Below are positions 1-64,000 of a stretch of DNA of 64,000 nucleotides, in pieces (within the stretch, counting starts at the first letter, position 1; every line of letters begins with the position of its first letter). The notes beneath the pieces are model-generated. The model saw only the letters and a list, made by a program, of their open reading frames with translations. It did not search any database and had not been told where the DNA came from. The translations under genes were made by a program, and so were the position numbers. The stretch lies in the IMG/VR virus record IMGVR_UViG_2740892441_000001, one strand, 5' to 3'. The DNA is from a virus. Its lineage: Duplodnaviria; Heunggongvirae; Uroviricota; Caudoviricetes.

Positions 1-319
1 GAACCTGAATAGCCAACTGGTTGTTGGTGTCGGCCATAGTGGTCGCCAGGAATTTATCAACGTCTACGTCACCAGCCAGAATACGCAGTTTCGCAACGCA
101 TTCTTCGAAGGTTGCTGCACCTTCAGGGATGGTGTCGTTAACGTCGATGAAGGTAGCTTCACTCAGCGTTTTTTCACGGTTGTACAGATATGCCTTTGAA
201 TTAATTTTCATAAAAGGCAGGATGGCAAACAGGTCATCGCGATCGATGATGGTTTCAATCACGCCCTGTTCAAGTTCGTTGTTAGACAGCTTTTCAGCTT
301 CTTCACGCAGTAATGGCAT
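1..319 (-). CDS. Major capsid protein, N-terminal fragment (gene runs off the window start)
   Basis: Minus-strand ATG at 317-319 preceded by AAGGGA RBS; translation MPLLREEAEKLSNNELEQGVIETIIDRDDLFAILPF...; sits directly downstream of scaffold-like gene in terminase-portal-scaffold-capsid order. Plus-strand ORF 21-341 judged antisense artefact. Confidence 0.45.
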   Translation of the reverse strand, partial: MPLLREEAEKLSNNELEQGVIETIIDRDDLFAILPFMKINSKAYLYNREKTLSEATFIDVNDTIPEGAATFEECVAKLRILAGDVDVDKFLATTMADTNNQLAIQV

Positions 320-344
320 CTATCAATTCCCTTTGATTTAGATG

Positions 345-1232
345 TTACTTAAGTCCAATTTTCCCCAGACCGGAGGCCAACTTATCCATAGTCGACTTGT
401 TCTTCGGTTGGGATATTGTGTAGGTCGATTTGGAATGTGAGCCTACACCCTGCTTGGCTTCGCTACGCATCAATGCGTCAGCTTCCGGATCTGCCCGCAC
501 AATGCGTTCAATCGCGGATTCAAACGGCAACGGCTTACCTTCACCGTCAACCAGAACAGCTCGTTCTTTATGACCTGCCGGTTTGTCATAACCCACTACG
601 CTACCGTCTTCACCCACTTCAAAATGAGAACCGTAGATCACGCGGGCTTTTGCCGGAGTCATCAGAACTTTGTCACGTAGGAAGAGAGAGTTACTGAAGG
701 AAGTGCCCACGGTCATCTCGACTAATTGAGATTTCAGTGATGCGTTTTCACTTTCCAGTGCTGTATAACGTTCGTCACGCTGTGCCAGCTCTGCCTGGTG
801 TGCTTCGATCATCTGTTTTTTAACAGCATCGAACTCACCACGACGCTCCAGTTCAGCTTGCTCCGCCTCACGACGTGCATTTTCTGCGGCCTGTTCAGCT
901 TCTAAAAGCTGGCGAGCACGCGCCGGGTCGATATCACCGTACTGAGCAAGCTGATCGGCCAATGTGCGCTCTTTCTCTTTGCGCTTCATGTTCTCTTTCA
1001 GCAGTTCAGCACCAGCTTTCTTGGTTTTGCGAAGTTCGGCCAGTAACTCTTCATGAGTCATGCCAGCGTATTCGTCATCACCCTTCGGCTGCTCTTTTTG
1101 TTCACCCTGTTTGTCAGGATCTTGTGTACTCTGCTCATTATCAGCAGCTACACCGCCAGCGCCTCCACGCTCATGCGCTTCAGCAACATCCATCAGACCA
1201 CGACGGGCCAAAAGCATTTGCCACAGTTTCAT
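345..1232 (-). CDS. Head scaffolding-like protein (charged, coiled-coil rich)
   Basis: 295 aa, highly charged with long E/A/R/Q-rich helical stretch; located between portal-like gene and capsid start. Assignment by position and composition only. Confidence 0.45.
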   Translation of the reverse strand: MKLWQMLLARRGLMDVAEAHERGGAGGVAADNEQSTQDPDKQGEQKEQPKGDDEYAGMTHEELLAELRKTKKAGAELLKENMKRKEKERTLADQLAQYGDIDPARARQLLEAEQAAENARREAEQAELERRGEFDAVKKQMIEAHQAELAQRDERYTALESENASLKSQLVEMTVGTSFSNSLFLRDKVLMTPAKARVIYGSHFEVGEDGSVVGYDKPAGHKERAVLVDGEGKPLPFESAIERIVRADPEADALMRSEAKQGVGSHSKSTYTISQPKNKSTMDKLASGLGKIGLK

Positions 1233-1253
1233 AAAAATTCCCTTTGTTACTTA

Positions 1254-1622
1254 TCACTCGTTCTCTTGAGTAGATGAGTCCCCATTCCCTCGGGGTTGAT
1301 CTTGCCCGCTTTCTTGGGCTGCGTCTTGATCATAAGTAAGTACTGACTTATTTTCAAGGGTATTTAGATCATTTTTTGGCGGAAAATTCAAGAGATCTTT
1401 ATCAAATTCCTTCTTCATCGCCTCAGTGATGTTCGGGAAAATCTTCTCAATCAGCATTTCCATCTGGTGACGACGTACAGAGTCCGGTGCCTGAAGTAAC
1501 GACAGTTTCTCGGCAACAGAAAATTCATCAGTAAGGCCACGAATATCGAAACTTTCTGGATACGCAATTAAAGAGTGGTCTTCGTCCAGATCTACCCCCA
1601 TCCATTTCGCAACCAGTAGCAT
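1254..1622 (-). CDS. Hypothetical acidic head-module protein
   Basis: 122 aa ORF; start overlaps end of upstream portal-like ORF; no recognisable motif. Confidence 0.35.
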   Translation of the reverse strand: MLLVAKWMGVDLDEDHSLIAYPESFDIRGLTDEFSVAEKLSLLQAPDSVRRHQMEMLIEKIFPNITEAMKKEFDKDLLNFPPKNDLNTLENKSVLTYDQDAAQESGQDQPRGNGDSSTQENE

Positions 1623-2827
1623 GATTTGGCGTTCAGCCTTTCCAGACGCTCTGCTTTTGTGACAAGCAAGCTATTTACACGCTGGAAGTCATACATTTTT
1701 GCGGCACCAGATGAGTTATCGATTCCCTGTGCGTTGTCCTGCTTCGTTCGCTCACCAGCTACACCAACTGAATGGTAGATTTCGTTAATCACCGTCTTAA
1801 TCGTAGTGATGATCATCTGAGCTTGTTTCGGGTCTGGTGACAGATAAAACGGCTGGTTTCCACCTTCAGAATCGTAGGTGAAGACTCGCTTTGTGCCCAT
1901 TTCAAGCACTTTAGTGTGGTTTTCATCACCAGGTAAAAGCGACTGTACCGGTATAGCCAACTGGCTAAATGTCTGATCCTGAATAATGGCATCAAGGTTT
2001 GACAGATAGTTTGCAACCGCACGATCAAGATAAGCGATATCATCGATCAACGATGGGCTGAAATACGGTGATTCACTTTCTCCAATACAATCAACAGGAA
2101 ACACAGGAACTACGCCGAGATTATGCTCACCGCTATCCTCTAAAATAACTTTTGCCTGACGGCGACCTGCTCCACCAGCGCCCTTCTTCACTTCCTCACG
2201 GAACAGATACCACTCGTTTTGTGTCCACAGACGATAACGTTGGTATTCCTGACCTGTAGAAGTAAAAGGATCTGCGTCATCACGAGCGACTTCCACAATT
2301 AACGCCCACAACATATTCCCGTCGTCGTCCCATGCCACATCCAGCATTTGCTGAGGTGAAATCCAGTAGGCGTAGGCGCGAGCATCTTTCTTTTTCTCGT
2401 CAGCTACTGACTCAACATCACCACTCATCGTGCTATCGACAACAACCCATATGCGACCGTAAATAGACGACTGCAAATCAATAGCGGCCATAAATGAGTC
2501 AATAGAGGCATTCTGGCGGGTCGCACGTTTCCAGAAATTGCGGATCTGCTCTGGTGCCTCTTCGATATTTCTATGAATGTCTTCTTTAAAGAGATATTTG
2601 TTGATGAGGTTTACCACCTCACGAGTGTGGTTGAAGCGATAAGCACGCTCAACTCGCTCCTTAAACTCCTGATCTCCCTCTTTAAAGTAACGAAAGATAT
2701 TGTCTGTAAACCAACCACGCCCGCCAGCGTAAGTGCTGGCGAGGAAGTCCCAATGTTCTTTTTTCTTTTCGTATTCCGGGTGGCGTCGCGCCACCAGATC
2801 CTTAATTTGTTTGTCGTTCAATTCCAT
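1592..2827 (-). CDS. Putative portal protein
   Basis: 411 aa ORF immediately downstream of large terminase on the same strand; RBS AAGG upstream; assignment by synteny. Confidence 0.5.
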   Translation of the reverse strand: MELNDKQIKDLVARRHPEYEKKKEHWDFLASTYAGGRGWFTDNIFRYFKEGDQEFKERVERAYRFNHTREVVNLINKYLFKEDIHRNIEEAPEQIRNFWKRATRQNASIDSFMAAIDLQSSIYGRIWVVVDSTMSGDVESVADEKKKDARAYAYWISPQQMLDVAWDDDGNMLWALIVEVARDDADPFTSTGQEYQRYRLWTQNEWYLFREEVKKGAGGAGRRQAKVILEDSGEHNLGVVPVFPVDCIGESESPYFSPSLIDDIAYLDRAVANYLSNLDAIIQDQTFSQLAIPVQSLLPGDENHTKVLEMGTKRVFTYDSEGGNQPFYLSPDPKQAQMIITTIKTVINEIYHSVGVAGERTKQDNAQGIDNSSGAAKMYDFQRVNSLLVTKAERLERLNAKSCYWLRNGWG

Positions 2828-2853
2828 TTGAATAACCTTAGATAATTACTTAC

Positions 2854-4110
2854 CTATCGAGAACCACCAAGAATAACACGGTTTTTGACTGGATACCTAC
2901 GATGTACTGGATAGCCCAATGCGTCTGCACTATGCTCAATGCCACCTGTCTTATCCATATCTCGTGTTCCAGGCTTGTAGATGACCTTTTCCAGTGAATC
3001 AATCAAATGCTTGCACTTCGGATCGATATACAGCCGGATATCTCCAGATGCGGTCATCAGCATTCGGTTAACAGCATTAACACGATCCGCAATTGGCGGG
3101 TGCTTTTTCGAATAATCGACACGTAAGAATCCCTTCTCTTTGAATATGTCTACGTCAGACTCCCCGCGAGCATGTTGGCGATAAGCACCTGCCGGATCTG
3201 GAAATACCGTTATCTGTGATTTCCAGCGCCAGAAGCGCCTCTCAAGCTCATCACAAACCTCTGCCGTGTTAGAGGAAAAGAGCACCAATTCATCAATTGC
3301 CCATAGCTCACCATTTGGCTGAGGTTGCAAAATTACGGAAGACATCGGGTCAATGTTGAAGTCCTGTCCTACCCATATAGGCAACCGAGGGTTGAACTGA
3401 AGCGGTTTAACATGCACGTTTCGATCGAACGGGTAGTAAACGCGCCCGGACATATTTTCAAAGCTGGCCAGGTACTCCTGAGCGAACGATTTAGGGTCCA
3501 TATCGTTCTTAGCAGCTTCAATTTCCGCCGTAGGCACAAACGGCGAATCAGCAGTTACAAACTGCCAGCTCTTCCACTGTCCCTTTCTTTGCAGCTCTAC
3601 GTTCTGGCCTATAGTCCACAGTTTGTGAAATTCCGAGAAGCCTTTTGGCGTACCAATGATCAGTGCACCGCCGCGTGTCGATGAAAGAGTAGGTCGTAAC
3701 ACCTTGTACCAGGTGTCAGCCTTCATATCCTGAAATTCATCAAGCACTACAAAATGCAACGCTACGCCGCGCAGAGTGTCAGGTTTATCAGCACCTTTGA
3801 GGGCGATCTCCGAACCGTTCTTCAACACGATTGTCATCGTGGTGTCGTTCTTTTTCCTAACCCACTTACGGGGCAGAACTTCCTGTAGATCGTCCCACAA
3901 AATCTGGCGAGCCATCTGGTAAGTAGGAGCGACATACCAGACCCTTTGCTTTTTTTCCTTTGCCGCCGCACGAATAATAGTGGAGATCGACAACCGGGAT
4001 TTTCCCCAGCGTCGACCAGCACAAACAACTTTAAATCGATGCGGAGACTGGAAGACTTTCATCTGTCCAGAATGCAGTTGCACAAGACTGAGCGAGGACG
4101 GGATTGCCAT
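2854..4110 (-). CDS. terL: Terminase large subunit
   Basis: 418 aa; Walker A-like VVCAGRRWGKS, Walker B-like HFVVLDEFQD, C-terminal nuclease-like region with conserved acidic residues. Confidence 0.9.
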   Translation of the reverse strand: MAIPSSLSLVQLHSGQMKVFQSPHRFKVVCAGRRWGKSRLSISTIIRAAAKEKKQRVWYVAPTYQMARQILWDDLQEVLPRKWVRKKNDTTMTIVLKNGSEIALKGADKPDTLRGVALHFVVLDEFQDMKADTWYKVLRPTLSSTRGGALIIGTPKGFSEFHKLWTIGQNVELQRKGQWKSWQFVTADSPFVPTAEIEAAKNDMDPKSFAQEYLASFENMSGRVYYPFDRNVHVKPLQFNPRLPIWVGQDFNIDPMSSVILQPQPNGELWAIDELVLFSSNTAEVCDELERRFWRWKSQITVFPDPAGAYRQHARGESDVDIFKEKGFLRVDYSKKHPPIADRVNAVNRMLMTASGDIRLYIDPKCKHLIDSLEKVIYKPGTRDMDKTGGIEHSADALGYPVHRRYPVKNRVILGGSR

Positions 4111-4742
4111 TATTCGTCCTCCCCTTCACTTCCATCATCTGTCGCATCAAATTCGCTTAGAGCTTCTTCTTCCAACGTCTCAAGCAATTCGTCATCGATG
4201 ATTTCAGGCTCGTCGTCTTCCTGACGTAATTTCGCCACCTGGGAAGGCGTAAGCTCACCAAATACCAGGTTCGGAATTTCTTCCTCGTCATTTTCCGCAT
4301 GATCCATGCCCAATGCTTTGGACGAAACTTCAAAGCATTTTGCAAGGGTATTACTGGCTCTCTGTAAGCTCTTGAGAGAACCCTCAATCGCCCCTAAAGG
4401 CTTACCCTCACGTTTGGCCGTAGTGACTTCGACCATCACCATCTGCCCCAACGCATACGCCCAGCCGTCATAACGTGTACGACGTTCTTCTATCTTTTCC
4501 GCACGGGCTTTAGCGCGAAGCTCTGCGTCAGATTTAAGAGACTCACGAACCATCTTCCCAACAGAGTCCGCGCCTTTCTCTAATCCTCGCTTTTTGAAAT
4601 GTCTGGAGAGTGTTTCACGACGAATGCCGTACTCTTCCTCCAGCTTTGAGAGTGTATATTCGCCTGACGTCCATTTGGCTTCAGCTTCGGCCCACTCCGC
4701 TGGTGTCAGGCGAGTTTTTACCTCGTCTTTTTCGACAGTCAT
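4110..4742 (-). CDS. Putative terminase small subunit / DNA-binding packaging protein
   Basis: 210 aa immediately upstream of and overlapping terL start; N-terminal HTH-like segment, acidic C-terminus; GAGGGA RBS. Confidence 0.5.
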   Translation of the reverse strand: MTVEKDEVKTRLTPAEWAEAEAKWTSGEYTLSKLEEEYGIRRETLSRHFKKRGLEKGADSVGKMVRESLKSDAELRAKARAEKIEERRTRYDGWAYALGQMVMVEVTTAKREGKPLGAIEGSLKSLQRASNTLAKCFEVSSKALGMDHAENDEEEIPNLVFGELTPSQVAKLRQEDDEPEIIDDELLETLEEEALSEFDATDDGSEGEDE

Positions 4743-4838
4743 AGATCCCTCTAAAACACACAGAGCGCGTCCATGCGCTCTAAAACAACTTGTTTACTGC
4801 ATCTGCTAACCAACTTGTTTTCTGGTGTGTCTAATTAG

Positions 4839-4936
4839 GTCTGGGCATGTCTTACTAAGCCTGCTTCCGTATATATTTAATAAGTTACTTATTATTTATA
4901 TATACGGAAGCAGGTCTTTAAATAACGTCCCAGACC
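4839..4936. repeat. Long near-perfect palindrome (CCTGCTTCCGTATATAT ... ATATATACGGAAGCAGG) with outer GGTCTGGG/CCCAGACC arms
   Basis: Read directly; lies between stop of 4939-5205 gene and the terS promoter region; a second copy of the same arm sequence is at ~35979-36037. Confidence 0.7.
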
Positions 4937-4938
4937 GA

Positions 4939-5205
4939 TTACATCACCAGTAACTTCGCTTTGGCTCGACCTAAAGTGGTTAACCCAAGAGTCCGGCGGT
5001 GATAGCGATTGTCACTGCGTTGGCGCGTATGCCCTTTCTCCACCAGCCCCTTTTTTATCAGAGCGCGAATTGAGAACTGGATACTTTGCTTTGTTGTCTT
5101 GTACGGCAAAACTTCAAGCAATTCGTCCAGATCAAGTAGATGACCTCGCTCATAACCGAGATTGAGCGTTTTGATGATGTCCTTTTGTTTGTCGGTTAAC
5201 GTCAT
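4939..5205 (-). CDS. Small putative DNA-binding protein (winged-helix-like)
   Basis: 88 aa, basic C-terminus; first gene downstream of the 5215-8112 operon. Confidence 0.45.
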   Translation of the reverse strand: MTLTDKQKDIIKTLNLGYERGHLLDLDELLEVLPYKTTKQSIQFSIRALIKKGLVEKGHTRQRSDNRYHRRTLGLTTLGRAKAKLLVM

Positions 5206-5214
5206 GGCAAATCC

Positions 5215-6105
5215 TTATGCCGGTAAAGCAATTTCTAACGGTTTATCCAAAGGTTGTTTGTCGAATGCCAGCAGTGGCAGCGTGTCAGGCAGTCGACGAC
5301 CAAAGTCAGGGTTTCGATACACACCATACAACGGAGACGTAAAGCTCAGGTTGTGAATGTCCTTGAGCAGCTTCACAATGCTGGCCTCGTCCACCAGACT
5401 GTCGGCAATGTCCTGAATCGTCGTGCCACGATTCCGCCCAGCTTTTGCCAGGGAACTGTTCTTGTGGTAGTCCGCCACCAGATCACGCAGTGCACGGCGA
5501 CGACGTGACTCGCTCATTGCGAACAACTCTTTGACGATCGCCTCGTTATCACCCGGGTCGGAGCGGAAATGGCGCTGGAACACACGCAGTGCACTTTCAT
5601 AGCTCTTCGGTCGCTCAGGGCGGATGAACTTGAACCCTGCTTTCATGGCGAAGGGATTGTATTTGCTCATCGAGGATTGGATCTCAATGATTGGCCGGTC
5701 ATGCATCCTGCTAACCAGGTTAATCATTCGATAAGAGACGCCTACGCCACGGTACTGAGTATCCACAACTGAGCGGCTGATCACCGCAAAGTTGTTATTC
5801 ACGTACCGGCCCCAGTACTGGTTAGCCACGGTGGTATTGGTGGTTGGTTTCAACTTAGGAAACATGCGATGGCGAGGTGCCAGCAGAAGTTTCGGGTAAG
5901 CCATAACCACGACGCCCACCAGACGGTCATCCAGTTCGCAGCGATAGTATGTTGGCGCGAAAGGTTTGCCGTCTGTTTTGTAGTGAAGCGACTTAAGAGC
6001 GTGCCAGTCCTCTACAGTTCCCTTTGTGACAGTCATTCGCTCCAGAAAGTCCAGATGACGCGGAAACTCTTCAGGGCGGTAGCGTTTAATGATGATGTCC
6101 GTCAT
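5215..6105 (-). CDS. Hypothetical protein (possible acyltransferase-like fold)
   Basis: 296 aa; stop/start overlap with upstream ATPase gene implies operon; weak GNAT-like segment RCELDDRLVGVVVMAYP. Confidence 0.5.
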   Translation of the reverse strand: MTDIIIKRYRPEEFPRHLDFLERMTVTKGTVEDWHALKSLHYKTDGKPFAPTYYRCELDDRLVGVVVMAYPKLLLAPRHRMFPKLKPTTNTTVANQYWGRYVNNNFAVISRSVVDTQYRGVGVSYRMINLVSRMHDRPIIEIQSSMSKYNPFAMKAGFKFIRPERPKSYESALRVFQRHFRSDPGDNEAIVKELFAMSESRRRRALRDLVADYHKNSSLAKAGRNRGTTIQDIADSLVDEASIVKLLKDIHNLSFTSPLYGVYRNPDFGRRLPDTLPLLAFDKQPLDKPLEIALPA

Positions 6106-6767
6106 GAATGGACCTCATCATAACTACCATTGTGATATTCCACCTTCACGCGTTCTTTGTAGTGCTTGGTGATCTGCATATCCGGGCGCAGCGCGTTCTT
6201 CAGGTCTTCGTGAGTCGTCGCCACCATTACCGTCGCACCAACCTTTCGAGCGGCACGCTGGAGGTTAGATGCCACAACCTGAGCGGTTACACGGTCTAGA
6301 ACAGCACCGAACTCGTCAGCAGCCCACACTTTAGCGCCTGACTCAATCAGTTTGGCAATCTTGAGACGATATTTCTGACCGTCTGACATTTCAGAAGGCT
6401 TGCGAACAAACAGATATGCATCGTTCAGACCTGCCATAGATAACAACCCAAGCGCATCACTGGTAGTTTTGCCCAGTTGGTCAATGACGTTAACCTCATT
6501 ATCGAAGGTAAAGTCATCAATAGAAGCTACAGAAAGCCCTTCATCCTTCATCTGGCGTTGCAACTCGCGCAACACAACGGATTTACCTGAACCGGATTGG
6601 CCGGTGATGTACACCACATCGCCCTGCTTCACTTCCAGCTCCAGATTGTCGTAAAGCGTCCACTCTTTTTCGTCCAGGCCAAGCCCGAACGACTCAGCGA
6701 TTTCCAACGTGCGCGTGGTTTTATTTACGCGTGTCTGAAACGATACGTTGATGATGTATTTGCTCAT
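6102..6767 (-). CDS. ABC-type ATPase domain protein (soluble)
   Basis: Walker A GQSGSGKS, ABC-signature-like MSDGQKYRL, Walker B VWAADEFGAVLD, H-loop-like ATTHED. Confidence 0.65.
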   Translation of the reverse strand: MSKYIINVSFQTRVNKTTRTLEIAESFGLGLDEKEWTLYDNLELEVKQGDVVYITGQSGSGKSVVLRELQRQMKDEGLSVASIDDFTFDNEVNVIDQLGKTTSDALGLLSMAGLNDAYLFVRKPSEMSDGQKYRLKIAKLIESGAKVWAADEFGAVLDRVTAQVVASNLQRAARKVGATVMVATTHEDLKNALRPDMQITKHYKERVKVEYHNGSYDEVHS

Positions 6768-7432
6768 GCAGCCATCTCCCCGGAAGAGATCTTCTCCGCA
6801 TATGCCACAAATGCGTCTACCCCGCTTTCTCCCGTCATTTCTTCCATGTGGGCAAGCAAATCACCAACAACAATGGCAGAGCCAGCAGGGAGCGTTTTAA
6901 AGCCCAATACGTCGATAACACGTACTTCTTCCGCTGCAACTTCACGACTGATCTCGGTGTGTTCATCCTTCTGTCGTTTAGTTTCTTCGCCCAGATCGAT
7001 AACTAGCGAGTCGGTGTCCATTTCTTCTGTCATGCTGCCAACGAGAACATTCAACTCCCGCTCTTCAAAGCCGAAAACCTCGATATCGTCCAGAACAAGC
7101 GACTCAAGTTCTTTCTGTAGCTTAATTGCATCGTAATCAATGCTGGCAAGTCGGTTATCTTCAAGGCGCTTCGCACGAACCTCGTCATCACTGAGATCAT
7201 CGCGAACAATAACCGGTACGCGCTCAAGTCCAGCAAAAATTGCAGCCTCACGGCGGCCGTGGCCAGTAATAATTACGTCGTTCTTATCGACCGTAATTGG
7301 CTGGTCAAATCCGCGCTTTTTAATGGCTGCGGCCAGATCTCGGATCTGCTGTTCATCATGCTTTTTGGCATTCATCTCATAGGGAATAAGATCTGCCGGG
7401 TCGCGATATACGATTTCAAACTTTTTGGTCAT
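6764..7432 (-). CDS. ParB-like nuclease domain protein
   Basis: ParB N-terminal-like motif ITGHGRREAA...VPVIV; start set at MTKKFEIVY (ATG overlapping upstream stop). Confidence 0.6.
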   Translation of the reverse strand: MTKKFEIVYRDPADLIPYEMNAKKHDEQQIRDLAAAIKKRGFDQPITVDKNDVIITGHGRREAAIFAGLERVPVIVRDDLSDDEVRAKRLEDNRLASIDYDAIKLQKELESLVLDDIEVFGFEERELNVLVGSMTEEMDTDSLVIDLGEETKRQKDEHTEISREVAAEEVRVIDVLGFKTLPAGSAIVVGDLLAHMEEMTGESGVDAFVAYAEKISSGEMAA

Positions 7433-8112
7433 TACATACACTCCTTGTAGTAGTCGACCAGCCACACCAGAGCCTCACCAGCGTTCTCCATTTCATTACC
7501 GGTGTTAATAGCCTGCTCTTTGATGATGTTTTTTATGGTTTCTGCAACACGATCTGACGCATCGAAAGTTACTTTGAAGCGCATGGTCTGATGTTCCGCA
7601 CCCACACGTTCGGTTTTCTCTCGTTTGTCGGTATCGACAGGCTCATCACTACCACGAGACAACGCCTCCAGTGCTTCAAGGTCGATTGCCGCCTCTTTTG
7701 CTAAAACCATCGAGATTTCGTCGTCATACGGGGCGATTTCAGACAGTTGATAGTCAAGTTCTGACTGAATTTCTTCAATGAAGCGTTGCAATGCGATTTG
7801 GTCGTCTTCACCGTATCGCTCGTTGTCCACTAGTGACATCTGTTTAGCTACGACATCGCTAATTTTGCCCACAGAAAGCACCGGAACCGTTGAAATTCCT
7901 TGCTCAATAGCAGCACGCCAGCGATGTTCGCCGCCGAGGATTTCAAAAAATCCATCTTCAAGTTCACGAGCCAAAATTGGCTTAAAAAAGCCCAATTTTT
8001 CGATAGAACCTTTCAGTTTTTCAAAATTCTGCGCACCAACCGAATTGGTGTTCCAGGTATTCGGGCGAAGGTTGGCAACATCAACCTGCAAAATCGTGAT
8101 TTTTACATCCAT
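7432..8112 (-). CDS. ParB-like nuclease domain protein
   Basis: ParB/Srx signature FEILGGEHRWRAAIEQGISTVPV; first gene of the operon, divergent from helicase gene. Confidence 0.65.
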   Translation of the reverse strand: MDVKITILQVDVANLRPNTWNTNSVGAQNFEKLKGSIEKLGFFKPILARELEDGFFEILGGEHRWRAAIEQGISTVPVLSVGKISDVVAKQMSLVDNERYGEDDQIALQRFIEEIQSELDYQLSEIAPYDDEISMVLAKEAAIDLEALEALSRGSDEPVDTDKREKTERVGAEHQTMRFKVTFDASDRVAETIKNIIKEQAINTGNEMENAGEALVWLVDYYKECM

Positions 8113-8194
8113 TTTATTGCTACAATCAACTAAGTAATTACTTACTTATTATAATAGCCAAATAACATACAAAAGGCACTAAGGAAAGAGGTTT

Positions 8195-9754
8195 ATGACT
8201 GTTCGGATTGTATCTAACGCAGTAAATGCGCTTATTTCTGGCGCAGATGACAAGGTAAAGCAACTGGTGCAACAGATGTTGAGCTACGAAGTCGAGACTG
8301 GCGACTGGAAAGGCACAAGCACGATGTTCAACTGGAGTAAAAACTCGTTCCCTGCTGGCTTTGCCAAGCCTGTAGCGGCGAACTTGAACAAGGCGGGCAT
8401 CAAATGTGTTCATATCCGCAAAGACAAAGCCCCGGCGCTTGGAAAGCCAAATCCGGCGGTTAACCCATTCCCATACAATCCTGATTATGCGTATCAGGAT
8501 CAGACTGTGGAAACGCTAGTTCGCGAGGGAATGATGATTGCGCAGATCGCTACTGGTGGCGGAAAATCTAATGTTGCCTGCAAAGCAGCTGCACGTATCG
8601 GTCGAATGACATTATTTTTAACAACCCGCTCTGTTCTGATGTTTCAGATGGCCGAAAACTTCCAGAGATCCATCGACTACCGCGCCGAAAATGGCGAACC
8701 GTGGTTAAAAGACCAAAAGGTTGGAGTAATTGGCTCGGGTGAGTTCCAGGTATCGCGACATATCAACGTTGCTACAGTTCAAACTCTTGCAAGTTTCCTC
8801 GAAGAACCACCACGCGATGCAACACCAGATAAGAAAAGCTACCACCTCAAACGTCGGGAGTTGGTGAAACGCTTCCTTTCAAGTGTCTCTCTTCTTATTC
8901 TGGAAGAGGCGCATGAGTCTTCAGGCTCTAATTTCTATGACATTGCCAGATTATGTGCGAACGCAGACTATCGCCTGGCGCTTACGGCAACGCCGTTCAT
9001 GAAGGATTCTACGGAAGCCAACATGCGTCTGATGGCTGTGGCCGGGCGAATTGAAATAAAAGTCACGGAAAAGTACCTGATTGATAAAGGCATTCTGGCA
9101 AAGCCATACTTCCTTTATCATAAAGTTGCCTACAAACCGGACGAGGTCAGAATCAAGGCAGAACTTGCTAACAAACACCTCAATTTTAGAGTAGGTATGA
9201 GCACTGCCTACCAAAAGGCTTATCAGTTGGGGATCGTGTATAATTTGGGACGTAACGAGGCCATTGTGCGCGAAGCATTGCTCTATAAGCAACACTCTCT
9301 CAACTGCATGACTCTGGTTCGTCTTAAACGCCACGGGCAAATCCTGATGGAGATGATGAAGGAGTCCGGTCTTAGAGTTGACTTCATCTATGGGGAATCG
9401 AACCAGGCGACAAGGCAAGCAAAGCTGAACAGTTTAGCGTCTGGTGAAATAGATGTTTTAATAGGCTCGACTATTCTGGATGTCGGTGTTGATGTGCCAA
9501 GCGTTGGTGCGGTCATTCTTGCTGGTGGCGGGAAAGCAGAAGTTGAAATGAGACAACGTGTCGGTCGTGGCTTACGAGCCAAGAAGAATCAGGCAAACGT
9601 GTGTTTTATCACTGATTTCATTGACATTAGCAACAAATACCTGTTGTCTCACTCTTATGAGCGAAAACACATCATCGACACTACACCTGGCTTTGCAGAA
9701 GGTGTATTGCCTATTGATGGCGCATTCGATTTTGGAGTTCTGAAACGAGATTAG
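8195..9754 (+). CDS. Superfamily-2 DEAD/DEAH-box helicase
   Basis: Motif I IATGGGKSN, motif II ILEEAHE, motif III LALTATP, motif VI RQRVGRGLRA; RBS AAGGAAAGAGG. Confidence 0.8.
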   Translation: MTVRIVSNAVNALISGADDKVKQLVQQMLSYEVETGDWKGTSTMFNWSKNSFPAGFAKPVAANLNKAGIKCVHIRKDKAPALGKPNPAVNPFPYNPDYAYQDQTVETLVREGMMIAQIATGGGKSNVACKAAARIGRMTLFLTTRSVLMFQMAENFQRSIDYRAENGEPWLKDQKVGVIGSGEFQVSRHINVATVQTLASFLEEPPRDATPDKKSYHLKRRELVKRFLSSVSLLILEEAHESSGSNFYDIARLCANADYRLALTATPFMKDSTEANMRLMAVAGRIEIKVTEKYLIDKGILAKPYFLYHKVAYKPDEVRIKAELANKHLNFRVGMSTAYQKAYQLGIVYNLGRNEAIVREALLYKQHSLNCMTLVRLKRHGQILMEMMKESGLRVDFIYGESNQATRQAKLNSLASGEIDVLIGSTILDVGVDVPSVGAVILAGGGKAEVEMRQRVGRGLRAKKNQANVCFITDFIDISNKYLLSHSYERKHIIDTTPGFAEGVLPIDGAFDFGVLKRD

Positions 9755-9756
9755 TT

Positions 9757-10035
9757 ATGAGCGAAAAGAAAACAACTTATTGTCAGGTAGCATTGACTGA
9801 TAAGGCCAATGACAAACTGGGAAAATTTCAAATGAAACTAAAAGAAAAAAACATCAAAATGTCCAAGGCTGAAGTTATCAATACCATTCTGGAGACGATG
9901 ACGATGGCTGAATTTGACAAGGTTTCATCTGCCGTTGGCGTCTCTGCTAAGGCTCGTGAAAAAATCATGCGCATCTATGAGAACTCTAATATGACAAAGG
10001 AAGACCTAGAACAAATTCTAAGCAAACTGCCATAA
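9757..10035 (+). CDS. Hypothetical small protein, coupled to helicase
   Basis: 92 aa ORF starting 2 nt after helicase stop. Confidence 0.5.
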   Translation: MSEKKTTYCQVALTDKANDKLGKFQMKLKEKNIKMSKAEVINTILETMTMAEFDKVSSAVGVSAKAREKIMRIYENSNMTKEDLEQILSKLP

Positions 10036-10177
10036 CATTTCACATTCCCTCCATCCGCCAATTCCAAGATGTGCTTACTTGTAAAAGGAGCACATCAATT
10101 GATGTGGCAGAGAATGAATTTAATCAAGACAAACATTGAATGATTAATAGACTACGATAGTGTCCAACAGGGCATTC

Positions 10178-10200
10178 TCATGTGACATTTGTCACATTTT
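10178..10200 (+). terminator. Rho-independent terminator-like hairpin (CATGTGACA..TGTCACATTTTT)
   Basis: Perfect inverted repeat followed by T-run, downstream of 9757-10035. Confidence 0.5.
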
Positions 10201-10287
10201 TAACCGCATAAGTCTCCGGCTGAAAAAAGTTCTTGATTGGCTGAATGATATTTGTAGGCTTATCAATGTTTAGAGCCGGAGGTGTGA

Positions 10288-10830
10288 ATGGGTGTACTTG
10301 ACATTGATAGTAATTACTTAAGTGCAAGGCGAATAAAGGAATGTGTTCATATCTATTGTAAATCAAAGCAGTCTTGTTTAGAAAAGCAGGCGTACCTAAC
10401 ATCTTCTCAAAAAGGAGAGCACAAACTCATCAAATATAAACTAAAGGCTTCGCGCAAAGATCGTTATGAGCACTATATATATGTAAAGGATATTGAAGGC
10501 ACCAAGACAAATTGCGGTATTATCTTTTATCCCTATGATATATCAAGACTGTTCTCCATTATGAAATCCTGTGTCGGCGTAGCTCCAGGTAAATTAGAGT
10601 TGCATTCAAACTTATACGATTACCCAAATGCTCAAAAACAGATAAACGATAGCACTTCGCCCTATGGATTTTCGTTTCTCTTTAAGAATCATCTCGCATT
10701 GAAAGATTTCATCGAAAAATACAATGAAGGAATAATATCAGGCGAATTAAATTTCAACAAAATCTGCGGAGATATAAAAAGGGACGACCTCTTAATAGAT
10801 ATTTACAATAGAATCCAAGTTAACGTGTAA
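10288..10830 (+). CDS. Hypothetical protein (low-GC accessory gene)
   Basis: 180 aa ORF, AT-rich codon usage distinct from neighbours. Confidence 0.5.
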   Translation: MGVLDIDSNYLSARRIKECVHIYCKSKQSCLEKQAYLTSSQKGEHKLIKYKLKASRKDRYEHYIYVKDIEGTKTNCGIIFYPYDISRLFSIMKSCVGVAPGKLELHSNLYDYPNAQKQINDSTSPYGFSFLFKNHLALKDFIEKYNEGIISGELNFNKICGDIKRDDLLIDIYNRIQVNV

Positions 10831-10857
10831 CCATCCATTAATCATAGCCAGACAAAT

Positions 10858-11277
10858 ATGAAAGTAACAAACCTAATTATTCTGACACTAGCCACATCAC
10901 TAATTGGGTGTTCATCTTCATCTATATCTGTTTCAAAGGCAAAGTATGCGCCTCAAAGCAGAATATTTAAATATCAAACACCACATGAGTCTAGTCTAAC
11001 AATAGTTAGAGACAAAGGGCTGGTTGGTTCTGGATGTAACGCTTCCATATTCATCAATGGAGAAACGGCAGCAAAATTGGAACCTGGTGAAAAAGCAACT
11101 TTCTATCTTAATGAAGGAGATTGGATCGTTGGGACATCAATTGAAAGTTCAGGTCTTTGCGCATTTAACCCCTCTAGGATGGAGCGAGAAATAAAACTAA
11201 AGCAAGGCGACGCGAAAACATATCGGGTTTTCACTACCTGGGATGGTACAATGGATATATTGCCAACCACTTTATAA
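10858..11277 (+). CDS. Putative lipoprotein
   Basis: N-terminal signal peptide MKVTNLIILTLATSLIGCSSS with lipobox LIGC. Confidence 0.6.
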   Translation: MKVTNLIILTLATSLIGCSSSSISVSKAKYAPQSRIFKYQTPHESSLTIVRDKGLVGSGCNASIFINGETAAKLEPGEKATFYLNEGDWIVGTSIESSGLCAFNPSRMEREIKLKQGDAKTYRVFTTWDGTMDILPTTL

Positions 11278-11806
11278 TGATATGACGACGAAAGACATCA
11301 CCTACGGTGTGCCAGCAGAAGTCTGGCCTCGAGATTACACTAACGTTGAAAAACTACTGATGTTCTGGCGCAGAGAACAAATTCCTGTAAGGGCCACTCT
11401 AGAAGATGGCCAGGCGTTTTGCATGTACGTTTATGGCCTCATGCCATCTCGTAACAAAGTTGACCTTTGCCCAGCCCCTTTTGACAAAGAAAATCGTATA
11501 AGGCTCCCACTTGAACGCATTAGTACAATTGAATCAGGTGTGGTTGACAGTATCGCTCACGATTTCAAAGGTCGATTAACAGTTCACCCTGATTATGTCG
11601 ATAATCGGCCATCACGCCGCGATTTTTTTGCTATTTGCAACCAAGCCTATAAAGCAAACAAATCTATAAGGGTGTACATGGCGGATGGCCGTGAAATTGA
11701 GGGGGTGTCAGCAGGCGCAGATGCTTGTCAGGTTACACTACGTGTCGAGAACGGTAGAAAAATAGTTATTTTGTTCGATTGGGTTGAACGAATTTTGCCT
11801 TTTTGA
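11243..11806 (+). CDS. Hypothetical protein
   Basis: 187 aa ORF; true start may be the internal Met at ~11281. Confidence 0.45.
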   Translation: MVQWIYCQPLYNDMTTKDITYGVPAEVWPRDYTNVEKLLMFWRREQIPVRATLEDGQAFCMYVYGLMPSRNKVDLCPAPFDKENRIRLPLERISTIESGVVDSIAHDFKGRLTVHPDYVDNRPSRRDFFAICNQAYKANKSIRVYMADGREIEGVSAGADACQVTLRVENGRKIVILFDWVERILPF

Positions 11807-11809
11807 GTT

Positions 11810-12118
11810 ATGAAATCGATATTGTTACCACCATTATTTTTACTTTGCTCAGTTGCAGCAAATGCAATGGACTATAAGCCTGTCATTCAGTCGCTGATGA
11901 ATGACGTGTGCTCAACGTCTCAGAATGTATCAGTTTGCATGTATCAATTTTCGGCAGCCGTAAAAGCAGGAAAAGCGATAGGTGAGAATGTGGAACTGTG
12001 TAAGAAAGTGGCAAATGAAGAACGAGCAATGTTGGATTGCGAATCTAGCGAGTCATCGGCACAGTTCGTTGATGCGCTATTTGACACCAATCGTAAGGCT
12101 GTAGAGTCTGTCCAATAA
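11810..12118 (+). CDS. Small secreted protein
   Basis: Signal peptide MKSILLPPLFLLCSVAANA; 102 aa. Confidence 0.55.
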   Translation: MKSILLPPLFLLCSVAANAMDYKPVIQSLMNDVCSTSQNVSVCMYQFSAAVKAGKAIGENVELCKKVANEERAMLDCESSESSAQFVDALFDTNRKAVESVQ

Positions 12119-12337
12119 ATCTATAAGGTTAATAACCGGCTAAGTCCGGTTATTATTTTTCACATCACTTCTTTATATCTATAAATCAAACAACCTAAAT
12201 ATATAAGGTCGAAAGCCGGAATCGATTATTTATTTAGGGAACACCTTCGACGATCTCGCTTTTATTTCTAGGACTTTCATCCCTGCAAAAAAATTTAAAA
12301 AAACACTTGCAATCTTTTTTCGCGTATCGATAATTGA

Positions 12338-12399
12338 ACTCGTCGAAAGCGAAGATGCTAACGACAATAAATTTTAAATTTACATAAGGAAAAATTATC
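12338..12399 (+). promoter_or_regulatory. Sigma70-like promoter (TTGCAA - 17 nt - GATAAT) for 12400-13050
   Basis: Hexamers read directly upstream of RBS AAGGAAAAA. Confidence 0.5.
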
Positions 12400-13050
12400 A
12401 TGGCTAACATTATCATTTCTAAAAAATCCATCATTGAAGCTGCTTCCATTGTATCCGACGAGCTGCGCGAAAAAGCAGATCTGGCAACTCAAACATATAA
12501 CGAACATTATAAAAATGGTACGCACACTAAAGCAGACAAAGCAAATATGCAAGCTGCGACCACTAAACTTGCTTACTTCATCAACAACGTTGTAAACGCT
12601 GTTGAAGACGAAAAATTATGCTCTGTTTTCTACTATGCGATTAAAGCAAGCAAACAAGCGCCAGAAGTATTTTTCCGTGATGCAATGACTAATAGTTATT
12701 CACTGGAAAAACTGGTTTATCTGGTTAAATCTATTAAAGCTGGTAAATGCGTTTATTCCGTCGCTGATATGTCAGGATCTCGTGTATTCGCTTTAATCGA
12801 TATGATTAACGACGAGATCGACACGTTCACCAATGGCGCTGTTTTCGATTTAATGAATGAAGCTAAAAAAGCGTGTGAGATTAAATTGGACGCTGGCTAT
12901 ACTCAAGCCAACCAGTTGATCAATCTTTGCGAACGTCTCGGACTTGTTGAAAAAGTCAAAGGAGCTGGGAGCGCAAAAGCTGGTACTCAGCAATATCGCT
13001 TTATCAAGAATGATTTCTACAATTATCTAGCTGATGCTTTCAAAGCGTAA
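12400..13050 (+). CDS. Hypothetical protein
   Basis: 216 aa ORF with good RBS and own promoter; hairpin GCGCCCACTATGGGCGC at 13064-13080 downstream. Confidence 0.6.
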   Translation: MANIIISKKSIIEAASIVSDELREKADLATQTYNEHYKNGTHTKADKANMQAATTKLAYFINNVVNAVEDEKLCSVFYYAIKASKQAPEVFFRDAMTNSYSLEKLVYLVKSIKAGKCVYSVADMSGSRVFALIDMINDEIDTFTNGAVFDLMNEAKKACEIKLDAGYTQANQLINLCERLGLVEKVKGAGSAKAGTQQYRFIKNDFYNYLADAFKA

Positions 13051-13097
13051 TTAATGGAATCAAGCGCCCACTATGGGCGCTTTAAAGGAGCTTTAAA

Positions 13098-13301
13098 ATG
13101 GTCAGCTATGACAAGATCCGCGCGGAATATCGCGCAAAGTATCGCGCTTACAAACTGGAATTAATCGATGATTTGATCGCGCAACGCGACCAATTAAATT
13201 TTACGTTTTCTGATTTGCTTAACAGCAAGCGAGATTGCAAGCGCAAACGTGAATATTTACGTTTAAGCGCATTAATCGGAAAACTTCAAAATTCTATTTA
13301 A
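13098..13301 (+). CDS. Hypothetical small protein
   Basis: 67 aa, RBS AAAGGAG upstream. Confidence 0.5.
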   Translation: MVSYDKIRAEYRAKYRAYKLELIDDLIAQRDQLNFTFSDLLNSKRDCKRKREYLRLSALIGKLQNSI

Positions 13302-13321
13302 TTTTTTTAAGGAGCTTAATC

Positions 13322-13549
13322 ATGTTTGTTCTTATCGCTGGCGTTAACGTCCACAATGAATATTGTGTTAATGATATTGCTGGGATCGCTGGTTACGCTG
13401 GATCTGTTGAGCTTATAGATGAAACGACGCGCAAAATTGACTTATTGAGCGACCAGGAGCGAAAAAAAGCAGACGTGAACGACGCTGATATATTTTTAAT
13501 GTTAAAAGCGTTTGTAGAAATGGGATTTGAAATCAGTTTACATAAATAA
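13322..13549 (+). CDS. Hypothetical small protein
   Basis: 75 aa, RBS AAGGAG upstream. Confidence 0.5.
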   Translation: MFVLIAGVNVHNEYCVNDIAGIAGYAGSVELIDETTRKIDLLSDQERKKADVNDADIFLMLKAFVEMGFEISLHK

Positions 13550-13553
13550 AATC

Positions 13554-13578
13554 GAGCGCCCACTATGGGCGCTTTTTT
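13554..13578 (+). terminator. Rho-independent terminator (GAGCGCCCACTATGGGCGC + TTTTTT)
   Basis: GC-rich hairpin followed by T6; same stem as hairpin at 13064-13080. Confidence 0.8.
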
Positions 13579-13601
13579 CGTTTCCAATACTCCCACCATA
13601 A

Positions 13602-13628
13602 CGCGCCATCATTGGCGCGTTTTTTATT
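13602..13628 (+). terminator. Second tandem rho-independent terminator (CGCGCCATCATTGGCGCG + TTTTTTATT)
   Basis: Hairpin plus T-run read directly. Confidence 0.75.
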
Positions 13629-14029
13629 GTCTTTAACTCACTCCAACAACATAAAAATAAGCGCCAAAATAACGCCATAGACGCGATTTTATATCCTCGC
13701 CAGTACATACCCATTACTTAACACATTAACGCGCTTAAAACGCGTTATATTGCGCTATAGAGTATGGTTAATCGTTGGCTTTTAGTCTTGCTTTATGATC
13801 CGCGTTTATTTGTCGGCGCGGATCGGCATTTTGTTTTGTTCCGTATCCGCTCGCGTATTATGTGCGCGTGATTTTTCACATAATCACACCACTTAATCAC
13901 GTATGTGATTATGCTACGAAAGAAATCTGGATGTCTCAGGCGACGAAAGTCATCATAATTTTCCCCGCTCACCTGTCCGACAACCGCTGGTTGGATTCAA
14001 CCAGCTTCCCGATGTTTTTTCTATATAAA

Positions 14030-14160
14030 GGCGAATGCAGCCGTTTCCCGAAAAAATCCTGGCCGTTTCCCGTCGGCTCATGAATGCGTTCCTCGCCGTT
14101 TCTGAAAATTTCCCTGCGGCAGCTGGTGGCTATAGAGAAAGGGCCGTTTCTGGCCCTCTT
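14030..14160. repeat. Array of about 4 direct repeats of (G)CCGTTTCC(C/T)GAAAA-type units
   Basis: GCCGTTTCCCGAAAA, GGCCGTTTCCCGTC, GCCGTTTCTGAAAA, GGCCGTTTCTGGCC read directly; same repeat family recurs at 17640-17800. Confidence 0.65.
14131..14156 (-). terminator. Terminator-like hairpin (GGGCC..GGCCC + T-rich) after gene 14166-14648
   Basis: Minus-strand hairpin followed by TTTCTCTAT. Confidence 0.45.
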
Positions 14161-14165
14161 CTCAG

Positions 14166-14648
14166 TTACACGCCATCAAGGATGTGGATGCGGTTGCTTG
14201 CGTATACATTCAGCATAAAGTTAGCGCAAAACAGTTTCCATGTATCAACGCCAGCGGTATACGTAATGTTTTTGCATTTAATCGCATTGTTGGCGATCCG
14301 CATCCCCTGCGATACTGCTTCATCGTCGGAAAATTTGAACGACGATTGAGTTTTAATCCAGACAGAAATCTGCGTAGCGAACTCAATCAGCTTGGACTGG
14401 CAGAATCGCCCGGAGCGCACCGGAAAGACGAACGTTCCGAATCCAGAATTTACCACATACGCTTTCTCAAATACCCGCGAGTAACGACGATTGCCAATGA
14501 TGTCGCGTGCAATAATGCATTTTTCTTGTGCTGACAGTTCTACCGTCTCATTGTCGCGCCATGCACCAAGTACTCGTTTTTCAATGTCAGAGAACGTTAC
14601 AGCGATATTGCCATGTGCGGGTGCGTTTACAGTAGCGATAAAATTCAT
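14166..14648 (-). CDS. Hypothetical protein
   Basis: 160 aa; preceded by conserved promoter/leader element and RBS AAGGAAA. Confidence 0.55.
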   Translation of the reverse strand: MNFIATVNAPAHGNIAVTFSDIEKRVLGAWRDNETVELSAQEKCIIARDIIGNRRYSRVFEKAYVVNSGFGTFVFPVRSGRFCQSKLIEFATQISVWIKTQSSFKFSDDEAVSQGMRIANNAIKCKNITYTAGVDTWKLFCANFMLNVYASNRIHILDGV

Positions 14649-14725
14649 GATTATTTCCTTATCGTAAATAACAAATTGTTTTCTTGTTGGTGTTAATTAT
14701 CGTTGTACGAATAAGGCGTCAAAGT
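14649..14725 (-). promoter_or_regulatory. Conserved promoter/leader element (TTGACG ... GATAAT ... AACACCAACAAGAAAACAATTTGTT)
   Basis: -35/-10-like hexamers plus the conserved leader motif shared by more than 10 genes in the window. Confidence 0.5.
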
Positions 14726-14823
14726 GGAAAGTTGCGGTAGCCGGACGGGAACAGGTGGGTTTTTCGGTTGCCTGGAGGTAAGAGGTTGGTGTTTTTAGCC
14801 TGCGGGAAACAGGATGGTCATTT

Positions 14824-14847
14824 AAGGCCACCAATGCTGGTGGCCTT
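14824..14847. terminator. Conserved hairpin AAGGCCACCAATGCTGGTGGCCTT (terminator or processing site)
   Basis: Perfect stem-loop; near-identical copy at 15294-15320 and related copy at 16945-16963. Confidence 0.4.
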
Positions 14848-14852
14848 AGTCT

Positions 14853-15134
14853 TTAGTGGAGCAGACCGATGTCGATGGTATCCCCTGAATCCCCCACACG
14901 GATCATCAGCATGGCGAAGGCGTTTAGTGGATAACTGGCGTGCCATTCAGGGAAGCGGTCATCTCGCATGAAGTCGGCAATGTCGTAAACGCAGCCCTCA
15001 AAGTGGAAGAATCGCGTGCTTACCTGCTCGTCATATTCCACATGATCCATTTCTTGCTGTTCTGTTTCCGGCAAGTCCAGCCATGATTCAAGGAATACAT
15101 TTTGTGCTTTAGGGGTAATGGTGAAATCAGTCAT
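14853..15134 (-). CDS. Hypothetical small acidic protein
   Basis: Start reassigned to internal Met (MTDFTITPK...) because the conserved promoter element lies inside the longer ORF; RBS GAGGATA. Confidence 0.5.
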   Translation of the reverse strand: MTDFTITPKAQNVFLESWLDLPETEQQEMDHVEYDEQVSTRFFHFEGCVYDIADFMRDDRFPEWHASYPLNAFAMLMIRVGDSGDTIDIGLLH

Positions 15135-15469
15135 GAGCATATCCTCACTGCGTAAACATATTGTTTTCTTGTTGGTGTAATTATCGCAGTGTAGATAAGG
15201 CATAAAAGAAGTTAATACAGGCTGAATACACAAGAAAGGTTCTGGAAGTTGATAGCCAGGTTTCAAACTAACCTTCGGTTATTAAAAGTCATTTAAGACC
15301 ACCAATGCTGGTGGCCTTAATAATTATCGCCCGATTACGCTAAGGATCTTTTCCTCAACTGATTTGTTGTTGCGACTAAACTGCCTTGCGTATCTGATGA
15401 CAGAAGAGGCGTTTTGCTTTCTGACCATCTCGGCTCTTTCCTTCAGGCGTTTCTTGAAATCGCCCATAT

Positions 15470-15862
15470 TTACCACCAGGCGCAGAACGTCAGTCTGTTA
15501 TTGTGAAAGTCGTAATTATTAATCAGCTCTTCTACAAGTGCTTTCAACTCCCCCACGTCACGCCAGTAATCTTCGTCATAATCCATGCTGCCAAAGTAAA
15601 AACCTCCAGTCGGCTCGAACTCATCCTGAGTAGGCAGAAGGGCTTCGCAATTACTCTCGTTGAGACGAATCAGAGTAGCCTTTAGAGCGCAAAGATCATT
15701 CTTTGTAATTTCTAAAAATTTAAAACTATCAACTTTGCCTACGTTCCGATTCACCCACCCAACAAGCGCATTAAACTTATAAAAATAGCCTACTTCCTTT
15801 CTGGCTGCTTCGTTATTCAGATCGTTTTTTGGCTGCGTCTCGATATAGATATCAAGTCCCAT
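15470..15862 (-). CDS. Hypothetical protein
   Basis: 130 aa; RBS AAGGAAACC; upstream GGCAGAAAACAAATT element. Confidence 0.5.
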   Translation of the reverse strand: MGLDIYIETQPKNDLNNEAARKEVGYFYKFNALVGWVNRNVGKVDSFKFLEITKNDLCALKATLIRLNESNCEALLPTQDEFEPTGGFYFGSMDYDEDYWRDVGELKALVEELINNYDFHNNRLTFCAWW

Positions 15863-15986
15863 GATGGTTTCCTTATTAAGTATTAAGTTGCTTCAGTGAA
15901 AGCATTTTCACAAATCAGATAAGGCAGAAAACAAATTATTATCGGGCATAAGAAAATGGCGCGGTTTACGCGCCATTTAAAGAGGA

Positions 15987-16382
15987 TTAAGCGAATACGC
16001 TTTCAGGGATTAAGGTATCAGCAGGAATGCCGGATGTAATACGCAGACCGTACTGGCCAATCCAGGTGGTGCTGGTGTTCAGGCTGGAGGCGAATACGGA
16101 ATTAACCATATTCATCATGGTTTCAAACACCTCTTCATCAACCTGGCGGAAGTAGTTCTCGATTTTCAGCAGCAGCGGGTCAGTTGCATCGAGAATGGAC
16201 TGGTATTGAGTCGCGTACTCGCCGCCGGAGGCATCACCTTTACGCACGATCGTACTGGCCTGTACTTCGGCACCAGTTTCGGTGTTGTACGTAACAACGG
16301 TGATTTTTGCCACATTCTTACCTTCGGCGGTTTCAGAGGCATAGTAAACATCAACTGTCAGTTTTTCGCGTTTAACGGTCAT
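15987..16382 (-). CDS. Hypothetical protein
   Basis: Start set at MTVKREK; RBS GGAGAGTGAA; upstream palindrome GTAAGTACATACTTAC. Confidence 0.5.
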   Translation of the reverse strand: MTVKREKLTVDVYYASETAEGKNVAKITVVTYNTETGAEVQASTIVRKGDASGGEYATQYQSILDATDPLLLKIENYFRQVDEEVFETMMNMVNSVFASSLNTSTTWIGQYGLRITSGIPADTLIPESVFA

Positions 16383-16508
16383 TTCACTCTCCGTAGTGTA
16401 TTGGTTATTTTTATATTCTATGATCGTAAGTATGTACTTACAAAACAAAAAAGCCCCGTAAGGATGGCGGGGCTGTCGTACTGTCGACTAATTACCACTT
16501 GCACATTA

Positions 16509-16820
16509 TCAGGCTATTGCCATCACTGATGCTCTCTGAATCTCTTGCTGGGCCACGCGGTTAACTTCCATCAAAGCCAGTTCGAGCTGATGTTCCGGCC
16601 ACATTCTTTGAAACGCCATCCAGCCTTTTCCACGCTGGCGGCGAACATTCATTACATAACGAGTAAAGGTGTTTTTATCGAAAGACACCGCTGTTTCACG
16701 GAACAGACGAATAGAGGTTCCATTGGCAACGATGTCCAGCAAAGTTAATTGAGCAACCAGCGCAGGCTTCTCTTTTCTCTTCTGGTCTTTGTCCAGACCA
16801 AGAACCAATGATTTTTTCAT
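16509..16820 (-). CDS. Hypothetical protein
   Basis: Start set at MKKSLVLG (RBS GGAG) downstream of conserved promoter element at 16833-16865. Confidence 0.5.
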   Translation of the reverse strand: MKKSLVLGLDKDQKRKEKPALVAQLTLLDIVANGTSIRLFRETAVSFDKNTFTRYVMNVRRQRGKGWMAFQRMWPEHQLELALMEVNRVAQQEIQRASVMAIA

Positions 16821-16973
16821 CACAACTCCGTAAACAACTTGTTTTCTCAATGGCGTAAATAATACCAGTAAGAAAACGGCTACAAAGCATATTGATCAGG
16901 TGCATGAGCGATATGCAGGTTCTTCCCTGCGGCTATAGAGAAATTAAGCCAGCAATGCTGGCTTTGGTTGGGG

Positions 16974-17303
16974 TTACTCGAATACTTCAAGAAACTCCTG
17001 AACGTCCCAATGCTGGACGAGGTGAAGATAGACCTTAGAAATCACGTCATTTTCGCTATCGCATGTGAAGTAGTACTTCTGGCTGCGGTTGTATGTGTCC
17101 ACACAAAATTCGCTCATATCCATAAAGTCAGCATCTTCACCCATGTCGCAAATCATCAAAGCAGGTGCGTCATCACGAGTCATCAGCTCAAGCACCCACC
17201 GCGAATTGATCAGAGTGGAAGACCAACCTTCTAACTCATAAAACTGATCAAACTCTTTTTGAGTTAATTTCTTGATTTGGTTGATGTCGATATTTGCAAA
17301 CAT
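16974..17303 (-). CDS. Hypothetical acidic protein
   Basis: 109 aa; conserved promoter element at 17318-17350 immediately upstream. Confidence 0.5.
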   Translation of the reverse strand: MFANIDINQIKKLTQKEFDQFYELEGWSSTLINSRWVLELMTRDDAPALMICDMGEDADFMDMSEFCVDTYNRSQKYYFTCDSENDVISKVYLHLVQHWDVQEFLEVFE

Positions 17304-17639
17304 AAATCAATCCTTAAACAACATGTTTTCTTATTGGTGTTATTATCGCAATAACGCATAGGCGAAAAAGGATTTTATTCCGGTGAATGTGGTTTTGGCA
17401 GTGAGTTTTCAGGTTCAGTACCGAGTACACTTTTTACATTATTCTGATTTAGTAGCCGAAGGTGGCTGGTGGGCAGAATAATCATCTCCCCGAAAACCTA
17501 CTGAAATCGATTGTGACCCGCTGACTGTCTGGCACAATTACGCTGTAGTTGGGCATTCAGAGGGAATCCAGCGGTAAGTAAGTTCGCCTGCACGTGAGCG
17601 CCTCTCTTCTTCCCGCACATTACAGGTGGATAGCCGCAA

Positions 17640-17800
17640 CTCTCCCTCTCGCTATACCGGTACGCCGCCGTTCCTGAACCGGCATCGAGCCTTTTCCCGA
17701 AATCCACACAGGCAACTCGACCGTTTCCCTGAAAACCTCCAGCCGTTCCCCGAAGGCAACCCAGCCGTTTCTGTAGCGGGATGCAGCCTTTTCCCTGTAT
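17640..17800. repeat. Array of about 6 direct repeats of the CCGTT(T/C)CC(C/T)GAA family
   Basis: CGCCGTTCCTGAAC, AGCCTTTTCCCGAAA, GACCGTTTCCCTGAAAA, AGCCGTTCCCCGAAGG, AGCCGTTTCTGTAG, AGCCTTTTCCCTGTAT at ~22-30 bp spacing; contains DnaA-box-like AAATCCACACA. Confidence 0.65.
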
Positions 17801-17949
17801 GGACCGAAGGCTGACCGTAGGGGTGTTACGGGGGATAAAATCAGTAGTTGAATAAATACGAAAAAGGAGGCGACACCCCTCCTTCCCTCCCCACTTATAC
17901 ATACCTGGCTTCTTCGCTATGCATGTTGTGTTTTCTTCGTGTTTTATCT

Positions 17950-18500
17950 GTTTCAACCTCTCTATAGGCGTTAATGCTCACTCCTTCCAGAACGTTCTAT
18001 ACGGCAACTATTTCTGTTGGTGAATTGGGTGTGTTGTTTTCTCTGTCGGTGTATGTGGTTTCGTTCGTTTTGCGGTGGTTCTTCTATAGGGTGTTCTCGT
18101 CGTTTTGGTGATTGTTCTTCTCCGTCTATGGAGTAATGGCAGGTGGGCGATTCCTTTCGTTATTGTGTTTGAGTTGTTTGTCTGGAGTGCGTGAAGGGCT
18201 TTTGTAGTTATTCGTGTATTGGGTAATGGCGTTTCCCGTGATTGTTCTGTTTCGTGTCTTTTGGGATTGAAGAATCCTTGCGGTAACAGGCTTCGTTGGG
18301 GTTTCAGTGATTCTGGTGTTTCTTCGCTGTTTGGGTAATGGCGTGTCGTGGGTATCGCGCGTATGAATGTTTTCGGATTGCCTGTGAAAGTTAGGTTGGT
18401 TGTCCGGTAGCCTGGGAAGAAGAGGTGGGTCTTTTCGGTAGCCTGCCATAAAGAGGTTGGTTGTTTTTGGGAATGGCATATGCGTTATTTAGTTGTTTTG
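17950..18500. repeat. Strongly GT-skewed non-coding region built from degenerate tandem repeats
   Basis: Plus strand almost entirely G/T; repeated TTGGGTAATGGCGT units (~18135, ~18220, ~18335) and GGTAGCCTG units; overlapping ORFs have implausible T/P/Q/N-rich composition. Confidence 0.6.
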
Positions 18501-18866
18501 TTATGCCTGAAAATAAGTTGTTTATATGGTTATGTAACGCAACGGGAACGATTTTGAGCGTGTGTTTTTGTTGGTAGTGTGTTGGGTCGTCTGTGGTGAA
18601 AATTGGACGCTGTGGCGCTGTCTGCTGCGTAGGATTGCGGGTATAAGAAGTAATGTGTGAAAACGTCAATTTTTTAGACCAAATCGGGTGAAAGCGTTGA
18701 CGTTTCGTTGATCTGTTATTCAGTTGTTTTCTTGTTTGTATAAACAACTATAACCTATTGATATTTAAGGGTGTGATTGCAGGTATGGAAGGGGAGTAGT
18801 GGCGATCAACGGATTCTTATAGAAAAGAATCAAATTGTGACCGCCATTATCAATAAGTTGCAACCG

Positions 18867-19436
18867 TTAGTTGTTCAGATAAACATTTGGAACACGGACG
18901 TAGAAGTTCCTGTCACCGGTAAGTTCCAGAGTAATGTTAATGTCATTACCATTGTCTAGTGTAGCCGTTGCTCTATAGAACTTATCCGTCACCTTGTCCT
19001 CTATTGTCACCTTCATACATTTTGGTGCAGTCGAACCGTTATTCTCTTTCAGAATAGTTGTCACGAGAGGGCAGGCTGCTTCTTCAAGAGCAACCTCGTC
19101 CTTGTGTGGGATGCCGATGAAGATAATCCAAGCCAGCGACGCAACGATTATGATAAATGGCACTCTGCTGCCTTTTGTAATAGTCGCGCGCTTCCAGAGA
19201 TAGACAGGCAGGAGGAATACCCCCCATAGAATTGAAGGTGGTTCACAGCCAGACTCCGATAGAGCCATTCTGTCAGCTACTAACAAACCGATGGTAGTTA
19301 CACCCCCAATTATAATAGCGTAATTGGTATACTCTTCCGGCAATACTCCAAAGAAGAAAGGCATGAACGCTAGAATCCACGCATAAATGTTATTCAGAGG
19401 TTTTGTTTGTTGGTTCTGGGTTTCCATCACATCCAT
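18867..19436 (-). CDS. Putative membrane protein
   Basis: 189 aa with several hydrophobic helices (e.g. IYAWILAFMPFFFGVL, FIIIVASLAWIIFIGI). Confidence 0.5.
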   Translation of the reverse strand: MDVMETQNQQTKPLNNIYAWILAFMPFFFGVLPEEYTNYAIIIGGVTTIGLLVADRMALSESGCEPPSILWGVFLLPVYLWKRATITKGSRVPFIIIVASLAWIIFIGIPHKDEVALEEAACPLVTTILKENNGSTAPKCMKVTIEDKVTDKFYRATATLDNGNDINITLELTGDRNFYVRVPNVYLNN

Positions 19437-19588
19437 TCCATCACATAAAAATCGCTTTTATATATTATCAATTTTCTCACTTGTATAACCTAAATACGCA
19501 TCCGTTTATCAATCCACCTTCCACAAACATCAGCTTTGGCTATGAAAAATGACAATCTCAAAGTGAAACCATTATCATAGGATAACGA

Positions 19589-19774
19589 TTAGATGAGATG
19601 GTCTAATTCATCATCTATCATCGCTTTAACACTTGAGTCATTAACCCCGTATTGATTTATGAGCCGTTTCAGCTCCGGTGAAAACTGAAGGTAGATATCG
19701 TGGGCGTTTTTCACTGTAGGTTCAACGCCACGCATTTCAAGCGCCTTTAGTAGATATGAGTCTTCTTTAAGCAT
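19589..19774 (-). CDS. Hypothetical small protein
   Basis: 61 aa ORF in operon with 19811-20119. Confidence 0.4.
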   Translation of the reverse strand: MLKEDSYLLKALEMRGVEPTVKNAHDIYLQFSPELKRLINQYGVNDSSVKAMIDDELDHLI

Positions 19775-19810
19775 AAATTCTCCGTTATCTAGTATGAAGC
19801 GATTGCCGGA

Positions 19811-20119
19811 TTACCATTGCCAGCACTCAAGCCCTTCAACGACCGGTGCGCCACAATCAAAATGTACAGAGTCAAAGCCTACATCAAGTACTTTCTGAAT
19901 GTTCGCAATCGCGCCCTCGGATATACCATATCGACGCAACTCATCTTTCCAGTCATCGTCCTGTAACCCGGCGTGGACAATGCAACCGTACTCAATTTGT
20001 GAAACCCAATCCAGCTCATTGCTTGCGATCATGAATCGGCGAGCATCTTCCTCTGATGTATGAGATGAGCTGATCAATGCCACCTGGTAGGCTTGGGTAA
20101 TGTTCAACATTTCAACCAC
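19811..20119 (-). CDS. Hypothetical protein
   Basis: 102 aa; tandem conserved promoter elements at 20120-20195 upstream. Confidence 0.5.
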   Translation of the reverse strand: MVEMLNITQAYQVALISSSHTSEEDARRFMIASNELDWVSQIEYGCIVHAGLQDDDWKDELRRYGISEGAIANIQKVLDVGFDSVHFDCGAPVVEGLECWQW

Positions 20120-20271
20120 TCCGAAACAATTTGTTTTCTTATGTGGCTTATTATCTCAATCAACAAAAGGCAGAAAACAAATTGTTTTAGGGTTTGTTAA
20201 AGTCAGAAGGGATTGTGTCTATATGAAAATGCCCAGCGTATTGCCGGGCATTGTGAAGAATGGTTGCTTAA

Positions 20272-22305
20272 TTACTTAACCTGGTGGCCAGGTTTAGCAC
20301 CAGCATCCGGGCTTAACAGGAAGATGTCTTTCCCGCCGGGGCCAGCAGCCATCACCATGCCTTCGGAGATACCGAAACGCATTTTACGCGGAGCCAGGTT
20401 AGCCACCATAATGGTGTGACGGCCAATCAGTGCCTGTGGGTCTGGATAAGCGGAACGGATGCCTGAGAAGACATTGCGTTTTTCACCGCCGAGATCCAGC
20501 GTCAGGCGCAGCAGTTTGTCAGAACCTTCAACAAAGTCTGCGTTTTCGATCAGCGCCACGCGCAGGTCAACTTTGGCAAAGTCGTCAAAGGTGATGGTTT
20601 CCTGAATCGGGTCGTCTGCCAGCGGGCCAGTAACTGGCGCGGCAGTAGCTTTCACTTCTTCTTTAGACGCTTCCACCAATGCTTCCACCTGTTTCATGTC
20701 GATACGGTTATACAGTGCTTTGAACGGATTCACTTTATGGCCCAGCAGCGGTTGCTGGATACCATCCCAGGTCAGTTCTGTATTCAGGAATGCTTCTGCA
20801 CGTTCAGTCAGTTTCGGCAGTACCGGCTTCAGGTACGTCATCAGCACGCGGAACAGGTTAATGCCCATAGAGCAAATCGCCTGCAGATCGGCATCGCGTC
20901 CTTCCTGCTTCGCCACCACCCACGGAGCCTGTTCATCGACATAGCGGTTAGCCAGGTCAGCCAATGCCATGATTTCACGGATAGCTTTACCAAATTCGCG
21001 GCTTTCCCATGCTTCGCCAATCACTTCAGCGGCATCAGTAAAGGTTTTGTACAGTTGCGAGTCAGCCAGTTCGCTTGCCAGCACGCCGTCAAAACGCTTG
21101 TTGATAAAGCCTGCATTACGGGAGGCCAGGTTAACCACTTTGTTCACGATATCGGCATTCACGCGCTGAACGAAATCCTCCAGGTTGAGATCGATATCAT
21201 CAATGCGCGAAGAGAGTTTCGCAGTGTAGTAGTAACGCAGGCTGTCGGCGTCAAAATGATTCATCCAGGTGCTGGCTTTAATAAAGGTGCCGCGAGACTT
21301 GGACATCTTCGCGCCGTTCACCGTCACATAGCCGTGAACAAACAGGTTGGTCGGCTTGCGGAAGTTGCTGCCTTCCAGCATGGCAGGCCAGAACAGGCTG
21401 TGGAAGTAAACGATATCTTTACCGATGAAGTGGTACAGCTCGGCGGTGGAGTCTTTCTTCCAGTATTCATCGAAGCTGGTAGTGTCGCCGCGCTTGTCGC
21501 ACAGATTCTTGAAGGAACCCATGTAGCCAATCGGTGCGTCCAGCCAGACGTAGAAATATTTACCCGGCGCGTTCGGAATTTCAAAACCGAAGTAAGGTGC
21601 GTCGCGGGAGATATCCCACTGTTGCAGACCAGATTCAAACCACTCCTGCATTTTGTTTGCCACCTGCTCCTGCAACGCACCGCTGCGGGTCCATGCCTGC
21701 AACATTTCGCTGAAAGAGGGCAGATCAAAGAAGAAGTGTTCAGAATCACGCATTACCGGCGTAGCGCCAGAAACTACCGATTTCGGCTCAATCAGTTCAG
21801 TCGGGCTGTAGGTCGCGCCGCAAACTTCACAGTTATCGCCGTATTGATCTGGCGCTTTACATTTCGGACAGGTGCCTTTCACAAAACGATCCGGCAGGAA
21901 CATGCCTTTTTCCGGGTCGTACAACTGAGAGATAGTGCGGTTTTTAATAAAACCGTTCTCTTTCAGGCGAGTATAGATAAGCTCAGACAGCTGGCGGTTC
22001 TCTTCGCTGTGCGTCGAGTGATAGTTGTCATAGCTGATGTTAAAGCCTGCGAAATCAGTCTGGTGTTCCTGGCTCATTTCGCCAATCATCTGTTCCGGTG
22101 TGATACCAAGCTGCTGTGCTTTCAGCATGATCGGCGTACCGTGGGCATCGTCGGCGCAGATGAAGTTGACCTCGTGGCCGCGCATTCGCTGGTAACGGAC
22201 CCAGACATCAGCCTGGATGTGCTCCAGCATATGGCCGAGGTGGATTGAGCCGTTAGCGTACGGCAGCGCGCACGTCACCAGAATTTTCTTCGCGACTTGG
22301 GTCAT
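20272..22305 (-). CDS. metG: Methionine--tRNA ligase (methionyl-tRNA synthetase), enterobacterial type
   Basis: 677 aa from [26 protein letters not shown]... with HIGH (HLGH) and KMSKS motifs; recalled as near-identical to E. coli MetG; start reassigned to 22305. Confidence 0.97.
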
Positions 22306-22462
22306 AGTAGGCATTACTTCTTTGTAGTGAAAAGGGGCTTGATAGTAACAAAATGGCCTTATGTCTGCCATGTGATAACAGCATTTCTCATAAATGATTA
22401 AATGTCGTAGCTGGAGTACACTACAAGGCGACAATTGCGCAAATTAAAATAAAGGAGACGGG

Positions 22463-23563
22463 ATGAGCGAGTCCAAATCGCCGGATGCCCTGAGAGCAAT
22501 GGTAGCCGGTACGCTGGCTAATTTTCAGCACCCAACCCTGAAGCACAACCTGACTACGCTTAAAGCGTTACACCATGTTGCGTTGATGGATGACACACTG
22601 CATGTCGAACTAATCATGCCTTTCGTGTGGAATAAGCCTTTTGAAGACCTGAAAGAGCAATGTAGTGGTGATCTGCTCCGTATCACTGGCGCAAAGGCTA
22701 TCGACTGGAAGCTGTCGTACAACATTGCCACGCTTAAGCGCGTCAAAAACCAACCAGGCATTAATGGCGTTAAGAACATCATCGCCGTCAGCTCAGGCAA
22801 GGGCGGTGTAGGCAAATCGTCCACAGCAGTAAACTTGGCACTGGCGTTGGCTGCTGAAGGTGCGAAAGTTGGTATTTTGGATGCCGATATCTACGGTCCA
22901 TCAATTCCAACCATGCTGGGTGCGGAAAACCAACGTCCAACCTCACCGGACGGTACTCACATGGCACCTATCATGTCTCATGGCCTGGCAACCAACTCTA
23001 TTGGTTATCTGGTCACCGACGACAATGCAATGGTGTGGCGTGGACCGATGGCCAGCAAGGCGTTAATGCAGATGTTGCAGGAAACTCTATGGCCTGATCT
23101 GGACTATCTCGTTCTCGATATGCCGCCGGGCACTGGTGATATTCAATTGACGCTGGCGCAGAACATTCCTGTAACTGGTGCTGTTGTGGTAACTACGCCG
23201 CAAGATATCGCGCTGATCGATGCGAAGAAAGGCATTGTGATGTTCGAAAAAGTCGAAGTGCCGGTACTGGGTATCGTCGAAAACATGAGTGTGCATATTT
23301 GCAGTAACTGCGGTCATCACGAGCCAATTTTTGGCACCGGTGGCGCACAGAAGCTGGCCGAGAAATACAACACGCAGTTGTTAGGCCAAATGCCACTTCA
23401 TATCTCTCTTCGTGAAGATCTGGATAACGGAACACCAACCGTTATTAGTCGTCCAGATAGCGAATTTACGGCTATTTATCGTGACCTCGCAGATCGCGTT
23501 GCTGCCCAAATGTATTGGCAAGGTGAAGTAATACCTGGCGAAATCGCATTCCGCGCAGTGTGA
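22463..23563 (+). CDS. apbC: Iron-sulfur cluster carrier protein ApbC/Mrp (P-loop ATPase)
   Basis: 366 aa; deviant Walker A SGKGGVGKSS and CxxC motif (CSNCGH); divergent from metG with enterobacterial-type intergenic region. Confidence 0.95.
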   Translation: MSESKSPDALRAMVAGTLANFQHPTLKHNLTTLKALHHVALMDDTLHVELIMPFVWNKPFEDLKEQCSGDLLRITGAKAIDWKLSYNIATLKRVKNQPGINGVKNIIAVSSGKGGVGKSSTAVNLALALAAEGAKVGILDADIYGPSIPTMLGAENQRPTSPDGTHMAPIMSHGLATNSIGYLVTDDNAMVWRGPMASKALMQMLQETLWPDLDYLVLDMPPGTGDIQLTLAQNIPVTGAVVVTTPQDIALIDAKKGIVMFEKVEVPVLGIVENMSVHICSNCGHHEPIFGTGGAQKLAEKYNTQLLGQMPLHISLREDLDNGTPTVISRPDSEFTAIYRDLADRVAAQMYWQGEVIPGEIAFRAV

Positions 23564-23565
23564 TA

Positions 23566-23590
23566 AAAAGGTGGTGCAATGCACCACCTA
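23566..23590 (+). terminator. Hairpin GGTGGTGCAATGCACCACC after apbC
   Basis: Perfect inverted repeat immediately after apbC stop. Confidence 0.5.
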
Positions 23591-23600
23591 AACAGTTCTC

Positions 23601-23990
23601 CTACATCACAGGACAATCATCAAACTCGCCACTTCTTGCGTCGTTGATAATGTGAGTGATCACACCAAACACGGCATTGCTGCCCGTGCATCCATCATCA
23701 TCCTTTGGCAATGCTTCCTTCTTACCAGTTCTTAAATCCTCCAGATGCTGACGTGGATACTTCCGGTATCTTTTTACGCGATATTCCCCATCCAGAGCAC
23801 ATACAAGAAGAGATCCATCAACAGGAGTGAGTGAGGAATCGACCACCAGCAATGCACCCTGCAATATTCCCTCACGATGATGACTATCAGCCGCCCTCAT
23901 GAAGTAGGTCGCTGAAGGATGTCTAATTATCTGCTGATCAAGAGAAATACGGCTCTCTGCATAATCCGCCGCAGGAGATGGGAAGCCCAT
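23601..23990 (-). CDS. UmuD'-like S24 peptidase-fold protein (HumD-like, lacks UmuD N-terminal arm)
   Basis: 129 aa starting MGFPSPAADYAESR, matching E. coli UmuD from Gly25 onward; conserved Ser and Lys positions present; LexA box upstream. Confidence 0.85.
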   Translation of the reverse strand: MGFPSPAADYAESRISLDQQIIRHPSATYFMRAADSHHREGILQGALLVVDSSLTPVDGSLLVCALDGEYRVKRYRKYPRQHLEDLRTGKKEALPKDDDGCTGSNAVFGVITHIINDARSGEFDDCPVM

Positions 23991-24008
23991 AGCGTTTTCA
24001 CCTCAAAA

Positions 24009-24028
24009 TACTGTTTATATATACAGTA
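24009..24028. promoter_or_regulatory. LexA (SOS) box TACTGTTTATATATACAGTA
   Basis: Perfect CTGT-N8-ACAG palindrome 19-38 nt upstream of the UmuD'-like start, overlapping a TATACT -10-like hexamer. Confidence 0.8.
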
Positions 24029-24120
24029 TACATGAAAGAAACCCACTTAGTGCAACCGATCGAGACTCTTCACCAAACAAAAATATTTTTCTCAAATAAG
24101 AAAAGGCAGAAAACAAATTG

Positions 24121-24150
24121 TTTAAGGCCACTAGTTGTGGCCTTAATGGG
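24121..24150. terminator. Hairpin AAGGCCACTAGTTGTGGCCTT (terminator-like) after gene 24161-24685
   Basis: Stem-loop read directly; same family as 28300-28325. Confidence 0.4.
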
Positions 24151-24160
24151 GGAGGGGTGC

Positions 24161-24685
24161 TTATTGGCTATGGCTAAAAATCAAATGAGACACTTCATGT
24201 GGTTGTAGCTCGTCAAGATCCGGGGCCACAAAACCTTTTCCGAAAGACTTCACAAGTGATTCACCAGCCGCATCATTGTCACCTATTACGCGAAAGTCAT
24301 ACGGCAGCATTGCCAGTTGACGACGTAATCCTGCTGAGAAAGTCGAACCTAACAGCGCCCACGAATTTCCGCCCGCGTTGTGCACTGCTGCACTTTTAAA
24401 AATCGACTCAGTTATCCATATCGGTCCATCTTTTAAAGGAAGATAGGTTCCCCATAGTAGCTGTCTGCCGTGCGCTCGTGTGAAATACCGGGCCATCTTC
24501 GGATTGCTATGCTGCTTAGGAGCGCCTGGTCTGTATGTCTGATACCCGGCCAACATCCCATCAAACCTGTATAGAGGGAACGTAACAACTCCTTCGCTTT
24601 CATCGATCCACTGTCTATATGGATGCACATCATGGCGGTAGTTGCGAGTTAGCAAATGAGCTTCCAGCTTTCCAAATTTGGTCAT
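24161..24685 (-). CDS. TOPRIM-domain protein (primase-like fold)
   Basis: Start set at MTKFGKLEAH; segments ITESIFKSAAVHNAGGNSWALLG and VIGDNDAAGE resemble TOPRIM E...DxD motifs. Confidence 0.45.
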   Translation of the reverse strand: MTKFGKLEAHLLTRNYRHDVHPYRQWIDESEGVVTFPLYRFDGMLAGYQTYRPGAPKQHSNPKMARYFTRAHGRQLLWGTYLPLKDGPIWITESIFKSAAVHNAGGNSWALLGSTFSAGLRRQLAMLPYDFRVIGDNDAAGESLVKSFGKGFVAPDLDELQPHEVSHLIFSHSQ

Positions 24686-24698
24686 AACTTCGCATCCC

Positions 24699-25553
24699 TC
24701 ATAACACTTCCCATTTATCACCATATTTCTCCATAGCTCTTAGCCAGTAAACATGGCCACTAGGCATAGTGATGTGAGGCTCGCCAAACTCTTCTCCATG
24801 CACATCAAAGATGTCCCCAACAGAGAATTGGGGGATTTCTACGCCGTTTTCACCTATATGCGTAATTCGTATACGTTTCGGTTGAAATTGTCCACCTTTG
24901 AGCGAGTTGTTCACTGCTCTGGCAATTTTCTCCCGCAATTGCTGCGTTACGTGGTACTGAACCGCAATATCCCGCAACTCGTTCACCAGTTCTCTAATCT
25001 GGTGATCTTTAAGCTCATTATTTGGGTGATGGGCAACAACTCTGGTTAATTCACCCTTGTCTTTTGCTCTTACGTATGCAGCTCTTGTGCATTCGACCCA
25101 TGTATTACCGCCTACATTAACTTCGTAGATTAGGCTGGACTTATCTGTCAATTCGGAACAAATACGGGCCGTGGTCTGGCAACTAGAGCATTCGCAGTTA
25201 TCGCGGAAACCGTGGTCTACTGGCTGCGGTTTCACATCATCAACTTTTTCTACCCTATTGGAATTTAAATACTTCGAAGCCTTGCTATGCCAATCGCTGG
25301 TTTTAGGATCTTGTCCATCCATCAAACGCCAGGCTTCAGCGATTAACTCATAACTAGTGACTGTAGCTTCCTGCGCATCACCAATAAGTCGTGTAATCTC
25401 TCTTTCAAGCCGACCGCCTAGCTCTGTTTTAGTGCAATGTTCTGACCAATCGCCAGCCTCAAGCAGCGCGAGAATGCTTAAAATATCGTCCAATAGAACG
25501 GTAGTATTATCGACTTCCTTCTGAAACTCACCGGCTACTGATTTATGCATCAT
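24699..25553 (-). CDS. Hypothetical protein
   Basis: 284 aa ORF in operon with the TOPRIM gene; cysteine cluster CECSSC. Confidence 0.5.
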   Translation of the reverse strand: MMHKSVAGEFQKEVDNTTVLLDDILSILALLEAGDWSEHCTKTELGGRLEREITRLIGDAQEATVTSYELIAEAWRLMDGQDPKTSDWHSKASKYLNSNRVEKVDDVKPQPVDHGFRDNCECSSCQTTARICSELTDKSSLIYEVNVGGNTWVECTRAAYVRAKDKGELTRVVAHHPNNELKDHQIRELVNELRDIAVQYHVTQQLREKIARAVNNSLKGGQFQPKRIRITHIGENGVEIPQFSVGDIFDVHGEEFGEPHITMPSGHVYWLRAMEKYGDKWEVL

Positions 25554-25852
25554 TCGTCATCCTCATCCGAGTCATCCTCATCACAGGATGAGAGTAGTGG
25601 GTTAGTCATTCGCCCTACTTGAGTGGCGTAGCCACGCCGACAGAGATTGCGCAGCACACTGTATATTTCGAACATCTCGGTTCGTTCATCGCCAACATCA
25701 AGCTCAGATGCTATAGCGTGGCATTCAGTCGCGAGAGCCGATATTTTCTGAAATAACTCTGCTTTATTCACTCTTAGACTCCTGCGGAGGTTCTGGTAGC
25801 GGCATCCAGTGAGTTGCTTGCTCAATACCATTACCCGGCTTAATCGTTGCAT
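25550..25852 (-). CDS. Hypothetical protein with acidic C-terminal tail
   Basis: 100 aa ending CDEDDSDEDDE; start uncertain. Confidence 0.35.
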   Translation of the reverse strand: MQRLSRVMVLSKQLTGCRYQNLRRSLRVNKAELFQKISALATECHAIASELDVGDERTEMFEIYSVLRNLCRRGYATQVGRMTNPLLSSCDEDDSDEDDE

Positions 25853-26498
25853 CTCCGCGCCGAAAGGTGCTTCCGGTATAGCGTGCGGAGCATATTAGCG
25901 GTTCAACCAGAGAGCTATCGAAATTCACCGAAATAAGCACGTTCTGGCCCTTTTCAGGCATTCGCTCACTACAGCTTATCCAACCATCCGGAGTTACCGG
26001 ATTGTTGCCAGCCTCATACGCGACCCTTATCCAGTGCATAAGCATTTCAGTACTTACACATCCACAATCAACATCAATTTTGTCATGCTGCTGTTCCAGC
26101 CATTGCTCAAAAGTTAACTTGTAAGTTTGGCTTACAGGTTTGGCTTCCAGTTCTGCTATGTGATTTTTGGCTGATTCCAACTCAATCGACAATTTTTCCA
26201 ACTGCTCTTTATGATTTTTATATTCCTGATATGCGTGCCAAGACTGACCTTTGCGCACACTATCAGTGATATCAGCAACCTGCTCTGGTGTTAGCGTGGT
26301 CAGTGGCTGTGCTGGAAAAATCATCACTTGCCCGGCATCCCAATCAAAACCCGCCTGAATTGACTGAACCTCAACTGATGGTGTTGAACCGATGCGACCA
26401 GGCGAATGAACAACGATCGTTACATCCATATCGCGACGATGGCTGTGGTTGTTGGACAAAATACGATTCACCGACTCAGAAAATTTGGAAAATTTCAT
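25764..26498 (-). CDS. Hypothetical phage protein (DUF551-like C-terminus)
   Basis: Start set at MKFSKF; C-terminal WMPLPEPP segment typical of a common phage domain of unknown function. Confidence 0.5.
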
Positions 26499-26821
26499 GC
26501 TGACCCCTCTTTCTCTCCCCGGATAATTCTGTTGCACACATCCACACACTCGTCGCAGATGAAAACGGCGTCCCCAGCAATTAACTTTTTGACGGCGTAC
26601 TGGGATTTGTTGCAGAAGCTGCAACAAAGTGTTCGCCTGGCTGATAAGGATGGAGCGCCAGATGTCAGCCGCTCCATATCGTTCTTGCGACGCAATATCA
26701 CACGGCTGAACTCAACCAGTTTCTCCGGGGATATCTCCTCCTCCTCCGTAGCGAGCGTCTCTAGTCGTTCGAGTATGTGGAAGGCTTTTTCCTGGGTAAT
26801 TGCAGAATGCGATGTGGTCAT
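26495..26821 (-). CDS. Small protein with ClpX-type C4 zinc finger
   Basis: C-terminal [31 protein letters not shown] closely matches the ClpX N-terminal zinc-binding domain. Confidence 0.55.
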
Positions 26822-26822
26822 C

Positions 26823-27434
26823 TCACTCTCCTTTGATGCGAATGCCAGGGGCGCGTGGCACATTAACTTCCACGATGCGCACTGTTGGTTTGTACATCTC
26901 AATCGCTGTCAGCCAGTCAGCTCCTGTCATGCGCTTTTCCGCATCGCCATTAGTCCACTGAACCGGTACACCAATAGCCTTCATCGCGATTTCTATTTCC
27001 CCGGCAATGGCGCTTTTTCCGCAACCAGTAAAACCAGATACAACGACCAGAACTTCACCTTTGGCTGGTTTTATTTCCCGTGCTTCCAGTTCTGCAATGC
27101 GCTTACTTCCATCCGAGATAACGCCCTCGTAATACTCACGCTGCTCGTTGAGTTTTGATTTTGCCAACTCCAGTTGTTTTGTTAGTTCTGCAATACGACA
27201 AACATCGTTGATACGCGTTTCCTCTAATGCGTTGCTCTCATCCAGTAGCGCCAGCACGGTTTCTGGTCCGGCCAGAAATTTGAAGGCGTTGAGGGCATCA
27301 ATATCAACACCGCTATCTTTAAGTTCCTGTTCGCTTATCAGATCATCATCAACTGGCAACATTAACAGGCGTTCCATTGCCGGAATTGCACGCTCTGCCG
27401 CCTCACGCAGTGCCTGATAGTCAATCTTGCTCAC
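26823..27434 (-). CDS. Hypothetical protein (Ead/Ea22-like coiled-coil protein)
   Basis: 203 aa; coiled-coil N-terminus, resembles lambdoid ea22-type early proteins by composition. Confidence 0.45.
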
Positions 27435-27874
27435 TGGATGACTCCTTTACGAAGCAGTTCAGCAATACTTACGCATATCTCTGCGCCTCTAATCAGCCCC
27501 GGAACGTTCTTGTTTGGCCCAACTTCACCATCAACAAAATCAATCATCGCGTTACGAGCCATATCCACGCCCTGCGCACGTACTTCAGCCAGAAAAGCAT
27601 CGGTAGCTGGAGTTTCGCTGTGGTGCAGGGCATCGTTGATAATCATTGCAGCAACTCCGGCCTGCCCTGCATCCGTGACCGACACATGCTCAAGAGTTAC
27701 GGCCATTGCGTGTTTCAGCCCAGCGTTCTCTGCCACCAGCGCAGCGAGATTAGTCTCAAGCTCTGAAATTCGGCACGTGGCATCAATATTTGTGTCCTCC
27801 AGCCGCTTAATTTCATCCAGTAGTGCCAGCACATCCTGCGGATGCTCTTCGACCTCTTCAAATTCTTCTTCCAT
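27431..27874 (-). CDS. Hypothetical protein (Ead/Ea22-like)
   Basis: 147 aa acidic coiled-coil N-terminus; start overlaps upstream stop. Confidence 0.45.
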   Translation of the reverse strand: MEEEFEEVEEHPQDVLALLDEIKRLEDTNIDATCRISELETNLAALVAENAGLKHAMAVTLEHVSVTDAGQAGVAAMIINDALHHSETPATDAFLAEVRAQGVDMARNAMIDFVDGEVGPNKNVPGLIRGAEICVSIAELLRKGVIQ

Positions 27875-27908
27875 ATATCACCTCAAATAAGTGGTTTGCT
27901 GCCTGAGC

Positions 27909-28238
27909 TTATTTTGCTTTGAGCAACTTCATCGCTTCGTCAATGCGTGATTGTGTCCCTGCGTTTGGCTCCACTACCTGAAGGCGGCGGGCATCTTCAA
28001 GAAGTTTCGCAATCATTTCTTTAAGTACTTCGTTATCGTTATTCATGAGCGTGCTCCTGTCAGTTAGCTTTGAGTAACGCGCCGCGATTTGCATCTCCAC
28101 GGTTCCGTCATGCAATGCAACAATCTCTCGGACAGCAACCGGGTGGTTGATGTAGTCTTCGCCGGTATATTTTCTTTTCTGACCAACGCCACCATGAGCG
28201 CCAGCGGCGAACATATGAGCTTCGGAAATACTAGACAT
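27909..28238 (-). CDS. HD-domain protein resembling the RelA/SpoT (p)ppGpp-hydrolase N-terminal region
   Basis: AHMFAAGAHGGVGQKRKYTGEDYINHPVAV...ALHDG matches the SpoT/Mesh1 hydrolase motif including the HD dyad; only 109 aa so possibly truncated. Confidence 0.5.
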   Translation of the reverse strand: MSSISEAHMFAAGAHGGVGQKRKYTGEDYINHPVAVREIVALHDGTVEMQIAARYSKLTDRSTLMNNDNEVLKEMIAKLLEDARRLQVVEPNAGTQSRIDEAMKLLKAK

Positions 28239-28357
28239 TCTTAACTCCGTTGTTTTCTAGTTGTGGTTATTTTCACAAATAAGAAAAGGCAGAAAACAAT
28301 TTATTCAAGGCCACAACTTATGGCCTTTATTTATTCATGCCGAAGGATTTGTAGCGT

Positions 28358-28738
28358 CTAATTGCCGGATAAAATGGGGTGAGGTGCTTGCCAGTAGGCC
28401 CCACCGTTCCATGTGAACCCCATGCGAATAAGAGTGTTTATTGCGGCTTTGGTAGACTCCGATTCGACACTGGCTTTTCGAAACTCTTGAACCTCTTTCG
28501 CCAACTTGTATGTAATTGTGCAGGGGACGATTGCAGCCCAGCCTTTCTCATGACTGTTAATGACCATCTGGATGTGACCATCCAGAATAGGTTGATCAGG
28601 CATGTTATTGAAAACGTCTGCCTGTTTTTGAATGTGAAGAAAAAGCCTTGCCAGCTCCATTTGCTCACTACGAGACAAGGGATTATCAAGAGGGCTTTTT
28701 GCAAAAGCGGCTATACGCTGTGCGTCAATGCCAAACAT
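28358..28738 (-). CDS. Hypothetical protein
   Basis: 126 aa ORF. Confidence 0.5.
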   Translation of the reverse strand: MFGIDAQRIAAFAKSPLDNPLSRSEQMELARLFLHIQKQADVFNNMPDQPILDGHIQMVINSHEKGWAAIVPCTITYKLAKEVQEFRKASVESESTKAAINTLIRMGFTWNGGAYWQAPHPILSGN

Positions 28739-29442
28739 CAGCGCACCTCACCATCTTTATGGCTGGAGTTAACTTCCGCCATTAAATGTCTGACGTAATC
28801 GACAAGAGAGCCACCTGGTGGAATCTGGCATTCCTCAACTAACTGGAAGTAGATATCAGCAGCATTACGTGTATTGCTACCCGCGCATATTCTTTCTTCC
28901 CGAAGTGCATGAAGCTCGTTGATCAAACGGTCACACTCTCCGTTACGCTGATCCACAACAGCCTCAAGTTCTGCGACGCGTTCACCTGGCGTCTTACCTT
29001 CTTTGCGTTGGATGGTAACGACGAAATCGCCCATTTCAGGGACGTTGTAATCCAGCTCAAGGTAGTTTTTGGCACCGCTGCGGACGAACTCACCCGCGAA
29101 CATGGTGGCGAACATCGCAGAGGCCATTGTGCCGTTGAAAAGTGACTCCAGATCTAACGGAGTCCCGGCAGCCAGAGCCTCTTTTGCTGTATCCATTGCA
29201 TCCATGAACCGATCAAACTCATTGGCGCGCTTTTCCAGGTCTTTCCATTGCTCGCTCCAACGTTTGGCAACGAAGTCTATGAATGTTTTCGCGGATTCAT
29301 CAAAATCCCCCTCAAACTTAACGATGCCTTTATCAATAATGATCTGGCCTACCGCATCCTCTGCATAACCTTTCAATGTAAACTTGAAAGGAAAATCGGA
29401 ATGGCCTGTGACGTTAAAATGCTCTAACTGGAGGTTGCTCAT
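28738..29442 (-). CDS. Hypothetical protein
   Basis: 234 aa ORF, start overlaps downstream gene. Confidence 0.5.
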   Translation of the reverse strand: MSNLQLEHFNVTGHSDFPFKFTLKGYAEDAVGQIIIDKGIVKFEGDFDESAKTFIDFVAKRWSEQWKDLEKRANEFDRFMDAMDTAKEALAAGTPLDLESLFNGTMASAMFATMFAGEFVRSGAKNYLELDYNVPEMGDFVVTIQRKEGKTPGERVAELEAVVDQRNGECDRLINELHALREERICAGSNTRNAADIYFQLVEECQIPPGGSLVDYVRHLMAEVNSSHKDGEVR

Positions 29443-29503
29443 GTGTTTTTCTCTTATCGTTTAGTTACTACATTCTTACACAAATTAAGTAAGTATTTAC
29501 CTA

Positions 29504-31189
29504 TTATTTAACGCGTTTGAAAACGTATACGCTGACTGTGATCCCGGTATCTTCAAACTCGTTGGTAAACGACTTCCCTTTGGCATAAACGTAATTATCC
29601 ATCGTCATCCAGCTCAGGATTGGCGCAGTGCCCGGCAATACTGCTACAAGACGCCCGCCGACTTTCAGATGCCCCAGCGCAGCCAGCGTGTGCTCTCTAT
29701 GACGACCAAGCGAGTACGGCGGGTTCATAACGATTTTGTCGAACTGATAACCTGCGTTGTCCTCAGACCACTTTATGAAGTCACAGCAAATCGTGTTCGT
29801 ATACCCTTTTCCACGCAGGATATCAGCGAAGAGAGGTGCGATTTCTATGCAGGTAACATCTTCCAGATCGGCGTTAATATAGGCCAGAAGATCCCCACGT
29901 CCGGCTTGAGGCTCCAGCAGCTTCTCACCAGGCTTCAATTCAGTGGCTCTGGCAACGTACTCAGCAATCAAGCGTGGGGTAGGGTAGAACTGGTGTGATT
30001 TTGTATCCGGTATTAAACCGGTAGCCACAATCGTATTTAGCGTATGGCCGATGTCATACGGGAACTGCCAGTGCTTTTTCTCCTGCACGCCGCCAATGAA
30101 GCTCAGTGTGCGCTCAAGCTCTTCCACCTGCGACTTCTGGAGAGCTGAATCAGAGAAGTACCATACGCCTTTGTCTTTGCTCAATCGCCCGTCACGAAGC
30201 GCAGTGCGAACCGGCACGGAGATCGTCTTCTGGATTAAACCGAACTGCTTTGGTGCCCGTGTTTTTGGCGCAGTTCGGCATGGCGAGGGGATTGCAGCAG
30301 GCATACTGTAAGCCAGCACCTCATTCAACTTCCAGGCCACGTCAGGATGTATTTCAAAGTGAACGTTGCCGTTCTTGAACATCTTCACGCGCATCAGATT
30401 TCCATCGACGTTCATCCAGTCACCGGTCTGGCAGTCGTTTGCCCTATACGCAGCTGATAGCACCTCAGCAGTGCGGTTGATGGTAATAAATTCTTTGTGC
30501 GCGAAGAAATGAAGCAAGACACGCAGATCGTCGATGTAGTCCTCTTTGCGATAGTTCACGCTAACGCTGTCCCGCCAGAAATCAGAAATGCAGTCAGCGA
30601 TTATCAGACGCTCGCTGAAACCGTTTGTCTTATTTGTCTTGTGCGCAGGACTCAGCGCCTTAAACAAGCCATACACGCGCTCAGAGAGATATTTGTGCCT
30701 GTCATTCAGCAAATTAAGCATCGTGGGTATGACCGTTTCTGCTTTGAACTCCGGTACACCAACGAACTCTTTAACCTTCATCTGGTAGCCGGTTCTGTCG
30801 GTTTTGATGACTTCCTGTTTGCCCTCTATAAACTGCTCGCGCCACTCATCTCGACGGGAAGCTGGCATGATCAGCAAAACGTTAGTCATGTCCGTGACCT
30901 TCCTCCAGTACTCGGCCCAAATATTCTGTTTCACCCATTCCAGATCGACTTTATCCAGCCAAGCTCGATTCAAACGTGAGCGTTCTTCATCTGGTCGGTG
31001 GTTCAGTTGCAGCAGGCGATTAATCATGTTGTGGCGTTCGTCGCCATAAACGAAGTCGTGAACCTGGTACATGAAAGCGATCTCTTTCTCGCACTCGGCC
31101 ACAATTTCGTGGATGACGTTCATTTCCTGCCGATAGTCGATAGCAGTGTTTGAGTTGGCATCGTCGATGATGGAAAGGGCTGTATTCAT
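29504..31189 (-). CDS. DNA N6-adenine methyltransferase (gamma-class C-terminal domain) with large N-terminal domain of unknown function
   Basis: C-terminal motifs in order X-I-IV: YPTP, LEPQAGRGDL, IVMNPPYS; N-terminal ~390 aa unassigned. Confidence 0.8.
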   Translation of the reverse strand: MNTALSIIDDANSNTAIDYRQEMNVIHEIVAECEKEIAFMYQVHDFVYGDERHNMINRLLQLNHRPDEERSRLNRAWLDKVDLEWVKQNIWAEYWRKVTDMTNVLLIMPASRRDEWREQFIEGKQEVIKTDRTGYQMKVKEFVGVPEFKAETVIPTMLNLLNDRHKYLSERVYGLFKALSPAHKTNKTNGFSERLIIADCISDFWRDSVSVNYRKEDYIDDLRVLLHFFAHKEFITINRTAEVLSAAYRANDCQTGDWMNVDGNLMRVKMFKNGNVHFEIHPDVAWKLNEVLAYSMPAAIPSPCRTAPKTRAPKQFGLIQKTISVPVRTALRDGRLSKDKGVWYFSDSALQKSQVEELERTLSFIGGVQEKKHWQFPYDIGHTLNTIVATGLIPDTKSHQFYPTPRLIAEYVARATELKPGEKLLEPQAGRGDLLAYINADLEDVTCIEIAPLFADILRGKGYTNTICCDFIKWSEDNAGYQFDKIVMNPPYSLGRHREHTLAALGHLKVGGRLVAVLPGTAPILSWMTMDNYVYAKGKSFTNEFEDTGITVSVYVFKRVK

Positions 31190-31292
31190 AATTGCACCAT
31201 TAAGAAGTGATTTGTTTAATGGTGCAATTATTTCAAAAATGAAAAGGTACTAAATAGAAATAAACAGGCAATCCTTCAAATAAAGGCATTGG

Positions 31293-32191
31293 CTAATCAT
31301 ACTTGGAGGTATTTATCACCAGAATTTTGTTTGTATAAATCTTCTTAATATCCCATGTGACATTACCGGAATACCATTGACCGTTATATACTTGGTTTCC
31401 AGTTGCACCTGTCATTGTTACATAGACAGGTCTGTCGTAATCGGTTCGTCTATAGTTATATACCCCAACCATAGCAGGCATTACCGCACATGGATACCCC
31501 ATATCTATTGTAAATTGAGGGTCAGAAATAGTGATAAGTTTCGCATCAAGGGGCATCATCTCACCGTGATACACCATTGCGCCTGCGCTGTTATACATGG
31601 CAATGCCATAGCCAGAATGTGGTAACACCATATCAGAAAAAGCATAAACTGTTATTGTTCCGGGGCTACCATTTACCTGATGCAATCTGAGAGCATTGTA
31701 TCCGTTACTATGCTCATGAATAAACATCATGTTCGCCTTATTACTGCTTTTTATGAAAAAAAAACATGATTTGTTTGATGGGATTGATGTTTGAAAAACA
31801 GAACCTTTAGATGTAGACATTGTCCCTTTATTAATCAGATTTTGCGGAGTAAATTCTGGACTCATCCACAAACTTCCATCTGATTGAGTAATTGACATCC
31901 CGAACATAATTATCCCCAGTATGTGTATATGTAAGAACCAAGCCCTGTATATAAATTTGACCAACTAACCGTATTTCCATTAATTGTCACTGTTGGAATA
32001 GGTAAATCGATATAGTTGTCGTTGTTAAGAGGCATCAGTGACCATACAGCATGTAGCGATTTACCCGGTGGTGGATTGGAGTACGTCTTAGAGCCTGATG
32101 ACGCCGTAAATCGATCAAGAAAAAAAATAGGTGTAAGGAAGCCTGTAACGTTAATTCCTTTATTGTTGTAAATCCCTGTACCGTATGCCAT
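31293..32191 (-). CDS. Hypothetical protein(s); two overlapping ORFs (31910-32191 and 31293-31964) possibly one frameshifted gene
   Basis: Low-GC region; ORFs overlap by ~55 nt in different frames. Confidence 0.35.
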
Positions 32192-32245
32192 TTTTCATCC
32201 TTGTTTTTATCAACATAATATGGCCGATCATGCGGCCATATCAGA

Positions 32246-32815
32246 TCAATTAGAGCTTTGAAAGGCTTTGTGTGGCTGTGTTGCGAGGTTATGTCGATGA
32301 CTTAACTCACGCATCATGTCTTCAAGGCGACTCTTTGTGTCGTCGAGTTGATCAGCCATTGCTCCCAAAAGCTGACGAACGGCCATCGGATCGTCGCTGT
32401 TTAGTGATGGCATTTTATAACCCGCCTGAGAAGACATCAGATTGAACGCAGACATCAACATCGTTAGAGAGGATTTAAGCCCGGCAATTTCACGATCTTT
32501 GCTGGCAATAATCGTCTCACTTTTGTTACCGTCATGAGTTCCTTGAGTCTCGCTCACCATATCCAAAGTCGCTTGCAACTTATCAGCTCTCTCTTTTTCA
32601 GCAAGGTAATGAACACCGAAATGATGTGCTAAAGCTACAACCTGAGTTGGTTCTTCAAAGGTGGAATTAAAATTAAGTACTGTAAACAGTCTCTCAAATA
32701 TGGAAACGTCTTCTGTTCCCCGAACAATGCCTAACATTTTGACAAGTTCATTAGCATCCATTTCTTCGAATAGGGCGTTTTGTTCATCAGCTATTGCTTT
32801 GCATTTCTCGCACAT
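32246..32815 (-). CDS. Hypothetical protein
   Basis: 189 aa; conserved promoter element at 32828-32860 upstream. Confidence 0.5.
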   Translation of the reverse strand: MCEKCKAIADEQNALFEEMDANELVKMLGIVRGTEDVSIFERLFTVLNFNSTFEEPTQVVALAHHFGVHYLAEKERADKLQATLDMVSETQGTHDGNKSETIIASKDREIAGLKSSLTMLMSAFNLMSSQAGYKMPSLNSDDPMAVRQLLGAMADQLDDTKSRLEDMMRELSHRHNLATQPHKAFQSSN

Positions 32816-32954
32816 GTGTTTTCCTTAATGCTTAAACAAGTTGTTTTCTTATTGGCTTTATTGTGATGTGACATAAAAGGGGAGCAAGCTAAACGTAAAG
32901 GTGCAAACTCTCTATTTCGGTCAACGAAACACAAGGGCCAAATGGCCCTTGTCA

Positions 32955-33113
32955 TTAACACGTTGCTTTACGGACTAGCGGATAAGCGAAGTAGATCGCC
33001 AGACCAATGAGGACGCCATCAGAAATGACAGACATCATCTTTCCCGTAAAATCCACCAACACCGCCATCACCAGAAGAGCAATGACGGTCACAAGCCGGA
33101 ATCTCTCAAGCAT
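32955..33113 (-). CDS. Small hydrophobic protein (52 aa), translationally coupled to the TerB-like gene
   Basis: Hand-translated MLERFRLVTVIALLVMAVLVDFTGKMMSVISDGVLIGLAIYFAYPLVRKATC; ATG overlaps upstream stop; below the 60 aa ORF cutoff. Confidence 0.3.
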   Translation of the reverse strand: MLERFRLVTVIALLVMAVLVDFTGKMMSVISDGVLIGLAIYFAYPLVRKATC

Positions 33114-33538
33114 TAGAGATAAGCATCCAGTGACAACTGAAGCGCCTGGGCGATCTTTTTCAGCGCCAGCTCTTCTGGTTCATCAATGCCGTCTTGGTCG
33201 GCAATATCAAGGCACAGACACAGTACATCTACTGCATCATCAGTCCCGGCCACATCCGCCAGCTCACGTAAAGCCTGGGCATTAGCACGGCGCGGTGAGG
33301 CTTCGTATTGAGCGCGGATATTGGCGCTCATCTGGGCAATCTCACCAGCAAAAGGAGAAAATGCAGGCAGAGCTGCAATTGTTTTCTCAAGAATGGAAAT
33401 TTCTTTTGCGTCACATGTACCGTTGGCATAGGAGATCATGTACCCGCCCCACACGGTGGCTTCAACCGCATCACGGTTCTCCATTTTTTTGACTTCGATA
33501 ACTGCTTTACGAGTTTTCTTTTTGAAGAAACCTAACAT
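33113..33538 (-). CDS. TerB-like domain protein
   Basis: 141 aa; C-terminal DIADQDGIDEPEELALKKIAQAL resembles TerB-type repeats. Confidence 0.45.
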   Translation of the reverse strand: MLGFFKKKTRKAVIEVKKMENRDAVEATVWGGYMISYANGTCDAKEISILEKTIAALPAFSPFAGEIAQMSANIRAQYEASPRRANAQALRELADVAGTDDAVDVLCLCLDIADQDGIDEPEELALKKIAQALQLSLDAYL

Positions 33539-33631
33539 GTGTTTTCCTTTTGTTATTTGTCAAAACAAGTTGTTTTCTAGTTAAATAAATTGCTTACGCA
33601 AAGACGGTCAATGCATAGGCACTAACAGCCG

Positions 33632-33823
33632 TCAGAAATAACCAAGTACCGAACCAACTGGAAAAACAAAAATCCCAACTACACGAGCCAAGGTCATGCC
33701 AGCCTGAAACTGGAGATCACCAGAGCAAACAAGTTTTATAATGTTCGATACCCAACCGGCGGCCATGAGGCCAGAATTGCCAGCCAAATTTTTCCAAAGT
33801 GATTTGAAAACCAGTTCATACAA
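33632..33823 (-). CDS. Small putative membrane protein
   Basis: 63 aa, hydrophobic. Confidence 0.35.
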   Translation of the reverse strand: MYELVFKSLWKNLAGNSGLMAAGWVSNIIKLVCSGDLQFQAGMTLARVVGIFVFPVGSVLGYF

Positions 33824-33828
33824 CCGCC

Positions 33829-34323
33829 TTAGTCACAGCATGATCCTGAGTAACTGGATGAACTTGAGGTATCGCATCCACCGCCATCCCATCCAGAGTG
33901 ACAGGACGCTCCACTGGAGTGGTGGTAATTGTCGTCGACGAAGGTGTGGTGATGGATGAATCCGGCATCAAAAGGCTCTGACCGGCTGGAACGGCTACCG
34001 TCGCCAGTGAAACTATAATGAGAACGTAGGCCATTGGTTTCAGCCTCTTTCTTTGAAAATTTTCCATCCGAACGGTCCTTGTTATTTTTCTCCTTCACTA
34101 AAGGCCGTGCATTTTTCGCTTCACATGAAGAACTGGAGGTTACAATCGCCCCCACGTTCGCAACAACTGACGCTTGCTTATCTAAACGTGCCTTCAGCAC
34201 CAGAACGGTAGTTTCCAATTCATCAAGACGTGACAGAAGGCGACCGCTAAATAATTCGGCCAAAATTTGACGTAAAGAACGAGGGCGTTTAGTTGCAGGA
34301 GTTAAAAAAAATTGACGTGCCAT
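33829..34323 (-). CDS. Hypothetical protein (C-terminal part doubtful; alternative embedded ORF 33816-34067 has a signal-peptide-like N-terminus)
   Basis: N-terminal 80 aa coiled-coil-like; C-terminal Ser/Gly/Cys-rich tail looks non-native. Confidence 0.3.
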   Translation of the reverse strand: MARQFFLTPATKRPRSLRQILAELFSGRLLSRLDELETTVLVLKARLDKQASVVANVGAIVTSSSSCEAKNARPLVKEKNNKDRSDGKFSKKEAETNGLRSHYSFTGDGSRSSRSEPFDAGFIHHHTFVDDNYHHSSGASCHSGWDGGGCDTSSSSSYSGSCCD

Positions 34324-34468
34324 ATGGACTCCATCCAGTGTCAGAAAGAGTTGCGGCTGGCGATTGCCAGCCGCCTTTCTCGTTCCATCCTGGAACTGTG
34401 TCTTACCGACACATTGTCATCCTGACGCCGATAAGATACATGATTTAAAATGATAGGTAAACACTTAC

Positions 34469-35062
34469 TTACTGCTTGTTATAAACAAAACCAATATCTT
34501 TCTTGTGAGGCATATCTGCTGCGGAAAAAGCTGCGATCTTCGCGAGTCGATCACATATTTCATTTTCACGATGCCCGGCGTGACCTTTAACCCACTTCCA
34601 GCGAACATTATGTCGACTTGCGGCCTCATCCAGACGCTTCCACAGATCAACATTCTTTACCGGTTTTTTGTCAGAAGTCATCCATCCATTGCGTTTCCAG
34701 AATTTCATCCACTGTGTCATGCCGTTTTTCAGATACTGGCTATCAGAGTGCATAATAACGTTGCATGGATATTTCAAACGCTCCAGCCCGATAAGTGCCC
34801 CCATCATCTCCATGCGGTTATTGGTGGTGCTATGAAAACCATCTGAGAACTCGCGTTCCTCACCACGATACTGGAGAACTATACCGTAACCGCCCGGGCC
34901 ACCCGGATTTTTAAGGCAAGAGCCATCACTGAAGATTTTCACGGTTTTAAGCTGGGGATTGAACTCTACGACAGGCGTTGTGGGATTGGTGCGGGGAGAA
35001 TTTTTGTTTTTGTCTTTTTTGCGAGTTTTTGCTTGCGACCGGGCTGGTGTCTTCGACGTCAT
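34469..35062 (-). CDS. rnhA: Ribonuclease HI with basic N-terminal extension
   Basis: Core [18 protein letters not shown]...[11 protein letters not shown]...DSQY...[15 protein letters not shown] closely parallels E. coli RNase HI; start set at MTSKTPARS (RBS GGAG). Confidence 0.9.
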
Positions 35063-35119
35063 ATAAACTCCTGAATCAAGCGCCGCGCCGTTTTTTCCTC
35101 GCGCGTGCGCACACACGTG

Positions 35120-35640
35120 CGTGTAATAATTATTAAAATAAACAAATTACTTCCCAGTACAGGTTTTTATAAACCTGAACTGAACGAACGAAGTGAGTGA
35201 AGTTCACCTCGAACGAAGTGAGAGGTTGTCTTTTCAGGTAATACTCTCCCAGGGAGGTGAGTATAAAATTCCTCACCAACCTGGTCGTTTCATAACCTGA
35301 AAAGCTATGGTCTAAGTCTACTGCCAGCTTAGACTTGGGAAGTTATGGATGACAGCACCCCAGAACCGAGATCTTCCCACACTTTATGAAGGGGAGTACT
35401 GGATTCAACCTCTCGAAACACCCCAGACTCGACAATCATAAAGTGACCCTTGTCTCCGCTCACTTTGGTTCCCCCTTCCCCGACACCTAAACGGCACCGG
35501 TTCTACGCTGGTAGTGAGCTTTTTTAAACCTGACGCCAGTGACGCTTACCCCCACCCATCAGGTCGAGTCTCCAGTCTACGACTGGAAACTATCAGATCT
35601 TAGCACTTACAATTCATCTTATGAATAGTTTGTACTTATC
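35120..35640. other. ~520 bp ORF-free region with multiple hairpins and a 12 bp direct repeat (GAACGAAGTGAG x2)
   Basis: No ORF of 60 aa or more on either strand; hairpins CAGGTTTttataAAACCTG, GGTGAG..CTCACC, GTCTAAG..CTTAGAC; AGTGAGC + TTTTTT at ~35511-35526. Confidence 0.5.
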
Positions 35641-35642
35641 TA

Positions 35643-35897
35643 TCATTTCGATTGATTATTTTCTCGACCATGTAGTTGAACATTCAAGGCAAACACCTCG
35701 TTAATCAACTCACCTAAAAGCTGTTCAACAAGTTCGCGATGCTCCCCAAGATGCAAGCACTTAATTGCCCATTCGTACAAGTTGAAAGCCTGCTCGCGAT
35801 CTTTCATCATTTCACGGGCCTGGGCCAGAAAATCGCTCTCTACGAGCGCAACGACATTAGTCGGGTATGACATGTTAGTTTCCTTAAAGTGATTCAT
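35643..35897 (-). CDS. Hypothetical small protein
   Basis: 84 aa; start may be the internal MSYPTNVV. Confidence 0.4.
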   Translation of the reverse strand: MNHFKETNMSYPTNVVALVESDFLAQAREMMKDREQAFNLYEWAIKCLHLGEHRELVEQLLGELINEVFALNVQLHGRENNQSK

Positions 35898-35953
35898 AAA
35901 ATCGATTTTAAAGCGTCTGGGAAGGGGTTCTAGTGGATTCTGTAGTGATGTTC

Positions 35954-36045
35954 AGGTCTGGAGTCTCTGATACAAAACAGCCTGCTTCCGTATATTAATA
36001 ATTAATATGTAGTTATTTATATATACAGAAGCAGGCTAATTACAG
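35954..36045. repeat. Second copy of the long palindrome (AGCCTGCTTCCGTATAT...ATATATACAGAAGCAGGCT)
   Basis: Shares the CCTGCTTCCGTATAT arm with the 4839-4936 palindrome. Confidence 0.7.
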
Positions 36046-36058
36046 ACGCCAGAACAAA

Positions 36059-36652
36059 CTAAGCAGCCTTCTTTGATGGTCTTTTTTTCCTGATCACATT
36101 CGCAGGATCATACCCTCCCAGACTTTTCATGACGTCCAAAGGGATCTTGCTTATAGAGTGCCCAGCGTCCTGACAGAATCCTCGAAAAACAACGAGCATA
36201 CTGCCACCTGGGTTGATGTTTACTTCTACCTGACCCAGATTGACGTCAGGCTCGACAAACGCTACGCGGCCACCAGACAGAATAATCGTCTCATTCGCAC
36301 ACTCTGTTGCACGCTCATACCACTTTGTATCTAGGGATTGAGGAATTAGCATCACTGTTGTAACTCCGCGAGCCTGCTCACGTATAGCCGCATCAATCCA
36401 GGGGGAGATTTTGGAGTAGGGTGGATTGAGGAAGGCAATTGTACCTGGCTGTCCCCATTCAGATTTCAAAGCATCACGCTCAACGCCTATGAAATTAGGC
36501 AGCTTTGCATTGTCCTTGTTGCAGGCAACGTCAACATCAAATGTCACTCCAAGATAACGTTGAATGGCAGAAAACAGCCAGTCAGGTGTTCTCCAGAGGT
36601 CACGAAGAGAGTTGTCGCGCTTTCGCTGTTTGATTTTTTCGGCTGCAATCAT
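36059..36652 (-). CDS. Phage Dam-type DNA N6-adenine methyltransferase
   Basis: DLWRTPDWLF and AFLNPPYS motifs characteristic of the phage Dam family. Confidence 0.8.
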   Translation of the reverse strand: MIAAEKIKQRKRDNSLRDLWRTPDWLFSAIQRYLGVTFDVDVACNKDNAKLPNFIGVERDALKSEWGQPGTIAFLNPPYSKISPWIDAAIREQARGVTTVMLIPQSLDTKWYERATECANETIILSGGRVAFVEPDVNLGQVEVNINPGGSMLVVFRGFCQDAGHSISKIPLDVMKSLGGYDPANVIRKKRPSKKAA

Positions 36653-36835
36653 CTTCTTTCTCGATAGGTAAGTAAATACCTATTTTTGCATTTGATTTTA
36701 TGTCTGGCAATCAAATAAAACGCGCCAGAAATGCAAACGAGAAGCTCTCTGGCGCGTTTTTGTGGTGCTGGGTATGTGATTGGCTTACCCAGCACTATAA
36801 AGCTCTCTATGGGCTTTATTTTCAGTAGGGGAACG

Positions 36836-37645
36836 TCATCCAATAGTGTACTCCGCGACAAACTTCTTAACGATCGGTGATTCTTCGTTCAATGTTAGAT
36901 TTCCACCGCCTCTAACGGCAATTCCTGTCGCTGGAAATACAGCCATCATTTGCCCAGCCTGAGTTGACGCAGTGTTAAGCGGATACGGTTTTTCTGGATT
37001 GCTCATTAAAGCAATCTTAATACTATTACTTGTAGCCTTCTTTTCTGTGAGAAGGTGTCTCATGGAAATTACCGTGTAAACACTAATATCTGGACCTCCG
37101 CTAAACCAATTAAGAAGGTTTAATATCTTATCCTTTGCTTTGACAGGCGCGTTATCGTAAGCGTCTAAGAAAATATCTTTTTCTAAGCCCGCTTTATTGA
37201 AAAACGAATCATCTTTATCACTTAAAGTAAAACGAGGACCTCTTGCAGTACGAGCTTTTTTATTTGTATTGCTATCATTTGACTGTTGAACTTTTAATTC
37301 ATCATTAACCTCAACACACTCTTCAACCTCAATAAATCCCAATTGTTCTGGCTCGTTTTCGGCAGCTTCAACACTTTCAGCGTTAATTACGTTTATAGGC
37401 TCATGCGCTAACTCCAACTCATTTAAAGCAGAGCTGAAATCACCTGCTTTTTCTTCATTGAACAGTTCTTCGGCAACATCATCAGAACTCATGGCTACGC
37501 CAGCATCTAGGCCGAGCAGCAGATCGTCAATATCATCAGTATTTTCAACCTGTGCAGCTTTTTTTACTGGTTCATCAAGTGATTGCAACATGGCTGTCAG
37601 CTCGTCCAGATCATCATTTGTCATTACATTTTCAACCGAACTCAT
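36836..37645 (-). CDS. Hypothetical protein with highly acidic N-terminal half
   Basis: 269 aa; N-terminal ~110 aa extremely D/E-rich; terminator hairpin at ~36720-36755 downstream. Confidence 0.5.
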   Translation of the reverse strand: MSSVENVMTNDDLDELTAMLQSLDEPVKKAAQVENTDDIDDLLLGLDAGVAMSSDDVAEELFNEEKAGDFSSALNELELAHEPINVINAESVEAAENEPEQLGFIEVEECVEVNDELKVQQSNDSNTNKKARTARGPRFTLSDKDDSFFNKAGLEKDIFLDAYDNAPVKAKDKILNLLNWFSGGPDISVYTVISMRHLLTEKKATSNSIKIALMSNPEKPYPLNTASTQAGQMMAVFPATGIAVRGGGNLTLNEESPIVKKFVAEYTIG

Positions 37646-37803
37646 GTAAGTCTCCTTCTGTTTGGTTACATTTGCGTTTCGATGGCTACATTTTGACTAA
37701 ACCTATCAGGCGGAAAAGTATTAAATACAGGCAGGAAATGATTGAAAGGCGACTGTTCTTTAAAAGAAAGCCTACTTTAAACTTTTTAAAGTAGGCTTTT
37801 GTT

Positions 37804-38352
37804 TTACACAATTTCAGAGGGTAATTTAAAAAATCCGTACTTATTACGTGCCTTAAAGAAGCATTGCATCATTAAGTTTGTGTCATATAAGGCACTATGT
37901 GCTTTGGCATGATCGTATATAAAGCCAAGAGAGAAGGCCAACTCTTCAAGGCGGGGACGTTTACCGTCTTCTGTGGCCCACAGGGAAAATAGAGTGTCAA
38001 TCAATGGGATGTCTGGAAGCGAAAAACCGTAACTTTTCAGCTCATGCCTAATAAACGGAATATCGAACGCTTCGCCGTTGTGGGCTATCCAAATATCGGA
38101 AGAAGAGAGATACGAAGCGACAGATGAAGCGTGATCGGCTAGTAACGGCTCGGCGGCTAAATCTTCAAGACTGATGCCGTGTACCGCTTGCGCTTTCGGA
38201 TCGATACTGCGACGCGGGTTGAACCGCATTGCAAAACTATCAACCATTGTCTGTGTCTCAATTTCGTACTTCACCATTGCGATTTCAATGATTTTATGGC
38301 CTGAGAGGAAATCAAGACCTGTTGATTCGATGTCCACCCCTGTAGCAATCAC
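37804..38352 (-). CDS. DnaQ-like (DEDD) 3'-5' exonuclease
   Basis: Exo I VDIESTGL, Exo II IAHNGEAFDIPF, Exo III HSALYDT motifs. Confidence 0.8.
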   Translation of the reverse strand: MIATGVDIESTGLDFLSGHKIIEIAMVKYEIETQTMVDSFAMRFNPRRSIDPKAQAVHGISLEDLAAEPLLADHASSVASYLSSSDIWIAHNGEAFDIPFIRHELKSYGFSLPDIPLIDTLFSLWATEDGKRPRLEELAFSLGFIYDHAKAHSALYDTNLMMQCFFKARNKYGFFKLPSEIV

Positions 38353-39143
38353 TTTTTATCTCCTTTTACTGGTCGTTTGGACGGTGTGAAGATGGCAGCT
38401 TCAACATCCCACCCCCTCAAAATTCGCTGCGAGATAATGGTCGCAGTCAAGCCAACCTCTCTAGCCCATTCGGTAATTCGCTGAGTTCTGCCGCGACACT
38501 CGATCAGACGCTTACTATCTCGGTTGGCATACGTGTCGACGCTGGCGTTAAGCGCGCGATCTAATGGCCACCCTTTCTTGATTCGATAGTGAAGAGTTGA
38601 TGTCTGAATCCCGGCTCTTTTAGCCCATTGTGAGAGAGTCAGCTTTTCCCCCTTATGCTCCAAAATTAAGTTTGAACGCGTGTTATTGGCCTGTTCTTCA
38701 AAAGTCGCCCATCTGCAATTTTCAGGTTCGTAGTCACCATTCACATCTTTGCGATCAAGAGACATCCCCTCTGGTCGCTCTCCCATGTCAGCATAAAAGT
38801 TTTCAAATATTTGCCACCGCTCGCAGACTTTGATACCTCGGCCGCCATACCACTTATAGGCGTGATGGGTTGGTTTTTCACATCGTTCCCGCATACCCAG
38901 CCATATACGATAAATTGGCGTTTTACTCATACCATGAGGCTTTACGCTACGGCGATGTGCGTTGTAGACACAGCCACACGATATTGTCGCCCCGTGATTT
39001 AGCTTCCCGTAACTAACCAGGCAGGTGTTGCCGCAATCGCAGATGCAATCCCAAAGTCGCCCTTGTTTGTTTGAAATACCGGAATATTTAAGTGCAACCA
39101 ACTTTCCAAAACGTTTACCTGTTATGTCTACCGGTTGTCCCAT
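38349..39143 (-). CDS. HNH/AP2-type homing-endonuclease-like protein
   Basis: Cys cluster CICDCGN...CGC plus IYRIWLGMRERC...YGGRGIKVCERW...F.NFYADMG typical of phage free-standing HNH endonucleases. Confidence 0.65.
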   Translation of the reverse strand: MGQPVDITGKRFGKLVALKYSGISNKQGRLWDCICDCGNTCLVSYGKLNHGATISCGCVYNAHRRSVKPHGMSKTPIYRIWLGMRERCEKPTHHAYKWYGGRGIKVCERWQIFENFYADMGERPEGMSLDRKDVNGDYEPENCRWATFEEQANNTRSNLILEHKGEKLTLSQWAKRAGIQTSTLHYRIKKGWPLDRALNASVDTYANRDSKRLIECRGRTQRITEWAREVGLTATIISQRILRGWDVEAAIFTPSKRPVKGDKK

Positions 39144-39152
39144 TACTACTCC

Positions 39153-39571
39153 TTACAACTTCTTAGCGCCCTTAAGTAGTGCGCTACGTACAAATTGAGC
39201 CGCTTTTTTCAAAGTTTCTTCACTGGTTTCACAGACAACCGGATCTTTCCACTTACCTGACGCCGTGTTGAGAATGTTGATTTGGTTGCTATCCAGACAA
39301 ACAGAGACGTAAAGCACCGTGCCACCAGCCAGCATCAAATGCATAGGAAACAGAGGCTTTTTACTGCCTTCACTGAACTGAGACATGGCGATGTTAATGC
39401 TTCACCTACTTGTGCGCCAACAAGCCCTTGCGCAATTTCGAATACGGTACGAATAGCCAGACGAGCCTCTCGATCGCTCATAAGCGACCGGGAATGTTCG
39501 TCCGCTACACGAATCAAAGCCTCTGTTGTTTTCCGATCCAGTTCATCTTCAAGTAACATTTCACTAAACAT
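39153..39571 (-). CDS. Hypothetical protein; two overlapping ORFs (39335-39571 and 39153-39386), possible frameshift
   Basis: ORFs overlap in different frames; no motif recognised. Confidence 0.3.
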
Positions 39572-39632
39572 TTTTTATCCTTAACCCATTTTGAGAGTTT
39601 TATTGTCGCAATGTCGAAGAGGCGAACAATTT

Positions 39633-40277
39633 CTAATGAACGGTCACTCGGCCACAGAACCGGTTTTCTATCTTTTCTACAGCGTTATCTAGCATTCTCA
39701 TCACTGATCTGGCTCTTGCTTCAACCGTGCGATATCGGTTGGAAACGACGAAGGTTTGCAGATCCCCCCTTTGCGGATGCAGGTGAATTTTTGTCAGTTC
39801 CCCGCACATCAACGCATCAATACGAGCGACATACAGACGGTCTAATGATGCTCGTTGTGATCGCAAGTAATCTCGCTCTGAGAGAGCGACTCCCGGGCGT
39901 AAGCCAGCAATGGCGTTAAAGTTTGAAATAGCAGTTTTGTGGCAAAACTTTTCGATATCGAGGGCTAACTCAATACATCGATCTTCATTGGTATGGCCGA
40001 CCAAATCCAACGTGTAGGCCATAACATCAGCAGGTGTGCGATCGATAACAAAGCCTTCAACACCACGCGTAAGTAGCTCTATATGCTTTGCTATTTCCAT
40101 TTGAATCTGAAGCCGCTCATATAGAGGCATAGACTCACCTACTCGAACACCGAGTCGGCTCATCAAACTTCCGACACCAGCATCCACGTAAGGGATTCCG
40201 TAATGTTTGTCGATATATTTTGCCAGGGTTGTTTTCCCACTGCCCTGAGCACCAGTGATCCCAATCCGGTAATCCAT
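39633..40277 (-). CDS. P-loop NTPase, probable (deoxy)nucleotide kinase
   Basis: Walker A GITGAQGSGKTT at N-terminus; small size and position within the nucleotide-metabolism cluster. Confidence 0.55.
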   Translation of the reverse strand: MDYRIGITGAQGSGKTTLAKYIDKHYGIPYVDAGVGSLMSRLGVRVGESMPLYERLQIQMEIAKHIELLTRGVEGFVIDRTPADVMAYTLDLVGHTNEDRCIELALDIEKFCHKTAISNFNAIAGLRPGVALSERDYLRSQRASLDRLYVARIDALMCGELTKIHLHPQRGDLQTFVVSNRYRTVEARARSVMRMLDNAVEKIENRFCGRVTVH

Positions 40278-40752
40278 TACGACCTTCTGTATACGATCTG
40301 CGAAAAGCCAGGCTCTTCCTCGCTGGCTCGTTGGGTATAAGCTGTTTCAACAGGCACAAAGCCTAAGTTACGCATCATGCTTGCCGGGAAGAATGCATCG
40401 GCGTTTGGTACATCAACGCCGATGTGGGAGAGCCAAATCTCTTCAACATGCGGCATGAATAGCGAGTAAATTTGTTCCCCGCCAATCACCCACACAGGCT
40501 CTGGTAATCGCAACACATCATCCACACCAGCAGGTAGAATCCATTTGGTACAAAGCCATGAGAGCGCGTCAAAACGAGGTTATGACGCTCTGGAAGAGGG
40601 CGTTTGAGACTTTCCATCGTTTTACGCCCCATAACGACAGTGGCGTTTTTGGTGAGTCTCTTAAATAGCTTCAGATCGGTAGAACAACGCCAGGGGAGTT
40701 CATTCGCTATGCCGATCTCATAGTTACGGCCAACAGCAGCGATCATCTTCAT
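40277..40752 (-). pseudogene. Dihydrofolate reductase, interrupted by a frameshift (or sequencing error)
   Basis: N-terminal [25 protein letters not shown]...[11 protein letters not shown] and C-terminal ORF ...[10 protein letters not shown]... are DHFR halves in different frames; junction ~40525-40565. Confidence 0.75.
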
Positions 40753-41162
40753 TTGCTCACCTCATAGATGACCGGTCGATGGTGAGAGTCGGCTAAAGCG
40801 GCACGGAGTCGAGGATCGTGCACCAGCGCAGCGATAAGCAGATCGCCTTTATGCTCCGCTAATGTGCGCTTAATATGCTTCTCATAACTGGTGCCATTCG
40901 GTACGAGATGAAGCCAGTCATAATCAACGCCAAAATCTTTCAGCCATCGTTTAGTTGGCGCTTCAAGAGTTTCAGAGCGGCTACTGATAAGCACCACTTC
41001 AGCCCCTGAGCGAGCAAAACCACGCAACATACGGCTGGTGGGGAAAATGAGTTCATCACCGGCAATGAGCTGGCCTGCATCCGCGTCAGATACTGATTTA
41101 CGATGGCTGGCATTTGCCAGCACACCTTCAATTTCGCATAAGACATACATACCTCTTGCCAT
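40749..41162 (-). CDS. Hypothetical protein (possible degenerate HAD-like nucleotidase)
   Basis: Start set at [17 protein letters not shown]; weak resemblance to HAD motif I. Confidence 0.35.
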
Positions 41163-41163
41163 A

Positions 41164-42267
41164 TCACACCGCCACTGGAACCTTGATCCACGGTAGAGGG
41201 TCATAGCCAAGAATTAAAACCTCGTCCCATTTGAAATCATCCAACTCTGACCATTCATGAGGGAAAATAACGACCGGATCTGAATGCTCTGGAGCCTGTC
41301 GTTTCATTAGCTCACACACACCTTCCATGTGGTTGTTGTACAAATGCACGTCAAAGCCAAAATGCACAAATGCACCGGCCATGTGACCCGTAATCTTCGC
41401 GAGAAAATGAGTGAGAATGCCATAGCCAGCAATATTGAATGGCATACCAACAAAAGTGTCTACGCTACGCTGTACGAGGCAGGAGTTGAGGATGCGTTTG
41501 GGGATTCCAAGTTCATCCAGTTCAGCTTCAGTAACACTGCCGTCCATCTCCAGATCGTATAGCATCTTGGTGTAGATAGACTCGTAACCGAGGCGACTGT
41601 GTTGAAGACCAATGTCAGTTGCCATCGTTAAACGGGTTTCAAAATCCAGCTCACGACTCCACAAAGAGAAGACAAAGTGGCAAGGTGGCAGTTTCATATC
41701 CTCAAGCTCGCCTACGTTCCATGCGTTAAGCATGATGCGACGATCGGTGGGGTTCGTGCGCAGTGTATCGACAATACGCTGTAGCTGATCGATTTCACGG
41801 GACAGCACTACGCGATCTTCACTGATACCCAGGTATCCCTCGACTTTGTACCCGCGTTCACGGAAAGTATCGATCTTGCTCAGATATTCACTATGGCTCA
41901 CGATGCGGGTATCTTCCCATCGACGCCACTGCTTACCGTAAACCGGCCCCAAATCGCCATTCTCATCGGCCCATGCATCCCAAATCTTAACGCCGTTATC
42001 CTTGAGAAATTGGATGTTGCCCGTGCCTTTCAGATACCACTCAAGTTCGACAAGTAGTGGCTTAAGATTTACCGCCTTTCCAGAAATAAGCGGCACAGTC
42101 CCACCAGTAAGCATGTAGTAAGAGGGAACATAGCAGGTGCTTAAAGTACCAGTGCCTGTGCGATCATCAGCCTGCACGCCGCTTTTAAGCACCGTCTCAA
42201 TAACTTTTGCATACGATGCGTTTGTTACCTGACCGTTCGTATGCTCTCGATTCAAAAGGAGTGACAC
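41164..42267 (-). CDS. thyA: Thymidylate synthase (ThyA family, with insertions)
   Basis: DRTGTGTLS, WDAWADENGDLGPVYGKQWRRW, NAWNVGELEDMKLPPCH (catalytic Cys), GMPFNIAGY, GYDPLPWIKVPVAV parallel E. coli ThyA; 367 aa versus ~264 aa. Confidence 0.88.
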   Translation of the reverse strand: MSLLLNREHTNGQVTNASYAKVIETVLKSGVQADDRTGTGTLSTCYVPSYYMLTGGTVPLISGKAVNLKPLLVELEWYLKGTGNIQFLKDNGVKIWDAWADENGDLGPVYGKQWRRWEDTRIVSHSEYLSKIDTFRERGYKVEGYLGISEDRVVLSREIDQLQRIVDTLRTNPTDRRIMLNAWNVGELEDMKLPPCHFVFSLWSRELDFETRLTMATDIGLQHSRLGYESIYTKMLYDLEMDGSVTEAELDELGIPKRILNSCLVQRSVDTFVGMPFNIAGYGILTHFLAKITGHMAGAFVHFGFDVHLYNNHMEGVCELMKRQAPEHSDPVVIFPHEWSELDDFKWDEVLILGYDPLPWIKVPVAV

Positions 42268-42437
42268 AAAAACCTCACAAAGATAAGTAATTACTTATTC
42301 ATCGTGTGAGTTTACATTCATTGAGAGAACAAGACCAGACAGATAAAAAAATGGTGGCCATAGGCCACCAAAACGAATAGTCATTCCAGAGTTTTATTAC
42401 GCATGTTAAATATACACAGATAGATAACTACCTACAA

Positions 42438-43307
42438 TTATTTTTTGATCATTCCGTACATTGCTGAGGCTTTAGCTTGCTCAACAAAGGAGGATAAATC
42501 GACATCACTATAGGTTGGAGACTTCAGAATCTTTCCATCGGAAATTCGAAAACCGATCATCTTATCGGTGCCATCAGCATGGCGGAATCCCAGATCTGAA
42601 GAGTCGTATTTGCAGTTGGCCACAGCCTGGCGACGTTCCTCAACATCAGCAGGCCATAATTTTGTCATGTTAGACCGATGAATTTCGCCAACCAGCTCGA
42701 CGACATTGATACCGAGGAAATCAGCCAGTCGATAAGTCATCATGCACGCCACATAGATTTTGTTCATTACACGGCGCAGTTCCTGAATCAGCTCAGAATC
42801 CTTAACAGTCTTCTTCTCAAGTTTATCTGCCAGCTCTTCGAGCATACATGACGCCTCACGAGCTTCCTGAAATGGCATTGCCATATCATCGAAAACAGTG
42901 TTACCGGGCACAAAAATTGTCTGCATAAAGCGATCAATGCTCTGTTCCTGCGTGTAATAGGTCATGCCGGTAGAAATACCACCTTTGATGGAGACCATCG
43001 TACCAACACCAACGTATAAAAAGTCGGCCATTGCATCCAGCAGTTGCTCAATATCCCCATTCATTGCGGCTGGAATACCTTCCACTACAGCTTCTTCATG
43101 AATCAGGCTTGCACGGAGACGAAGCAGCTCTGGTGTCGGCATAACGCGTCTCGGATGCTGGAAGAGTTCATGAAACTGATCGACCATCTTGTAAATACTT
43201 TCAGTGGCTACACCATGGCCTTCATGCAACTCATATGGTTCTGGCTTAAATCCAATGAGTCGATCGGTGGCAAGTTTCAGGTGGTCAGTCAGTTTGGTAA
43301 AGTTCAT
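42438..43307 (-). CDS. Hypothetical protein, possibly MazG-like all-alpha nucleotide pyrophosphohydrolase
   Basis: Start set at MNFTKLTDHL; segment LIHEEAVVEGI...DIEQLLDAMADFLYV resembles the MazG/HisE EExxE motif region. Confidence 0.4.
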   Translation of the reverse strand: MNFTKLTDHLKLATDRLIGFKPEPYELHEGHGVATESIYKMVDQFHELFQHPRRVMPTPELLRLRASLIHEEAVVEGIPAAMNGDIEQLLDAMADFLYVGVGTMVSIKGGISTGMTYYTQEQSIDRFMQTIFVPGNTVFDDMAMPFQEAREASCMLEELADKLEKKTVKDSELIQELRRVMNKIYVACMMTYRLADFLGINVVELVGEIHRSNMTKLWPADVEERRQAVANCKYDSSDLGFRHADGTDKMIGFRISDGKILKSPTYSDVDLSSFVEQAKASAMYGMIKK

Positions 43308-43384
43308 GCTAGTTTTGTTCCTTCTTAATTCTTGTGATCCATTGTGGCCCAGCGTTGCCAGGCCACATAATGCTTTGTATCGGT

Positions 43385-44527
43385 TTACAGGTCTGCAAAC
43401 TGGCTTAGAGAAGCCTTGTCCACGGTAGAATCGATCTGACCTACCAGATATGTGCTTTGCTCTGCCTCTTGTGGTGCAATTTGCAGTGTGTCGGTTAACA
43501 ACCACTTGTTCATCCAGACCAGCGGATCTGTGGTAACTTCTGGAAATAAAGCCTTCAGGCCAAGACGATTCATAGCCAGATTGGTGCGGTATTTTACATA
43601 GGTCTTCAGAATATCCGCGTTTAAACCAATCATCGAACCGTCTTTGAAGAGATAGTCTGCCCAGTTCATTTCTTGTTCGGCGACTGATTTCATGGTGTCG
43701 TAAATGACGTTTTCTTCATCAGCAGCAATCTCTTTCCACAATAAACCTTCGCGACCGGTACGCATGAAGCGGATCATGCGTTCAGTTCCTTCGCAATGCA
43801 GAGCTTCATCACGGGCAATAAAGCGCATAATTTTGGTGTTACCCTCAAGCAACTTCCGTTCGCCAAAGGCAAACGTACATGCAAAACTTACATAGAAACG
43901 GATCGCCTCAAGCGCATTAATGGACACCAACGTGCGGAAAAGCTGACGGTGCAAAGGGTATGGCTCCCAGCCATATTCATTTACGTACAGACGTTCAAAC
44001 TCTTTCTCACCTAACGACTGGCGCTCGCAGGTCATCCCATAAAGCCTGTCATATTCAGCAGAGATACTGATCGCTCGGTTGATGATTTCTTCATCCGTAA
44101 CAATACCGTCAAAAACAATACTCGGATCGTCCACCATGCCACGAATAATGTGGGTGTAGCTGCGGCTATGGATAGTCTCAGAGAAAGACCACGTTTCAAC
44201 CCACGTTTCCAGTTCAGGAATAGAGATAAGCGGCAGCAGAGTTGCGTTTGGGCTACGTCCCTGAACTGAATCGAGCAACGTTTGATAACGGAGATTACTC
44301 AGGAAAATGTGGCGTTCGTGGTCCCGCAGCTTCGTATTGAAGTCGATGCGATCGCTCGAAATATCAACTTCTTCCGGCCGCCAGAAGAAAGACAATTGAC
44401 GTTCAATCAACTTTTCAAAATCACGGTATTTTTGTTGATCGTAACGAGCCACGTTGACAGATTGTCCGAGGAACATAGGCTCTTTGGTTGCATCATTAGC
44501 ACCCAAACGGAACGTTGAATATGACAT
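43385..44527 (-). CDS. nrdB: Ribonucleotide reductase class Ia beta subunit
   Basis: 380 aa closely paralleling E. coli NrdB ([43 protein letters not shown]). Confidence 0.95.
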
Positions 44528-44627
44528 GTGTTTTTCCTTTTTTGATGTGTTTAAACAAGTTGTTATCTTATGTGTTTAAACAAGGCTTACAAATCAAAGA
44601 TAAGGTGGGGATATACCCCACCATATG

Positions 44628-46942
44628 TCAGATTTTGCAGGCTCCGTCGCACTCATCTTCTGGCTCGACGGCTACAGCTTGCGTAAGTGGATTCTGCGCT
44701 TCGTCGTCATCACGCTTTCCTGCACCATCTCTGGTGTTGTGGTAGTAAAGCGTTTTAACTCCCATCTTGTAGGCGAGAAGCAAATCTGACAGTAGCGTCA
44801 TCATTGGGACTTTATCGCCTTCAAAGCGAGAAGGGTCATAGTTGGTATTGGCTGAAATAGCCTGGTCAAAGAACTTCTGGATGATCGCCACCTTTGTCAG
44901 ATAGCCGCGGTTGTCCGGCATATCCCACAGGTATTCATACTGTTCCTTCAGTTTTTCAAACTCAGGCACGACCATCTTGACGATGCCGTCCTTAGAAGAT
45001 TTCACTGACACCGGGCCACGAGGCGGTTCGATGCCGTTGGTGGAATTAGTGATCTGGCTGGAAGTCTCGCATGGCATTTGTGCCGTCAGTGTGGAGTTGC
45101 GAAGGCCGTATTTTGCAATACGTTCACGCAGTTCTTCCCACGGCATCTTTAACTCAAAGTTGGTTTCGCCGCTTTCGTCTAATGAAGAACGGTAATGGTC
45201 GATCGGCAACTGACCAATTGCGTATTTGGTCTGCTCAAACCAGTCACACTCACCTTTTGCTTCAGCAAGTCGGCAGCTGGCGTCAAGAAGGTAATACTGG
45301 ATAGCTTCGAACGTTTCATGCACCAGTTTATTGCCAGCGGTATCAGAATAACGAACGCCATTCTTTGCCAGGTAATAAGCAAAGTTGGTTACACCAATTC
45401 CCAGGCTACGACGAGCTTTGGCAGGCACTTCGGCTGCCTCCATCGGATAGTCTTGATAATCCAGTAACGAATCCAGTGCAGCAACGGCATAGAACGCCAC
45501 CTCTTTAAGAGACTCCAGTGAACGGATGGCTCCGAGGTTAAAAGCGGATAAAGTGCATAGCGCGATCTCACCGTTCGGGTCGTCGGTAAATGCCAGTGGA
45601 CGGGTGGGTAGAGTGATCTCCATGCACAGGTTTGACTGGCGAACAGGTGCAAGAGCAGGAATGAAAGCGCCATGCTCGTTAATATGATCGACGTTCGCAA
45701 TATAAATTCGGCCCGTGGACGCTCGTTCCTGCATCAGAGATGAGAACAGCTCAATGGCAGGTACTGACTTCTTGCGAATTGAATCATCGGCTTCGTATTT
45801 ATGGTACAGCTTTTCAAACAGATCCTGGTCTGTGAAGAAGGCTTCGTACATATCAGGCACATCATGCGGCTGAACAGAGTGATGTTCTCGCTTCTGACGA
45901 GTCGACGGTACATTAGACGGTTACTCATGACGCCGTAATCAAGATGGCGAACGCGGTTTTCATCAATACCACGGTTATTTTTCACCACCAGCAGACTTTC
46001 AACCTCAAGATGCCAAATCGGGTAAAACGCTGTTGCTGCGCCACCACGAACACCACCTTGCGAACAAGATTTAACAGCCGTCTGGAAATGCTTCAGGAAT
46101 GGAATAACTCCGGTATGGGTGGCTTCACCATTGCGGATCTCACTGCCCAGCGCACGGATACGGCCAAAACCAATACCAATTCCAGCACGACGTGAAACGT
46201 AGTCGATAATTGCGGCTGAAGCTGCACTAATCCCTTTCAGACTATCGCCAGACTCAATCAGCACACAACTGGAGAACTGACGGGTTGGAGTACGGACGCC
46301 GGCCATGATTGGTGTGGGCAGAGACAGCTTGAACGTACTTGTAACGTCATAGAAACCTTTGACCATCTCCATACGTGTTTTGCCCGCGCAGTCGTCTTCC
46401 CAATTCTGGAACAGACACATGCCCACCAGCATATAGATATGTTGCGGGCCTTCGTGAATCTCACCAGTAACACGGTTTTGAACGAGGTATTTGCTTTGCA
46501 ACTGCACCGTAGCTGCATAGCCAAAAAGATCGTCACGTTTCGGCTTAATGTAATTGCCGAGTTCTTCGATCTCTTCAAATGAATAATGTGTCAGCAAATC
46601 CTTGTCATAAACGCCCTTGTTAACGTTCTTGACAATGTGTTGGTAGAAGTTCGGATAGTCGTAACGACCGAAGGCATCTTTGCGGATTTTAAAAATGTTC
46701 AGGCGGGCAGCCACCTGCGAGTAATTTGGTGCATCTGGTGAGATCAAATCAGCGGCAGATTTAACCAAAGCCTCATGCAACTGGCTGGTGGTAATCCCAT
46801 CAAAAATGCTGGTCGCAGCTCCCATTGCTACAGCGGATGCGCTTACACCACGAATGCCTTCTACGCCATACATTACGACGCGGTTGTATTTTTCTTCGGA
46901 TAACGGCTCTGTTTGGCCGTTACGTTTTACGATGCTTATCAT
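44628..46942 (-). pseudogene. nrdA: Ribonucleotide reductase class Ia alpha subunit, split by a frameshift near 45860-45900
   Basis: N-terminal ORF 45734-46942 and C-terminal ORF 44628-45860 (ending ...ECDGACKI) together are about the length of E. coli NrdA but in different frames. Confidence 0.88.
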
Positions 46943-47015
46943 GTATCACCAAATAAAGAGGGCCACTATATTTAGTGGCCCATGTTAATAGATAAGCACT
47001 CACCTATCAATGAGA

Positions 47016-47585
47016 TCAAATGAGAGACTTGAGAACATCGCGCACCTGGCGAAACTGATCTGTTTGCATACCGGTATGGATGGCAGCCACCGCATCAGCC
47101 AAATGTTCGTTTTTGTTCACGAGAACATCCTGTCCAGATTGCTTACGACGCAGCCACGGTGCTTTAGGGTGTTTTTTCGTAGCCCACTGGATAATCTCTT
47201 CTTTCGATGTTGTAAGTTTATTGCCGACAAAATGTTTAATTTCGTTTGGAGTAACCTGGATCAATGGCTTATCTACGCACGCAAGTACACCGATGCAAAT
47301 ACCGTAAGACGTCTGCGAACGAGAGTTTTGGCTCCCAACCGGTAGCTCACAAAAAACCATATTTGCCTTATCAATGATTGGCTTCGCAACACGCCATATT
47401 TCACTGGCACGGCGCAGATCGTCACTGTTCACACGAACGGTCTTTTTGTTACTCCCCGCTTTAGTCTCAACAAGAGTAAGGCCGTGAATCTCAAGTTCGT
47501 CCGTTTCAAGGTCTAAAGTGCCCACAGCAAGCCCAAAGTTGCTCATAGAGGGATCAACACCAACTACGCTGATTTTTTTACTCAT
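47016..47585 (-). CDS. RuvC-like Holliday junction resolvase
   Basis: 189 aa; ISVVGVDPS (Asp), FCELP (Glu), HLADAVAA motifs of the RuvC/RNase H-like fold. Confidence 0.55.
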   Translation of the reverse strand: MSKKISVVGVDPSMSNFGLAVGTLDLETDELEIHGLTLVETKAGSNKKTVRVNSDDLRRASEIWRVAKPIIDKANMVFCELPVGSQNSRSQTSYGICIGVLACVDKPLIQVTPNEIKHFVGNKLTTSKEEIIQWATKKHPKAPWLRRKQSGQDVLVNKNEHLADAVAAIHTGMQTDQFRQVRDVLKSLI

Positions 47586-47594
47586 ATAGTCTCC

Positions 47595-48337
47595 TTACCA
47601 TGTTCCCCATAGAGGGTTTTCCAATAATCTCGCCTCCAACGAATTGGCTACTATTGCCGTTTGCAACGTTGGTTGGGGATAGTTTGCAAAGTCTGAATAC
47701 TCATTTTCCTGCGTGACACGTTTATCTACGGCATGTTTAACGCCACTTGCTATGAAATGACGCATGATACCCAACAGCCTCCGACTGTCTGCACTATCGT
47801 TTGCTAAAACATGAGGGAGCTGAAGTTCGATTTCTACCATTTCTCCATACTTACCAACAAACTGTAGTTTGTCCGCACTGTACTTTTTATCCCTCCTTTG
47901 GATAAGGAAACCAGTAAAAGCATCACCTGGCGATGCCAAACTATCCACCCGCTTATTGGCAAGTCGAATAAGGTTCGTGAAAGCCATACAGTGATGCGCC
48001 CCCATTCCCCCAAAGAATCCTTCGCTATTAATGTTAAGATCTTCAGTTTCATGGGATGCAATAAACCCAGGCCCGACGTTGGGAGATATCCCCCCTCAAC
48101 AAAAGGATTAATCAGGATCGGCGCAATACATCCAGGTGGTAGTGATTTCAAACTTTGCATCAATGGTGTCTCGGATATTAGACCAAGCAACGCGGCGAAT
48201 TGTACTCCGTCAATATTGTTGCTGCCCCACAGAATACGTGGAGCCGCACCATTGGAAGTATGCCCATTGATCAGTTTTATCGACTGCATCACTGCAAATA
48301 CCTGCAAAAACTGCGAGCGGCTTAATTTAAACGACAT
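47595..48337 (-). CDS. Hypothetical protein, apparently split into two overlapping frames (47834-48337 and 47595-48005)
   Basis: Two ORFs overlap by ~170 nt in different frames between recombination genes. Confidence 0.35.
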
Positions 48338-50243
48338 AGCTGCGCCCCTCTTTAACTTCCAGCGTAATAGTTTCCCGGAACCATGACTTCATCTCTTTAT
48401 GGGAGATAATCAGCACAGTACCTCGCTCGCGAGCTTTGGACTCCAGAATACCCATGAGGCGTTCAAGACCGGCTGTATCGAGTGCATCGTCAATTTCGTC
48501 GCCGATAAACAAATCGATGTTTTTACTCGCCCGGTTACTAACCAGATCCTGCAATGCCAAAGAACACGCAATGCGAACCTTCCGCTTCTCACCACCAGAG
48601 AGGGTTTGGAACGACTTACTTGAACCTTTCTTCTGCACACTAATGTTGAATTTGTCGCGATACTCACCTTTTTTAGTGACATCCATCGTCGACCACTCAG
48701 CAGTAATGTTCCCGTCAGACAACGTATTGAGATATTCTGCTGTGCGTGTATTCAGGAAAGGCGTAACAGACGTCAAAATATGAGAACGCACCCCGGCAGG
48801 AGAGTAGACCTGACGAGCTTTTTCCAATAGCAACGTTTGTTCCTGAATAGCCTTCAACTCATCTTTTAAGGACTTGAAGGTAGACTTACTGGATACCAGG
48901 TTATCTTCGTGTCTGGCGATAAGAGCAATAAACGGATTAATCTCTTTTGATATACGATCGACCTCAGTACGAGCACGAGTCACAAGAGACTCAATAGCAA
49001 CAACCTCCTTCTCACGATGACGCAAAGATGAGAGTTGTTTCGTAAGCTCTTCAATCCGGGCAATGATAGCCGTTACATCAGGTGTCGTTTTAACAAGGGC
49101 AGACTCAATGCTTAACGCTTTCTCAAGATTCGTTTTGTGTTTAGCCATTGCCTCTGCAAGTGTCTTCGCCTGACCAATTTCCTGACGTGCTTGTTCAATG
49201 AAATTCTCCTTCACCGTTGATAGATCTTCTTCGCAGTAGGCTTTGCCACAAGTAGGGCATGGTGATCCCACTTTAGTACCAACCTCTTCTGCTTTGGTCT
49301 TAAAATTACGCGCACGGTTCATTGCATCAGCCTGACTATTTTCTGTAGCTTTGATGCTTGCCCGAATATCAGTTATCGCACCACGAACTTTGAGCAACTT
49401 GGCGTCATGTTCTTCTTTTGAGGCTAACTTTTTGCGCTCACTTTCGATTGCCTTCTCGGTATCACGTATCTGTTCGGGAAGAGTGCGGATCTCAAGTTCA
49501 ACTTCCGTTAACTCAACTTCGGCACTGGCCAGCCCAGCCAGGGCATCGTCATAACGTTTAGAACGCTCTTGCTCCCATGATTCAGAGGAGGCTTTCGCTG
49601 ACTCAATTTCTGACTGTGTTGCCTCAATGGTCGAGATTGTCGACTCCAATTTGGTTTTAACCACATCCATACGTGCGGCAGCTGCATTAGCTCGCTCACG
49701 AGCAATAGCGTAGGCGCGTGTCAGTCTGTCAACGCCAGCGGCTTCTTCTACGATGGTTTTGAGGTTTTTGTCGGACATTCCAGGTAAATCTGGCATAGCT
49801 TCTTGGCTCGCATAGATGGAAGCCATGAAAACCTCTTTAGATGCACCAATCAGGCGTTCAACGAACTCCTGCGTCAGCGTGTCCTTGCCTTTGGTCATGT
49901 CACCGTCTTCACCGCGGACGATCAGCCGGTTCTTGAACTCTTTGTGTTTACGGTGACGAATGATCGCGTATCTCTTGCCTTCATCCTCAACAGTCACCAT
50001 TACACGACAGTTTTTCTCGTAGCCTGTAGACAGCACGTCGTCACCTTTGACTCCATGCGCAGTTTCGCCATACAGACACCACATCAGGCTGTTCATCAAA
50101 GTAGATTTACCAGCGCCATTACTTGATGCGGAACTATCATCACTATTAACACCCTGAATGAGCACTAAACCACGCTGATCTAACTCGACCTCCGCGCTGG
50201 CGATAGCCATAAAATTCTCAACCTGGAGCTTTAAAAACTTCAT
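48327..50243 (-). CDS. SbcC/Rad50-like recombination ATPase
   Basis: N-terminal Walker A GVNSDDSSASSNGAGKST, long central coiled coil with CPTCGK zinc hook, C-terminal signature/Walker B (LSGGEKRKV, DLFIGDEIDD). Confidence 0.88.
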   Translation of the reverse strand: MKFLKLQVENFMAIASAEVELDQRGLVLIQGVNSDDSSASSNGAGKSTLMNSLMWCLYGETAHGVKGDDVLSTGYEKNCRVMVTVEDEGKRYAIIRHRKHKEFKNRLIVRGEDGDMTKGKDTLTQEFVERLIGASKEVFMASIYASQEAMPDLPGMSDKNLKTIVEEAAGVDRLTRAYAIARERANAAAARMDVVKTKLESTISTIEATQSEIESAKASSESWEQERSKRYDDALAGLASAEVELTEVELEIRTLPEQIRDTEKAIESERKKLASKEEHDAKLLKVRGAITDIRASIKATENSQADAMNRARNFKTKAEEVGTKVGSPCPTCGKAYCEEDLSTVKENFIEQARQEIGQAKTLAEAMAKHKTNLEKALSIESALVKTTPDVTAIIARIEELTKQLSSLRHREKEVVAIESLVTRARTEVDRISKEINPFIALIARHEDNLVSSKSTFKSLKDELKAIQEQTLLLEKARQVYSPAGVRSHILTSVTPFLNTRTAEYLNTLSDGNITAEWSTMDVTKKGEYRDKFNISVQKKGSSKSFQTLSGGEKRKVRIACSLALQDLVSNRASKNIDLFIGDEIDDALDTAGLERLMGILESKARERGTVLIISHKEMKSWFRETITLEVKEGRSYVV

Positions 50244-50518
50244 ATAACACCTCTGATATCGTGTGTTAGCTTTTGGCCTTCTTTCAATCTGAACTCCGTA
50301 TGCGCCGGGAAGGATCTGCGCCTCAATACGCCTTTTCTTGTTAACCTTCCAAGATAAAACGCTACGGGATTTCCTTGTGGCGGGTAGGGCTTGTGAAACA
50401 TCACCGTCTGGCCTCGTTCAAGTCTTTTCATCGTGATGGCAAAGTCTCGAAAGCTCCCATAACGACTTTGCTTCACACAGCCTCCGAACTCTCCGCTTCG
50501 GTGAGGATTTCCTGACAC
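50240..50518 (-). CDS. Hypothetical small protein
   Basis: 92 aa between SbcD-like and SbcC-like genes; overlaps both ends. Confidence 0.3.
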   Translation of the reverse strand: MSGNPHRSGEFGGCVKQSRYGSFRDFAITMKRLERGQTVMFHKPYPPQGNPVAFYLGRLTRKGVLRRRSFPAHTEFRLKEGQKLTHDIRGVI

Positions 50519-51558
50519 AAAATATCCAATTTGCTCAGATCAAATCCGCCGTCAGTATCGTGGACAATCTTGCAATAAGCAGATACCGACTCTCCCAGGC
50601 TATCGATTTTGCTGGTTTCAGTTGTGCTGGCTGTCCCTTCCATCATTGATGACTTACGGATGAAGTTGCACACGACACCTTTTGCACCCATTGTTTTGAG
50701 GATGTTCTGGTACTTAATGCCTTCTTCATCGTTCTCAATTACGGCGCGGAAACGCACGTAGTTGCCGCGAATTTGGTCATCAGCAACATCATCTTCCAGG
50801 TTAATGAATTTAGGCGCACTGGTTTCGTAGTGACTGAAACTGCCGTCCGGGTTTACGATCATGTAGCCAGCCAGAGATCCAACATCTCCCCAATTTTGAT
50901 GAGTCAGTGCACCGACACTGATAACTCCAGGAATGACCTCTTTGTGGTTGTGGTAATGCCCACTAAGCACGAGACGAAAGCCGATATCCTTTAACTCCTG
51001 CGCATCGATACCGACGTCAGGCATTGTTGGAATGGCTTTGTTAATGGATGTATGGATAACAACGTCATGATTATCACCTTCTACGCTCTTACGTAATGCT
51101 TTCAGATCGCTGATAAGCTCCGCATGATTGTTACGCCAGCTAATCAGGTGGACAGTGACATCACCAATTTTTATTGAGTGTGGGCGTTTTCCACATACGA
51201 TTACCACGCCGATAGAACTCAGCGATGCTGCTGCGTTGGCGCTATATACTGAATCGTTGGTTTCAAGATCGTGATTACCGGCCAGCATTACTACTGTCAG
51301 ATCAAGCTCGTTGATAATCCACTTGTACGTTTCAGTTACGTAATGCAGAACAGAAGGGGACACAGTTCCTCGGACGTGAAATGTATCACCGGCAACCAAC
51401 ATGTACTTACAACCAGCCTTCTTCATGGCGATGGCGGCTTCTTTCGTTGCTTCCAACTGTATTTCAAGTCTGGAGTTAAGCCCCTCAGCGTTCGTCGTGG
51501 AGAACGCATCCCATTTGTGGTAGTGGCAGTCAGAAATGACGCCGTATGGCAAAGTCAT
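50473..51558 (-). CDS. SbcD/Mre11-like nuclease
   Basis: Start set at MTLPYGV; calcineurin-like phosphoesterase motifs (VAGDTFH, LAGNHD, GHYH). Confidence 0.85.
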   Translation of the reverse strand: MTLPYGVISDCHYHKWDAFSTTNAEGLNSRLEIQLEATKEAAIAMKKAGCKYMLVAGDTFHVRGTVSPSVLHYVTETYKWIINELDLTVVMLAGNHDLETNDSVYSANAAASLSSIGVVIVCGKRPHSIKIGDVTVHLISWRNNHAELISDLKALRKSVEGDNHDVVIHTSINKAIPTMPDVGIDAQELKDIGFRLVLSGHYHNHKEVIPGVISVGALTHQNWGDVGSLAGYMIVNPDGSFSHYETSAPKFINLEDDVADDQIRGNYVRFRAVIENDEEGIKYQNILKTMGAKGVVCNFIRKSSMMEGTASTTETSKIDSLGESVSAYCKIVHDTDGGFDLSKLDILCQEILTEAESSEAV

Positions 51559-51784
51559 GTGTTTTTCCTTTGTGGTTATTTTGATACAGATATTAAGTGT
51601 GTTTGAGAGGCGAACAATCCAGATAACACGGCCATTAAGAATGTTCACAGACACATGATTATGGCAAATTCATAGGTAAGTGAATACCTATTTTTATGGG
51701 CAACAAAGATTTCTAGATGTTACAAGCCACTCTATAATCGCAGTCACTTAATGATGACAACCAAACGAAAAAGGAGAACTGACG

Positions 51785-52288
51785 GTGAAACGCGTAATTA
51801 TAGGGACGATGGCCATTGCTCTGATCGGATGCGTACCAAAACCACCTCAAGATGAAAAGTCAGCTGGCGGGTACGTTGATATTTACTCCACTTCAAGCGT
51901 AGCAATTGCCCAAGACAGAGCCGACAAATTGTGTGGAAGCCATGCCTATTATGTCTCTAACGACAATGATTTAACCAAAGTCATGGGTAGATACGCGCCT
52001 TCATTCCCAAAAATCAGGTTCAACTGTGATCTTGAAATGGCCGCTTATCTGGGCAGCAAAGAGGCAAAGGAGATCAAAATGAAACGCATAGAGGAAGCCT
52101 ACAAGGAGATGTACAAGGCCCAATATGAGCTGAAAGAAGTGCGCCGTAAGAACGCTGATCCGAAGAAGCTGGAGTCTTACACAGAACGCGATCCGGACGG
52201 TACTATTCGCAGCTACAGCTTCTTGAATGGCAAGTCGTGCGAATCAATCGTGTACCCAGACGGCACGGGCAAAACGACTTGTGATTAA
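51785..52288 (+). CDS. Putative lipoprotein
   Basis: Signal peptide MKRVIIGTMAIALIGC with lipobox; RBS AAGGAGAA; terminator downstream. Confidence 0.6.
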   Translation: MKRVIIGTMAIALIGCVPKPPQDEKSAGGYVDIYSTSSVAIAQDRADKLCGSHAYYVSNDNDLTKVMGRYAPSFPKIRFNCDLEMAAYLGSKEAKEIKMKRIEEAYKEMYKAQYELKEVRRKNADPKKLESYTERDPDGTIRSYSFLNGKSCESIVYPDGTGKTTCD

Positions 52289-52290
52289 TT

Positions 52291-52325
52291 CTTCAGGAGC
52301 ACCTCGTATGGGGTGCTTTTTATTT
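52291..52325 (+). terminator. Rho-independent terminator (GCACCTCGTATGGGGTGC + TTTTTATTTT)
   Basis: Hairpin and T-run read directly. Confidence 0.7.
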
Positions 52326-52760
52326 TGGGTCGCGAAACAGCATGTCGGCCATTTGCGAGGATTTGACGTAGCACTTTGCCATCATCGGCTGACTAGGGTT
52401 TGATGCGATCATGTCGGACACCAGCATTGACCCATAGCCTTTTCCGCGAAGCTCTTTGACAATACTGACGGCACGGAGTTCAAGTCAAGGTGCGCCAGTC
52501 GGATCGAGTGCGGCACAGAACCAGATTAGTCCTACTTTTTGTCATCAGAACGATGCAGCAGGATGTAGATAAAATGCCCGGAGTATTGGCCCCGCTCGTT
52601 CGTCTTGATTGCCAGTCTGGTCTGCTGCTCAAAGGTTTTACCCCCCCTTTGATGTGAGGATCTCTTCGTAGAAGTGACCTTTGCGTGCGCCGTCCTCGAA
52701 CTCAGCCATGATAAAAGGCATGTCTGTCACAGTTGCTGCCCTTGAATAAAATTCACTCAT
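52326..52760 (-). pseudogene. GNAT-family acetyltransferase remnant with multiple frameshifts (one at a C9/G9 homopolymer)
   Basis: Hand translation gives MSEFYSRAATVTDMPFIMAEFEDG..., then in other frames ...VSIVKELRGKGYGSMLVSDMIASNPSQPMMAKCYVK... (GNAT motif A); homopolymer at ~52644-52652. Confidence 0.5.
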
Positions 52761-52816
52761 GTATTAATCCTAAAAGCCCTCAGTGTCTTTCTAATGCACC
52801 ATATTTTATGCCTCGG

Positions 52817-53479
52817 TTAAACCCTGAGATTACGTTTAAAACGTCTCAGTGGCTTTTTACGCGCTGCGTTTATGCTTATGACGCCAGCTTTTGGACGTGG
52901 GTCAACAAGGTTAAGCTCTTCTTCGCTGTGGTATTCGAGGTCGAACTCACGTTTTACATGTCTGATGTAGATTGCGGTGAGCAGGCTATCTTTGGTCAGA
53001 AAGTGTCCGTAGGATTTGCGGATCACTTCTTCTACCTTCTCGATTTTCTCACCACCCATACAGAGATGATTAAACCGGCTGTGTTTCCGCAACATTTCGT
53101 CTACTGGGCCTGAGTAAACCTTGTCTACTTTCCCAAAACGGATGATTTTCCCTGTGTCTGCGGATACGAGGCAAATCAGCTTGTCTGGTGATAAACGATC
53201 TCGCCACGTCACACCTGAACGGAGTGTGTTGAAGTAGGGCGCATCCAATCCGATGATCGGTTTACGAAATGCGAGCAATGGAACGTACCTGATACAACTA
53301 TTCAAATGAAAGTTCACACCAGCCTTATCAAGTTTAATTCTGGTTTCGTAGATCGGGCACTTCGCCGCTATACCGCAGATATCACAAAGTAACTTCTGCT
53401 TATTCAGGTTGGAATTTGATTCGATAGTGTAGGAGCCGTCCTCAAGACGACGAACCCAGCGCGTGCGTTTTAGATCCAT
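52817..53479 (-). CDS. Hypothetical protein
   Basis: 220 aa ORF with Cys pair CDICG; no family recognised. Confidence 0.5.
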   Translation of the reverse strand: MDLKRTRWVRRLEDGSYTIESNSNLNKQKLLCDICGIAAKCPIYETRIKLDKAGVNFHLNSCIRYVPLLAFRKPIIGLDAPYFNTLRSGVTWRDRLSPDKLICLVSADTGKIIRFGKVDKVYSGPVDEMLRKHSRFNHLCMGGEKIEKVEEVIRKSYGHFLTKDSLLTAIYIRHVKREFDLEYHSEEELNLVDPRPKAGVISINAARKKPLRRFKRNLRV

Positions 53480-53539
53480 AATCGTTTTTTCAGTAGTTAT
53501 TGGCCGATGCTACGATAACTCATTAGGCATACCTTAATC

Positions 53540-54220
53540 TGCATTTGCCTGTTTTACTTATCCCAGTTATCCACTGGATAGATCCAAATAAGAGATCCCA
53601 AGTAAGATCAAATAGAAGATCCAAAGAGATCCCCGATCGCCTCTAGCCGTTGCGGTTACTGGTCTGAAAGGGTGTTGCCATCCACTATGGAGAGCAAAGA
53701 AACCTCTGTAGAGAGCTGAATAACCGCTATGAAGAGTAAAACAACCACTCTGGAGAGCTGTATATATCCACTGTAGAGAGTAGAGCACATTGTCTTTTAT
53801 GGATAACTTAATGACTTAATTCTTCATTAACATACTGATATACATAGATATATTTTAAACTCTACTCTTAGTCATGATTCTTATGTCCTTAAATATCCAC
53901 AGAAGAGTAGAGTTACCTGTTCTTGAAATCCTCTGATTTTTATCCACAGGCCCGATCCAGTAATTCAGATCACAAAGAGAACCAAAGAGACCCATAAAGA
54001 CCCAATAAGATCCCCGCCCACCTCAAACCGTTGTGCCATCTGCCTTCAGACATGATCGATATCCACTATAGAGAGCGAATAATCCACTATAGGGAGCAAA
54101 GCAACCACTATAGAGAGGAGAAAAACCACTATAGACGGTAGGATAACCGCTGTGATGAGTGCTACTATCCACTGTAATCAGCAAAGGCCACCAAAGCCGT
54201 CGAATAACAAGAGACATTTG
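53540..54220. promoter_or_regulatory. Plasmid-type replication origin region: two arrays of 22 bp-spaced iterons, DnaA boxes, GATC clusters and an AT-rich segment
   Basis: Iterons (A/T)TCCACTATAGAGAGC-like at ~53681-53780 (5 copies) and 54061-54182 (6 copies); perfect DnaA box TTATCCACA at 53940-53948 plus near-matches at 53566-53574 and 53893-53901; 6 GATC in 53570-53640, 4 in 53960-54060. Confidence 0.75.
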
Positions 54221-54222
54221 GA

Positions 54223-55278
54223 ATGAGCGAAAACGGCAATAAAAACATAGCGATCGTTGAAGCATTTTCAGAAACAGATAAAAAGACAGGCGAAGTTGTT
54301 ACGTTGGTTCCTAACACTAATAACACTGTTCAGCCTGTTGCTTTGATGCGTCTGGGCCTCTTCGTTCCGACGCTGAAATCGACATCCAGAGGAAGAAAGG
54401 GGCAAATGGTCTCTATGGATGCCTCTGCTGAACTCAAACAGCTGTCTCTGGCAAAAGCCGAAGGGTACGAAGACATAAGGATCTCTGGCCTTCGGCTTGA
54501 TATGGATAACGACTTTAAAACGTGGGTGGGAATAATCCACGCGTTTGCCAAACACAAGGTCGTTGGCGATACTGTCACGTTGCCGTTCGTTGAGTTTGTA
54601 AGGCTGTGTGGCATTCCGACCGCCAGGTCATCAGCGAAGTTACGCAAACGCCTGGACAGTTCGCTAAGCCGTATTGCCACAAATACCATCTCGTTCCGTA
54701 GCAAAGGCTCTGATGAGTTTTACGTAACGCATCTTGTGCAAACGGCAAAATATAGTGTCAAGCACGATACGGTCGAACTGAAAGCAGATCCCAAGATTTT
54801 CGAACTCTACCAGTTCGACAAAAAGGTTCTTCTGCAACTCCGGGCTATAAACGAACTCTCAAGAAAAGAATCCGCTCAGGCGCTTTATACTTTTATTGAA
54901 AGTTTGCCGCCTGATCCGGCACCAATATCACTAGCCCGTTTACGCGCCAGACTTAATCTGACAAGTCGCACTATTACTCAGAATGCGACGGTAAGAAAGG
55001 CTATGGAACAGCTGCGAGAGATAGGATATCTCGATTACACGGAAGTTAAGCGCGGAAACTCGGTCTACTTCGTCATCCACTATAGGCGGCCAAAGTTACG
55101 CCAGGCACAAATATCAACAAAAATCGATAATGATGAGACGGAATATAGCCTCCCAGATGAGAATCAAGATGACATTATCGACGTTGTGCCTGACGAAAAA
55201 GAAGGCAAAATGGTCATGTTGAGTAAAGAAGAACTGGCGCTTCTCGAAGAGTTGCGCAAGGCAAAGACTCGCAAATAG
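54223..55278 (+). CDS. Putative iteron-binding replication initiator (RepA-like)
   Basis: 351 aa gene flanked upstream and downstream by iteron arrays; assignment rests on context, not a recognised sequence match. Confidence 0.65.
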
Positions 55279-55282
55279 CCCA

Positions 55283-55762
55283 ACCACTGTAGTTAGTAGT
55301 AAGGCTCACTATCCACTGTAGTGAGCCTTACTTATATCTGTAATTCGCTATCCACTATAGTGAGTATCGTTATCTGTTGATAACCACTGTAGGCAGTAGA
55401 ATGCAAATACTGAATCAAATGTTAGTGATCACTAACACTGATGAAACAAGGGCTGCGAGGTTAGTGGTCACTGGGTATCTTGGAAAATTTACTGTCTATA
55501 GTGGTTGTTGTCGCCCTCATCTTTGAGCGTATCCACTGTGGCGAGTGGATATCCACTGAAAACAGCAAAGGCTTACTCACCATAGTGGATACCCGCTGGA
55601 CATCTCACTCCAATACTCACCATAGTGGTTGTTTGATGCGAATGAAAGGCTGTCTACTCGCTACAGTGGTTAGCAGATATGTAGGAAGAGAGGACTGCAG
55701 ACCACAGTGGATAATGAGCTGATACGAATGCGGTGAGCTGGCTACTCACCGCAGTGGTTGGT
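55283..55762. repeat. Downstream iteron array in both orientations (incA-like control locus)
   Basis: ACCACTGTAG, ATCCACTGTAGTGAGC, ATCCACTATAGTGAGT, then inverted copies (CACCATAGTGGAT, CTACAGTGGTT, CACCGCAGTGGTT). Confidence 0.7.
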
Positions 55763-55766
55763 GCTA

Positions 55767-55979
55767 TTAGTGTATTTTCTTCAACAGGCCCCAAAGTGTT
55801 CCGGCTTTTGTAGTCAGTTTTCCTGTTTCTGGATCGTACATACGCCATTCACGCCGCTGGTGGACGATATACCCATCTTCACGTTCCAGACGCTCAAGAA
55901 TGCCAGGCTGCTTGAAACCCTTAGCACGCCAGTATCCGCTTGTTTTCTCGATTTCCAGACCTGCCAGTGTTAATGCCAT
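55767..55979 (-). CDS. Hypothetical small protein
   Basis: 70 aa ORF overlapping the next gene's stop. Confidence 0.4.
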   Translation of the reverse strand: MALTLAGLEIEKTSGYWRAKGFKQPGILERLEREDGYIVHQRREWRMYDPETGKLTTKAGTLWGLLKKIH

Positions 55980-56314
55980 TATCCAACCTCCTTGCAGTCA
56001 TCGAAAAGGTAGCTTTGCTGAGAAGCGTGCACGCCATAGAAGCCCTTGTATTTGTTGTATACGAAGTGGTCTTCTCCGACGCCGGTTAATTTGCCATTAC
56101 GGTTTGTGAGATATGGGGATGACAATACTCGATCGTCACGCACAACATAGAACTGGTCGCCGCTGTCTACGACCATCGCTCCATATGGTGCTTTTATGAC
56201 GTCGGTAAGAGCGCCATTCTTAACGTCGGCTACAGACATTTCACACTGATAAACAGTGGTGTCGGCCACAACGATCGAGGAAAGGAACAACAGAGCGAAT
56301 GGGATGGCCTTCAT
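55979..56314 (-). CDS. Small secreted protein
   Basis: Signal peptide MKAIPFALLFLSSIVVA. Confidence 0.5.
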   Translation of the reverse strand: MKAIPFALLFLSSIVVADTTVYQCEMSVADVKNGALTDVIKAPYGAMVVDSGDQFYVVRDDRVLSSPYLTNRNGKLTGVGEDHFVYNKYKGFYGVHASQQSYLFDDCKEVG

Positions 56315-56490
56315 GCTGCCACCTCTTTGATTACATCAAATGCTGAATTAAATACGAGCACGATAGCCAAAGCGTTTATGACTACATCGTTCACCGGGGA
56401 AAAGACTTTACGAATGACACCAGTGAAAATGCAGTCGATGACAAAAGCTATTGACACGATGAGTAACAAGTATTCAATAAAAATCTTCAT
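56314..56490 (-). CDS. Small membrane protein (58 aa), translationally coupled
   Basis: Hand-translated MKIFIEYLLLIVSIAFVIDCIFTGVIRKVF...; stop overlaps start of 55979-56314. Confidence 0.3.
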
Positions 56491-56529
56491 GATAGGTAGA
56501 TACTAACTTATATAAATTTTACTGTAAAC

Positions 56530-56805
56530 TCACTCAAAAGTGCTGATGCTTAAAATACGCTCAAGATGTGCGGCATCTTCATCACTGATTTGTTGAGTCT
56601 CTTCTACGTACCAACAGTTGCCGTTATGCCAACAAACACCATCATCATCAACCATCACTGAATCAGCGTCATAACCTGTATATCCAACGAGAATACGCTG
56701 GATCAGCGCGTCAGTTTCTTCGTCGTTAAGGCCATCGGCTTTGACCATAAAAAGCGGAAACACGTCATAGACAGTGCTGGTAACGATTCGAACTAAAACT
56801 CTCAT
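56530..56805 (-). CDS. Hypothetical small acidic protein
   Basis: 91 aa ORF. Confidence 0.45.
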   Translation of the reverse strand: MRVLVRIVTSTVYDVFPLFMVKADGLNDEETDALIQRILVGYTGYDADSVMVDDDGVCWHNGNCWYVEETQQISDEDAAHLERILSISTFE

Positions 56806-56860
56806 GTGTTTTTCCTTTTGTGGTTAGTGTTTACTTATTTTGTTAGTTATGAATAGGCGA

Positions 56861-57286
56861 TCAATCTTCTTGTTTAGGGAAAAACTGTTCAATAACTCTG
56901 TCAACGGCTGTGTCTATATGGAGTAGATGCCACACAACCATATCTTTGCTTCCCATGCCTTGTGTGAATATCACGTCATACTTACGCCATGCGCAGTGGA
57001 ACCAATATGCTGAGTCATCAATTGGTAAATCCTCTCCCGCCTCTTTGAAGTATTTCAGCAGCATTGCTTGCTCTGCCGTTGGCGTTGGGCCTATTTCCTG
57101 AGCGTACATACGGATAAATCGCTGCCAGTCTGTCTCGTCGGGGGTTGGATCTGGTGGGGTCATTTCTGCGATAGCGTTTCGTAGCTGATGTGCCCAATCA
57201 GGTTCAGGAAAGCCTTTTGATACTTCATCATCAATAACATCCAGAGCCACGTTTGCGGCATCGTAGAGTTTCTTAATAGCTGTCAT
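56861..57286 (-). CDS. Hypothetical protein
   Basis: 141 aa; conserved promoter element at 57302-57335 upstream. Confidence 0.5.
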   Translation of the reverse strand: MTAIKKLYDAANVALDVIDDEVSKGFPEPDWAHQLRNAIAEMTPPDPTPDETDWQRFIRMYAQEIGPTPTAEQAMLLKYFKEAGEDLPIDDSAYWFHCAWRKYDVIFTQGMGSKDMVVWHLLHIDTAVDRVIEQFFPKQED

Positions 57287-57333
57287 GTTTTCTTATCCTT
57301 TTAAACAAATTGTTTTCTTAATAAGATAATTGC

Positions 57334-57361
57334 GATAAAAAAGGCGTCCAACTGGACGCCT
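57334..57361 (-). terminator. Rho-independent terminator (AGGCGTCCAGTTGGACGCCT + TTTTTT)
   Basis: Hairpin plus T-run on minus strand after SPFH gene; same stem family at 58481-58500 and 62081-62098. Confidence 0.75.
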
Positions 57362-57377
57362 GAACTTTTTAGGGGAG

Positions 57378-58208
57378 TTATTTCACTGTAATGAAAGGAG
57401 TGTTAGCCCCTTGAGTCATGTACTGCGGTAACTGGCCATTCCATTTATTGATGGCTTCCAGTTCCATAACGTTCGGGTTTTGACGCAGAGCTTCACCGCG
57501 CAGACGAATGGCGTCTGCTTCTGCTTGCGCACGAGCACGGATAGCATCAGCTTCACCATTAGCCTGTTCACGTAGCATATTCGCCTCAGCTTTACGTTGT
57601 TCAACTTCCTGCTGACGTTGCAGAGTACGCTGGTTAGCCGTTACTTTGGCGTTAATAGATTCAATGACAGTTTTTGGGTAATCAGGCTTTCCAACCCATG
57701 ACAGGCTCAGTACCTCAATACCAACCGGAGACATCTCTTTCTGAATATCTTTCAGTGCGTTGTCCAGCAATTGTGCCTTACCACCGTCGATAAATGAGTC
57801 AGTGGTCATACGGCTGGCCAAACGGTTTAGAGAGTCGGCAATTTTCTGACGCAGATCTGATTCGGTGATATCGTCTACGCCTTTGCGATAGGTCTGGAAC
57901 ACCGTAGTTACCTTGTCACGATTAACCAGATACGCAACGCCAATTTTGTGACCAATAGCAGTACCGTCACTCATCTGGAATGTGAACGGCTCGTCGTAGG
58001 TCTTCATTTGTTTGAAGGTCGGGAATACGTAAAGTTCGGTGTTAAGACCTGTCCATTGGCGACCAACGCCAACCACTTCACCAATCCCTTTGTCTTCACC
58101 TAATTTGTTTACTTTGATGCCAACGTATCCAGGCTCAACGCGATCGCAGCCAGTAAGACCCATTGTGCAAATAGCCGCCAGAGCAACTGCAAGTAAACCT
58201 TTCTTCAT
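57378..58208 (-). CDS. SPFH/band-7 (stomatin/prohibitin-like) lipoprotein
   Basis: Lipobox LTGC after signal peptide; SPFH-like core and C-terminal Ala/Arg/Glu/Gln-rich coiled coil. Confidence 0.75.
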   Translation of the reverse strand: MKKGLLAVALAAICTMGLTGCDRVEPGYVGIKVNKLGEDKGIGEVVGVGRQWTGLNTELYVFPTFKQMKTYDEPFTFQMSDGTAIGHKIGVAYLVNRDKVTTVFQTYRKGVDDITESDLRQKIADSLNRLASRMTTDSFIDGGKAQLLDNALKDIQKEMSPVGIEVLSLSWVGKPDYPKTVIESINAKVTANQRTLQRQQEVEQRKAEANMLREQANGEADAIRARAQAEADAIRLRGEALRQNPNVMELEAINKWNGQLPQYMTQGANTPFITVK

Positions 58209-58211
58209 TAC

Positions 58212-58412
58212 TTACTTCTCCTTCGAATTGATGAGTGACTTTAGAAACTTACGACCTGCAATAAACCCGATCACAGGAGCACCAAAAGCAACGATGATTC
58301 CAAGCATTACGGCAATGTCGCTTTTAGCAGAGATCAGCGACGGAACCAGCAAACAGTAGATGAAAACTACAGATAGACCTGTAACTACTGCCATAAGATA
58401 GAGTTTGATCAT
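58212..58412 (-). CDS. Small two-helix membrane protein upstream of the SPFH gene
   Basis: 66 aa hydrophobic; 4 nt upstream of the SPFH gene. Confidence 0.5.
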   Translation of the reverse strand: MIKLYLMAVVTGLSVVFIYCLLVPSLISAKSDIAVMLGIIVAFGAPVIGFIAGRKFLKSLINSKEK

Positions 58413-58471
58413 GTGTTTTCCTATGTGGTTATTGTGTGCTAATGATAAGTAAGTACTTATACATTTTCAAC

Positions 58472-58500
58472 ATACAATAAAGGCGTCCGTTTGGACGCCT
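58472..58500 (-). terminator. Rho-independent terminator (AGGCGTCCAAACGGACGCCT + TTTATTGTAT)
   Basis: Hairpin plus T-rich tail after recombinase gene. Confidence 0.7.
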
Positions 58501-58505
58501 GATAA

Positions 58506-60845
58506 TTAATCTTCTAGTTCTTCTGTTGGTGATGTCTTCTCTCGTCGGTCATCTATCGCCTGTAACGCAGCAATGATTTCAGCCAGTGGCTTCTCCCGAT
58601 ACATCTCGACGATCTGCGATTTGGTGTATTTCTTGTCACCAATTTCAACTCTCCCGCTGGCGTTCTTTGGCAGGTATCCTTCTTCCAGCATGTACTCGAC
58701 GAGCGATTCGATAACGTCGAGGCCACGAGTAGGATCGAAGTAGAATTTCCAGGTGCATTTGCCATACGGTGGTGCAACTTTGTTTTTGATGCACTCTGCG
58801 CCTACGTCCTGACCGATCTTCTCTTTCCCATCCTTCATCACCGATGCACCGAGACGGATGCGCACAGAAGCGTAAAACTTCGGTGAATCGCCGCCTGGAG
58901 ACGTAGTAGGGTCGCCAAACATTACACCGATTTTTGTGCGAACCTGATTCAAGAAGATGATGCAGGCGTTGTATTTGCGTGCCCACAAAGCCAGAGTAGG
59001 GAAGTTCGCACTCGTCGCACGCGCCAGTGCCGTATTGTCGTTCATGTTTAGCTGATCTTTGTCTTTGGCTGTGCCTTCAGCCATCTTTTCGAACTTCTCG
59101 GCTTTGGAGTTCGGAACCATAGACGCAAGAGAGTCAGCCACGATACAGATAGGTGCTGATTCGGGGATAAGCTCTTCATCACGAACCAATTTAAGTATTG
59201 TGCCGATCAACTCTACAGAGTCTTCGAAGGTATCTGGCTGCTTGTATACCCACTGACCGTCATCCTCATCTGCATTCAAACCATTGGCTACAGCCAGGCC
59301 AACGTCAAAACTGTTTTCATGATCGAGGAATACCGCCAGACCATCTTGTTTTTGAGCGGAGATCATCGCTGCTGTTGCAAGGAATGTGTTGTGGCTGATA
59401 ATCCCGTTAGACCAGAAAGAGTGTGTTTCCGGCATCGCTACGTCGAACGTTGGTGCTTCACCTTCCTCAATAGCCACGACTTCGTCGTAGAACAAGTTAG
59501 AGCCAATTACCGCTGCCAGTTGTGCAAACAGATGCTCGTTAAAACGATTCTTTCTGCCAATGAAGGAGACATAGATTTCTCGCAGTTTGTCTATTCCGAC
59601 ACGATCGCCGCGGCCAATAACGTGGTCTACCAGAGCGTAGTCTTCACGGGTGGTCTTGGTGAGCGACTCGTAGAGTGATTTCACTAAGCCGCTGATGTGC
59701 GGAACATAGCCTGAGTAAGTGCGGTCAAAACCAATGTCCCGTTTGGTTGCCACTGATAAACGTGCCGGAGATTCGAAACCAATCGTTGACAGAAAAAGGT
59801 CGTAATTAGAGCCACTGAATGACAGCCGGTAATATGTATTTTCATAACCCGCGACGTGTTTTTCAGAGATAGTTGACGTAATCCCCAGATTCAGGAGCAT
59901 GAGGCGAATTTGCTGTAGCAGCAGCCCACTCGCGCTCACAACCTCAATGCAGCGACCATCATTGACGTGGCATTCCAGCTCAAAGTAGCCGCGAAGGAAT
60001 GCAATTTGAGCCTCGCTATTGGCGCGACGCACACTCAACGGAACCTGCTTGCCAGCAGCTTTCTCATACTCCAGACCATATTCTTTAAAAAGCAGCGAAC
60101 GCACCTCTTTGCTAAACAGCACATGGTCTTCCGAGCCGTTATGTTTTCTCGTAACTGGCATCTTGTCTGATACCAGCGAAATGAGGCGGTAGTACTCATC
60201 CTTGATGAAAGGATCTGTGTTAGAAAAATTCACTGAATTTTCAGAGGCCACGTATCCGTCAGCAATTAAATAGCCCATCAGTTTTGCGATATTGGCATCC
60301 AGGTGCTGATCGCCGAATTGATGTGTGCCAACCATTGAAGGAATCGTGTCGCCTACACTGATTTTTTCAGCATGTCGCCAGACGACATTACCTAAGTCGT
60401 CAACCACACGGATTGGGTGACGGAACGTAGCCTCGATATAACCGCCTGATGCCAGCTTAATACGCTTGAATTTGCGACGGTTGTTCCATGTCAGGTGTGA
60501 GGTCTTCTCTATCACGCCATTTTCATTGATGAGTCCAACGTTATGCTCTACATCGCGAGTAGTGCATGTCGCTTTGTACCCTTCAATCTCAAACAACTCT
60601 TTCACTGTTACCATTCCACGCTCCGTCAGCAGCATGGTGTCTGCGGTAACACATTTCCCCGCACTTGGAGGACCGAATACTTCGACGATACGACCACATG
60701 GGAAACCGCCATCGTAACGACCGGAAATCGCTTTGTTTAACGGAGGAAAGCCTGTGTCAATCCAATGAGTTACTTTCTGAATTTCGTCGTTGCTACCGAT
60801 TTTCTTTTTCAGAGCAAGTGCCAGTGCGGATTTTCCTTTTGCCAT
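58506..60845 (-). CDS. RecA/UvsX-like recombinase containing an intein in the Walker A P-loop
   Basis: 779 aa; extein reads FGPPSAGK | C...(422 aa)...SHN | TFLATAAM; removing residues 65-486 leaves ~357 aa, RecA-sized. Confidence 0.88.
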   Translation of the reverse strand: MAKGKSALALALKKKIGSNDEIQKVTHWIDTGFPPLNKAISGRYDGGFPCGRIVEVFGPPSAGKCVTADTMLLTERGMVTVKELFEIEGYKATCTTRDVEHNVGLINENGVIEKTSHLTWNNRRKFKRIKLASGGYIEATFRHPIRVVDDLGNVVWRHAEKISVGDTIPSMVGTHQFGDQHLDANIAKLMGYLIADGYVASENSVNFSNTDPFIKDEYYRLISLVSDKMPVTRKHNGSEDHVLFSKEVRSLLFKEYGLEYEKAAGKQVPLSVRRANSEAQIAFLRGYFELECHVNDGRCIEVVSASGLLLQQIRLMLLNLGITSTISEKHVAGYENTYYRLSFSGSNYDLFLSTIGFESPARLSVATKRDIGFDRTYSGYVPHISGLVKSLYESLTKTTREDYALVDHVIGRGDRVGIDKLREIYVSFIGRKNRFNEHLFAQLAAVIGSNLFYDEVVAIEEGEAPTFDVAMPETHSFWSNGIISHNTFLATAAMISAQKQDGLAVFLDHENSFDVGLAVANGLNADEDDGQWVYKQPDTFEDSVELIGTILKLVRDEELIPESAPICIVADSLASMVPNSKAEKFEKMAEGTAKDKDQLNMNDNTALARATSANFPTLALWARKYNACIIFLNQVRTKIGVMFGDPTTSPGGDSPKFYASVRIRLGASVMKDGKEKIGQDVGAECIKNKVAPPYGKCTWKFYFDPTRGLDVIESLVEYMLEEGYLPKNASGRVEIGDKKYTKSQIVEMYREKPLAEIIAALQAIDDRREKTSPTEELED
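59388..60653 (-). mobile_element. Intein (422 aa) with LAGLIDADG homing-endonuclease domain inside the recombinase gene
   Basis: N-terminal Cys after GPPSAGK, C-terminal His-Asn followed by Thr; LAGLIDADG-type motifs LMGYLIADGYV and IAFLRGYFELE. Confidence 0.8.
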
Positions 60846-60847
60846 GA

Positions 60848-61120
60848 TCAGGCTCCTTTTGTTTCGTTGATTCGTTTTAAAGCGGCGGATTCGTCGAATA
60901 CAATCGCATCGTGGTTAAGGAGTCTGGATACACGAGCGAGGATTTTTACGACCTGCTCGCTGACTAATCCAAACTCGCGATCTGTCGCTTTCATTCCGGC
61001 AGCGCCTAGAATTGACGGCAGTGCGATGACAGCGTACTCACCGTGATAAAAGACAATCTCTTTTGCCAGTTGGGCAGGGGTGGTTGTAGCGCCATTAATA
61101 ATCGATTTAAGCATTAGCAA
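60848..61120 (-). CDS. Hypothetical small protein
   Basis: 90 aa ORF between flap endonuclease and recombinase. Confidence 0.4.
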   Translation of the reverse strand: MLMLKSIINGATTTPAQLAKEIVFYHGEYAVIALPSILGAAGMKATDREFGLVSEQVVKILARVSRLLNHDAIVFDESAALKRINETKGA

Positions 61121-62108
61121 TACCTTTCGAATGGAAGAACAAACACTTCAAGGTCTTCAAGGAACGAACGGAAATTCAGCTCGTAGCACAGTTGCTCGAA
61201 TGCTTTCACGTCACGATTGCCTTTGATTGTTTCGATTTCGGTAGGCGGAAACTTCGTCTCAATCAGGTTCATTAGCGTGATGTTTCTCTTGAACGCTTCG
61301 AGCATTCGACAGCCTGTTTTCTCGTTGAAGGCATTCTTCGCTAGTTTGTTGAAGGCGGTCTTATGGCGTCCTTTGTCAACCACGATTGAGCCGTCGTTGA
61401 TGCCGCGTACCATCGTTGCGACACTTCCCCATTCATGCAGCAGCTCTTTCGCACCGCCAGCACCAATGCCACCAACACCGCTAATGTTGTCCGATTTATC
61501 GCCTTGTAATGCTTTTGCTTCCAAAAATGCGCGAGGAGTAGCGAATCCTGTCAGCTCCGCAAATTGCTCAAAATTAACCTGCTTGTTTTTGGCGTCTTCG
61601 CGCAGGCTTACCCAGCTTACGTTTTCGCGAACTAACTGAAGCCAGTCGCTATCGCCTGTTAACAGATAGATGTGTTCAACGGTTGGCTGCGCTGCCATGC
61701 GGGATACCAGCAGCCCGGCCAGATCATCCGCTTCTGCATCTTTTGCAATGAGTTGGGTAACTCCAAGCGCGGTCATCATTTTGAGGATGTATGGCTTCTG
61801 GATAGCAAAGCCTTCCTTCATCTTTTTCATATCAGGATCGTCGTCGCGATTTGCTTTGTAGTCCGGGTAAAAGTCGCGACGCTTGTCACTAAATCCATCC
61901 CAAAGAATCATAGGTCGGGCATGGAGGATGGAGGCATAACGACGGACGTTCTTAACAAAGCCGAAAGCAGCCTGTACTTCCATTTCGCCGTTGTGCAATT
62001 TGTCAGATTGTTGGTGGTAATAACCCAGCTATTGCCATCTACGAAGAGATAATTCACCGGTACATTCCTTCCAAAAAGTAAGGCGTCCGTAGACGCCTTA
62101 CTGGTCAC
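61114..62108 (-). pseudogene. 5'-3' exonuclease / flap endonuclease (FEN), N-terminus in a different frame (frameshift near 61990-62000)
   Basis: ORF 61908-62108 encodes ...YLFVDGNSWVI (FEN N-terminal motif); ORF 61114-61998 carries KDAEADDLAG and GDKSDNISGVGGIG (helix-hairpin-helix). Confidence 0.75.
62072..62098 (-). terminator. Rho-independent terminator (AGGCGTCTACGGACGCCT + TACTTTTT)
   Basis: Hairpin plus T-run after SSB gene. Confidence 0.7.
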
Positions 62109-62117
62109 GTAATGGGA

Positions 62118-63146
62118 TTACAGAGAGTCCAGCTCTCTCAGTAGGTCATCCAGACCTTCATCTTCCGTCGCAGATGCGGCTGCTACAGATGTCGCTGCGA
62201 CTGCTTCAGACTCTTTGACTGATACTGCAACGGCAGCGGAACTTGCTTCTGGTTTAAATTCAGTTTCAACGGCACGGAGGATTTCTTCATCAACCAGACT
62301 GGTTGGTTCAGAAGCCGGTGTGTGCGCGGTTGCTACAGCCGTCGCTCCTTCTGTATGACCAGTGACAGAGCCAAATCCAGGTAGTGCCGCAGCCGATGTT
62401 TTCGCGGTTGAGGAAATTGCTGGTGCAGATGCTGCGGCAGTTGGTGCAGCGATGCCAATCAGACGACCCATAGTGCGAACTGTCGACAGAAGACGAGTTT
62501 CATCAGCCTGATTTGCGTATGCGATCAGATCATGCTGGGTGTTCCAGAATTTATCTTCGATATCGCCTTTGTAGACTTTACGCTTAGGCGAGACGTCATA
62601 TTTGGTATCGCGACCAGAGCCAGTACGTTTAATCAGGAATGCGTAGCCTTCCTCTTTGCTCAGTGGATTGCCGATATCATCAGCGATGTCTTCGGTGATT
62701 GCTTTGCAGATATCATCGAATACAGTAGACGGCAGCTCGATTAACTGGCATTTCTCAGCATCTGCGAAATCCTCACGAGCAGAAAGAATGCCGTTGACCA
62801 GGTAGCGAGGAGTGGCACGCATTTGACCGATGCGTTCTTCCATTGCTTTGTTACCCTTGTGACGAGCGCGACCTTCCATCACCATTTCGCATAGCTGACA
62901 AGCGCGACCGTGAGTATGTTGCTCACAAATATAAGCGTTGGTTGCTTCTTTACCTTCCTCGTTCTGATACTTAACGTAGTGCATACCGAAAGTCTGGAAG
63001 AACTTACCGTTTGGGTCGTCTTTATTCGGGAAGATGCGGATATAGTTGACGCCGTCTTTTAAGCGAGTCAGATCAACGTTGTTGCCACGTTTGGCGGCAA
63101 TGTCTTCACGAGTTTTGTTAAGCAAATCAAGTAATGTCTTAGACAT
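62118..63146 (-). CDS. Single-stranded DNA-binding protein, T4 gp32-like
   Basis: His/Cys cluster YICEQHTHGRACQLCE consistent with gp32 zinc site; Ala/Ser-rich linker; acidic C-terminal tail EDEGLDDLLRELDSL. Confidence 0.65.
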   Translation of the reverse strand: MSKTLLDLLNKTREDIAAKRGNNVDLTRLKDGVNYIRIFPNKDDPNGKFFQTFGMHYVKYQNEEGKEATNAYICEQHTHGRACQLCEMVMEGRARHKGNKAMEERIGQMRATPRYLVNGILSAREDFADAEKCQLIELPSTVFDDICKAITEDIADDIGNPLSKEEGYAFLIKRTGSGRDTKYDVSPKRKVYKGDIEDKFWNTQHDLIAYANQADETRLLSTVRTMGRLIGIAAPTAAASAPAISSTAKTSAAALPGFGSVTGHTEGATAVATAHTPASEPTSLVDEEILRAVETEFKPEASSAAVAVSVKESEAVAATSVAAASATEDEGLDDLLRELDSL

Positions 63147-63263
63147 GTGTTTCTCCTTGTTGTGATTTGGCCGATGGCGCTATGCGCGTTGGGCTTTCGT
63201 TCATTCGTGGCTCTTTCGAGCTGTTAAATGATAGATCAGTACTTACTTATTATCTATCAAAAA

Positions 63264-63695
63264 TCAACGGGGAGTAATAAAGCGTTCAGAGCCTAATCGC
63301 TCTAATTCAACGATGGCCATCTTTGACGCCTGAACGATCATGTCTCGGCGATGCGAAAAGGCGGCGACAGCATGTTTGTATATGTCTGCGATGTGCCGTG
63401 CTTCATCCAACTTCTGCCGTTTAGACAGATACTGTGGGTTTGTTTTAACCTTAGCGTCCAGTACAGACTCGTTGAACTTAATGCCGTTCATACTCAAGTT
63501 CTTACGCTCTGTGTCGTATAGCTTTGCTTCAACAGCTTCAAGGTTAAGTTTTGCCTCTGCGACATCTCGATCTGCCTGCGCTAGTTTTGACCCATACTCC
63601 ATTAAAAGCCGTGGCTGTTTACGCCATACTTCCTCAAGGTTGTCGCGGTCGAACTCCAGATCGGCCATGATTTTAGAAAAAATATCAGTGTTCAC
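63264..63695 (-). CDS. Hypothetical protein
   Basis: 143 aa coiled-coil-like ORF. Confidence 0.5.
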   Translation of the reverse strand: MNTDIFSKIMADLEFDRDNLEEVWRKQPRLLMEYGSKLAQADRDVAEAKLNLEAVEAKLYDTERKNLSMNGIKFNESVLDAKVKTNPQYLSKRQKLDEARHIADIYKHAVAAFSHRRDMIVQASKMAIVELERLGSERFITPR

Positions 63696-64000
63696 TCTAA
63701 TAGGTTCCTACTTATAAAATCTGTATCAATTATATCAAACAGAGAACGGGTTTATGGCGTCATGTCAACTTTGTTCAGGGGAAGATATTGAGATCACCGA
63801 AGATAATTAGTTGTCTTATTTTGGTAAGCTGTGCTGACCATCTTTAGGTCACATACATGAGATGGATGGGGGTGTGGCATGAACGGATGAAATTCAGTCG
63901 CCGTTGACAGATGTCAACACTGTGAATAGAATACTATTATCGGAGGCGAATGAAGCAACATCCGAATAAGCATATTCAAGCAGCCATTGACTATGCATTA

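Follow-up and report, generated by a model that had tools for sequence, protein, structure and literature searches.

A conserved, strand-skewed non-coding region beside phased iterons in SSU5-type phage-plasmids: a possible lytic origin

Results

Location and conservation of the gene-free region

The window analysed here, a stretch of 64,000 nucleotides (IMG/VR record IMGVR_UViG_2740892441_000001), belongs to a phage-plasmid of the SSU5/pLF82(Cyrano) type from E. coli. It contains a gene-free gap of 1.56 kb (17304-18866), which is flanked by genes on the minus strand. PGAP annotated no gene between 16974..17303 and 18867..19436 in near-identical plasmids. A first-pass annotation had delimited a non-coding region of 17350-18780 here. 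A non-coding unit is indeed present, but that interval was drawn too small; the real unit comprises 17304-18866, and strand skew is found only in its right 45%. The features of the unit, together with a related array outside the interval first reported, are listed in Table 1.

The gap is kept in a family of phage-plasmids from gut bacteria, across Escherichia, Salmonella, Klebsiella, Enterobacter, Citrobacter and Buttiauxella, and it is at least as well conserved as its neighbours. Insertions and deletions among family members were mostly not multiples of three, many of them being 1 nt long, and the variation across family members showed no 3-base periodicity. Together with the blank PGAP annotation, this confirmed the non-coding status of the region, and the conservation gave no sign of a coding gene. 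Protein coding was thus rejected on the basis of the indel spectrum, the absent periodicity and the inconsistent annotation (see Discussion).

The block was found in 838 PLSDB plasmids and in 240 of 5,426 complete E. coli genomes. A scan of species-representative genomes gave matches in Kluyvera, Buttiauxella and one likely contaminant contig only. Large IncFIB/HI1B plasmids of Klebsiella that match 18405-18735 turned out to carry an IS-truncated fragment of a Klebsiella phage-plasmid (98% identity) and were uninformative.

Conservation remains at 0.78-0.86 up to approximately 18860 and falls to 0.39-0.47 beyond this position. To the right of the boundary block lies variable cargo, so that the right-hand neighbours differ from plasmid to plasmid. 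In most members the upstream cargo genes are oriented toward the region; in the Klebsiella members the adjacent cargo faces away and the block is still present. The Chi site near the left end is kept in most close relatives and has the opposite orientation in L063, a divergent lineage. It is probably incidental.

Table 1. Features of the gene-free region and of the related distal array (window coordinates)
Feature	Position	Strand	Details
Distal array of the same iteron	14040..14104	+	GCCGTTTCCC at 14040 and 14062, GCCGTTTCTG at 14095; outside the reported interval
Promoter and operator region of the downstream gene 16974..17303	17316..17401	-	-10 GATAAT 17347..17342; alternative CTGCCA-18-TAAAAT 17401..17372
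Palindrome-like AAACAACATGTTTT	17316-17329		within the promoter/operator region of the downstream gene
Chi site GCTGGTGG	17465..17472	+	
Six iterons CC[GT]TT[TC]C[CT]	17668..17794	+	starts 17668, 17690, 17721, 17743, 17765, 17787
Hairpin and U tract, intrinsic-terminator-like	17861..17887	-	where the skewed body ends; purine tract forms the 5' arm; from terminator scan
Skewed body	17981..18640	-	G/T-rich on the plus strand; minus sense C/A-rich, G/U-poor, untranslated
Dispersed GTAATGGC boxes	18133, 18223, 18335	+	flanks partly similar; spacing 90 and 112
GGGAATGGC box	18469	+	dispersed-box set spans 18133..18477
Degenerate copy AAAATAAGTTGTTTA of palindrome AAACAA-N-TTGTTT	18510..18524	.	
Candidate leftward promoter	18641..18676	-	A tract 18676..18670, -35 TTGACG 18669..18664, 17-nt spacer, -10-like TTATAC 18646..18641
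Two CGTTGAY boxes	18695..18712	+	11 bp apart; read from sequence
Variant of the recurrent promoter/operator element	18715..18750	-	AAGAAAACAAC box 18733..18723; without the GATAAT hexamer of other copies
Right boundary block of the conserved unit	18785..18866	-	covered by an alignment of 26 distinct sequences
Inverted repeat in the right boundary block	18801-18808 / 18838-18845		GGCGATCA / TGACCGCC
Two CGTTGAY boxes	within 18785..18866	-	inside the right boundary block

Composition of the skewed body

The G+T content of the plus strand was 0.70-0.77 in every 100-nt segment between 18000 and 18600. For segments of 300 nt, the mean over the whole window was 0.499 (sd 0.040) and the maximum, 0.757, fell in the skewed body, which lies 6 sd above the mean. 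The strong G/T skew noticed earlier is therefore real, but 'almost pure G/T' overstates it, as A+C still make up 23-30%. An equivalent skewed block in other phage-plasmids, suggested as a check, was found in each of 31 representatives: their skew was 0.63-0.74 at pairwise identities of 59-79%. Tandem Repeats Finder detected no tandem array in the region and autocorrelation revealed no significant lag in five lineages, so that the claim of periodic tandem repeats of ~100 bp had to be dropped. For the same reason, namely the lack of head-to-tail repeats of constant period in both analyses, a tandem-repeat array or a sopC-like centromere was rejected.

In L063 the alignment of its body with that of the window reached 0.63, compared with 0.60 for shuffled sequence. 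Nevertheless, the L063 body has a length of ~680 nt and a composition of A.39, C.29, G.19 and T.14, and this lineage keeps the candidate promoter, the length and composition of the body, the iterons and the distal array. As the sequence has drifted to the level of shuffles while the composition was kept, it is the composition of the body that is conserved and not its sequence.

Short boxes are dispersed within the body. Read on the minus strand, their sequence is GCCATTACC/GCCATTCCC, which looks like an inverted version of the iteron GCCKTTYCC. Their columns were invariant in a 9-sequence alignment, and SSU5-type members have up to 6 copies. Further to the right, SSU5-type members carry the perfect palindrome GAAAACAACTTGTTTAG where the window has a degenerate copy. 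The motif AAACAA-N-TTGTTT occurs in 8 exact copies in the window (0.02 expected).

The minus strand has a 760-nt run in which C exceeds G by at least 10%. No run of this kind on either strand of the window is longer, and the next one measures 320 nt. Over the putative minus-sense transcript the C/G ratio is 1.8. With a fold z-score of -0.7 this RNA would be no more structured than shuffled sequences. Neither the body nor the iterons showed conserved RNA structure on either strand except for the terminal hairpin, and a search of Rfam 15 with 16500-19500 on both strands gave no match at E ≤ 1. Hence the putative transcript resembles a rut region in being untranslated and unstructured and in having, for 70-80 nt or more, clearly more C than G. 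YC dimers are the preferred contacts of Rho. These were not enriched, their frequency being 11.9 per 100 nt in the putative transcript and 11.1 in the window.

Promoter-like elements, terminal hairpin and expression in lysogens

A promoter-like element at 18722-18750, oriented to transcribe the region on the minus strand, had been proposed by the first-pass annotation. It is a variant of a recurrent element that lies upstream of at least nine genes (13 occurrences of the motif against 0.8 expected, and 14 against 2.1 in a second count), but it lacks a -10 hexamer, and 18669..18641 is the better candidate. The -35 sequence of the latter matches the consensus at five of six positions. A consensus scan did not call this candidate because its -10 has no final T; the alternative -10, TATACC with an 18-nt spacer, matches at four of six positions and likewise has no final T. 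All 31 representatives share the arrangement TTGA(C/T)G, exactly 17 variable nucleotides, TTATA(C/T), and L063 has TTGACA-17-TTATAC. The two adjacent CGTTGAY boxes lie where conservation within the unit is highest (0.91-0.97) and are invariant in the 31 representatives. The first of them pairs as an inverted repeat with GAAAACGTCAA at 18659-18669.

At the other end of the body, a G+C-rich hairpin followed by a U tract, as is typical of intrinsic terminators, lies on the strand that would be transcribed. It has 10 pairs, three of them with compensatory change, contains G-U pairs, and was predicted for the minus-sense RNA alone. Most lineages retain the hairpin; the U tract behind it is well formed in the E. 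coli, Klebsiella and Buttiauxella types, whereas SSU5-type members have a poor one.

In published RNA-seq data of LF82 lysogens the region is nearly devoid of reads, although the genes on either side are both expressed. The log2 values of CYRAN_103 and CYRAN_104, the two ORFs annotated over the region in phage Cyrano, were 2.3-4.7, at or near the detection floor, and those of the neighbours reached 9.2 (CYRAN_102) and 7.8 (CYRAN_105); the paper is silent on strand-specific counting. This low signal fits a repressed promoter as well as an RNA that is rapidly terminated and degraded. It speaks against the abundant large non-coding RNA that had been envisaged for the region, at least in lysogens. 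By contrast, the idea of minus-strand transcription as such gains from the hexamer pair with its fixed 17-nt spacing (31 of 31), from the hairpin predicted in one sense only and from the longest run of C over G.

Phased iterons and a second array

The E. coli, SSU5 and Salmonella types share one and the same spacing of the six proximal iterons (22, 31, 22, 22 and 22 bp); in Klebsiella and Buttiauxella there are three copies at 22-bp intervals. Iteron origins are marked by at least three to four direct repeats in helical phase, and this is what the array displays. In the window a second array of the same iteron is located 3.6 kb to the left. The distance between both arrays was 3.1-4.1 kb in 11 of 14 family loci, the remaining three having too little or no matching flank. 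The proximal repeats were also considered as the origin iterons of RepA/RepFIB. This was rejected, as the RepA iterons have a different sequence (CCnCTnTrGAGAGC, 21-bp period, 53682-53780) and are found beside repA (54223..55278).

Among the neighbouring proteins no iteron-binding initiator was found; all of them belong to families without known function in Pfam, PHROGs and NCBIfam, and two AlphaFold models gave no Rep-like match. Reading of the sequence and of the alignment by eye revealed no conserved DnaA box. The sole A+T-rich patch between the iterons and the body spans ~33 bp (17834-17866, 76% A+T), and the cumulative GC skew has no turning point at the locus. The phage encodes a helicase, a primase, a Pol III alpha subunit, RNase H and UvsX/Y/W-like proteins. 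Of the functions first suggested for the region, that of a candidate lytic origin gains support from the six phased iterons and the second array, which the first-pass annotation had not noticed. A search of the literature in full text yielded no account of the region or of the lytic origins or termini of SSU5-type elements.

Discussion

We tentatively favour the view, with somewhat less than even confidence, that the region, a unit of several parts acting in cis, is a transcription-gated iteron locus which is silent in the lysogen and probably serves as an origin in the lytic mode, the skewed body being a Rho-type attenuator and insulator. The candidate at 18669..18641 would act as a sigma-70-type promoter on the minus strand, set among conserved repeats that look like binding sites and kept off in the lysogen. 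Once it fires, RNA polymerase would move leftward through ~0.75 kb without a reading frame. The resulting RNA would be C/A-rich, G/U-poor and unfolded, the type of RNA on which Rho loads, and transcription would stop at the hairpin and U tract (17887..17861), ~65 bp ahead of the six iterons in their 22-bp phase. Given an unfolded C/A-rich RNA and a terminal hairpin, we propose that body and hairpin act together as attenuator and insulator; they would set whether transcription, from the local promoter or from upstream cargo, gets to the iterons. The iterons and the second array 3.6 kb away could provide a second replicon, most likely a lytic one, with its binding array, and transcription would activate or prime this replicon upon induction. 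This view has a gap in that 80-100 nt would be enough for a Rho site, and an attenuator leaves the 0.7-kb length and the conserved GCCATTAC boxes unaccounted for.

Several known systems share parts of this arrangement. Like the two-array origins or control loci of P4 (ori/crr), P1 (oriR/incA), F (ori2/incC) and SPP1 (oriL/oriR), the locus has direct repeats in helical phase (22 bp), arrays of one repeat that lie a few kb apart and bracket a block of genes, and inverted repeat-like boxes nearby. A further likeness is that it exists alongside the RepFIB-type plasmid replicon as a locus of its own. In contrast to these loci, no cognate Rep or alpha-like protein was found among its neighbours, and neither clear DnaA boxes nor a long A+T-rich unwinding element were seen. 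To our knowledge, a strand-skewed, putatively transcribed stretch of 0.7 kb beside the iterons has no counterpart in them.

The body itself can be compared with Rho-dependent terminators and attenuating leaders (lambda tR1 rutA/rutB, trp t', mgtA, corA). As in these, an untranslated, unstructured RNA with more C than G would follow just past a promoter or gene end, and the RNA signal is sharply lost. However, the region exceeds an ordinary rut region about tenfold in length and contains conserved short boxes, and its RNA would be A-rich without enrichment of YC dimers, whereas usual rut RNA is pyrimidine-rich.

With transcription-activated or RNA-primed origins (lambda ori/pR, P1 oriL/P53, ColE1 RNA II, T4 oriF/oriG) the locus shares a promoter that seems to be off in the lysogen and faces the putative origin from a distance of several hundred base pairs. 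It likewise comes with a phage-encoded RNase H and with T4-like proteins for recombination and replication. The differences are that known R-loop primers contain G-rich segments while the RNA would be G-poor here, and that a terminator-like hairpin separates the RNA body from the iterons.

Finally, the motif AAACAA-N-TTGTTT recalls the scattered operators of P1 C1, as it is a short motif found beside many promoters throughout the genome, including both ends and the inside of the region. The C1 operator is asymmetric, in contrast to the palindrome seen here, which, instead of binding a repressor, may bind an activator or belong to a 5'-UTR.

The leading competing explanation is a pure transcriptional insulator, in which the boundary hairpin, a C-rich Rho-dependent terminator and the hairpin with U tract block cargo transcripts from the conserved small phage genes and the iterons are an unrelated regulatory array. 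We regard it as possible but unlikely. It agrees with the position of the region precisely where variable cargo gives way to conserved genes, with the prevailing orientation of the cargo toward it, with expression that drops over ~110 nt from 57 in CYRAN_102 to 5, the floor, in CYRAN_103, with a body whose composition and length are kept and whose sequence is not, and with the separate promoter of the downstream gene. Moreover, insertions of antibiotic resistance genes in SSU5-like phage-plasmids gather at one locus only (PMC9600943), which may be the one described here. A pure insulator would leave unexplained why a highly conserved promoter-like site fires into a 'terminator', why boxes are conserved within the body, and why there are 0.7 kb of it, phased iterons and a second array. 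It also does not fit Klebsiella, where the block persists beside cargo that points the other way.

A more novel reading is that the body is 'composition-coded', functioning through its keto/amino strand asymmetry and its length and not through its sequence. It could then be part of a new kind of phage origin, in which a G-poor primer or activator RNA together with an unfoldable displaced strand loads the phage replisome beside the iterons, or specify a long lytic RNA that titrates Rho or Hfq. We consider this idea, too, unlikely, and give it marginally less credit than the pure insulator.

In another scenario, the minus-sense RNA might remain paired with the G/T-rich template, as at origins of the ColE1 RNA II or T4 oriF/oriG kind, be processed by the phage RNase H and prime a leftward leading strand by the iterons, while the displaced C/A-rich strand serves for helicase loading. 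The order of promoter, ~0.75 kb of transcript and an end adjoining the iterons would suit such an R-loop origin, as would the RNase H, the UvsW-like helicase, the gp32-like SSB and the UvsX/UvsY-like proteins of the phage. Nearest-neighbour energies favour a minus-sense RNA:DNA hybrid over the duplex (6th-26th percentile, 17800-18400) and disfavour a plus-sense RNA hybrid (92nd-99th percentile, 17900-18300); the advantage is modest, however, and no outlier. Known R-loop origins depend on G-rich RNA, which a G-poor transcript does not provide. Furthermore, an intrinsic terminator would free the RNA, and an unfolded C-rich RNA draws Rho, which removes R-loops. An origin of this kind is therefore rather improbable.

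Still less probable, in our opinion, is a long non-coding RNA of the lytic phase that acts in trans by its composition, for instance by titrating an RNA-binding host protein such as Rho or, by way of A-R-N repeats like those of CrcZ in Pseudomonas, Hfq. Promoter and terminator-like hairpin would bound a discrete RNA of ~770 nt, unfolded and A/C-rich, and conservation of composition rather than sequence is what such an RNA would show. Against it stand the missing expression in lysogens, the absence of an Rfam match and of conserved structure, and the tight physical link to the iterons and the cargo border, which it does not explain. We know of no composition-based RNA sponge for Rho or Hfq in enterobacterial phages.

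A DNA-end element, either a pac/cos packaging site or a recombination hot spot made of Chi and G/T-rich DNA, is very improbable. RecA-type proteins prefer G/T-rich DNA, and Chi polarity in the window looked like a possible sign of a DNA end or of an origin: five Chi sites from 9521 to 17465 are all on the plus strand and the next three rightward to 39322 all on the minus strand. This marker was discarded, since the Chi orientation is mixed in the full Cyrano genome and the iteron-adjacent Chi is inverted in L063; besides, the G/T-rich block lies on that side of Chi where RecBCD would destroy it before recognising the site. Nothing spoke for the packaging site proposed at first, as no small-terminase gene adjoins the region and the terminase genes (4094-5982) are ~12 kb away. 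A real minus-strand protein-coding gene has a negligible chance: open frames of 117-152 aa exist and one record, phage Cyrano, annotates CYRAN_103 and CYRAN_104, but T-poor, G-poor sequence yields few chance stop codons, the frames vary among relatives with their frequent 1-nt indels and aperiodic variation, PGAP leaves the region blank, and the SSU5 and Klebsiella annotations are on other strands and at other positions.

SSU5-like phage-plasmids are common in clinical Enterobacteriaceae and carry resistance and other cargo. In the literature searched, nothing was found on how lytic replication starts in the SSU5 type or on how expression of cargo and of phage genes is kept apart, and the region is a concrete candidate for both. 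It is also a clear case of a bacterial non-coding element in which base composition, not sequence, is conserved. Should the iteron locus be the lytic origin, this would account for the switch from ~5 copies to runaway replication and would offer a handle for curing or tracking SSU5-like phage-plasmids.

Distribution and conservation of the gene-free region

The window is a phage-plasmid of the SSU5/pHCM2/pLF82 type. Its segment 17350-18780 matched 240 plasmids, and not a single chromosome, from complete E. coli genomes; PLSDB gave a total of 838 matching records. Identity to pLF82 (= phage Cyrano) is 97%, and matches of 66-75% identity were found in SSU5 and in plasmids of Salmonella, Enterobacter, Citrobacter, Klebsiella, Cronobacter and Buttiauxella. 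The NCBI pipeline annotation of a near-identical RefSeq plasmid leaves the gap between two minus-strand genes (16974..17303 and 18867..19436) empty; the Cyrano record places two hypothetical ORFs in it, CYRAN_103 and CYRAN_104. An alignment of 31 family representatives (<97% identity; plasmid and phage collections, IMG/VR) showed that conservation spans the entire gap (~17310-18860), often above that of the flanking genes, and that homology ends on the right at ~18860. On the left the region adjoins small conserved genes with no assigned function. The right-hand flank is variable cargo: metG/apbC in the window, and IS1, an autotransporter, GIY-YIG, or DUF262 with type I R-M in relatives. The window cargo (20272-23563, directly right of the region) comprises a full-length host-like metG (methionyl-tRNA synthetase) and apbC/mrp; the lysogen expresses apbC (CYRAN_99), among other genes. 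Klebsiella IncFIB/IncHI1B plasmids of 190-450 kb (L005, L006) contain a piece of an SSU5-like phage-plasmid of Klebsiella (98% identity) that starts midway through the skewed body, where an IS end cuts it on the left, and extends across the promoter block to DUF262 and type I R-M genes.

Features of the region and of the second iteron array (window positions)
Feature	Position	Strand or sense	Details
Boundary block	18866-18785	minus	inverted repeat and two CGTTGAY boxes
Recurrent-element variant	18750-18715	minus	box present, -10 absent
Promoter-like site	18669..18641	minus	A tract, TTGACG 18669..18664, 17-nt spacer, TTATAC 18646..18641
Hairpin and U tract	17887..17861	minus	from terminator scan
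Six iterons CC[GT]TT[TC]C[CT]	17668-17794	plus	spacing 22, 31, 22, 22, 22 bp
Chi site, then next gene's promoter		minus-sense order	left of iterons
Second iteron array	14040-14104	plus	in another gene-free stretch

The skewed body is non-coding and conserved in composition

The first-pass annotation had described this plus strand as almost pure G/T with ~100-bp tandem repeats. The skew is real and extreme, but 'almost pure' overstates a G+T content of 0.70-0.77 per 100-nt window (18000-18600); in 300-nt windows the window-wide mean is 0.499 (sd 0.040) and the maximum, 0.757, lies in the skewed body. Tandem Repeats Finder detected no array, and autocorrelation in five lineages gave no significant lag. 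What repeats there are occur as dispersed copies of GTAATGGC whose flanks are partly similar: the window has three, plus one GGGAATGGC; SSU5-type members have up to six dispersed box copies. Read on the minus strand, these boxes of the body (GCCATTACC/GCCATTCCC) resemble the iteron GCCKTTYCC in inverted orientation, and 8 of the 11 window matches to GCCDTTHCC fall in three clusters, namely the two iteron arrays and the body boxes. From sequence likeness, a relationship between body boxes and inverted iterons is suggestive only. GATC is scarce in 17300-18870, with only 2 sites per 1.57 kb vs 4.3 per kb window-wide, both within CGTTGATC boxes (18710 and 18804).

The proposed lack of coding function held. 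Most indels that separate lineages have lengths not divisible by three, and many are single-nucleotide; the variable columns lack 3-base periodicity, and the longest open frames differ in frame from member to member. In sequence this poor in T and G, long open frames arise by chance. In the minus sense the region has the longest C>G run of either window strand (760 nt vs 320 for the next). Folding of the minus-sense body does not exceed that of shuffled sequence (z = -0.7), and YC dimers are not enriched in it; the plus-sense body folds worse (z = +2.4).

Block G+T is 0.63-0.74 in all 31 representatives at pairwise identities of 59-79%. A divergent lineage (L063), identified from its homolog of a neighbouring protein (51% identity), has a matching layout in the syntenic gap: TTGACA-17 nt-TTATAC and a 680-nt body (A.39, C.29, G.19, T.14), followed by a segment rich in purines, a set of five GGGAAACGG repeats, the promoter of the next gene and a distal pair of repeats. 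The L063 body is 0.63 identical to the window body, against 0.60 for shuffled sequence (maximum 0.61); composition and length thus persist where sequence does not. Strand-specific composition that outlasts sequence suggests that one of the two strands is under constraint.

A conserved promoter-like site precedes the body

The most conserved stretch of the unit (0.91-0.97) holds two more CGTTGAY boxes and the promoter-like site, whose hexamers are exactly 17 nt apart in 31 of 31 representatives while the spacer sequence varies. Judged from the alignment, this invariant spacing is the evolutionary signature of a promoter; its -10 is imperfect and was missed by a consensus scan. The promoter-element variant proposed at 18722-18750 does carry the box of the recurrent element, but no -10 hexamer. 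That element lies upstream of at least nine genes and consists of the -10 GATAAT, CACCAAyAAGAAAACAA and the palindrome AAACAA-N-TTGTTT; its box occurs in 13-14 copies vs 1-2 expected. The 13-bp palindrome has 8 exact copies vs 0.02 expected (4783, 16832, 20124, 20175, 24111, 32834, 33563 and 57303) plus degenerate ones, and in the contexts checked it stands just 5′ of a gene start, following the -10 and box. It resembles a scattered operator serving a single regulator, like that of P1 C1, and would define a regulon of small genes.

Terminal hairpin and phased iterons

The hairpin, predicted in the minus sense only, is retained in most lineages, with compensatory change in 3 of 10 pairs and many G-U pairs; its U tract is weak in SSU5-type members. 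Iteron spacing is identical across genera, and no conserved RNA fold was found over the iterons. In 11 of 14 family loci a second array is conserved at a distance of 3.1-4.1 kb (the other three have too little or no matching flank), and six small genes lie between the two arrays. It is part of a gene-free stretch between convergent genes (13550-14165), conserved across the family, with two terminator-like hairpins, several palindromes, 3-4 iteron copies (14040, 14062, 14095) and Chi at 14122; this stretch could be a partner of the studied locus or the true origin. The RepFIB-type RepA iterons (53682-53780, beside repA at 54223..55278) were rejected as members, being of different sequence. Scans of neighbouring proteins (Pfam, PHROGs, NCBIfam; two AlphaFold models) identified no initiator for the iterons, and reading the alignment of the region revealed no DnaA box and no clear unwinding element.

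Chi (GCTGGTGG) is strongly over-represented: the 64-kb window has 15 copies (1.4 expected) and the Cyrano genome of 108 kb (loci L001, L014-L016) has 25, in mixed orientation overall. A 61-aa protein (minus strand, 19589..19774) has a weak, sub-threshold match to the T7 gp5.9 RecBCD-inhibitor family (E = 0.005, 17 bits, cut-off 24.5), notable only given the Chi richness.

Expression in lysogens

LF82 RNA-seq, re-analysed in a supplementary table of PMC9928086, covers 10 samples, some in vitro and others from macrophages. CYRAN_103 (~18391-18747) reached log2 2.3-4.3 (floor 2.32) and CYRAN_104 (~17498-17902) 2.6-4.7, the strandedness of these counts being unstated, whereas upstream CYRAN_102 reached up to 9.2 and downstream CYRAN_105 up to 7.8. 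Thus, the region is nearly silent in lysogens while its neighbours are on, and the downstream gene uses its own promoter.

Discussion

Given that a promoter and a minus-sense hairpin flank the body, a minus-sense RNA is the simplest candidate for the constrained strand. Rho uses untranslated, unfolded RNA with C>G, as at the rut sites of lambda tR1 and trp t′. Body and hairpin directly precede the phased iterons, and the cargo genes on the other side mostly point inward. This putative Rho-type RNA and its position between cargo and iterons lead us to propose, tentatively, that transcription gates the iteron locus and that the locus is most likely a second origin for the lytic mode. Several results weigh against this reading: the searches above turned up no initiator, DnaA box or clear unwinding element, YC dimers are not enriched, and both the length of the body and its conserved boxes go further than a terminator requires.

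A pure insulator, shielding the conserved small phage genes from cargo transcripts, is the next candidate, though a rather unlikely one; the 0.7-kb length and the conserved boxes exceed what a terminator needs. An origin primed by the RNA itself is less probable again, R-loop energetics being only mildly favourable. A trans-acting RNA, which the promoter and hairpin could delimit, is slightly more doubtful still; no conserved RNA structure was found in the skewed body. A DNA-end element is very improbable, and a protein-coding stretch, despite the Cyrano ORFs, even more so given the indel pattern.

Nothing in the literature searched describes this region, or where SSU5-type elements have their lytic origin or termini. 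Taken singly, the components (promoter, C-rich untranslated leader, hairpin, iterons) are familiar; to our knowledge, neither the combined layout nor a 0.7-kb composition-conserved stretch beside phased iterons has a counterpart. Under the gated-locus reading, the promoter would be repressed in the lysogen, since it is set among conserved operator-like repeats, and body and hairpin would keep transcription off the iterons. Upon induction, the promoter would supply transcription, or a primer, to the iterons, which may serve as a second origin in the lytic mode; this is favoured by the two arrays, their distinctness from the plasmid replicon, and the phage's own set of proteins (a helicase, a primase, Pol III alpha, an RNase H, and proteins like UvsX/Y/W).

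Follow-up and report, generated by a model that had tools for sequence, protein, structure and literature searches.

The locus described here raises the question of how a complete methionyl-tRNA synthetase gene (metG) and its divergent neighbour apbC came to lie among the genes of a tailed phage, and what keeps them there. We analysed a stretch of 64,000 nucleotides of IMG/VR record IMGVR_UViG_2740892441_000001, hereafter the window. The original prediction left open a capture of host housekeeping genes, a composite or rearranged locus, or an assembly chimera. We propose, with a probability of roughly 0.75, that the block is a long-resident, positively maintained, moron-like accessory module of Escherichia/Shigella SSU5-supergroup phage-plasmids.

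By profile matches, the window encodes a portal protein (1592-2827) and the large terminase subunit TerL (2854-4110), along with other phage genes. Domain matches reveal a Rep3_N/Rep3_C initiator (54223-55278) and two ParB_N proteins (6764-7465 and 7432-8112), and positions 8286-71089 of p09EL50 are collinear with the window at 90-98%. Because of the portal, terminase, Rep3 and ParB genes and this collinearity, the window is assigned by sequence to the SSU5 supergroup, as a pSLy3/pWPMR2-like phage-plasmid. Relatives of the element have been deposited in two forms, as circular plasmids and as phage genomes; phage genome records matching the window are Cyrano, PhiR41_1 (stated host K-12 MG1655) and CMS-2020a. 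Weaker matches (76%) are 106.7 kb Salmonella plasmids and Yersinia pestis plasmids, presumably pHCM2 and pMT1 judging by their sizes. Helper genes are plentiful: the window encodes ThyA, NrdA and SbcCD, and p09EL50 carries tRNA-Ser/Thr/Tyr/Asn, dfrA51, nrdAB and dnaE. Both pWPMR2 and pSLy3 belong to the SSU5 supergroup, pWPMR2 in its clade K (bioRxiv 10.1101/2025.09.12.675607).

Table 1. Features of the metG-apbC block and its borders in the window.
Feature	Position	Strand	Remarks
Left boundary promoter/operator element	20124-20192		Inverted AGAAAACAAATTGTTT copies at 20124-20139 and 20172-20187, GATAAT between
41-nt imperfect direct repeat, left copy	20151-20191	+	88% identical to right copy
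Spacer 3' of metG	20193-20271	-	Phage-plasmid-specific; terminator-like hairpin GCCCGGCAATACGCTGGGC with ATTTTC (minus strand), about 20225-20249
metG, methionyl-tRNA synthetase	20272-22305	-	677 aa; ORF 20272-22434, true start 22305
metG/apbC divergent control region	22306-22462		157 nt; extended -10 TGTTACTAT
apbC/mrp, Fe-S cluster carrier P-loop NTPase	22463-23563	+	366 aa
Hairpin with T-run	23569-23589	-	Terminates humD; abuts the apbC stop codon; listed by consensus terminator scan
humD, pre-processed UmuD'-type subunit	23601-23990	-	Full-length HumD family member; 219.8 bits, cut-off 120
LexA box TACTGTTTATATATACAGTA	24009-24028		Perfect; upstream of humD; sole such site in window
Right edge	24087-24147		Right 41-nt repeat copy 24087-24127; toprim gene terminator hairpin 24122-24146

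Open reading frames and profile scores bear out an intact metG and apbC, with a phage promoter/operator element on one side and a humD with its LexA box on the other. MetG reaches 1017.6 bits against the NCBIfam NF001100 methionine--tRNA ligase equivalog (cut-off 587; residues 4-677 of 677), and its C-terminal tRNA-binding/dimerisation domain 161.5 bits against TIGR00399 metG_C_term (cut-off 116.65; residues 543-677). Its translation contains the class I motifs SIHLGHML (HIGH) and GAKMSKSRG (KMSKS), plus zinc-knuckle cysteines. ApbC scores 759.3 bits against the NF008669 equivalog (cut-off 348; residues 2-366) and 342 bits against PF10609, with a deviant Walker A in SSGKGGVGKSST and a CXXC cluster-binding motif in HICSNCGHHE. 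No Fe-S enzyme is annotated in a related complete element. The UmuD'-like gene with a LexA box is confirmed by its score and by a perfect box; its DNA is 86% identical to humD of D6 and RCS47. As in P1 and D6, a UmuD'-type gene stands behind a LexA box, but here it sits in an SSU5-type and not a P1-type backbone. It is the variable partner of the block: in some relatives it is absent, or is replaced by a deacetylase and GNAT genes or by the ribosome-biogenesis GTPase gene der, which adjoins apbC in one variant.

The phage-type element foreseen at 20120-20195 is real: its two inverted copies of AGAAAACAAATTGTTT, 100% complementary, flank a -10-like hexamer, and the window has 15 occurrences of the motif where 0.1 would be expected. 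It lies in front of a leftward DUF5983 gene (19811-20110) and is kept at 84-86% in two metG-less relatives (L083 and L084). The ORF list agrees that no IS or integrase lies at either junction; the accompanying statement that there were no direct repeats does not hold, as the 41-nt pair brackets metG-apbC-humD. Copies of this repeat element are also found at other cassette boundaries in relatives, and rightward of the right repeat copy and the toprim terminator hairpin the relatives differ. In SSU5-like plasmids of Citrobacter and Salmonella, the place between these repeated elements is taken by ydfZ, LprI or HD-domain cargo; metG-apbC is absent from the equivalent position in these more distant relatives. 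We looked for an empty insertion site in close relatives and found none.

Between these borders, chromosomal homology extends from stop codon to stop codon only (20272-23563), its right limit lying at the humD terminator hairpin. The spacer downstream of metG has no match in 80 chromosomal loci and matches phage-plasmid copies only. The hairpins at about 20231-20249 and 23569-23589, noted at first as terminator-like, differ from those of the E. coli chromosome. The metG promoter and the metG-side terminator were assigned by eye, the consensus promoter/terminator scan having listed neither.

The block is not confined to this record. The phage-plasmid apbC allele occurs in about 190 complete plasmids, all of Escherichia (four species) or Shigella; the plasmid search for it returned almost only matches of at least 95%, on phage-plasmid-sized records. 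The whole 5-kb query is present in 167 plasmids, and the block in 195 of 5,426 complete E. coli genomes, 31 IMG/VR loci and 4 phage genome records. Plasmid-borne metG matches number 220 across those 5,426 genomes, or about 4%. Twelve related copies were compared, taken from the circular plasmids (about 190, all complete) and from the phage genome records with the block; in these, both junctions are present again at 89-100% identity, phage-plasmid-specific spacers included. It is true that metG tracts of 140-340 nt identical to the chromosome can mislead short-read assemblers, and one IMG/VR scaffold shows a suspicious hybrid of this kind. For the window, we nevertheless reject an assembly chimera of phage-plasmid and host chromosome, whose probability is practically nil: the junctions recur in independent complete plasmids and phage records, and none of the E. 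coli chromosomes examined bears this apbC allele. A composite or rearranged locus falls with it, the same junctions being present in about 190 plasmids, phage records and IMG/VR contigs.

The ancestry of the two genes is chromosomal in kind. The divergent metG-mrp order is the chromosomal arrangement in 80 of 80 species examined, and the window shares with that locus its genes, their orientation, a similar spacer size, and the extended -10, 5' UTR and ribosome-binding regions of metG. Differences lie in the flanking genes and terminators of the chromosomal locus, which are absent from the window, and in the central intergenic part, which is unalignable.

The timing is another matter, as there is no near-identical chromosomal donor. 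Nucleotide identity of apbC to 80 Enterobacteriaceae species representatives is 76-83% (maximum 83.3%), and the E. coli chromosomes examined are about 82-83% identical to the phage-plasmid gene. Relative to the chromosomal counterpart, the window's apbC is shorter by 3 codons, and about 20 residues of its product are lineage-specific. Measured to Escherichia, Citrobacter and Enterobacter, the dS of apbC lies at 1.4-1.9; E. coli versus Citrobacter gives 1.19. GC3 of apbC is 0.52, as in phage genes (0.42-0.53, one at 0.60), compared with 0.59-0.63 in Escherichia apbC. In a neighbour-joining tree, the phage-plasmid clade falls outside all Escherichia chromosomes (100/100). By its sequence, apbC is an old resident, a deeply diverged allele specific to phage-plasmids.

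The metG gene has a different history. Against each of the 5,424 E. coli chromosomes it shows 93.4-94.5% identity; it has a GC3 of 0.62 and branches inside Escherichia in its neighbour-joining tree (100/100); the protein is ~98% identical to that of K-12 (11 differences in 677 residues). Phage-plasmid-specific sites number 4 of 2,034 in metG versus 85 of 1,101 in apbC. For metG, the four-gamete test gives an Rm of at least 61. Phage-plasmid metG and chromosomal alleles have identical tracts of 140-340 nt in common, and one phage-plasmid copy shares a 344-nt tract with K-12 (permutation p < 0.0005). Where the host is E. albertii or E. marmotae, the phage-plasmid metG shows no greater similarity to the chromosomal metG of that species. 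From these sequence relationships, metG is a distinct Escherichia-type allele class, mosaic and recombining. The idea of long-resident genes with diverged, phage-like sequences thus describes apbC fully and metG only in part.

A block captured recently from the chromosome of the present host, or a hybrid of the transduction type, would account for the gene order and divergent arrangement seen in 80 species and for a MetG so close to that of K-12. We reject this reading as most improbable: identity to any chromosome does not exceed 94.5% in metG and 83.3% in apbC, homology ends at the stop codons, and the composition of apbC has moved to phage-gene values. Moreover, block and junctions are common to hundreds of elements in four Escherichia species and Shigella, and the E. 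albertii and E. marmotae copies show no affinity to their own hosts. The GC and chromosome comparisons that had been suggested as a check thus contradict recency.

Both genes are under strong purifying selection, with omega of 0.02-0.04. Across 45 related copies, which are not independent samples, codons with synonymous variation outnumber amino-acid-variable ones by 108 to 10 in apbC and by 289 to 24 in metG. No internal stop was found in either gene in these 45 copies, nor in metG in 34 of 34 complete phage-plasmid copies. The window's ApbC protein is encoded by 32 of 44 related copies.

The intergenic region, described before as native, is so only at its ends. The 47 nt proximal to metG resemble chromosomes, being all that Blast recovers there, and a short stretch adjoining the apbC start is also conserved in a pairwise alignment with K-12; the remainder is phage-plasmid-specific and nearly invariant. 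Among the 44 related copies, 4 of 157 nt segregate in the control region, against 33.5% of apbC four-fold sites. The extended -10 is conserved with K-12 by eye in the alignment. No RNA-structure signal and no Rfam hit were found in the 157 nt.

Altogether, we envisage the following course. The source would be a bacterium related to Escherichia, from whose chromosomal divergent metG-mrp(apbC) locus the captured segment apparently comprises precisely the two reading frames and the control region that they share; it has its own putative terminators. It would have entered the variable region of the element, where a recurrent intergenic element with promoter, operator and terminator has copies on both sides, likely through recombination between copies of the 41-nt repeat element. 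A lysogen would gain a second MetRS, predicted to be wild-type-like with its catalytic motifs intact, and a second ApbC, the expression of both probably starting in the conserved region with its sigma-70 extended -10 promoter and not depending on the phage operons. Strong purifying selection, as the selection statistics show, retains both proteins and the control region. While apbC has probably become too diverged for recombination with hosts and drifted to phage base composition, metG may still be Escherichia-like because it keeps swapping short tracts with alleles of chromosomes and of other phage-plasmids.

A phage-plasmid-borne metG has already been published for Shigella sonnei, where its expression gives rise to an antibiotic-tolerant, or persister, subpopulation, according to the summary of Tam et al. 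2024 (medRxiv 10.1101/2024.10.27.24316207) in PMC12452169; metG is linked to persistence in general (PMC11004401). Such tolerance would come through perturbed Met-tRNA charging homeostasis. As far as that summary describes it, the pWPMR2-type S. sonnei phage-plasmid matches the window in kind of element and in cargo. In NZ_CP045933.1, an S. sonnei plasmid of 108 kb, a DUF5983 gene, metG, apbC, humD and a toprim gene are arranged exactly as in the window; nucleotide identity is 95.8% in metG and 97.9% in apbC, and the ApbC protein is identical. The plasmid's MetG has 10 residue differences from that of the window, and the published phenotype reportedly concerns the S. sonnei element. Among seven phage-plasmid copies compared, L348M, P416S and E590D occur only in the window, and G134C, A410T and D565E only in the S. 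sonnei copy, being missing from the window. No amino acid change in MetG is phage-plasmid-specific among these seven, so that dosage, expression or individual alleles would have to account for any effect.

It is possible, if rather unlikely, that the two genes serve mainly as lytic-cycle auxiliaries, MetRS and ApbC sustaining translation initiation and elongation at high demand, a role comparable to that of the element's tRNAs, NrdAB, ThyA and DHFR and compatible with the accessory module that we favour. The many helper genes for nucleotide metabolism and translation in the window and p09EL50 would fit, as would der beside apbC in one variant and the few other large phages with MetRS genes; strong purifying selection would fit any real function. 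However, metG has a putative chromosome-type housekeeping promoter and putative insulating terminators, and is not placed in a phage operon with the recurrent operator. No tRNA-Met, formyltransferase or deformylase is found among the element's annotations, and the published phenotype, as reported in PMC12452169, concerns lysogens. That the block could be passenger DNA of no use to the element, or a mere homology arm through which it recombines with the host chromosome or integrates there, we regard as very unlikely. Recombination of metG with other alleles speaks for it, but purifying selection is very strong, ApbC is near-frozen while a third of four-fold sites vary, and the control region hardly changes. 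The divergence of apbC is too great for a homology arm, and the 5,424 chromosomal matches in 5,426 genomes include none resembling the phage-plasmid allele class, hence no sign of integration at metG.

A coupling to a toxin, in which MetRS buffers an AtaT-like GNAT toxin or speeds recovery from toxin-induced dormancy, is unlikely as well. AtaT is said to acetylate charged initiator Met-tRNA, as Jurenas and colleagues reportedly found in 2017; its specificity is debated. The collinear p09EL50 carries a DUF1778 antitoxin and a GNAT toxin that matches PDB chains 6GTS and 6AJM, which we take to be AtaT, with E about 1e-78 and most aligned residues identical; within the same Escherichia/Shigella clade, 145 plasmids have this locus. 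But it falls outside the 64-kb window, co-occurrence in one clade is linkage and no proof of function, the 145 plasmids compare with about 190 that carry apbC, and NZ_AP027577.1, apparently without metG, has the toxin-antitoxin locus. A broader version is similarly doubtful: metG-apbC as an anciently captured, co-selected unit for control of dormancy and recovery, tied to the AtaT-like toxin and with a host-patched MetRS. Here selection would freeze ApbC and the 157-nt control region, host alleles would patch MetRS so that it is compatible with any Escherichia host entered, and the toxin would target charged initiator Met-tRNA, MetRS setting the depth and length of arrest in the lysogen. If this were true, the element could move metG alleles, including tolerance alleles, among Escherichia species.

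The module that we favour has partial parallels elsewhere. Phage morons and auxiliary metabolic genes include aminoacyl-tRNA synthetases of jumbo phages and giant viruses. Like morons, the block is a self-contained unit derived from a host, its own promoter and terminators being putative here. Unlike the synthetases of jumbo phages, its metG rides a low-copy plasmid prophage and exchanges sequence with host alleles; its product is ~98% identical in amino acids to that of the host, whereas most other phage MetRS records are at 24-32% and three at 57-65%. The isoleucyl-tRNA synthetases MupA and MupB are plasmid-borne, highly diverged, inhibitor-insensitive and confer resistance. They too are mobile second copies of an essential synthetase, but MetG of the window fits the ordinary MetRS equivalog and no 'exception' model. 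With this match and without any lineage-specific MetG substitution, target replacement is not indicated.

To the published S. sonnei metG, this work adds the age of apbC, the allele class of metG, the near-invariant 157-nt region and the 41-nt repeat. Annotation pipelines say simply metG and apbC, so the module is easily taken for contamination or a chimera. Conservation is tighter in apbC and the control region than in metG, so studies restricted to metG may overlook part of the function. As the mosaicism of metG shows, an essential chromosomal gene and a mobile copy swap sequence. An extra copy of an essential translation enzyme on an infectious phage-plasmid is of clinical relevance, given the tolerance link published, as summarised in the source cited above, for epidemic S. 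sonnei.

The metG product scores 1017.6 bits against the NCBIfam methionine-tRNA ligase equivalog (cut-off 587), also matches the model of the C-terminal tRNA-binding domain, and retains in its translation the HIGH and KMSKS motifs and the zinc-knuckle cysteines. Profile scores and motif positions bear out the original prediction of a metG-apbC block with a phage-type element on its left and a LexA-boxed humD on its right. As read from the sequence, the locus shows a second methionyl-tRNA synthetase (MetRS), complete and wild-type-like, and a second ApbC, with predicted terminator insulation and a putative promoter of the housekeeping type.

Features at the metG-apbC locus and elsewhere in the window.
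Feature	Position	Strand	Remarks
Gene-free interval	17990-18750	minus	~760 nt
DUF5983 gene, small	19811-20110		behind the inverted-repeat element on the left of the block
AGAAAACAAATTGTTT, two inverted copies	20124-20139 and 20172-20187		100% complementary, GATAAT hexamer between
41-nt direct repeat	20151-20191 and 24087-24127		88% identical
Left spacer	20193-20271		phage-plasmid-specific
metG	20272-22305	minus	677 aa, begins MTQVAKK; inside long ORF 20272-22434
Intergenic region	22306-22462		157 nt
apbC (mrp)	22463-23563	plus	divergent from metG; 366 aa; ApbC equivalog 759.3 bits, cut-off 348
Right spacer	23564-23600		phage-plasmid-specific
humD	23601-23990	minus	right of apbC; 219.8 bits, cut-off 120
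LexA box, perfect	24009-24028		upstream of humD; single such site within the window
thyA	41164-42267		
Rep3-type initiator gene	54223-55278		

The window encodes a portal, a large terminase, a helicase, a DNA methyltransferase-like protein, thymidylate synthase, NrdA and SbcCD. Plasmid functions are encoded too, by a Rep3-type initiator of replication and two ParB-domain proteins, so that gene content alone identifies the element as a phage-plasmid. The window is collinear at 90-98% with p09EL50, a plasmid from E. coli O104:H4, over positions 8286-71089 of the latter. The 5-kb region around the block is matched over at least 80% of the query length by 167 plasmids, and at 95-96% by the phage records Cyrano, PhiR41_1 (stated host K-12 MG1655) and CMS-2020a. 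Weaker matches, at 76%, are found in 106.7 kb Salmonella plasmids and in Yersinia pestis plasmids, sizes that would fit pHCM2 and pMT1. The segment 53669-55766, which holds the Rep3-type initiator, has no megablast match in p09EL50, both flanks being collinear: the replicon allele of the window's element seems to differ from that of p09EL50. At about 40270-46950, where direct identification covers thyA and nrdA, collinearity with p09EL50 leads us to expect a dfrA51-type trimethoprim-resistant dihydrofolate reductase beside thyA and nrdAB. Plasmids pWPMR2 and pSLy3 have been assigned to the SSU5 supergroup (2025 preprint, bioRxiv 10.1101/2025.09.12.675607).

In alignment with E. coli K-12, homology does not extend beyond the stop codons of metG and apbC, and the hairpins downstream of both genes differ from the chromosomal ones. 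An assembly chimera or a rearranged locus, raised initially as explanations of these junctions, is not borne out: the two spacers recur at 89-100% identity in 12 of the 12 related copies compared, and the phage-plasmid apbC allele in about 190 plasmids. All of these come from Escherichia (coli, albertii, fergusonii, marmotae) or Shigella, and nearly all are non-mobilizable and of about 108-115 kb. The whole 5-kb query is present in 195 of 5,426 complete E. coli genomes, and the block in 31 further IMG/VR loci. MetRS is otherwise rare in phages, with matches in 26 of 50,697 phage records; those outside the block's clade are 24-65% identical or unverified fragments. One IMG/VR record, UViG_2740892421_000017, carries a hybrid metG, of phage-plasmid type over its 5' 1,100 nt and chromosomal in its 3' part and downstream flank, as well as a fragment of chromosomal metG (922 nt) that a 10-nt unreadable stretch links to phage-plasmid DNA. 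We rejected it as evidence of a phage-plasmid segment truly integrated at chromosomal metG: its two stored pieces break at that unreadable stretch, a typical scaffold gap, and the crossover in the hybrid gene lies inside a tract of ~200 nt identical in phage-plasmid and chromosomal alleles. The simplest reading of the hybrid is a scaffolding artefact through this common tract, with a real integration as a less likely alternative. Among the 5,424 chromosomal metG matches in complete E. coli chromosomes, there is no phage-plasmid-type and no second metG.

Direct repeats, previously reported as absent from the junctions, do occur: the 41-nt repeat brackets metG-apbC-humD and represents an intergenic element that recurs. 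Citrobacter freundii and Salmonella have SSU5-like plasmids without metG, which are syntenic with the window up to 19993 and again from 28079; in these plasmids, copies of the same intergenic element separate other cargo, consisting of ydfZ, an LprI-family gene and an HD-domain gene. Cargo in this region has probably been swapped via recombination between the recurrent elements. No empty site was found, the two flanks joined as one query being adjacent in no plasmid; all close relatives opened retain metG-apbC.

The conserved unit is metG-apbC and not the metG-apbC-humD trio. To the right of humD, relatives carry a toprim gene, a theta subunit with a type I restriction-modification system, or DNA-binding genes. 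The E. marmotae plasmid NZ_CP146383.1 has der instead of humD directly after apbC (L097:4859-6331, our numbering of its locus); der (Der/EngA, a ribosome-biogenesis GTPase) is another chromosomal housekeeping gene of the translation apparatus. In the 62-kb E. albertii plasmid CP043239.1, humD is mostly replaced by deacetylase and GNAT genes, leaving a 111-nt remnant; metG-apbC is retained although the plasmid is apparently reduced. An IMG/VR contig (L112:7100-10300) has apbC, a short gap and then genes adjoining a DUF4942 gene, humD being absent. There, metG-apbC is kept and the entire variable segment from humD to 28 kb is missing.

The two genes differ markedly in their relation to chromosomal homologues. 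Identity of the window's metG is 92.8-94.2% with Escherichia species and 83-87% with other genera, whereas that of its apbC is 81-83% and 76-82%, respectively. By the Nei-Gojobori method, metG has a dS of 0.28 against E. coli, equal to that between Escherichia species; for apbC, dS is 1.4-1.9 against Escherichia, Citrobacter and Enterobacter (E. coli versus Citrobacter, 1.19), and its dN values to Escherichia, Citrobacter and Salmonella are nearly the same (0.035-0.041). The GC3 of metG, 0.62, is the Escherichia value; that of apbC is 0.52, compared with 0.42-0.53 (one 0.60) for the element's own genes and 0.59-0.63 for Escherichia apbC. In neighbour-joining bootstrap trees (36 taxa, 100 replicates), phage-plasmid metG copies are nested within Escherichia in 100/100 replicates, while those of apbC group in a separate clade, external to every Escherichia chromosome, also in 100/100; this clade is sister to Escherichia in 98/100 with all positions and in 40/100 with first and second codon positions. 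Taken together, these contrasts indicate that apbC is an old resident of the element and that the metG sequence is younger-looking and host-like.

Complete E. coli genomes hold two metG allele classes with no overlap in identity to the window: all 5,424 chromosomal matches lie at 93.4-94.5%, and the 220 plasmid-borne copies at about 95-98%. A donor scan of 185,579 GTDB species representatives, one genome per species, returned 80 chromosomal loci, every one with the divergent metG-apbC arrangement, and no closer apbC donor above 95% amino acid or 83% nucleotide identity. Clusters in a search of 5.8 billion proteins, built at 90% identity, are too coarse to inform the donor question.

The metG gene is mosaic: seven phage-plasmid copies differ pairwise by 1.4-6%, and tracts nearest E. 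coli/Shigella alternate in them with tracts nearest E. ruysiae, E. albertii or other species. Against eight Escherichia chromosomes, phage-plasmid-specific sites number 4 of 2,034 in metG and 85 of 1,101 in apbC; in the four-gamete test on 13 copies, the minimum number of recombination events is 61 for metG and 12 for apbC. The S. sonnei plasmid metG contains a 344-nt tract identical to K-12, with 99 differing sites overall (permutation p below 0.0005). Identical tracts in other copies measure 143-197 nt (p 0.0005 to 0.047, uncorrected for eight comparisons). A mosaic test based on sites diagnostic for E. coli versus other Escherichia species yielded nothing, as metG has no such sites. Independent capture from each current host is excluded, since metG on plasmids from E. 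albertii and E. marmotae shows no greater similarity to the chromosomes of the respective species. Instead, we infer that the whole metG-apbC locus was captured once, long ago, and that metG would then have undergone repeated short gene conversions by chromosomal and other phage-plasmid alleles, apbC probably being too diverged to take part.

Both proteins are strongly constrained, with omega against chromosomes of 0.01-0.04. Among 45 copies (32-35 distinct haplotypes), which are related and so not independent samples, metG has 289 synonymous-variable and 24 amino-acid-variable codons, with 54.5% of four-fold sites segregating; apbC has 108 and 10, the latter mostly singletons, with 33.5% segregating. 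The ApbC protein is exactly that of the window in 32 of 44 related copies. No metG copy has an internal stop, and no amino acid change is common to all phage-plasmid MetG and absent from chromosomes; L348M, P416S and E590D are peculiar to the window among seven copies compared.

In the intergenic region, chromosomal blast recovery is limited to the 47 nt adjoining the metG start (89-94% identity in Escherichia), which include an extended -10, TGTTACTAT; pairwise alignment with K-12 adds a short conserved stretch beside the apbC start. The region is the same as the window's in 32 of the 43 related copies having it complete, and shows 4 segregating sites in 157 nt over about 44 sequences, the window included. 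A further 7 substitutions and an indel come from one divergent copy in E. marmotae. The region is thus near-invariant, although between one third and one half of the four-fold sites are variable in the genes on either side. In a 10-copy comparison, 1 of 157 sites is variable against 20% expected (naive binomial about 2e-14): variation is far below the four-fold-site expectation. Even though the copies are related and so do not count as independent samples, the signal points clearly one way. Folding of either strand was no better than shuffles (z 0.23 and 0.57), and no family matched in an Rfam scan of 17000-25000 (E up to 1). There is no support for a structured RNA, and regulation at the level of DNA is more likely; we read the region as putative overlapping divergent promoters with regulatory sites.

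Further regulatory candidates occur in the window. The 16-nt, partly palindromic motif AGAAAACAAnTTGTTT has 15 sites in the window between 4783 and 57318 (0.1 expected), including 14669, 15154, 16832, 17316, 20124, 32834, 33563, 44553 and 57303. Most follow a GATAAT-like hexamer at a distance of 8-10 nt and precede, by 10-20 nt, the Shine-Dalgarno and ATG of small leftward genes, which looks like a promoter family with one common putative operator. The gene-free interval at 18 kb (40% A, 31% C, 13% G, 17% T) is followed, on the minus strand, by a terminator-like hairpin near 17862-17885. It is CDS-free in relatives, conserved at 66-71% even in metG-less SSU5-like plasmids, and has no tandem repeats and no Rfam match. 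Its C-rich, G-poor transcript would resemble a Rho-loading site or a long non-coding RNA.

Outside the window, p09EL50 carries at 94552-95350 (L095:44552-45350 in our numbering) a DUF1778 antitoxin and a GNAT toxin, a locus found in 145 plasmids of the same clade. The toxin matches PDB chains 6GTS and 6AJM, presumably AtaT (E about 1e-78; the majority of aligned residues are identical), and also matches KacT. AtaT reportedly acetylates charged initiator Met-tRNA. Any functional connection to the extra MetRS is speculative, and the co-occurrence may be simple linkage.

Tam et al. (medRxiv 2024), as summarised in PMC12452169, report that multidrug-resistant S. sonnei is associated with variable copies of metG on a phage-plasmid, and that expression of this metG gives rise to a subpopulation with a predisposition to cephalosporin resistance acquisition. 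In independent work, persistence rises with mutations in metG or with lower metG transcription (PMC11004401). On the strength of both, the best-supported function would be a lysogen-level effect on Met-tRNA homeostasis and tolerance, through a putative mechanism. That the extra genes serve lytic growth is also plausible, given the tRNAs and nucleotide-metabolism genes carried by the element, and is compatible with a lysogen-level function.

Altogether, this is a real and conserved feature that is old and subject to selection. Its novelty is low, because the phage-plasmid lineage is already described and its metG cargo is already in the literature. The analysis adds incremental but testable points: metG and apbC have contrasting histories, the ApbC protein and the control region are nearly frozen, and the cassette lies between repeats.

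Follow-up and report, generated by a model that had tools for sequence, protein, structure and literature searches.

A humD orthologue on an SSU5-like phage-plasmid of Escherichia coli encodes a pre-truncated UmuD'-type protein downstream of a putative LexA operator

Bacteriophage P1 carries humD (P1_gp103, YP_006569.1), and its product has been described as a functional homologue of UmuD' that facilitates SOS mutagenesis (McLenigan et al. 1999, J Bacteriol 181:7005). Functional replacement of UmuD' by P1 HumD, with respect to mutagenesis, dimerisation and binding of both UmuC and the RecA filament, is known from the literature (PMC7092418; McLenigan et al. 1999). The P1 record annotates a LexA site 19 nt 5' of humD, which has 129 codons; the neighbours of the gene are lxr, hot and phd-doc, no cognate umuC is present and the carrier is an extrachromosomal prophage. 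The original study of P1 HumD reportedly included complementation as well as binding of UmuC and of RecA, and the protein is said to be poorly expressed in vivo. Stand-alone, pre-truncated genes of this type also occur in N15, phiKO2 and several lambdoid and P22-like prophages, with the same C-terminal tail and with one or more LexA boxes upstream. The mucAB, impCAB, rumAB and samAB operons of plasmids and ICEs resemble them in being LexA-controlled, mobile-element-borne sources of accessory subunits for Y-family polymerases. These operons encode a full-length, cleavable UmuD-type protein together with a UmuC-type polymerase of their own, whereas the locus analysed here encodes neither. MucA and similar proteins have an N-terminal arm.

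We analysed a humD locus within a 64-kb stretch of viral DNA (64,000 nucleotides in full, IMG/VR record IMGVR_UViG_2740892441_000001), referred to here as the window, and the positions of its features are collected in Table 1. We found that the encoded protein begins M-GFPSPAADY and that this start coincides with Gly25 of E. coli UmuD. In a global alignment with UmuD of E. coli K-12 (NC_000913.3), the start lies opposite C24|GFPSPAADY, and G2 of the window protein falls opposite residue 25 of UmuD in PDB 8gmt_B (residues 25-136) and opposite residue 1 of UmuD' in 1umu. Judging from these alignments, the start of humD is precisely the point of RecA*-mediated UmuD cleavage. Since open reading frames were listed from the first ATG, GTG or TTG after a stop codon, we also read the DNA upstream of the start and found an in-frame TGA four codons 5' of the humD ATG (…TTT TGA GGT GAA AAC GCT ATG); therefore, no N-terminal extension or arm is possible. 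Indeed, 105 of 120 close homologues begin M-G[FY]PSPA. Longer homologues of 148-223 aa were considered as evidence for an arm and rejected: five of them keep G[FY]PSPA further in, four of these with the internal Met, and we regard these five as over-extended at the start codon, and the 148-aa forms are read through the SOS box.

The window protein has the S24 fold in common with E. coli UmuD and UmuD' (PDB 1UMU, 1AY9, 1I4V and 8GMT), and Pfam PF00717 (Peptidase_S24) covers its residues 1-80. In the global alignment with K-12 UmuD, the two proteins are 43.5% identical across 115 aligned residues, and the residues aligned to UmuD' are well conserved throughout the core. Ser36 (in 'ADSH') and Lys73 (in 'RVKRY') are kept and are equivalent to Ser60 and Lys97, the catalytic dyad of UmuD. 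In contrast to E. coli UmuD, the window protein lacks the 24-residue arm and the Cys-Gly cleavage site, is not encoded in an operon with umuC, contains a four-residue insertion and is extended by ten residues at the C-terminus. Its C-terminal tail reads SGEFDDCPVM and is family-specific. The best sequence matches among solved structures are all E. coli UmuD or UmuD' (E = 7e-23 for 1umu). An AlphaFold2 model predicted from a 32-sequence family alignment is weak (pLDDT 61.7, both termini below 50), and the five significant PDB fold matches of this weak model are likewise all UmuD or UmuD'.

We next compared the window protein with models of the related families. The curated equivalog model NF051876.1 of NCBIfam, 'HumD family translesion DNA polymerase', matches residues 1-129 of 129 with 219.8 bits against a cut-off of 120, while E. 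coli UmuD scores 98.7 bits on the same model and falls below that cut-off. Conversely, the window protein reaches 87 bits on the UmuD subfamily model NF007621, which has a cut-off of 110, and 27 bits against a cut-off of 111 on the LexA model, where only the C-terminal domain is matched. Two other identities were considered and rejected: a repressor of the LexA or CI type, since the S24 domain begins at residue 1 and no N-terminal DNA-binding domain precedes it, and UmuD proper, given the sub-threshold score, the missing arm and the missing umuC. By every feature of the HumD family that can be assessed from sequence, the gene belongs to that family, and the locus is an ordinary humD orthologue that is already known and annotated.

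Amino acid identity to the window protein is 100% for CYRAN_98 of Cyrano (annotated as 'LexA-like peptidase S24'), 98.4% for PhiR41_1, 91.5% for P1 HumD and 90.7% for D6, followed by the stand-alone 127-129 aa proteins of phiKO2 (gp23, 73%), N15 (gp26, 69%) and HK140, HK639, BTP1 and related prophages (60-66%). P1-type phages match the window between 23602 and 24058 at 84-86% nucleotide identity, which comprises the open reading frame and approximately 68 nt upstream and nothing more. The dN/dS ratio relative to P1 is 0.039 with a dS of 1.08, and therefore our data indicate strong purifying selection as well as an ancient split between P1-type and SSU5-type alleles. Across comparisons, dN/dS lies between 0.04 and 0.06 against P1 and D6 and between 0 and 0.11 within the SSU5-like group. 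The window locus and P1 humD thus have in common a length of 129 aa, the M-GFPSPAADY start, the EFDDCPV[MI] tail, a LexA box at the same distance from the ATG, the homologous upstream DNA, the lack of a cognate umuC and an extrachromosomal prophage as carrier. They differ in that the carrier here is SSU5-like rather than a P1-like phage-plasmid, in that the P1 neighbours are replaced by a hairpin on one side of humD and a convergent apbC-metG pair on the other, and in that a dS of approximately 1 reflects an old split and not a recent transfer.

We asked whether a cognate polymerase gene accompanies humD. In a tblastn search of the 64-kb window with E. coli UmuC, the best match had an E value of 4.4. 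SSU5-like relatives are absent from the 30 UmuC matches listed for the phage collection, and Escherichia is not among the ten commonest organism names of the UmuC matches there (the lowest of these ten has a count of 2). Furthermore, no umuC lies adjacent to humD in the N15-like or Citrobacter prophage loci. These results uphold a first-pass annotation of this DNA, which had described a 129-aa UmuD homologue that starts at the UmuD cleavage position and lacks umuC; the annotation had also proposed alignment to UmuD and P1 HumD as a check for a cleavable N-terminal arm, and the alignments reveal no arm. It had called the gene comparable to P1 humD, which understates the relationship, as the two are orthologues with 84% nucleotide identity that includes the upstream DNA.

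Table 1. Positions of humD and of the signals around it in the window
Feature	Position	Strand	Description
humD coding sequence	23601..23990	minus	129 aa plus stop; naturally truncated UmuD'-type protein of the S24 fold
Shine-Dalgarno sequence GAGGTG	23999..24004	minus	8 nt 5' of the ATG; read from the DNA itself
LexA operator (SOS box), putative, TACTGTATATATAAACAGTA	24028..24009	minus	ends 18 nt 5' of the humD ATG
Candidate promoter	24025..24055	minus	TTGCAC (24055..24050), 19-nt spacer, TATACT (24030..24025); weak, score 8/12
Hairpin after the upstream gene	24122..24146	minus	10-bp stem, weak T tail; fold -15.6 kcal/mol, z = -5.97
Predicted intrinsic terminator 3' of humD	23569..23589	minus	9-bp GC-rich stem, then TTTTTAT; fold -15.3 kcal/mol, z = -4.02

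The box upstream of humD matches the 20-nt palindromic LexA consensus TACTGTATATATATACAGTA at 19 of 20 positions and has a perfect CTGT-N8-ACAG core. It is the sole match to the 20-mer in the 64-kb window at three or fewer mismatches, and none of 100 dinucleotide-preserving shuffles contained any match. The bare CTGT-N8-ACAG pattern was observed twice against 1.04 expected and is thus not above chance; we attribute the second occurrence, at 16691, to chance, as its spacer is GC-rich and the 20-mer search with up to three mismatches does not recover it. A single position distinguishes the humD box from the umuDC operator of E. coli K-12, TACTGTATATAAAAACAGTA, and the spacing between box and ATG is similar at the two genes. 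We aligned the 75-78 nt before the start codon for seven loci (the window, PhiR41_1, P1, D6, Cyrano, N15 and E. coli umuD) and found a single invariant block, TACTGTA…ACAGT, at a distance of 17-21 nt to the ATG. In Cyrano, the upstream DNA is unrelated past 24030, and the box is nevertheless retained (TACTGTATGTGTATACAGTA). Loci of the phiKO2 type have a perfect-core box 44 nt 5' of the start codon followed by a second, degenerate box-like repeat, and the phiKO2 record annotates the perfect-core box as a lexA binding site. In Citrobacter prophage loci, two near-boxes lie between dinI and the humD operon. Taken together, the comparative evidence for a functional LexA operator upstream of the window humD is strong, and by analogy with the umuDC operator and the annotated phage sites LexA would be expected to bind there.

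The signals for transcription are less clear than the operator. A scan for sigma-70 promoters on the humD strand with spacers of 16-18 nt returned no match. With a longer spacer, we found a candidate promoter in which the -35 element TTGCAC matches the consensus at three of six positions and the last four bases of the -10 element TATACT are the first four of the box. The -35 element is kept as TTGCAC in P1, reads ATGCAC in PhiR41_1 and TTTCAC in D6, and is absent from Cyrano. A humD promoter overlapped by the LexA box is thus plausible, with its position presumably that of this candidate. Since no canonical sigma-70 promoter was found, humD expression may be weak, or it may depend in part on transcription that reads through the upstream hairpin, whose T tail is poor. 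The poor expression recounted for P1 HumD fits the weak candidate promoter. Downstream of the box, the GAGG of the Shine-Dalgarno sequence is conserved in P1, D6 and PhiR41_1.

We read the locus as a one-gene humD unit, and both sides of humD carry hairpins. The one after the upstream gene is probably a terminator and would set humD apart from the genes before it, and the one 3' of humD sits between the convergent humD and apbC and is conserved in PhiR41_1 and Cyrano. A tblastn search of the window with UmuD returned no second S24 protein or cleavable repressor. These observations refine what the first-pass annotation had said about regulation. Its 'perfect' SOS box is perfect in the core and, with one mismatch to the 20-nt consensus, was described slightly too generously. 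The promoter overlap it had proposed agrees with the four bases shared between box and candidate -10, although a sigma-70 match with a 16-18 nt spacer is missing. Its view that part of the element is under host SOS control is supported for humD alone, through the predicted operator; we found neither a further LexA box nor a further S24 protein in the window, and the hairpins bracket the gene.

We found that the carrier, judged by its collinearity with known elements, is an SSU5-like phage-plasmid of E. coli (compare CMS-2020a, PhiR41_1 and Cyrano). Between 87 and 91% of window positions 1-50000 aligns collinearly to CMS-2020a and PhiR41_1 (108-109 kb) at 94.6-97.8% identity, and the coverage by Cyrano is 64% for one half of the same region and 87% for the other, at 96-98%. 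The SSU5 backbone is collinear with the window at 79-83% identity, and many non-mobilizable plasmids of E. coli and Shigella (approximately 107-115 kb) are collinear at 95-97%. SSU5 itself lacks approximately 13.7-28 kb of the window, and therefore humD lies in an accessory island. The island also carries a metG-apbC pair, a second copy of this pair that adjoins humD, along with lambdoid ea-type genes. A chromosomal prophage was first suspected because metG and mrp adjoin humD; this origin was rejected, as the window is collinear with SSU5-like phage-plasmids of approximately 108 kb that carry the same metG-apbC block. More broadly, we found humD-like DNA in 597 of 5426 complete E. coli genomes; 489 of its locations lie in plasmids and 138 in chromosomes.

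We hypothesize that HumD joins the UmuC of the host as a pre-activated subunit under LexA control, and we give this reading a probability of roughly 0.85. In an undamaged cell, host LexA would occupy the operator, which is 18 nt away from the start codon and shares bases with the sole plausible -10 element, and humD would be off. Upon DNA damage, RecA* would stimulate the self-cleavage of LexA, and humD would be transcribed. The product would be made already in the UmuD' form, with no arm and nothing to cleave. A HumD dimer could then assemble with the chromosomally encoded UmuC of the host, RecA and ATP into a translesion polymerase of the pol V type. The slow RecA*-dependent conversion of UmuD to UmuD', which normally delays mutagenic bypass, would in this way be bypassed by HumD. 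The element would presumably benefit because its genome, as plasmid prophage or as phage, could be replicated when damaged. We propose dimerisation, the pairing with host UmuC and this benefit by analogy with what has been published on P1 HumD and about UmuD' and pol V of E. coli, and the 91.5% identity to P1 HumD suggests that the window protein could replace UmuD' as well. Experimental work on this allele, or on any other humD of the SSU5 type, did not turn up in our literature search.

Other roles for HumD are conceivable, and we weighed them against the evidence above. HumD might act mainly as a modulator that binds RecA* filaments, host UmuD (as heterodimers) or the alpha or beta subunit of Pol III and so tunes recombination, checkpoint timing or the coprotease activity of RecA* to the advantage of the plasmid prophage, with mutagenesis as a side effect. 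The neighbourhoods of several relatives point in this direction, as humD of phiKO2, N15-like contigs and Citrobacter prophages is divergent from a dinI homologue with which it shares LexA boxes, DinI being a modulator of RecA*, and P1 humD lies near hot, a homologue of Pol III theta. We searched the window for dinI, lxr, hot, phd and doc and found none of them; with dinI, lxr and hot missing here, such pairing is not a fixed feature of humD loci. Products of umuD are reported to bind Pol III alpha and beta (PMC3384344, PMC3799427), which would suit a modulator, yet the title of the P1 study presents HumD as a UmuD' homologue that facilitates SOS mutagenesis (McLenigan et al. 1999). In the family alignment, many members have Thr or Ala in place of the catalytic Ser (Thr in both N15 and phiKO2, a difference from the window protein) beside an invariant Lys73 and tail. 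Therefore, selection appears to act on surfaces other than the protease site, which favours a modulator. Against it, the residues aligned to UmuD' are well conserved across the whole core, and we consider a mainly modulatory role unlikely. It is far less probable still that humD is a decaying passenger without function in the element. Its location in an accessory island that is missing from SSU5 and its weak-looking promoter could be read that way, but the low dN/dS values within and beyond the SSU5-like group, the intact open reading frame with a good Shine-Dalgarno sequence and a terminator, the retention of the operator where the upstream DNA has been replaced and the frequency of humD-like DNA among complete E. 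coli genomes all argue against decay.

The C-terminal tail raises a further possibility. The conserved tail is absent from UmuD' and is not explained by a plain model of HumD as a UmuD' substitute. One could suppose that …GEFDDCPVM-COOH is a docking peptide similar to the tip of SSB, which would recruit HumD to proteins that bind the SSB C-terminus or compete for them, and that this is the reason why phages keep the gene on its own. Conservation of the tail is pronounced, and the last eight residues of the protein rank among the best conserved of the family. In 32 members with 67-94% identity to the window protein, E122, F123, D124 and P127 never vary, and D125, C126 and V128 show conservation of 90% or more. 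EFDDCPV[MI] or a close variant of it forms the C-terminus of approximately 100 of 120 homologues. In distant pre-truncated relatives, the final residues are GEFDDTPF, EFHDNLPF or EFDEIPCI, although shorter pre-truncated relatives without the tail also exist, and E. coli UmuD ends ten residues sooner. The low pLDDT predicted for the C-terminus would be in keeping with a flexible peptide. Aligned from their C-terminal ends, MDFDDDIPF of E. coli SSB and GEFDDCPVM are in register, but the likeness amounts to three identical and two similar residues in an acidic motif of 8-9 residues. Furthermore, the terminal Pro-Phe of SSB is critical, and in HumD it is replaced by Val-Met. Our literature search found no paper that mentions the HumD tail, and a degron, a contact with UmuC or a contact with RecA would account for its conservation equally well. 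We therefore regard an SSB-like role as slightly less likely than a modulatory one. If it were true, phage-borne UmuD' proteins would do more than supply pol V with a pre-activated subunit. We thus favour the reading in which HumD serves host UmuC as a pre-activated, LexA-controlled subunit.

As a discovery, the locus carries little weight, since P1 HumD has been known since 1999, the family has an NCBI model of its own and the exact protein is present in public phage and plasmid records. Among the matches listed in our literature search, no paper pairs SSU5 with UmuD, and the SSU5-type humD allele seems to be undiscussed in the literature, yet it is an orthologue that databases annotate. Our comparison indicates that stand-alone, LexA-controlled genes for pre-activated UmuD' proteins occur on all three major groups of enterobacterial phage-plasmids (P1-like, N15-like and SSU5-like) as well as in integrated prophages. 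These genes are under strong purifying selection and keep their operator despite swapped flanks, as far as can be judged from the loci compared. These data support the idea that use of the host SOS response to increase or accelerate translesion synthesis is routine among temperate elements. With humD-like DNA in 597 complete E. coli genomes, this bears on stress-induced mutagenesis in clinical strains of the species. On E. coli plasmids, RefSeq labels the same gene either 'HumD family translesion DNA polymerase' or 'S24 family peptidase'. Some database entries name relatives 'LexA family transcriptional regulator', which we regard as a naming artefact.

We compared the residues of the protease site across the HumD family (alignment A1). 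The catalytic serine (Ser60 of UmuD; residue 36 of the window protein) is present in the window allele and in P1. N15, phiKO2, and many further HumD members have Thr at this position (A1; compared loci L004 and L005), and one aligned member, P0086, has Ala (A1). Lys73, the equivalent of UmuD Lys97, is invariant in A1. Variation among Ser, Thr, and Ala beside an invariant lysine fits a protease site without further need to cut. A C-terminal tail, …[SNT][GA]EFDDCPV[MI]-COOH (window 23601-23630), is strongly conserved across the HumD family and missing from UmuD; within it, E122, F123, D124, and P127 are invariant in A1. Distant HumD relatives end in GEFDDTPF or EFHDNLPF. The HumD tail resembles the SSB tip MDFDDDIPF when read from the C-terminus.

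Among the public HumD entries, several with lengths of 148-223 aa (P0023, P0024, P0031, P0046, P0048, P0070, P0071, and P0082) are start-codon over-extensions, and some of these carry the name 'LexA family transcriptional regulator'. We regard these entries as annotation artefacts rather than arm-bearing forms: the 148-aa entries read through the SOS box and contain translated operator sequence (…IQYLYC…), and most over-extended entries keep an internal M-GFPSPA or near variant.

In the N15-like phage-plasmids, as also in the chromosomal prophages of Citrobacter, humD and a dinI homologue are divergently oriented, and LexA boxes lie in between. The Citrobacter loci contain an additional 80-aa ORF ahead of humD, and their LexA boxes are degenerate (CTGG…ACAG and CTGT…CCGG). 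None of the N15-like phage-plasmid or Citrobacter prophage loci examined has umuC next to humD. A search of the window for dinI found no copy.

Coordinates of the features in the accessory island and of the compared dinI-humD loci
Feature	Position	Strand	Remark
metG	window 20272..22305	minus	part of block 20272-23563
apbC/mrp	window 22463..23563	plus	part of block 20272-23563
187-aa ORF	window 24161-24724	minus	directly upstream of humD; hypothetical in PhiR41_1 annotation
EaA-like, Ea22-like, and DUF551 genes	within window 24699-28000		upstream of humD
ORF, 135 aa as listed	window 26495-26902	minus	matches ClpX N-terminal C4 zinc finger
dinI-humD loci examined	L004 1881-1960; L012-L014 about 3925-4000; L009-L011 3439-4390		

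We found that the EaA-like, Ea22-like, and DUF551 genes are 90-95% identical to their counterparts in hundreds of phages of the lambdoid and Stx-converting kinds, and that window 25001-50000 is matched by 530 phage records. Since the upstream genes are common to these phages at such identity, the accessory island is, as judged from sequence comparison, a lambdoid mosaic of early-region genes set into a backbone of the SSU5 type. SSU5-like relatives have two distinct flanks upstream of humD (window 24031-24146 versus L003, CP053388). The match of CP054387 and PhiR41_1 to the window continues through 24300, while that of Cyrano and CP053388 ends at 24030-24033. Because the latter matches break off right at the LexA box boundary, our data suggest a recombination junction at the humD operator. 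Cyrano has other DNA in place of the 187-aa ORF, which has no match in Pfam or NCBIfam.

On the other side of humD, the phage-plasmid carries a complete second copy of the host divergent pair metG-mrp(apbC). The nucleotide identity of this block to E. coli K-12 is 88.4% across 3298 nt, but its proteins are 98.4% (MetG, a methionyl-tRNA synthetase) and 94.0% (ApbC) identical to those of K-12, which points to an old copy under strong purifying selection rather than one recently captured from E. coli. CMS-2020a, PhiR41_1, Cyrano, and many ~109-kb plasmids have this block as well.

In the ORF that PGAP names 'ClpX C4-type zinc finger protein', the similarity to ClpX is confined to the N-terminal C4 zinc-finger domain, which the last ~43 residues match (90-132 by NCBIfam, versus ClpX 4-46), and the ORF is without the AAA+ module. 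PhiR41_1 has a homologue with an annotated length of 107 aa. The ClpX zinc-finger domain binds adaptors and UmuD, and ClpXP substrates include UmuD'; a functional link between this putative ClpX-type zinc-finger protein and humD, 2.5 kb apart, is thus conceivable.

Follow-up and report, generated by a model that had tools for sequence, protein, structure and literature searches.

What does a phage protein do that ends in the docking domain of ClpX but lacks the ATPase to which that domain belongs? The question is raised by a gene of 108 codons in a 64,000-nucleotide stretch of viral DNA (Caudoviricetes; IMG/VR record IMGVR_UViG_2740892441_000001), the whole of which we call the window. A first-pass annotation, made from the sequence alone, had described the product as a stand-alone ClpX-type zinc-finger protein without an AAA+ module. 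It proposed that the protein titrates ClpX adaptors or substrates or pairs with host ClpX, treated residues 1–60 as filler, and suggested an alignment to the ClpX N-terminal domain as a check. Here we describe the gene, its family and its surroundings, and weigh what such a protein might do.

The gene and its two modules

The features to which the text refers are as follows, with window coordinates and strand.

26495–26821 (−): zinc-finger coding sequence, complete, 108 aa plus stop (open reading frame; full-length match to phrog_6797)
26828–26832 (−): Shine-Dalgarno sequence AGGAG, 6 nt 5' of the zinc-finger ATG (read from the sequence)
26663–26794 (−): predicted N-terminal helical hairpin, residues 10–53, with helices at 10–27 and 32–53 (conservation; AlphaFold)
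26630–26662 (−): predicted flexible linker, residues 54–64 (pLDDT below 50 at 57–61; pTM 0.37; length varies among family members)
26513–26629 (−): ClpX-type C4 zinc-binding domain (ZBD), residues 65–103 (Pfam PF06689, PDB 2ds5/1ovx, Foldseek)
26495–26498 (−): ATGA overlap of the zinc-finger stop and the downstream start (sequence; same junction in 31 of 45 loci)
26823–27434 (−): upstream Ead/Ea22-like gene with a C-terminal P-loop-like module (Pfam PF13935, E=1.1e-22)
25764–26498 (−): downstream gene with a phrog_6026 N-module and C-terminal DUF551 (DUF551 E=1.6e-23; phrog_6026 E~2e-55)

The open reading frame at 26495–26821 is a real gene on the minus strand, as its Shine-Dalgarno sequence, spacing and homologues attest. 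Its ATG occupies 26821–26819 and its own TGA 26497–26495. Directly 5' of the ATG at 26821 lies AAAGGAGAGTGAG, which includes the AGGAG at 26832–26828, and the TGA of the upstream gene (26825–26823) ends a single nucleotide before the start codon. At the other end the zinc-finger TGA overlaps the ATG of the downstream gene (26498–26496), an ATGA arrangement that suggests translational coupling of the two genes. A longer version started at TTG (135 aa) was rejected: it overlaps the upstream gene by 80 nt, and homologues start MTTSHSA instead. Coding on the minus strand also fits the dN/dS values below 1 found in the more diverged pairs. The opposite strand carries a 250-aa open reading frame (26406–27158, +), which lies opposite the zinc-finger and Ea22-like genes and misled a simple longest-ORF gene caller. 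Because the minus-strand gene has homologues, domains and dN/dS below 1, we take the antisense frame to be probably a spurious by-product of the minus-strand coding sequence.

[quoted passage not shown] Pfam PF06689 (zf-C4_ClpX) matches residues 66–101 with E=1.3e-15 and 57.4 bits (cutoff 27). The suggested alignment to ClpX, which we ran against the E. coli ZBD structures 2ds5/1ovx, covers residues 63–103 at E~7e-15 (7.5e-15) with 68% identity over 41 residues, and the AlphaFold model of the domain, a predicted treble-clef structure, lies on 2ds5_A at 0.5 Å over 38 columns (Foldseek; TM (target) 0.86, 71% identity). As a sequence match this is far beyond chance, and 68% identity to E. coli ClpX is roughly what the ZBD of ClpX from a distantly related bacterium would show. 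Four putative zinc ligands, C67 (26621–26623), C70 (26612–26614), C89 (26555–26557) and C92 (26546–26548), have the CxxC-18-CxxC spacing of ClpX, align to its C14, C17, C36 and C39, and are invariant in all family members. The complete set of invariant family columns is C67, S68, F69, C70, I88, C89, C92, V93 and C96 or, in ClpX numbering, the ligands plus S15, F16, I35, V40 and C43. F16 of the docking patch (F69 here) is therefore kept across the family, and I46 of the same patch (I99 here) is I, V, L or A, and hydrophobic, in 15 of 16 sequences. The A-G-P turn usually conserved in ClpX reads A-G-D/E in the close clade of the family (63% identity or more), within which surface positions of the ZBD also vary. 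From these features we infer that the protein binds zinc, and by analogy with ClpX it is probably a dimer. The absence of an AAA+ module was likewise borne out: the NCBIfam ClpX equivalog models TIGR00382/PRK05342 reach just 39.7–42.2 bits against cutoffs of 359–371, on residues 63–105 only, scores that fall so far short because there is no AAA+ module, with its Walker A/B, pore loops and IGF loop, to match.

The remainder of the protein is not filler. Residues 1–60 contain a conserved, confidently predicted, family-specific helical hairpin, and among 22 relatives the N-terminal stretch is as conserved as the ZBD. AlphaFold gave the hairpin a pLDDT of ~83–91 when supplied with an alignment of 24 sequences that included deep-branching members; a shallower alignment gave lower confidence. 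Taken with a linker pLDDT below 50 and a pTM of 0.37, the predicted structure is one of two folded modules joined by a flexible or disordered tether. The presence of the conserved hairpin makes the zinc-finger protein more than a free ZBD. The hairpin is without known homologue in Pfam and structure searches and without match to SspB, RssB or IraD/M/P, and it is seen only with this ZBD, never alone. Neither the whole protein nor its N-domain matches PF13935 (Ead/Ea22), a family found in the neighbouring genes only. As for a built-in XB-like motif or degron, the candidates 'LRRK' in helix 2 and 'MTTSHSA' at the N-terminus were set aside, both being conserved among close relatives only; 'LRRK' is not kept in deep-branching members.

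Relatives, neighbours and genomic settings

The protein matches PHROG 6797 over its full length (E=6.6e-57, residues 1–107 on profile positions 1–106 of 107). In RefSeq the homologues appear as 'ClpX C4-type zinc finger protein', and PHROG 6797 is listed as function unknown. An old RefSeq name, 'Carboxylate--amine ligase', has no Pfam or NCBIfam support and was treated as a propagated misannotation. The family is thus already catalogued, under its RefSeq name, as PHROG 6797 and in the supplementary tables of Rousset (PMC9122126), so the bare observation of such a protein is not new. What appears to be undescribed in the searchable literature is the hairpin, its pairing with the ZBD in a protein of two modules, and the cos-proximal position, set out below, that the gene keeps in P2-like phages.

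An exhaustive profile search found the full two-domain architecture in only about eight 50%-identity clusters and a ZBD-like domain in 15,254 clusters (E<=1e-3). Nearly all of the best-scoring 150 of these 15,254 have a length unlike that of ClpX, and many contain 2–6 tandem ZBDs. With the domain reused in more than 15,000 clusters, a ZBD by itself is no marker of the ClpX pathway. The metagenomic proteins P0031–P0037, P0048 and P0053 have 2–6 tandem ZBDs and no AAA+ module (221 aa with 4 copies and 654 aa with 6, for instance), an abundant architecture on which we found no literature. P0029 fuses a ZBD to another domain, and P0069 is a 115-aa chimera in which an Ea22-like N-terminus (…AAENAGLK, as in the window gene at 27431–27874) replaces the hairpin and is joined to the family linker and ZBD. 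Other phages, independently, also encode very small stand-alone ZBDs, namely phrog_12435 and a 65-aa protein of Pseudomonas phage PP9W2.

Within the family, ZBDs are on average 66% identical to the E. coli ClpX ZBD and 60% identical to one another. In the deep-branching members, whose N-domains are 29–49% identical, the ZBD is 63–85% identical to ClpX, and the most divergent members are the most ClpX-like. This pattern fits a constraint to stay ClpX-like. Comparisons with the diverged P88 homologue gave dN/dS of 0.19–0.49 for each of the two domains wherever a value could be computed; in some close pairs the ratio approached or exceeded 1, with very few changes counted, and the ZBDs of the window and of phage-plasmid D6 differ by 2 synonymous and 10 non-synonymous changes. 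In the close clade the ZBD is more variable than the N-domain, which could reflect relaxed constraint rather than mimicry. Truncated family fragments also exist.

Gene order was compared across 45 loci. An Ea22-like gene lies directly upstream of the zinc-finger gene in 30 of them and no more than one or two genes away in nearly all close-clade loci. On the other side, a phrog_6026 module of ~112 residues opens the downstream gene at the same ATGA junction in 31 of 45. This constant N-module is followed by differing C-termini (DUF551 in the window), which points to recombination breakpoints inside the gene. Because only the close clade shows this association, it may reflect nothing but linkage. 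We looked for an obligatory partner gene and rejected the idea, since the neighbours on both sides differ between backbones and none is conserved in all contexts. The upstream gene of the window (26823–27434, −) combines an Ea22-like N-terminal coiled coil with a C-module bearing a Walker-A-like GFTGCGKS and a weak APS-kinase match (E~0.01); this C-module was seen in one other locus only (L036). The zinc-finger reading frame is intact in 43 of the 45 loci. Two IMG/VR loci (L016:4001-4420 and L038:3971-4390) have lost the ZBD helix to a frameshift immediately behind ICDEC, and their zinc-finger frame continues into the phrog_6026 gene downstream. A pseudogene, a natural fusion and an error of sequencing could each explain this.

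The window itself is collinear with E. coli plasmids and phages of ~106–110 kb (pEC881_2, PhiR41_1, CMS-2020a), whose gene content includes rnhA, metG, apbC, a UmuD'-like gene and Ea22-like arrays and, we assume, resembles that of SSU5-type phage-plasmids. By megablast, 109 of the 5,426 complete genomes of E. coli searched carry the zinc-finger gene, and of its 110 matching places 104 lie on plasmids; a scan of species-representative genomes gave no match. Homologues are found in the P1-like phage-plasmid D6 (orf93) and the P2-like phage P88 (gp19, 50% identity), and the gene is now known on four phage backbones.

Other genes of the window merit a brief record. An S24-family gene at 23601–23990 (−), in the same gene array and 2.5 kb downstream of the zinc-finger gene, encodes a product starting MGFPSPAADY, which we take to be the point at which E. 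coli UmuD' begins after self-cleavage; read in this way from its sequence, it would be a pre-activated UmuD' (HumD-like) homologue on a phage-plasmid. Open reading frames at 20272–22434 (−) and 22463–23563 (+) correspond in length and location to metG (methionyl-tRNA synthetase) and apbC/mrp of the collinear pEC881_2 and, if confirmed, would be housekeeping-type genes carried by a phage-plasmid. The HD-domain frame at 27909–28238 (−) encodes 109 aa, against 213 aa at the matching position of pEC881_2, and is possibly truncated or replaced.

In P2-like prophages the gene order runs gpA, ParM/StbA, StbB, a 66-aa gene, the zinc-finger gene, a 169-aa gene, an Ea22-like gene and portal. All four deep-branching members (N-domain 29–49% identical) occupy other P2-like prophages, where the zinc-finger gene stands last after gpA and before the convergent ogr/portal genes, and no Ea22-like neighbour was found at these four loci. 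The position last after gpA and next to cos is kept in six diverged P2-like prophage lineages. At three of the four deep-branching loci the gene directly adjoins conserved non-coding, cos-like sequence (…GAGTCTGTCAGGGCGAGGAAGCGGAAT.ACTGAGG…, immediately downstream at L048:4391-4500, L049:4343-4450 and L051:2717-2830). This sequence resembles a P2-type cos region; if it is one, the zinc-finger gene would be the right-most gene of the linear genome. The gpA–gpQ hotspot next to cos carries old/tin and many defence systems and also partition systems, and arrangements listed as 'StbA + Plasmid_stab_B + zf-C4_ClpX ...' occur in the supplementary tables of the same study, whose main text describes no test of them (PMC9122126). 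Membership of a defence system was considered for the zinc-finger protein and rejected, as it has no match to any defence model in PADLOC-DB 2.0; the sole match among tested neighbours is a marginal, unrelated one for the HD gene (E=0.001, Type I specificity subunit).

A free docking domain and the proteolysis of ClpXP clients

ClpXP controls lambda O, MuA, the Mu repressor, sigma-S via RssB, UmuD' and some antitoxins (Phd), and both UmuD and UmuD' are substrates tethered to the ClpX ZBD. Neher is said to have described UmuD, in 2003, as a ZBD-tethered delivery factor. The isolated recombinant ClpX ZBD was reportedly used as a competitor in vitro by Wojtyra in 2003 and by Thibault in 2006, and Wojtyra's study is also said to have found that the ZBD is constitutively dimeric and very stable as a dimer.

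SspB, RssB, trigger factor and substrates such as lambda O all dock on the ClpX ZBD, through a hydrophobic patch to which F16 and I46 belong, and degradation of lambda O requires the domain (PMC7804408). Deletion of the ZBD abolishes docking-dependent reactions and leaves degradation of ssrA-tagged substrates in place (PMC7226468). Purified ZBD supplied in trans at 5–20 µM inhibits RssB-dependent degradation of sigma-S by 0.6 µM ClpXP, an effect that needed a roughly 8- to 33-fold excess of ZBD over ClpXP (PMC7226468). Since the domain docks ligands and inhibits in trans when purified, a free ZBD made by a phage would be expected to compete.

The reading we prefer, tentatively and at somewhat less than an even chance, is that the zinc-finger protein is a trans-acting decoy for adaptors or substrates that dock on the ClpX ZBD. 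The functions originally proposed for it, titration or pairing with ClpX, are plausible, with binding to ClpX partners and an effect on proteolysis both argued by analogy. A phage early or accessory operon would express a free and probably dimeric ZBD that mimics the docking platform of host ClpX. This ZBD would bind the short peptide motifs by which adaptors and substrates dock, candidate ligands being SspB-tail-like or RssB-like motifs, N-domain-dependent substrates of the lambda-O or MuA kind, and UmuD. Ligands so held would be kept from ClpXP, so that some phage or host proteins would be stabilized. The hairpin may add a second contact that confers specificity or avidity, for example through oligomerization or a particular client. 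Replication initiators are possible clients because the zinc-finger gene follows gpA in P2-like phages, and by context another could be the UmuD'-like protein of the window, pre-cleaved in form, whose gene lies 2.5 kb further downstream.

The main rival to the decoy is a use of the domain that has nothing to do with ClpX, possible in our view though doubtful, in which the ZBD is a zinc-ribbon module for dimerization or peptide binding and the work is done by the hairpin or together with Ea22-like neighbours. ClpX-type ZBDs occur in thousands of non-ClpX architectures: the 15,254 ZBD clusters, the tandem arrays of 2–6 copies among the best 150 and the P0029 fusion all speak for it, as do the P0069 chimera with its Ea22-like N-terminus, the proximity of an Ea22-like gene in nearly all close-clade loci and the variable ZBD surface of that clade. 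Set against this are the deep-branching members, whose ZBDs have stayed as much as 85% identical to host ClpX as the remainder of the protein diverged and which have no Ea22-like neighbour, and the invariance of F16. We consider it less likely again, and on balance unlikely, that the protein is an adaptor that reprograms ClpX, its hairpin binding a phage or host protein and its ZBD joining ClpX through mixed dimers or docking on the ring, so that the bound protein is delivered to ClpXP, specificity is changed or entry is blocked. Two folded modules on a flexible tether are also how SspB and other tethering adaptors are built; the N-domain matches the ZBD in conservation and never occurs alone; and early or replication operons are where the gene is found. 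No partner gene, however, is conserved across all contexts, and if the ClpX ZBD dimer is as stable as reported, a foreign ZBD would not be expected to exchange into it easily.

Location invites a further explanation, namely that the gene is cargo of the P2 cos-proximal hotspot serving exclusion, defence or counter-defence, for example by perturbing proteolysis that a competing phage needs. In P2-like prophages it does lie between gpA and gpQ, in the defence-rich old/tin hotspot, and 'StbA + Plasmid_stab_B + zf-C4_ClpX + ...' is in the supplementary tables of the hotspot study, but the hotspot also holds non-defence cargo such as partition systems (PMC9122126). PADLOC returned nothing beyond the marginal, unrelated match of the HD gene, and the zinc-finger gene is co-oriented with the early operon, all of which makes this explanation improbable to our minds. 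That the gene is what is left, without function, of a captured clpX 5' end is largely refuted and scarcely credible. The two IMG/VR loci in which a frameshift fuses the ZBD to the next gene, and the truncated fragments, are what a remnant would leave, but 43 of 45 loci keep the frame open throughout, dN/dS is below 1 in diverged pairs, and the gene has a conserved extra domain, a good Shine-Dalgarno sequence, apparent translational coupling and a place on four phage backbones.

Relation to known systems, and what the family may mean

Several small proteins stabilize selected proteins by blocking their delivery to AAA+ proteases or the proteases themselves, among them IraD/IraM/IraP, lambda RexB, CIII, T4 PinA and T7 Gp4.5, several of which are horizontally acquired or phage-encoded. 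These anti-adaptors and protease modulators have no sequence or fold relation to the zinc-finger protein. To our knowledge none of IraD/M/P, RexB, CIII, PinA and Gp4.5 copies a protease domain, their targets being the adaptor or the enzyme.

With ClpX itself the phage protein shares the (here predicted) ZBD fold, the CxxC-18-CxxC spacing, 68% identity over 41 residues and a patch of the F16/I46 type. It differs in that its ZBD is C-terminal in a 108-aa protein, preceded by an unrelated hairpin and followed by no AAA+ module, and in that the A-G-P turn has become A-G-D/E in the close clade. A functional parallel is the isolated recombinant ClpX ZBD, also a free ZBD without ATPase, whose inhibition in trans is the mode of action proposed here; that, however, is a laboratory fragment supplied at large excess, whereas the phage gene is natural and encodes an extra domain (PMC7226468). 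Proteins such as phrog_12435, the 65-aa PP9W2 product named 'Clp protease' and the metagenomic multi-ZBD proteins resemble it in having a ZBD and no AAA+ module, but they lack the N-terminal hairpin and are equally uncharacterized in the searchable literature, where full-text searches turned up no work on the function of a stand-alone ZBD from any phage.

Should the protein prove unrelated to ClpX, the ZBD would be a general-purpose module, a result that bears on thousands of 'ClpX zinc finger' annotations. Should it be a ClpX mimic, it would offer a simple, portable way to stabilize phage or host regulators controlled by ClpXP, and a means of telling ZBD-dependent and ZBD-independent proteolysis apart in living cells. 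Taking decoy and adaptor together, we put it at not quite an even chance that a phage mimic of the ClpX docking domain, equipped with a hairpin of its own, rewires the substrate choice of ClpXP, having long been kept next to cos in P2-like phages and later passed into phage-plasmids. If true, this would be the first protease-domain mimic by which phages control the regulated proteolysis of their hosts.
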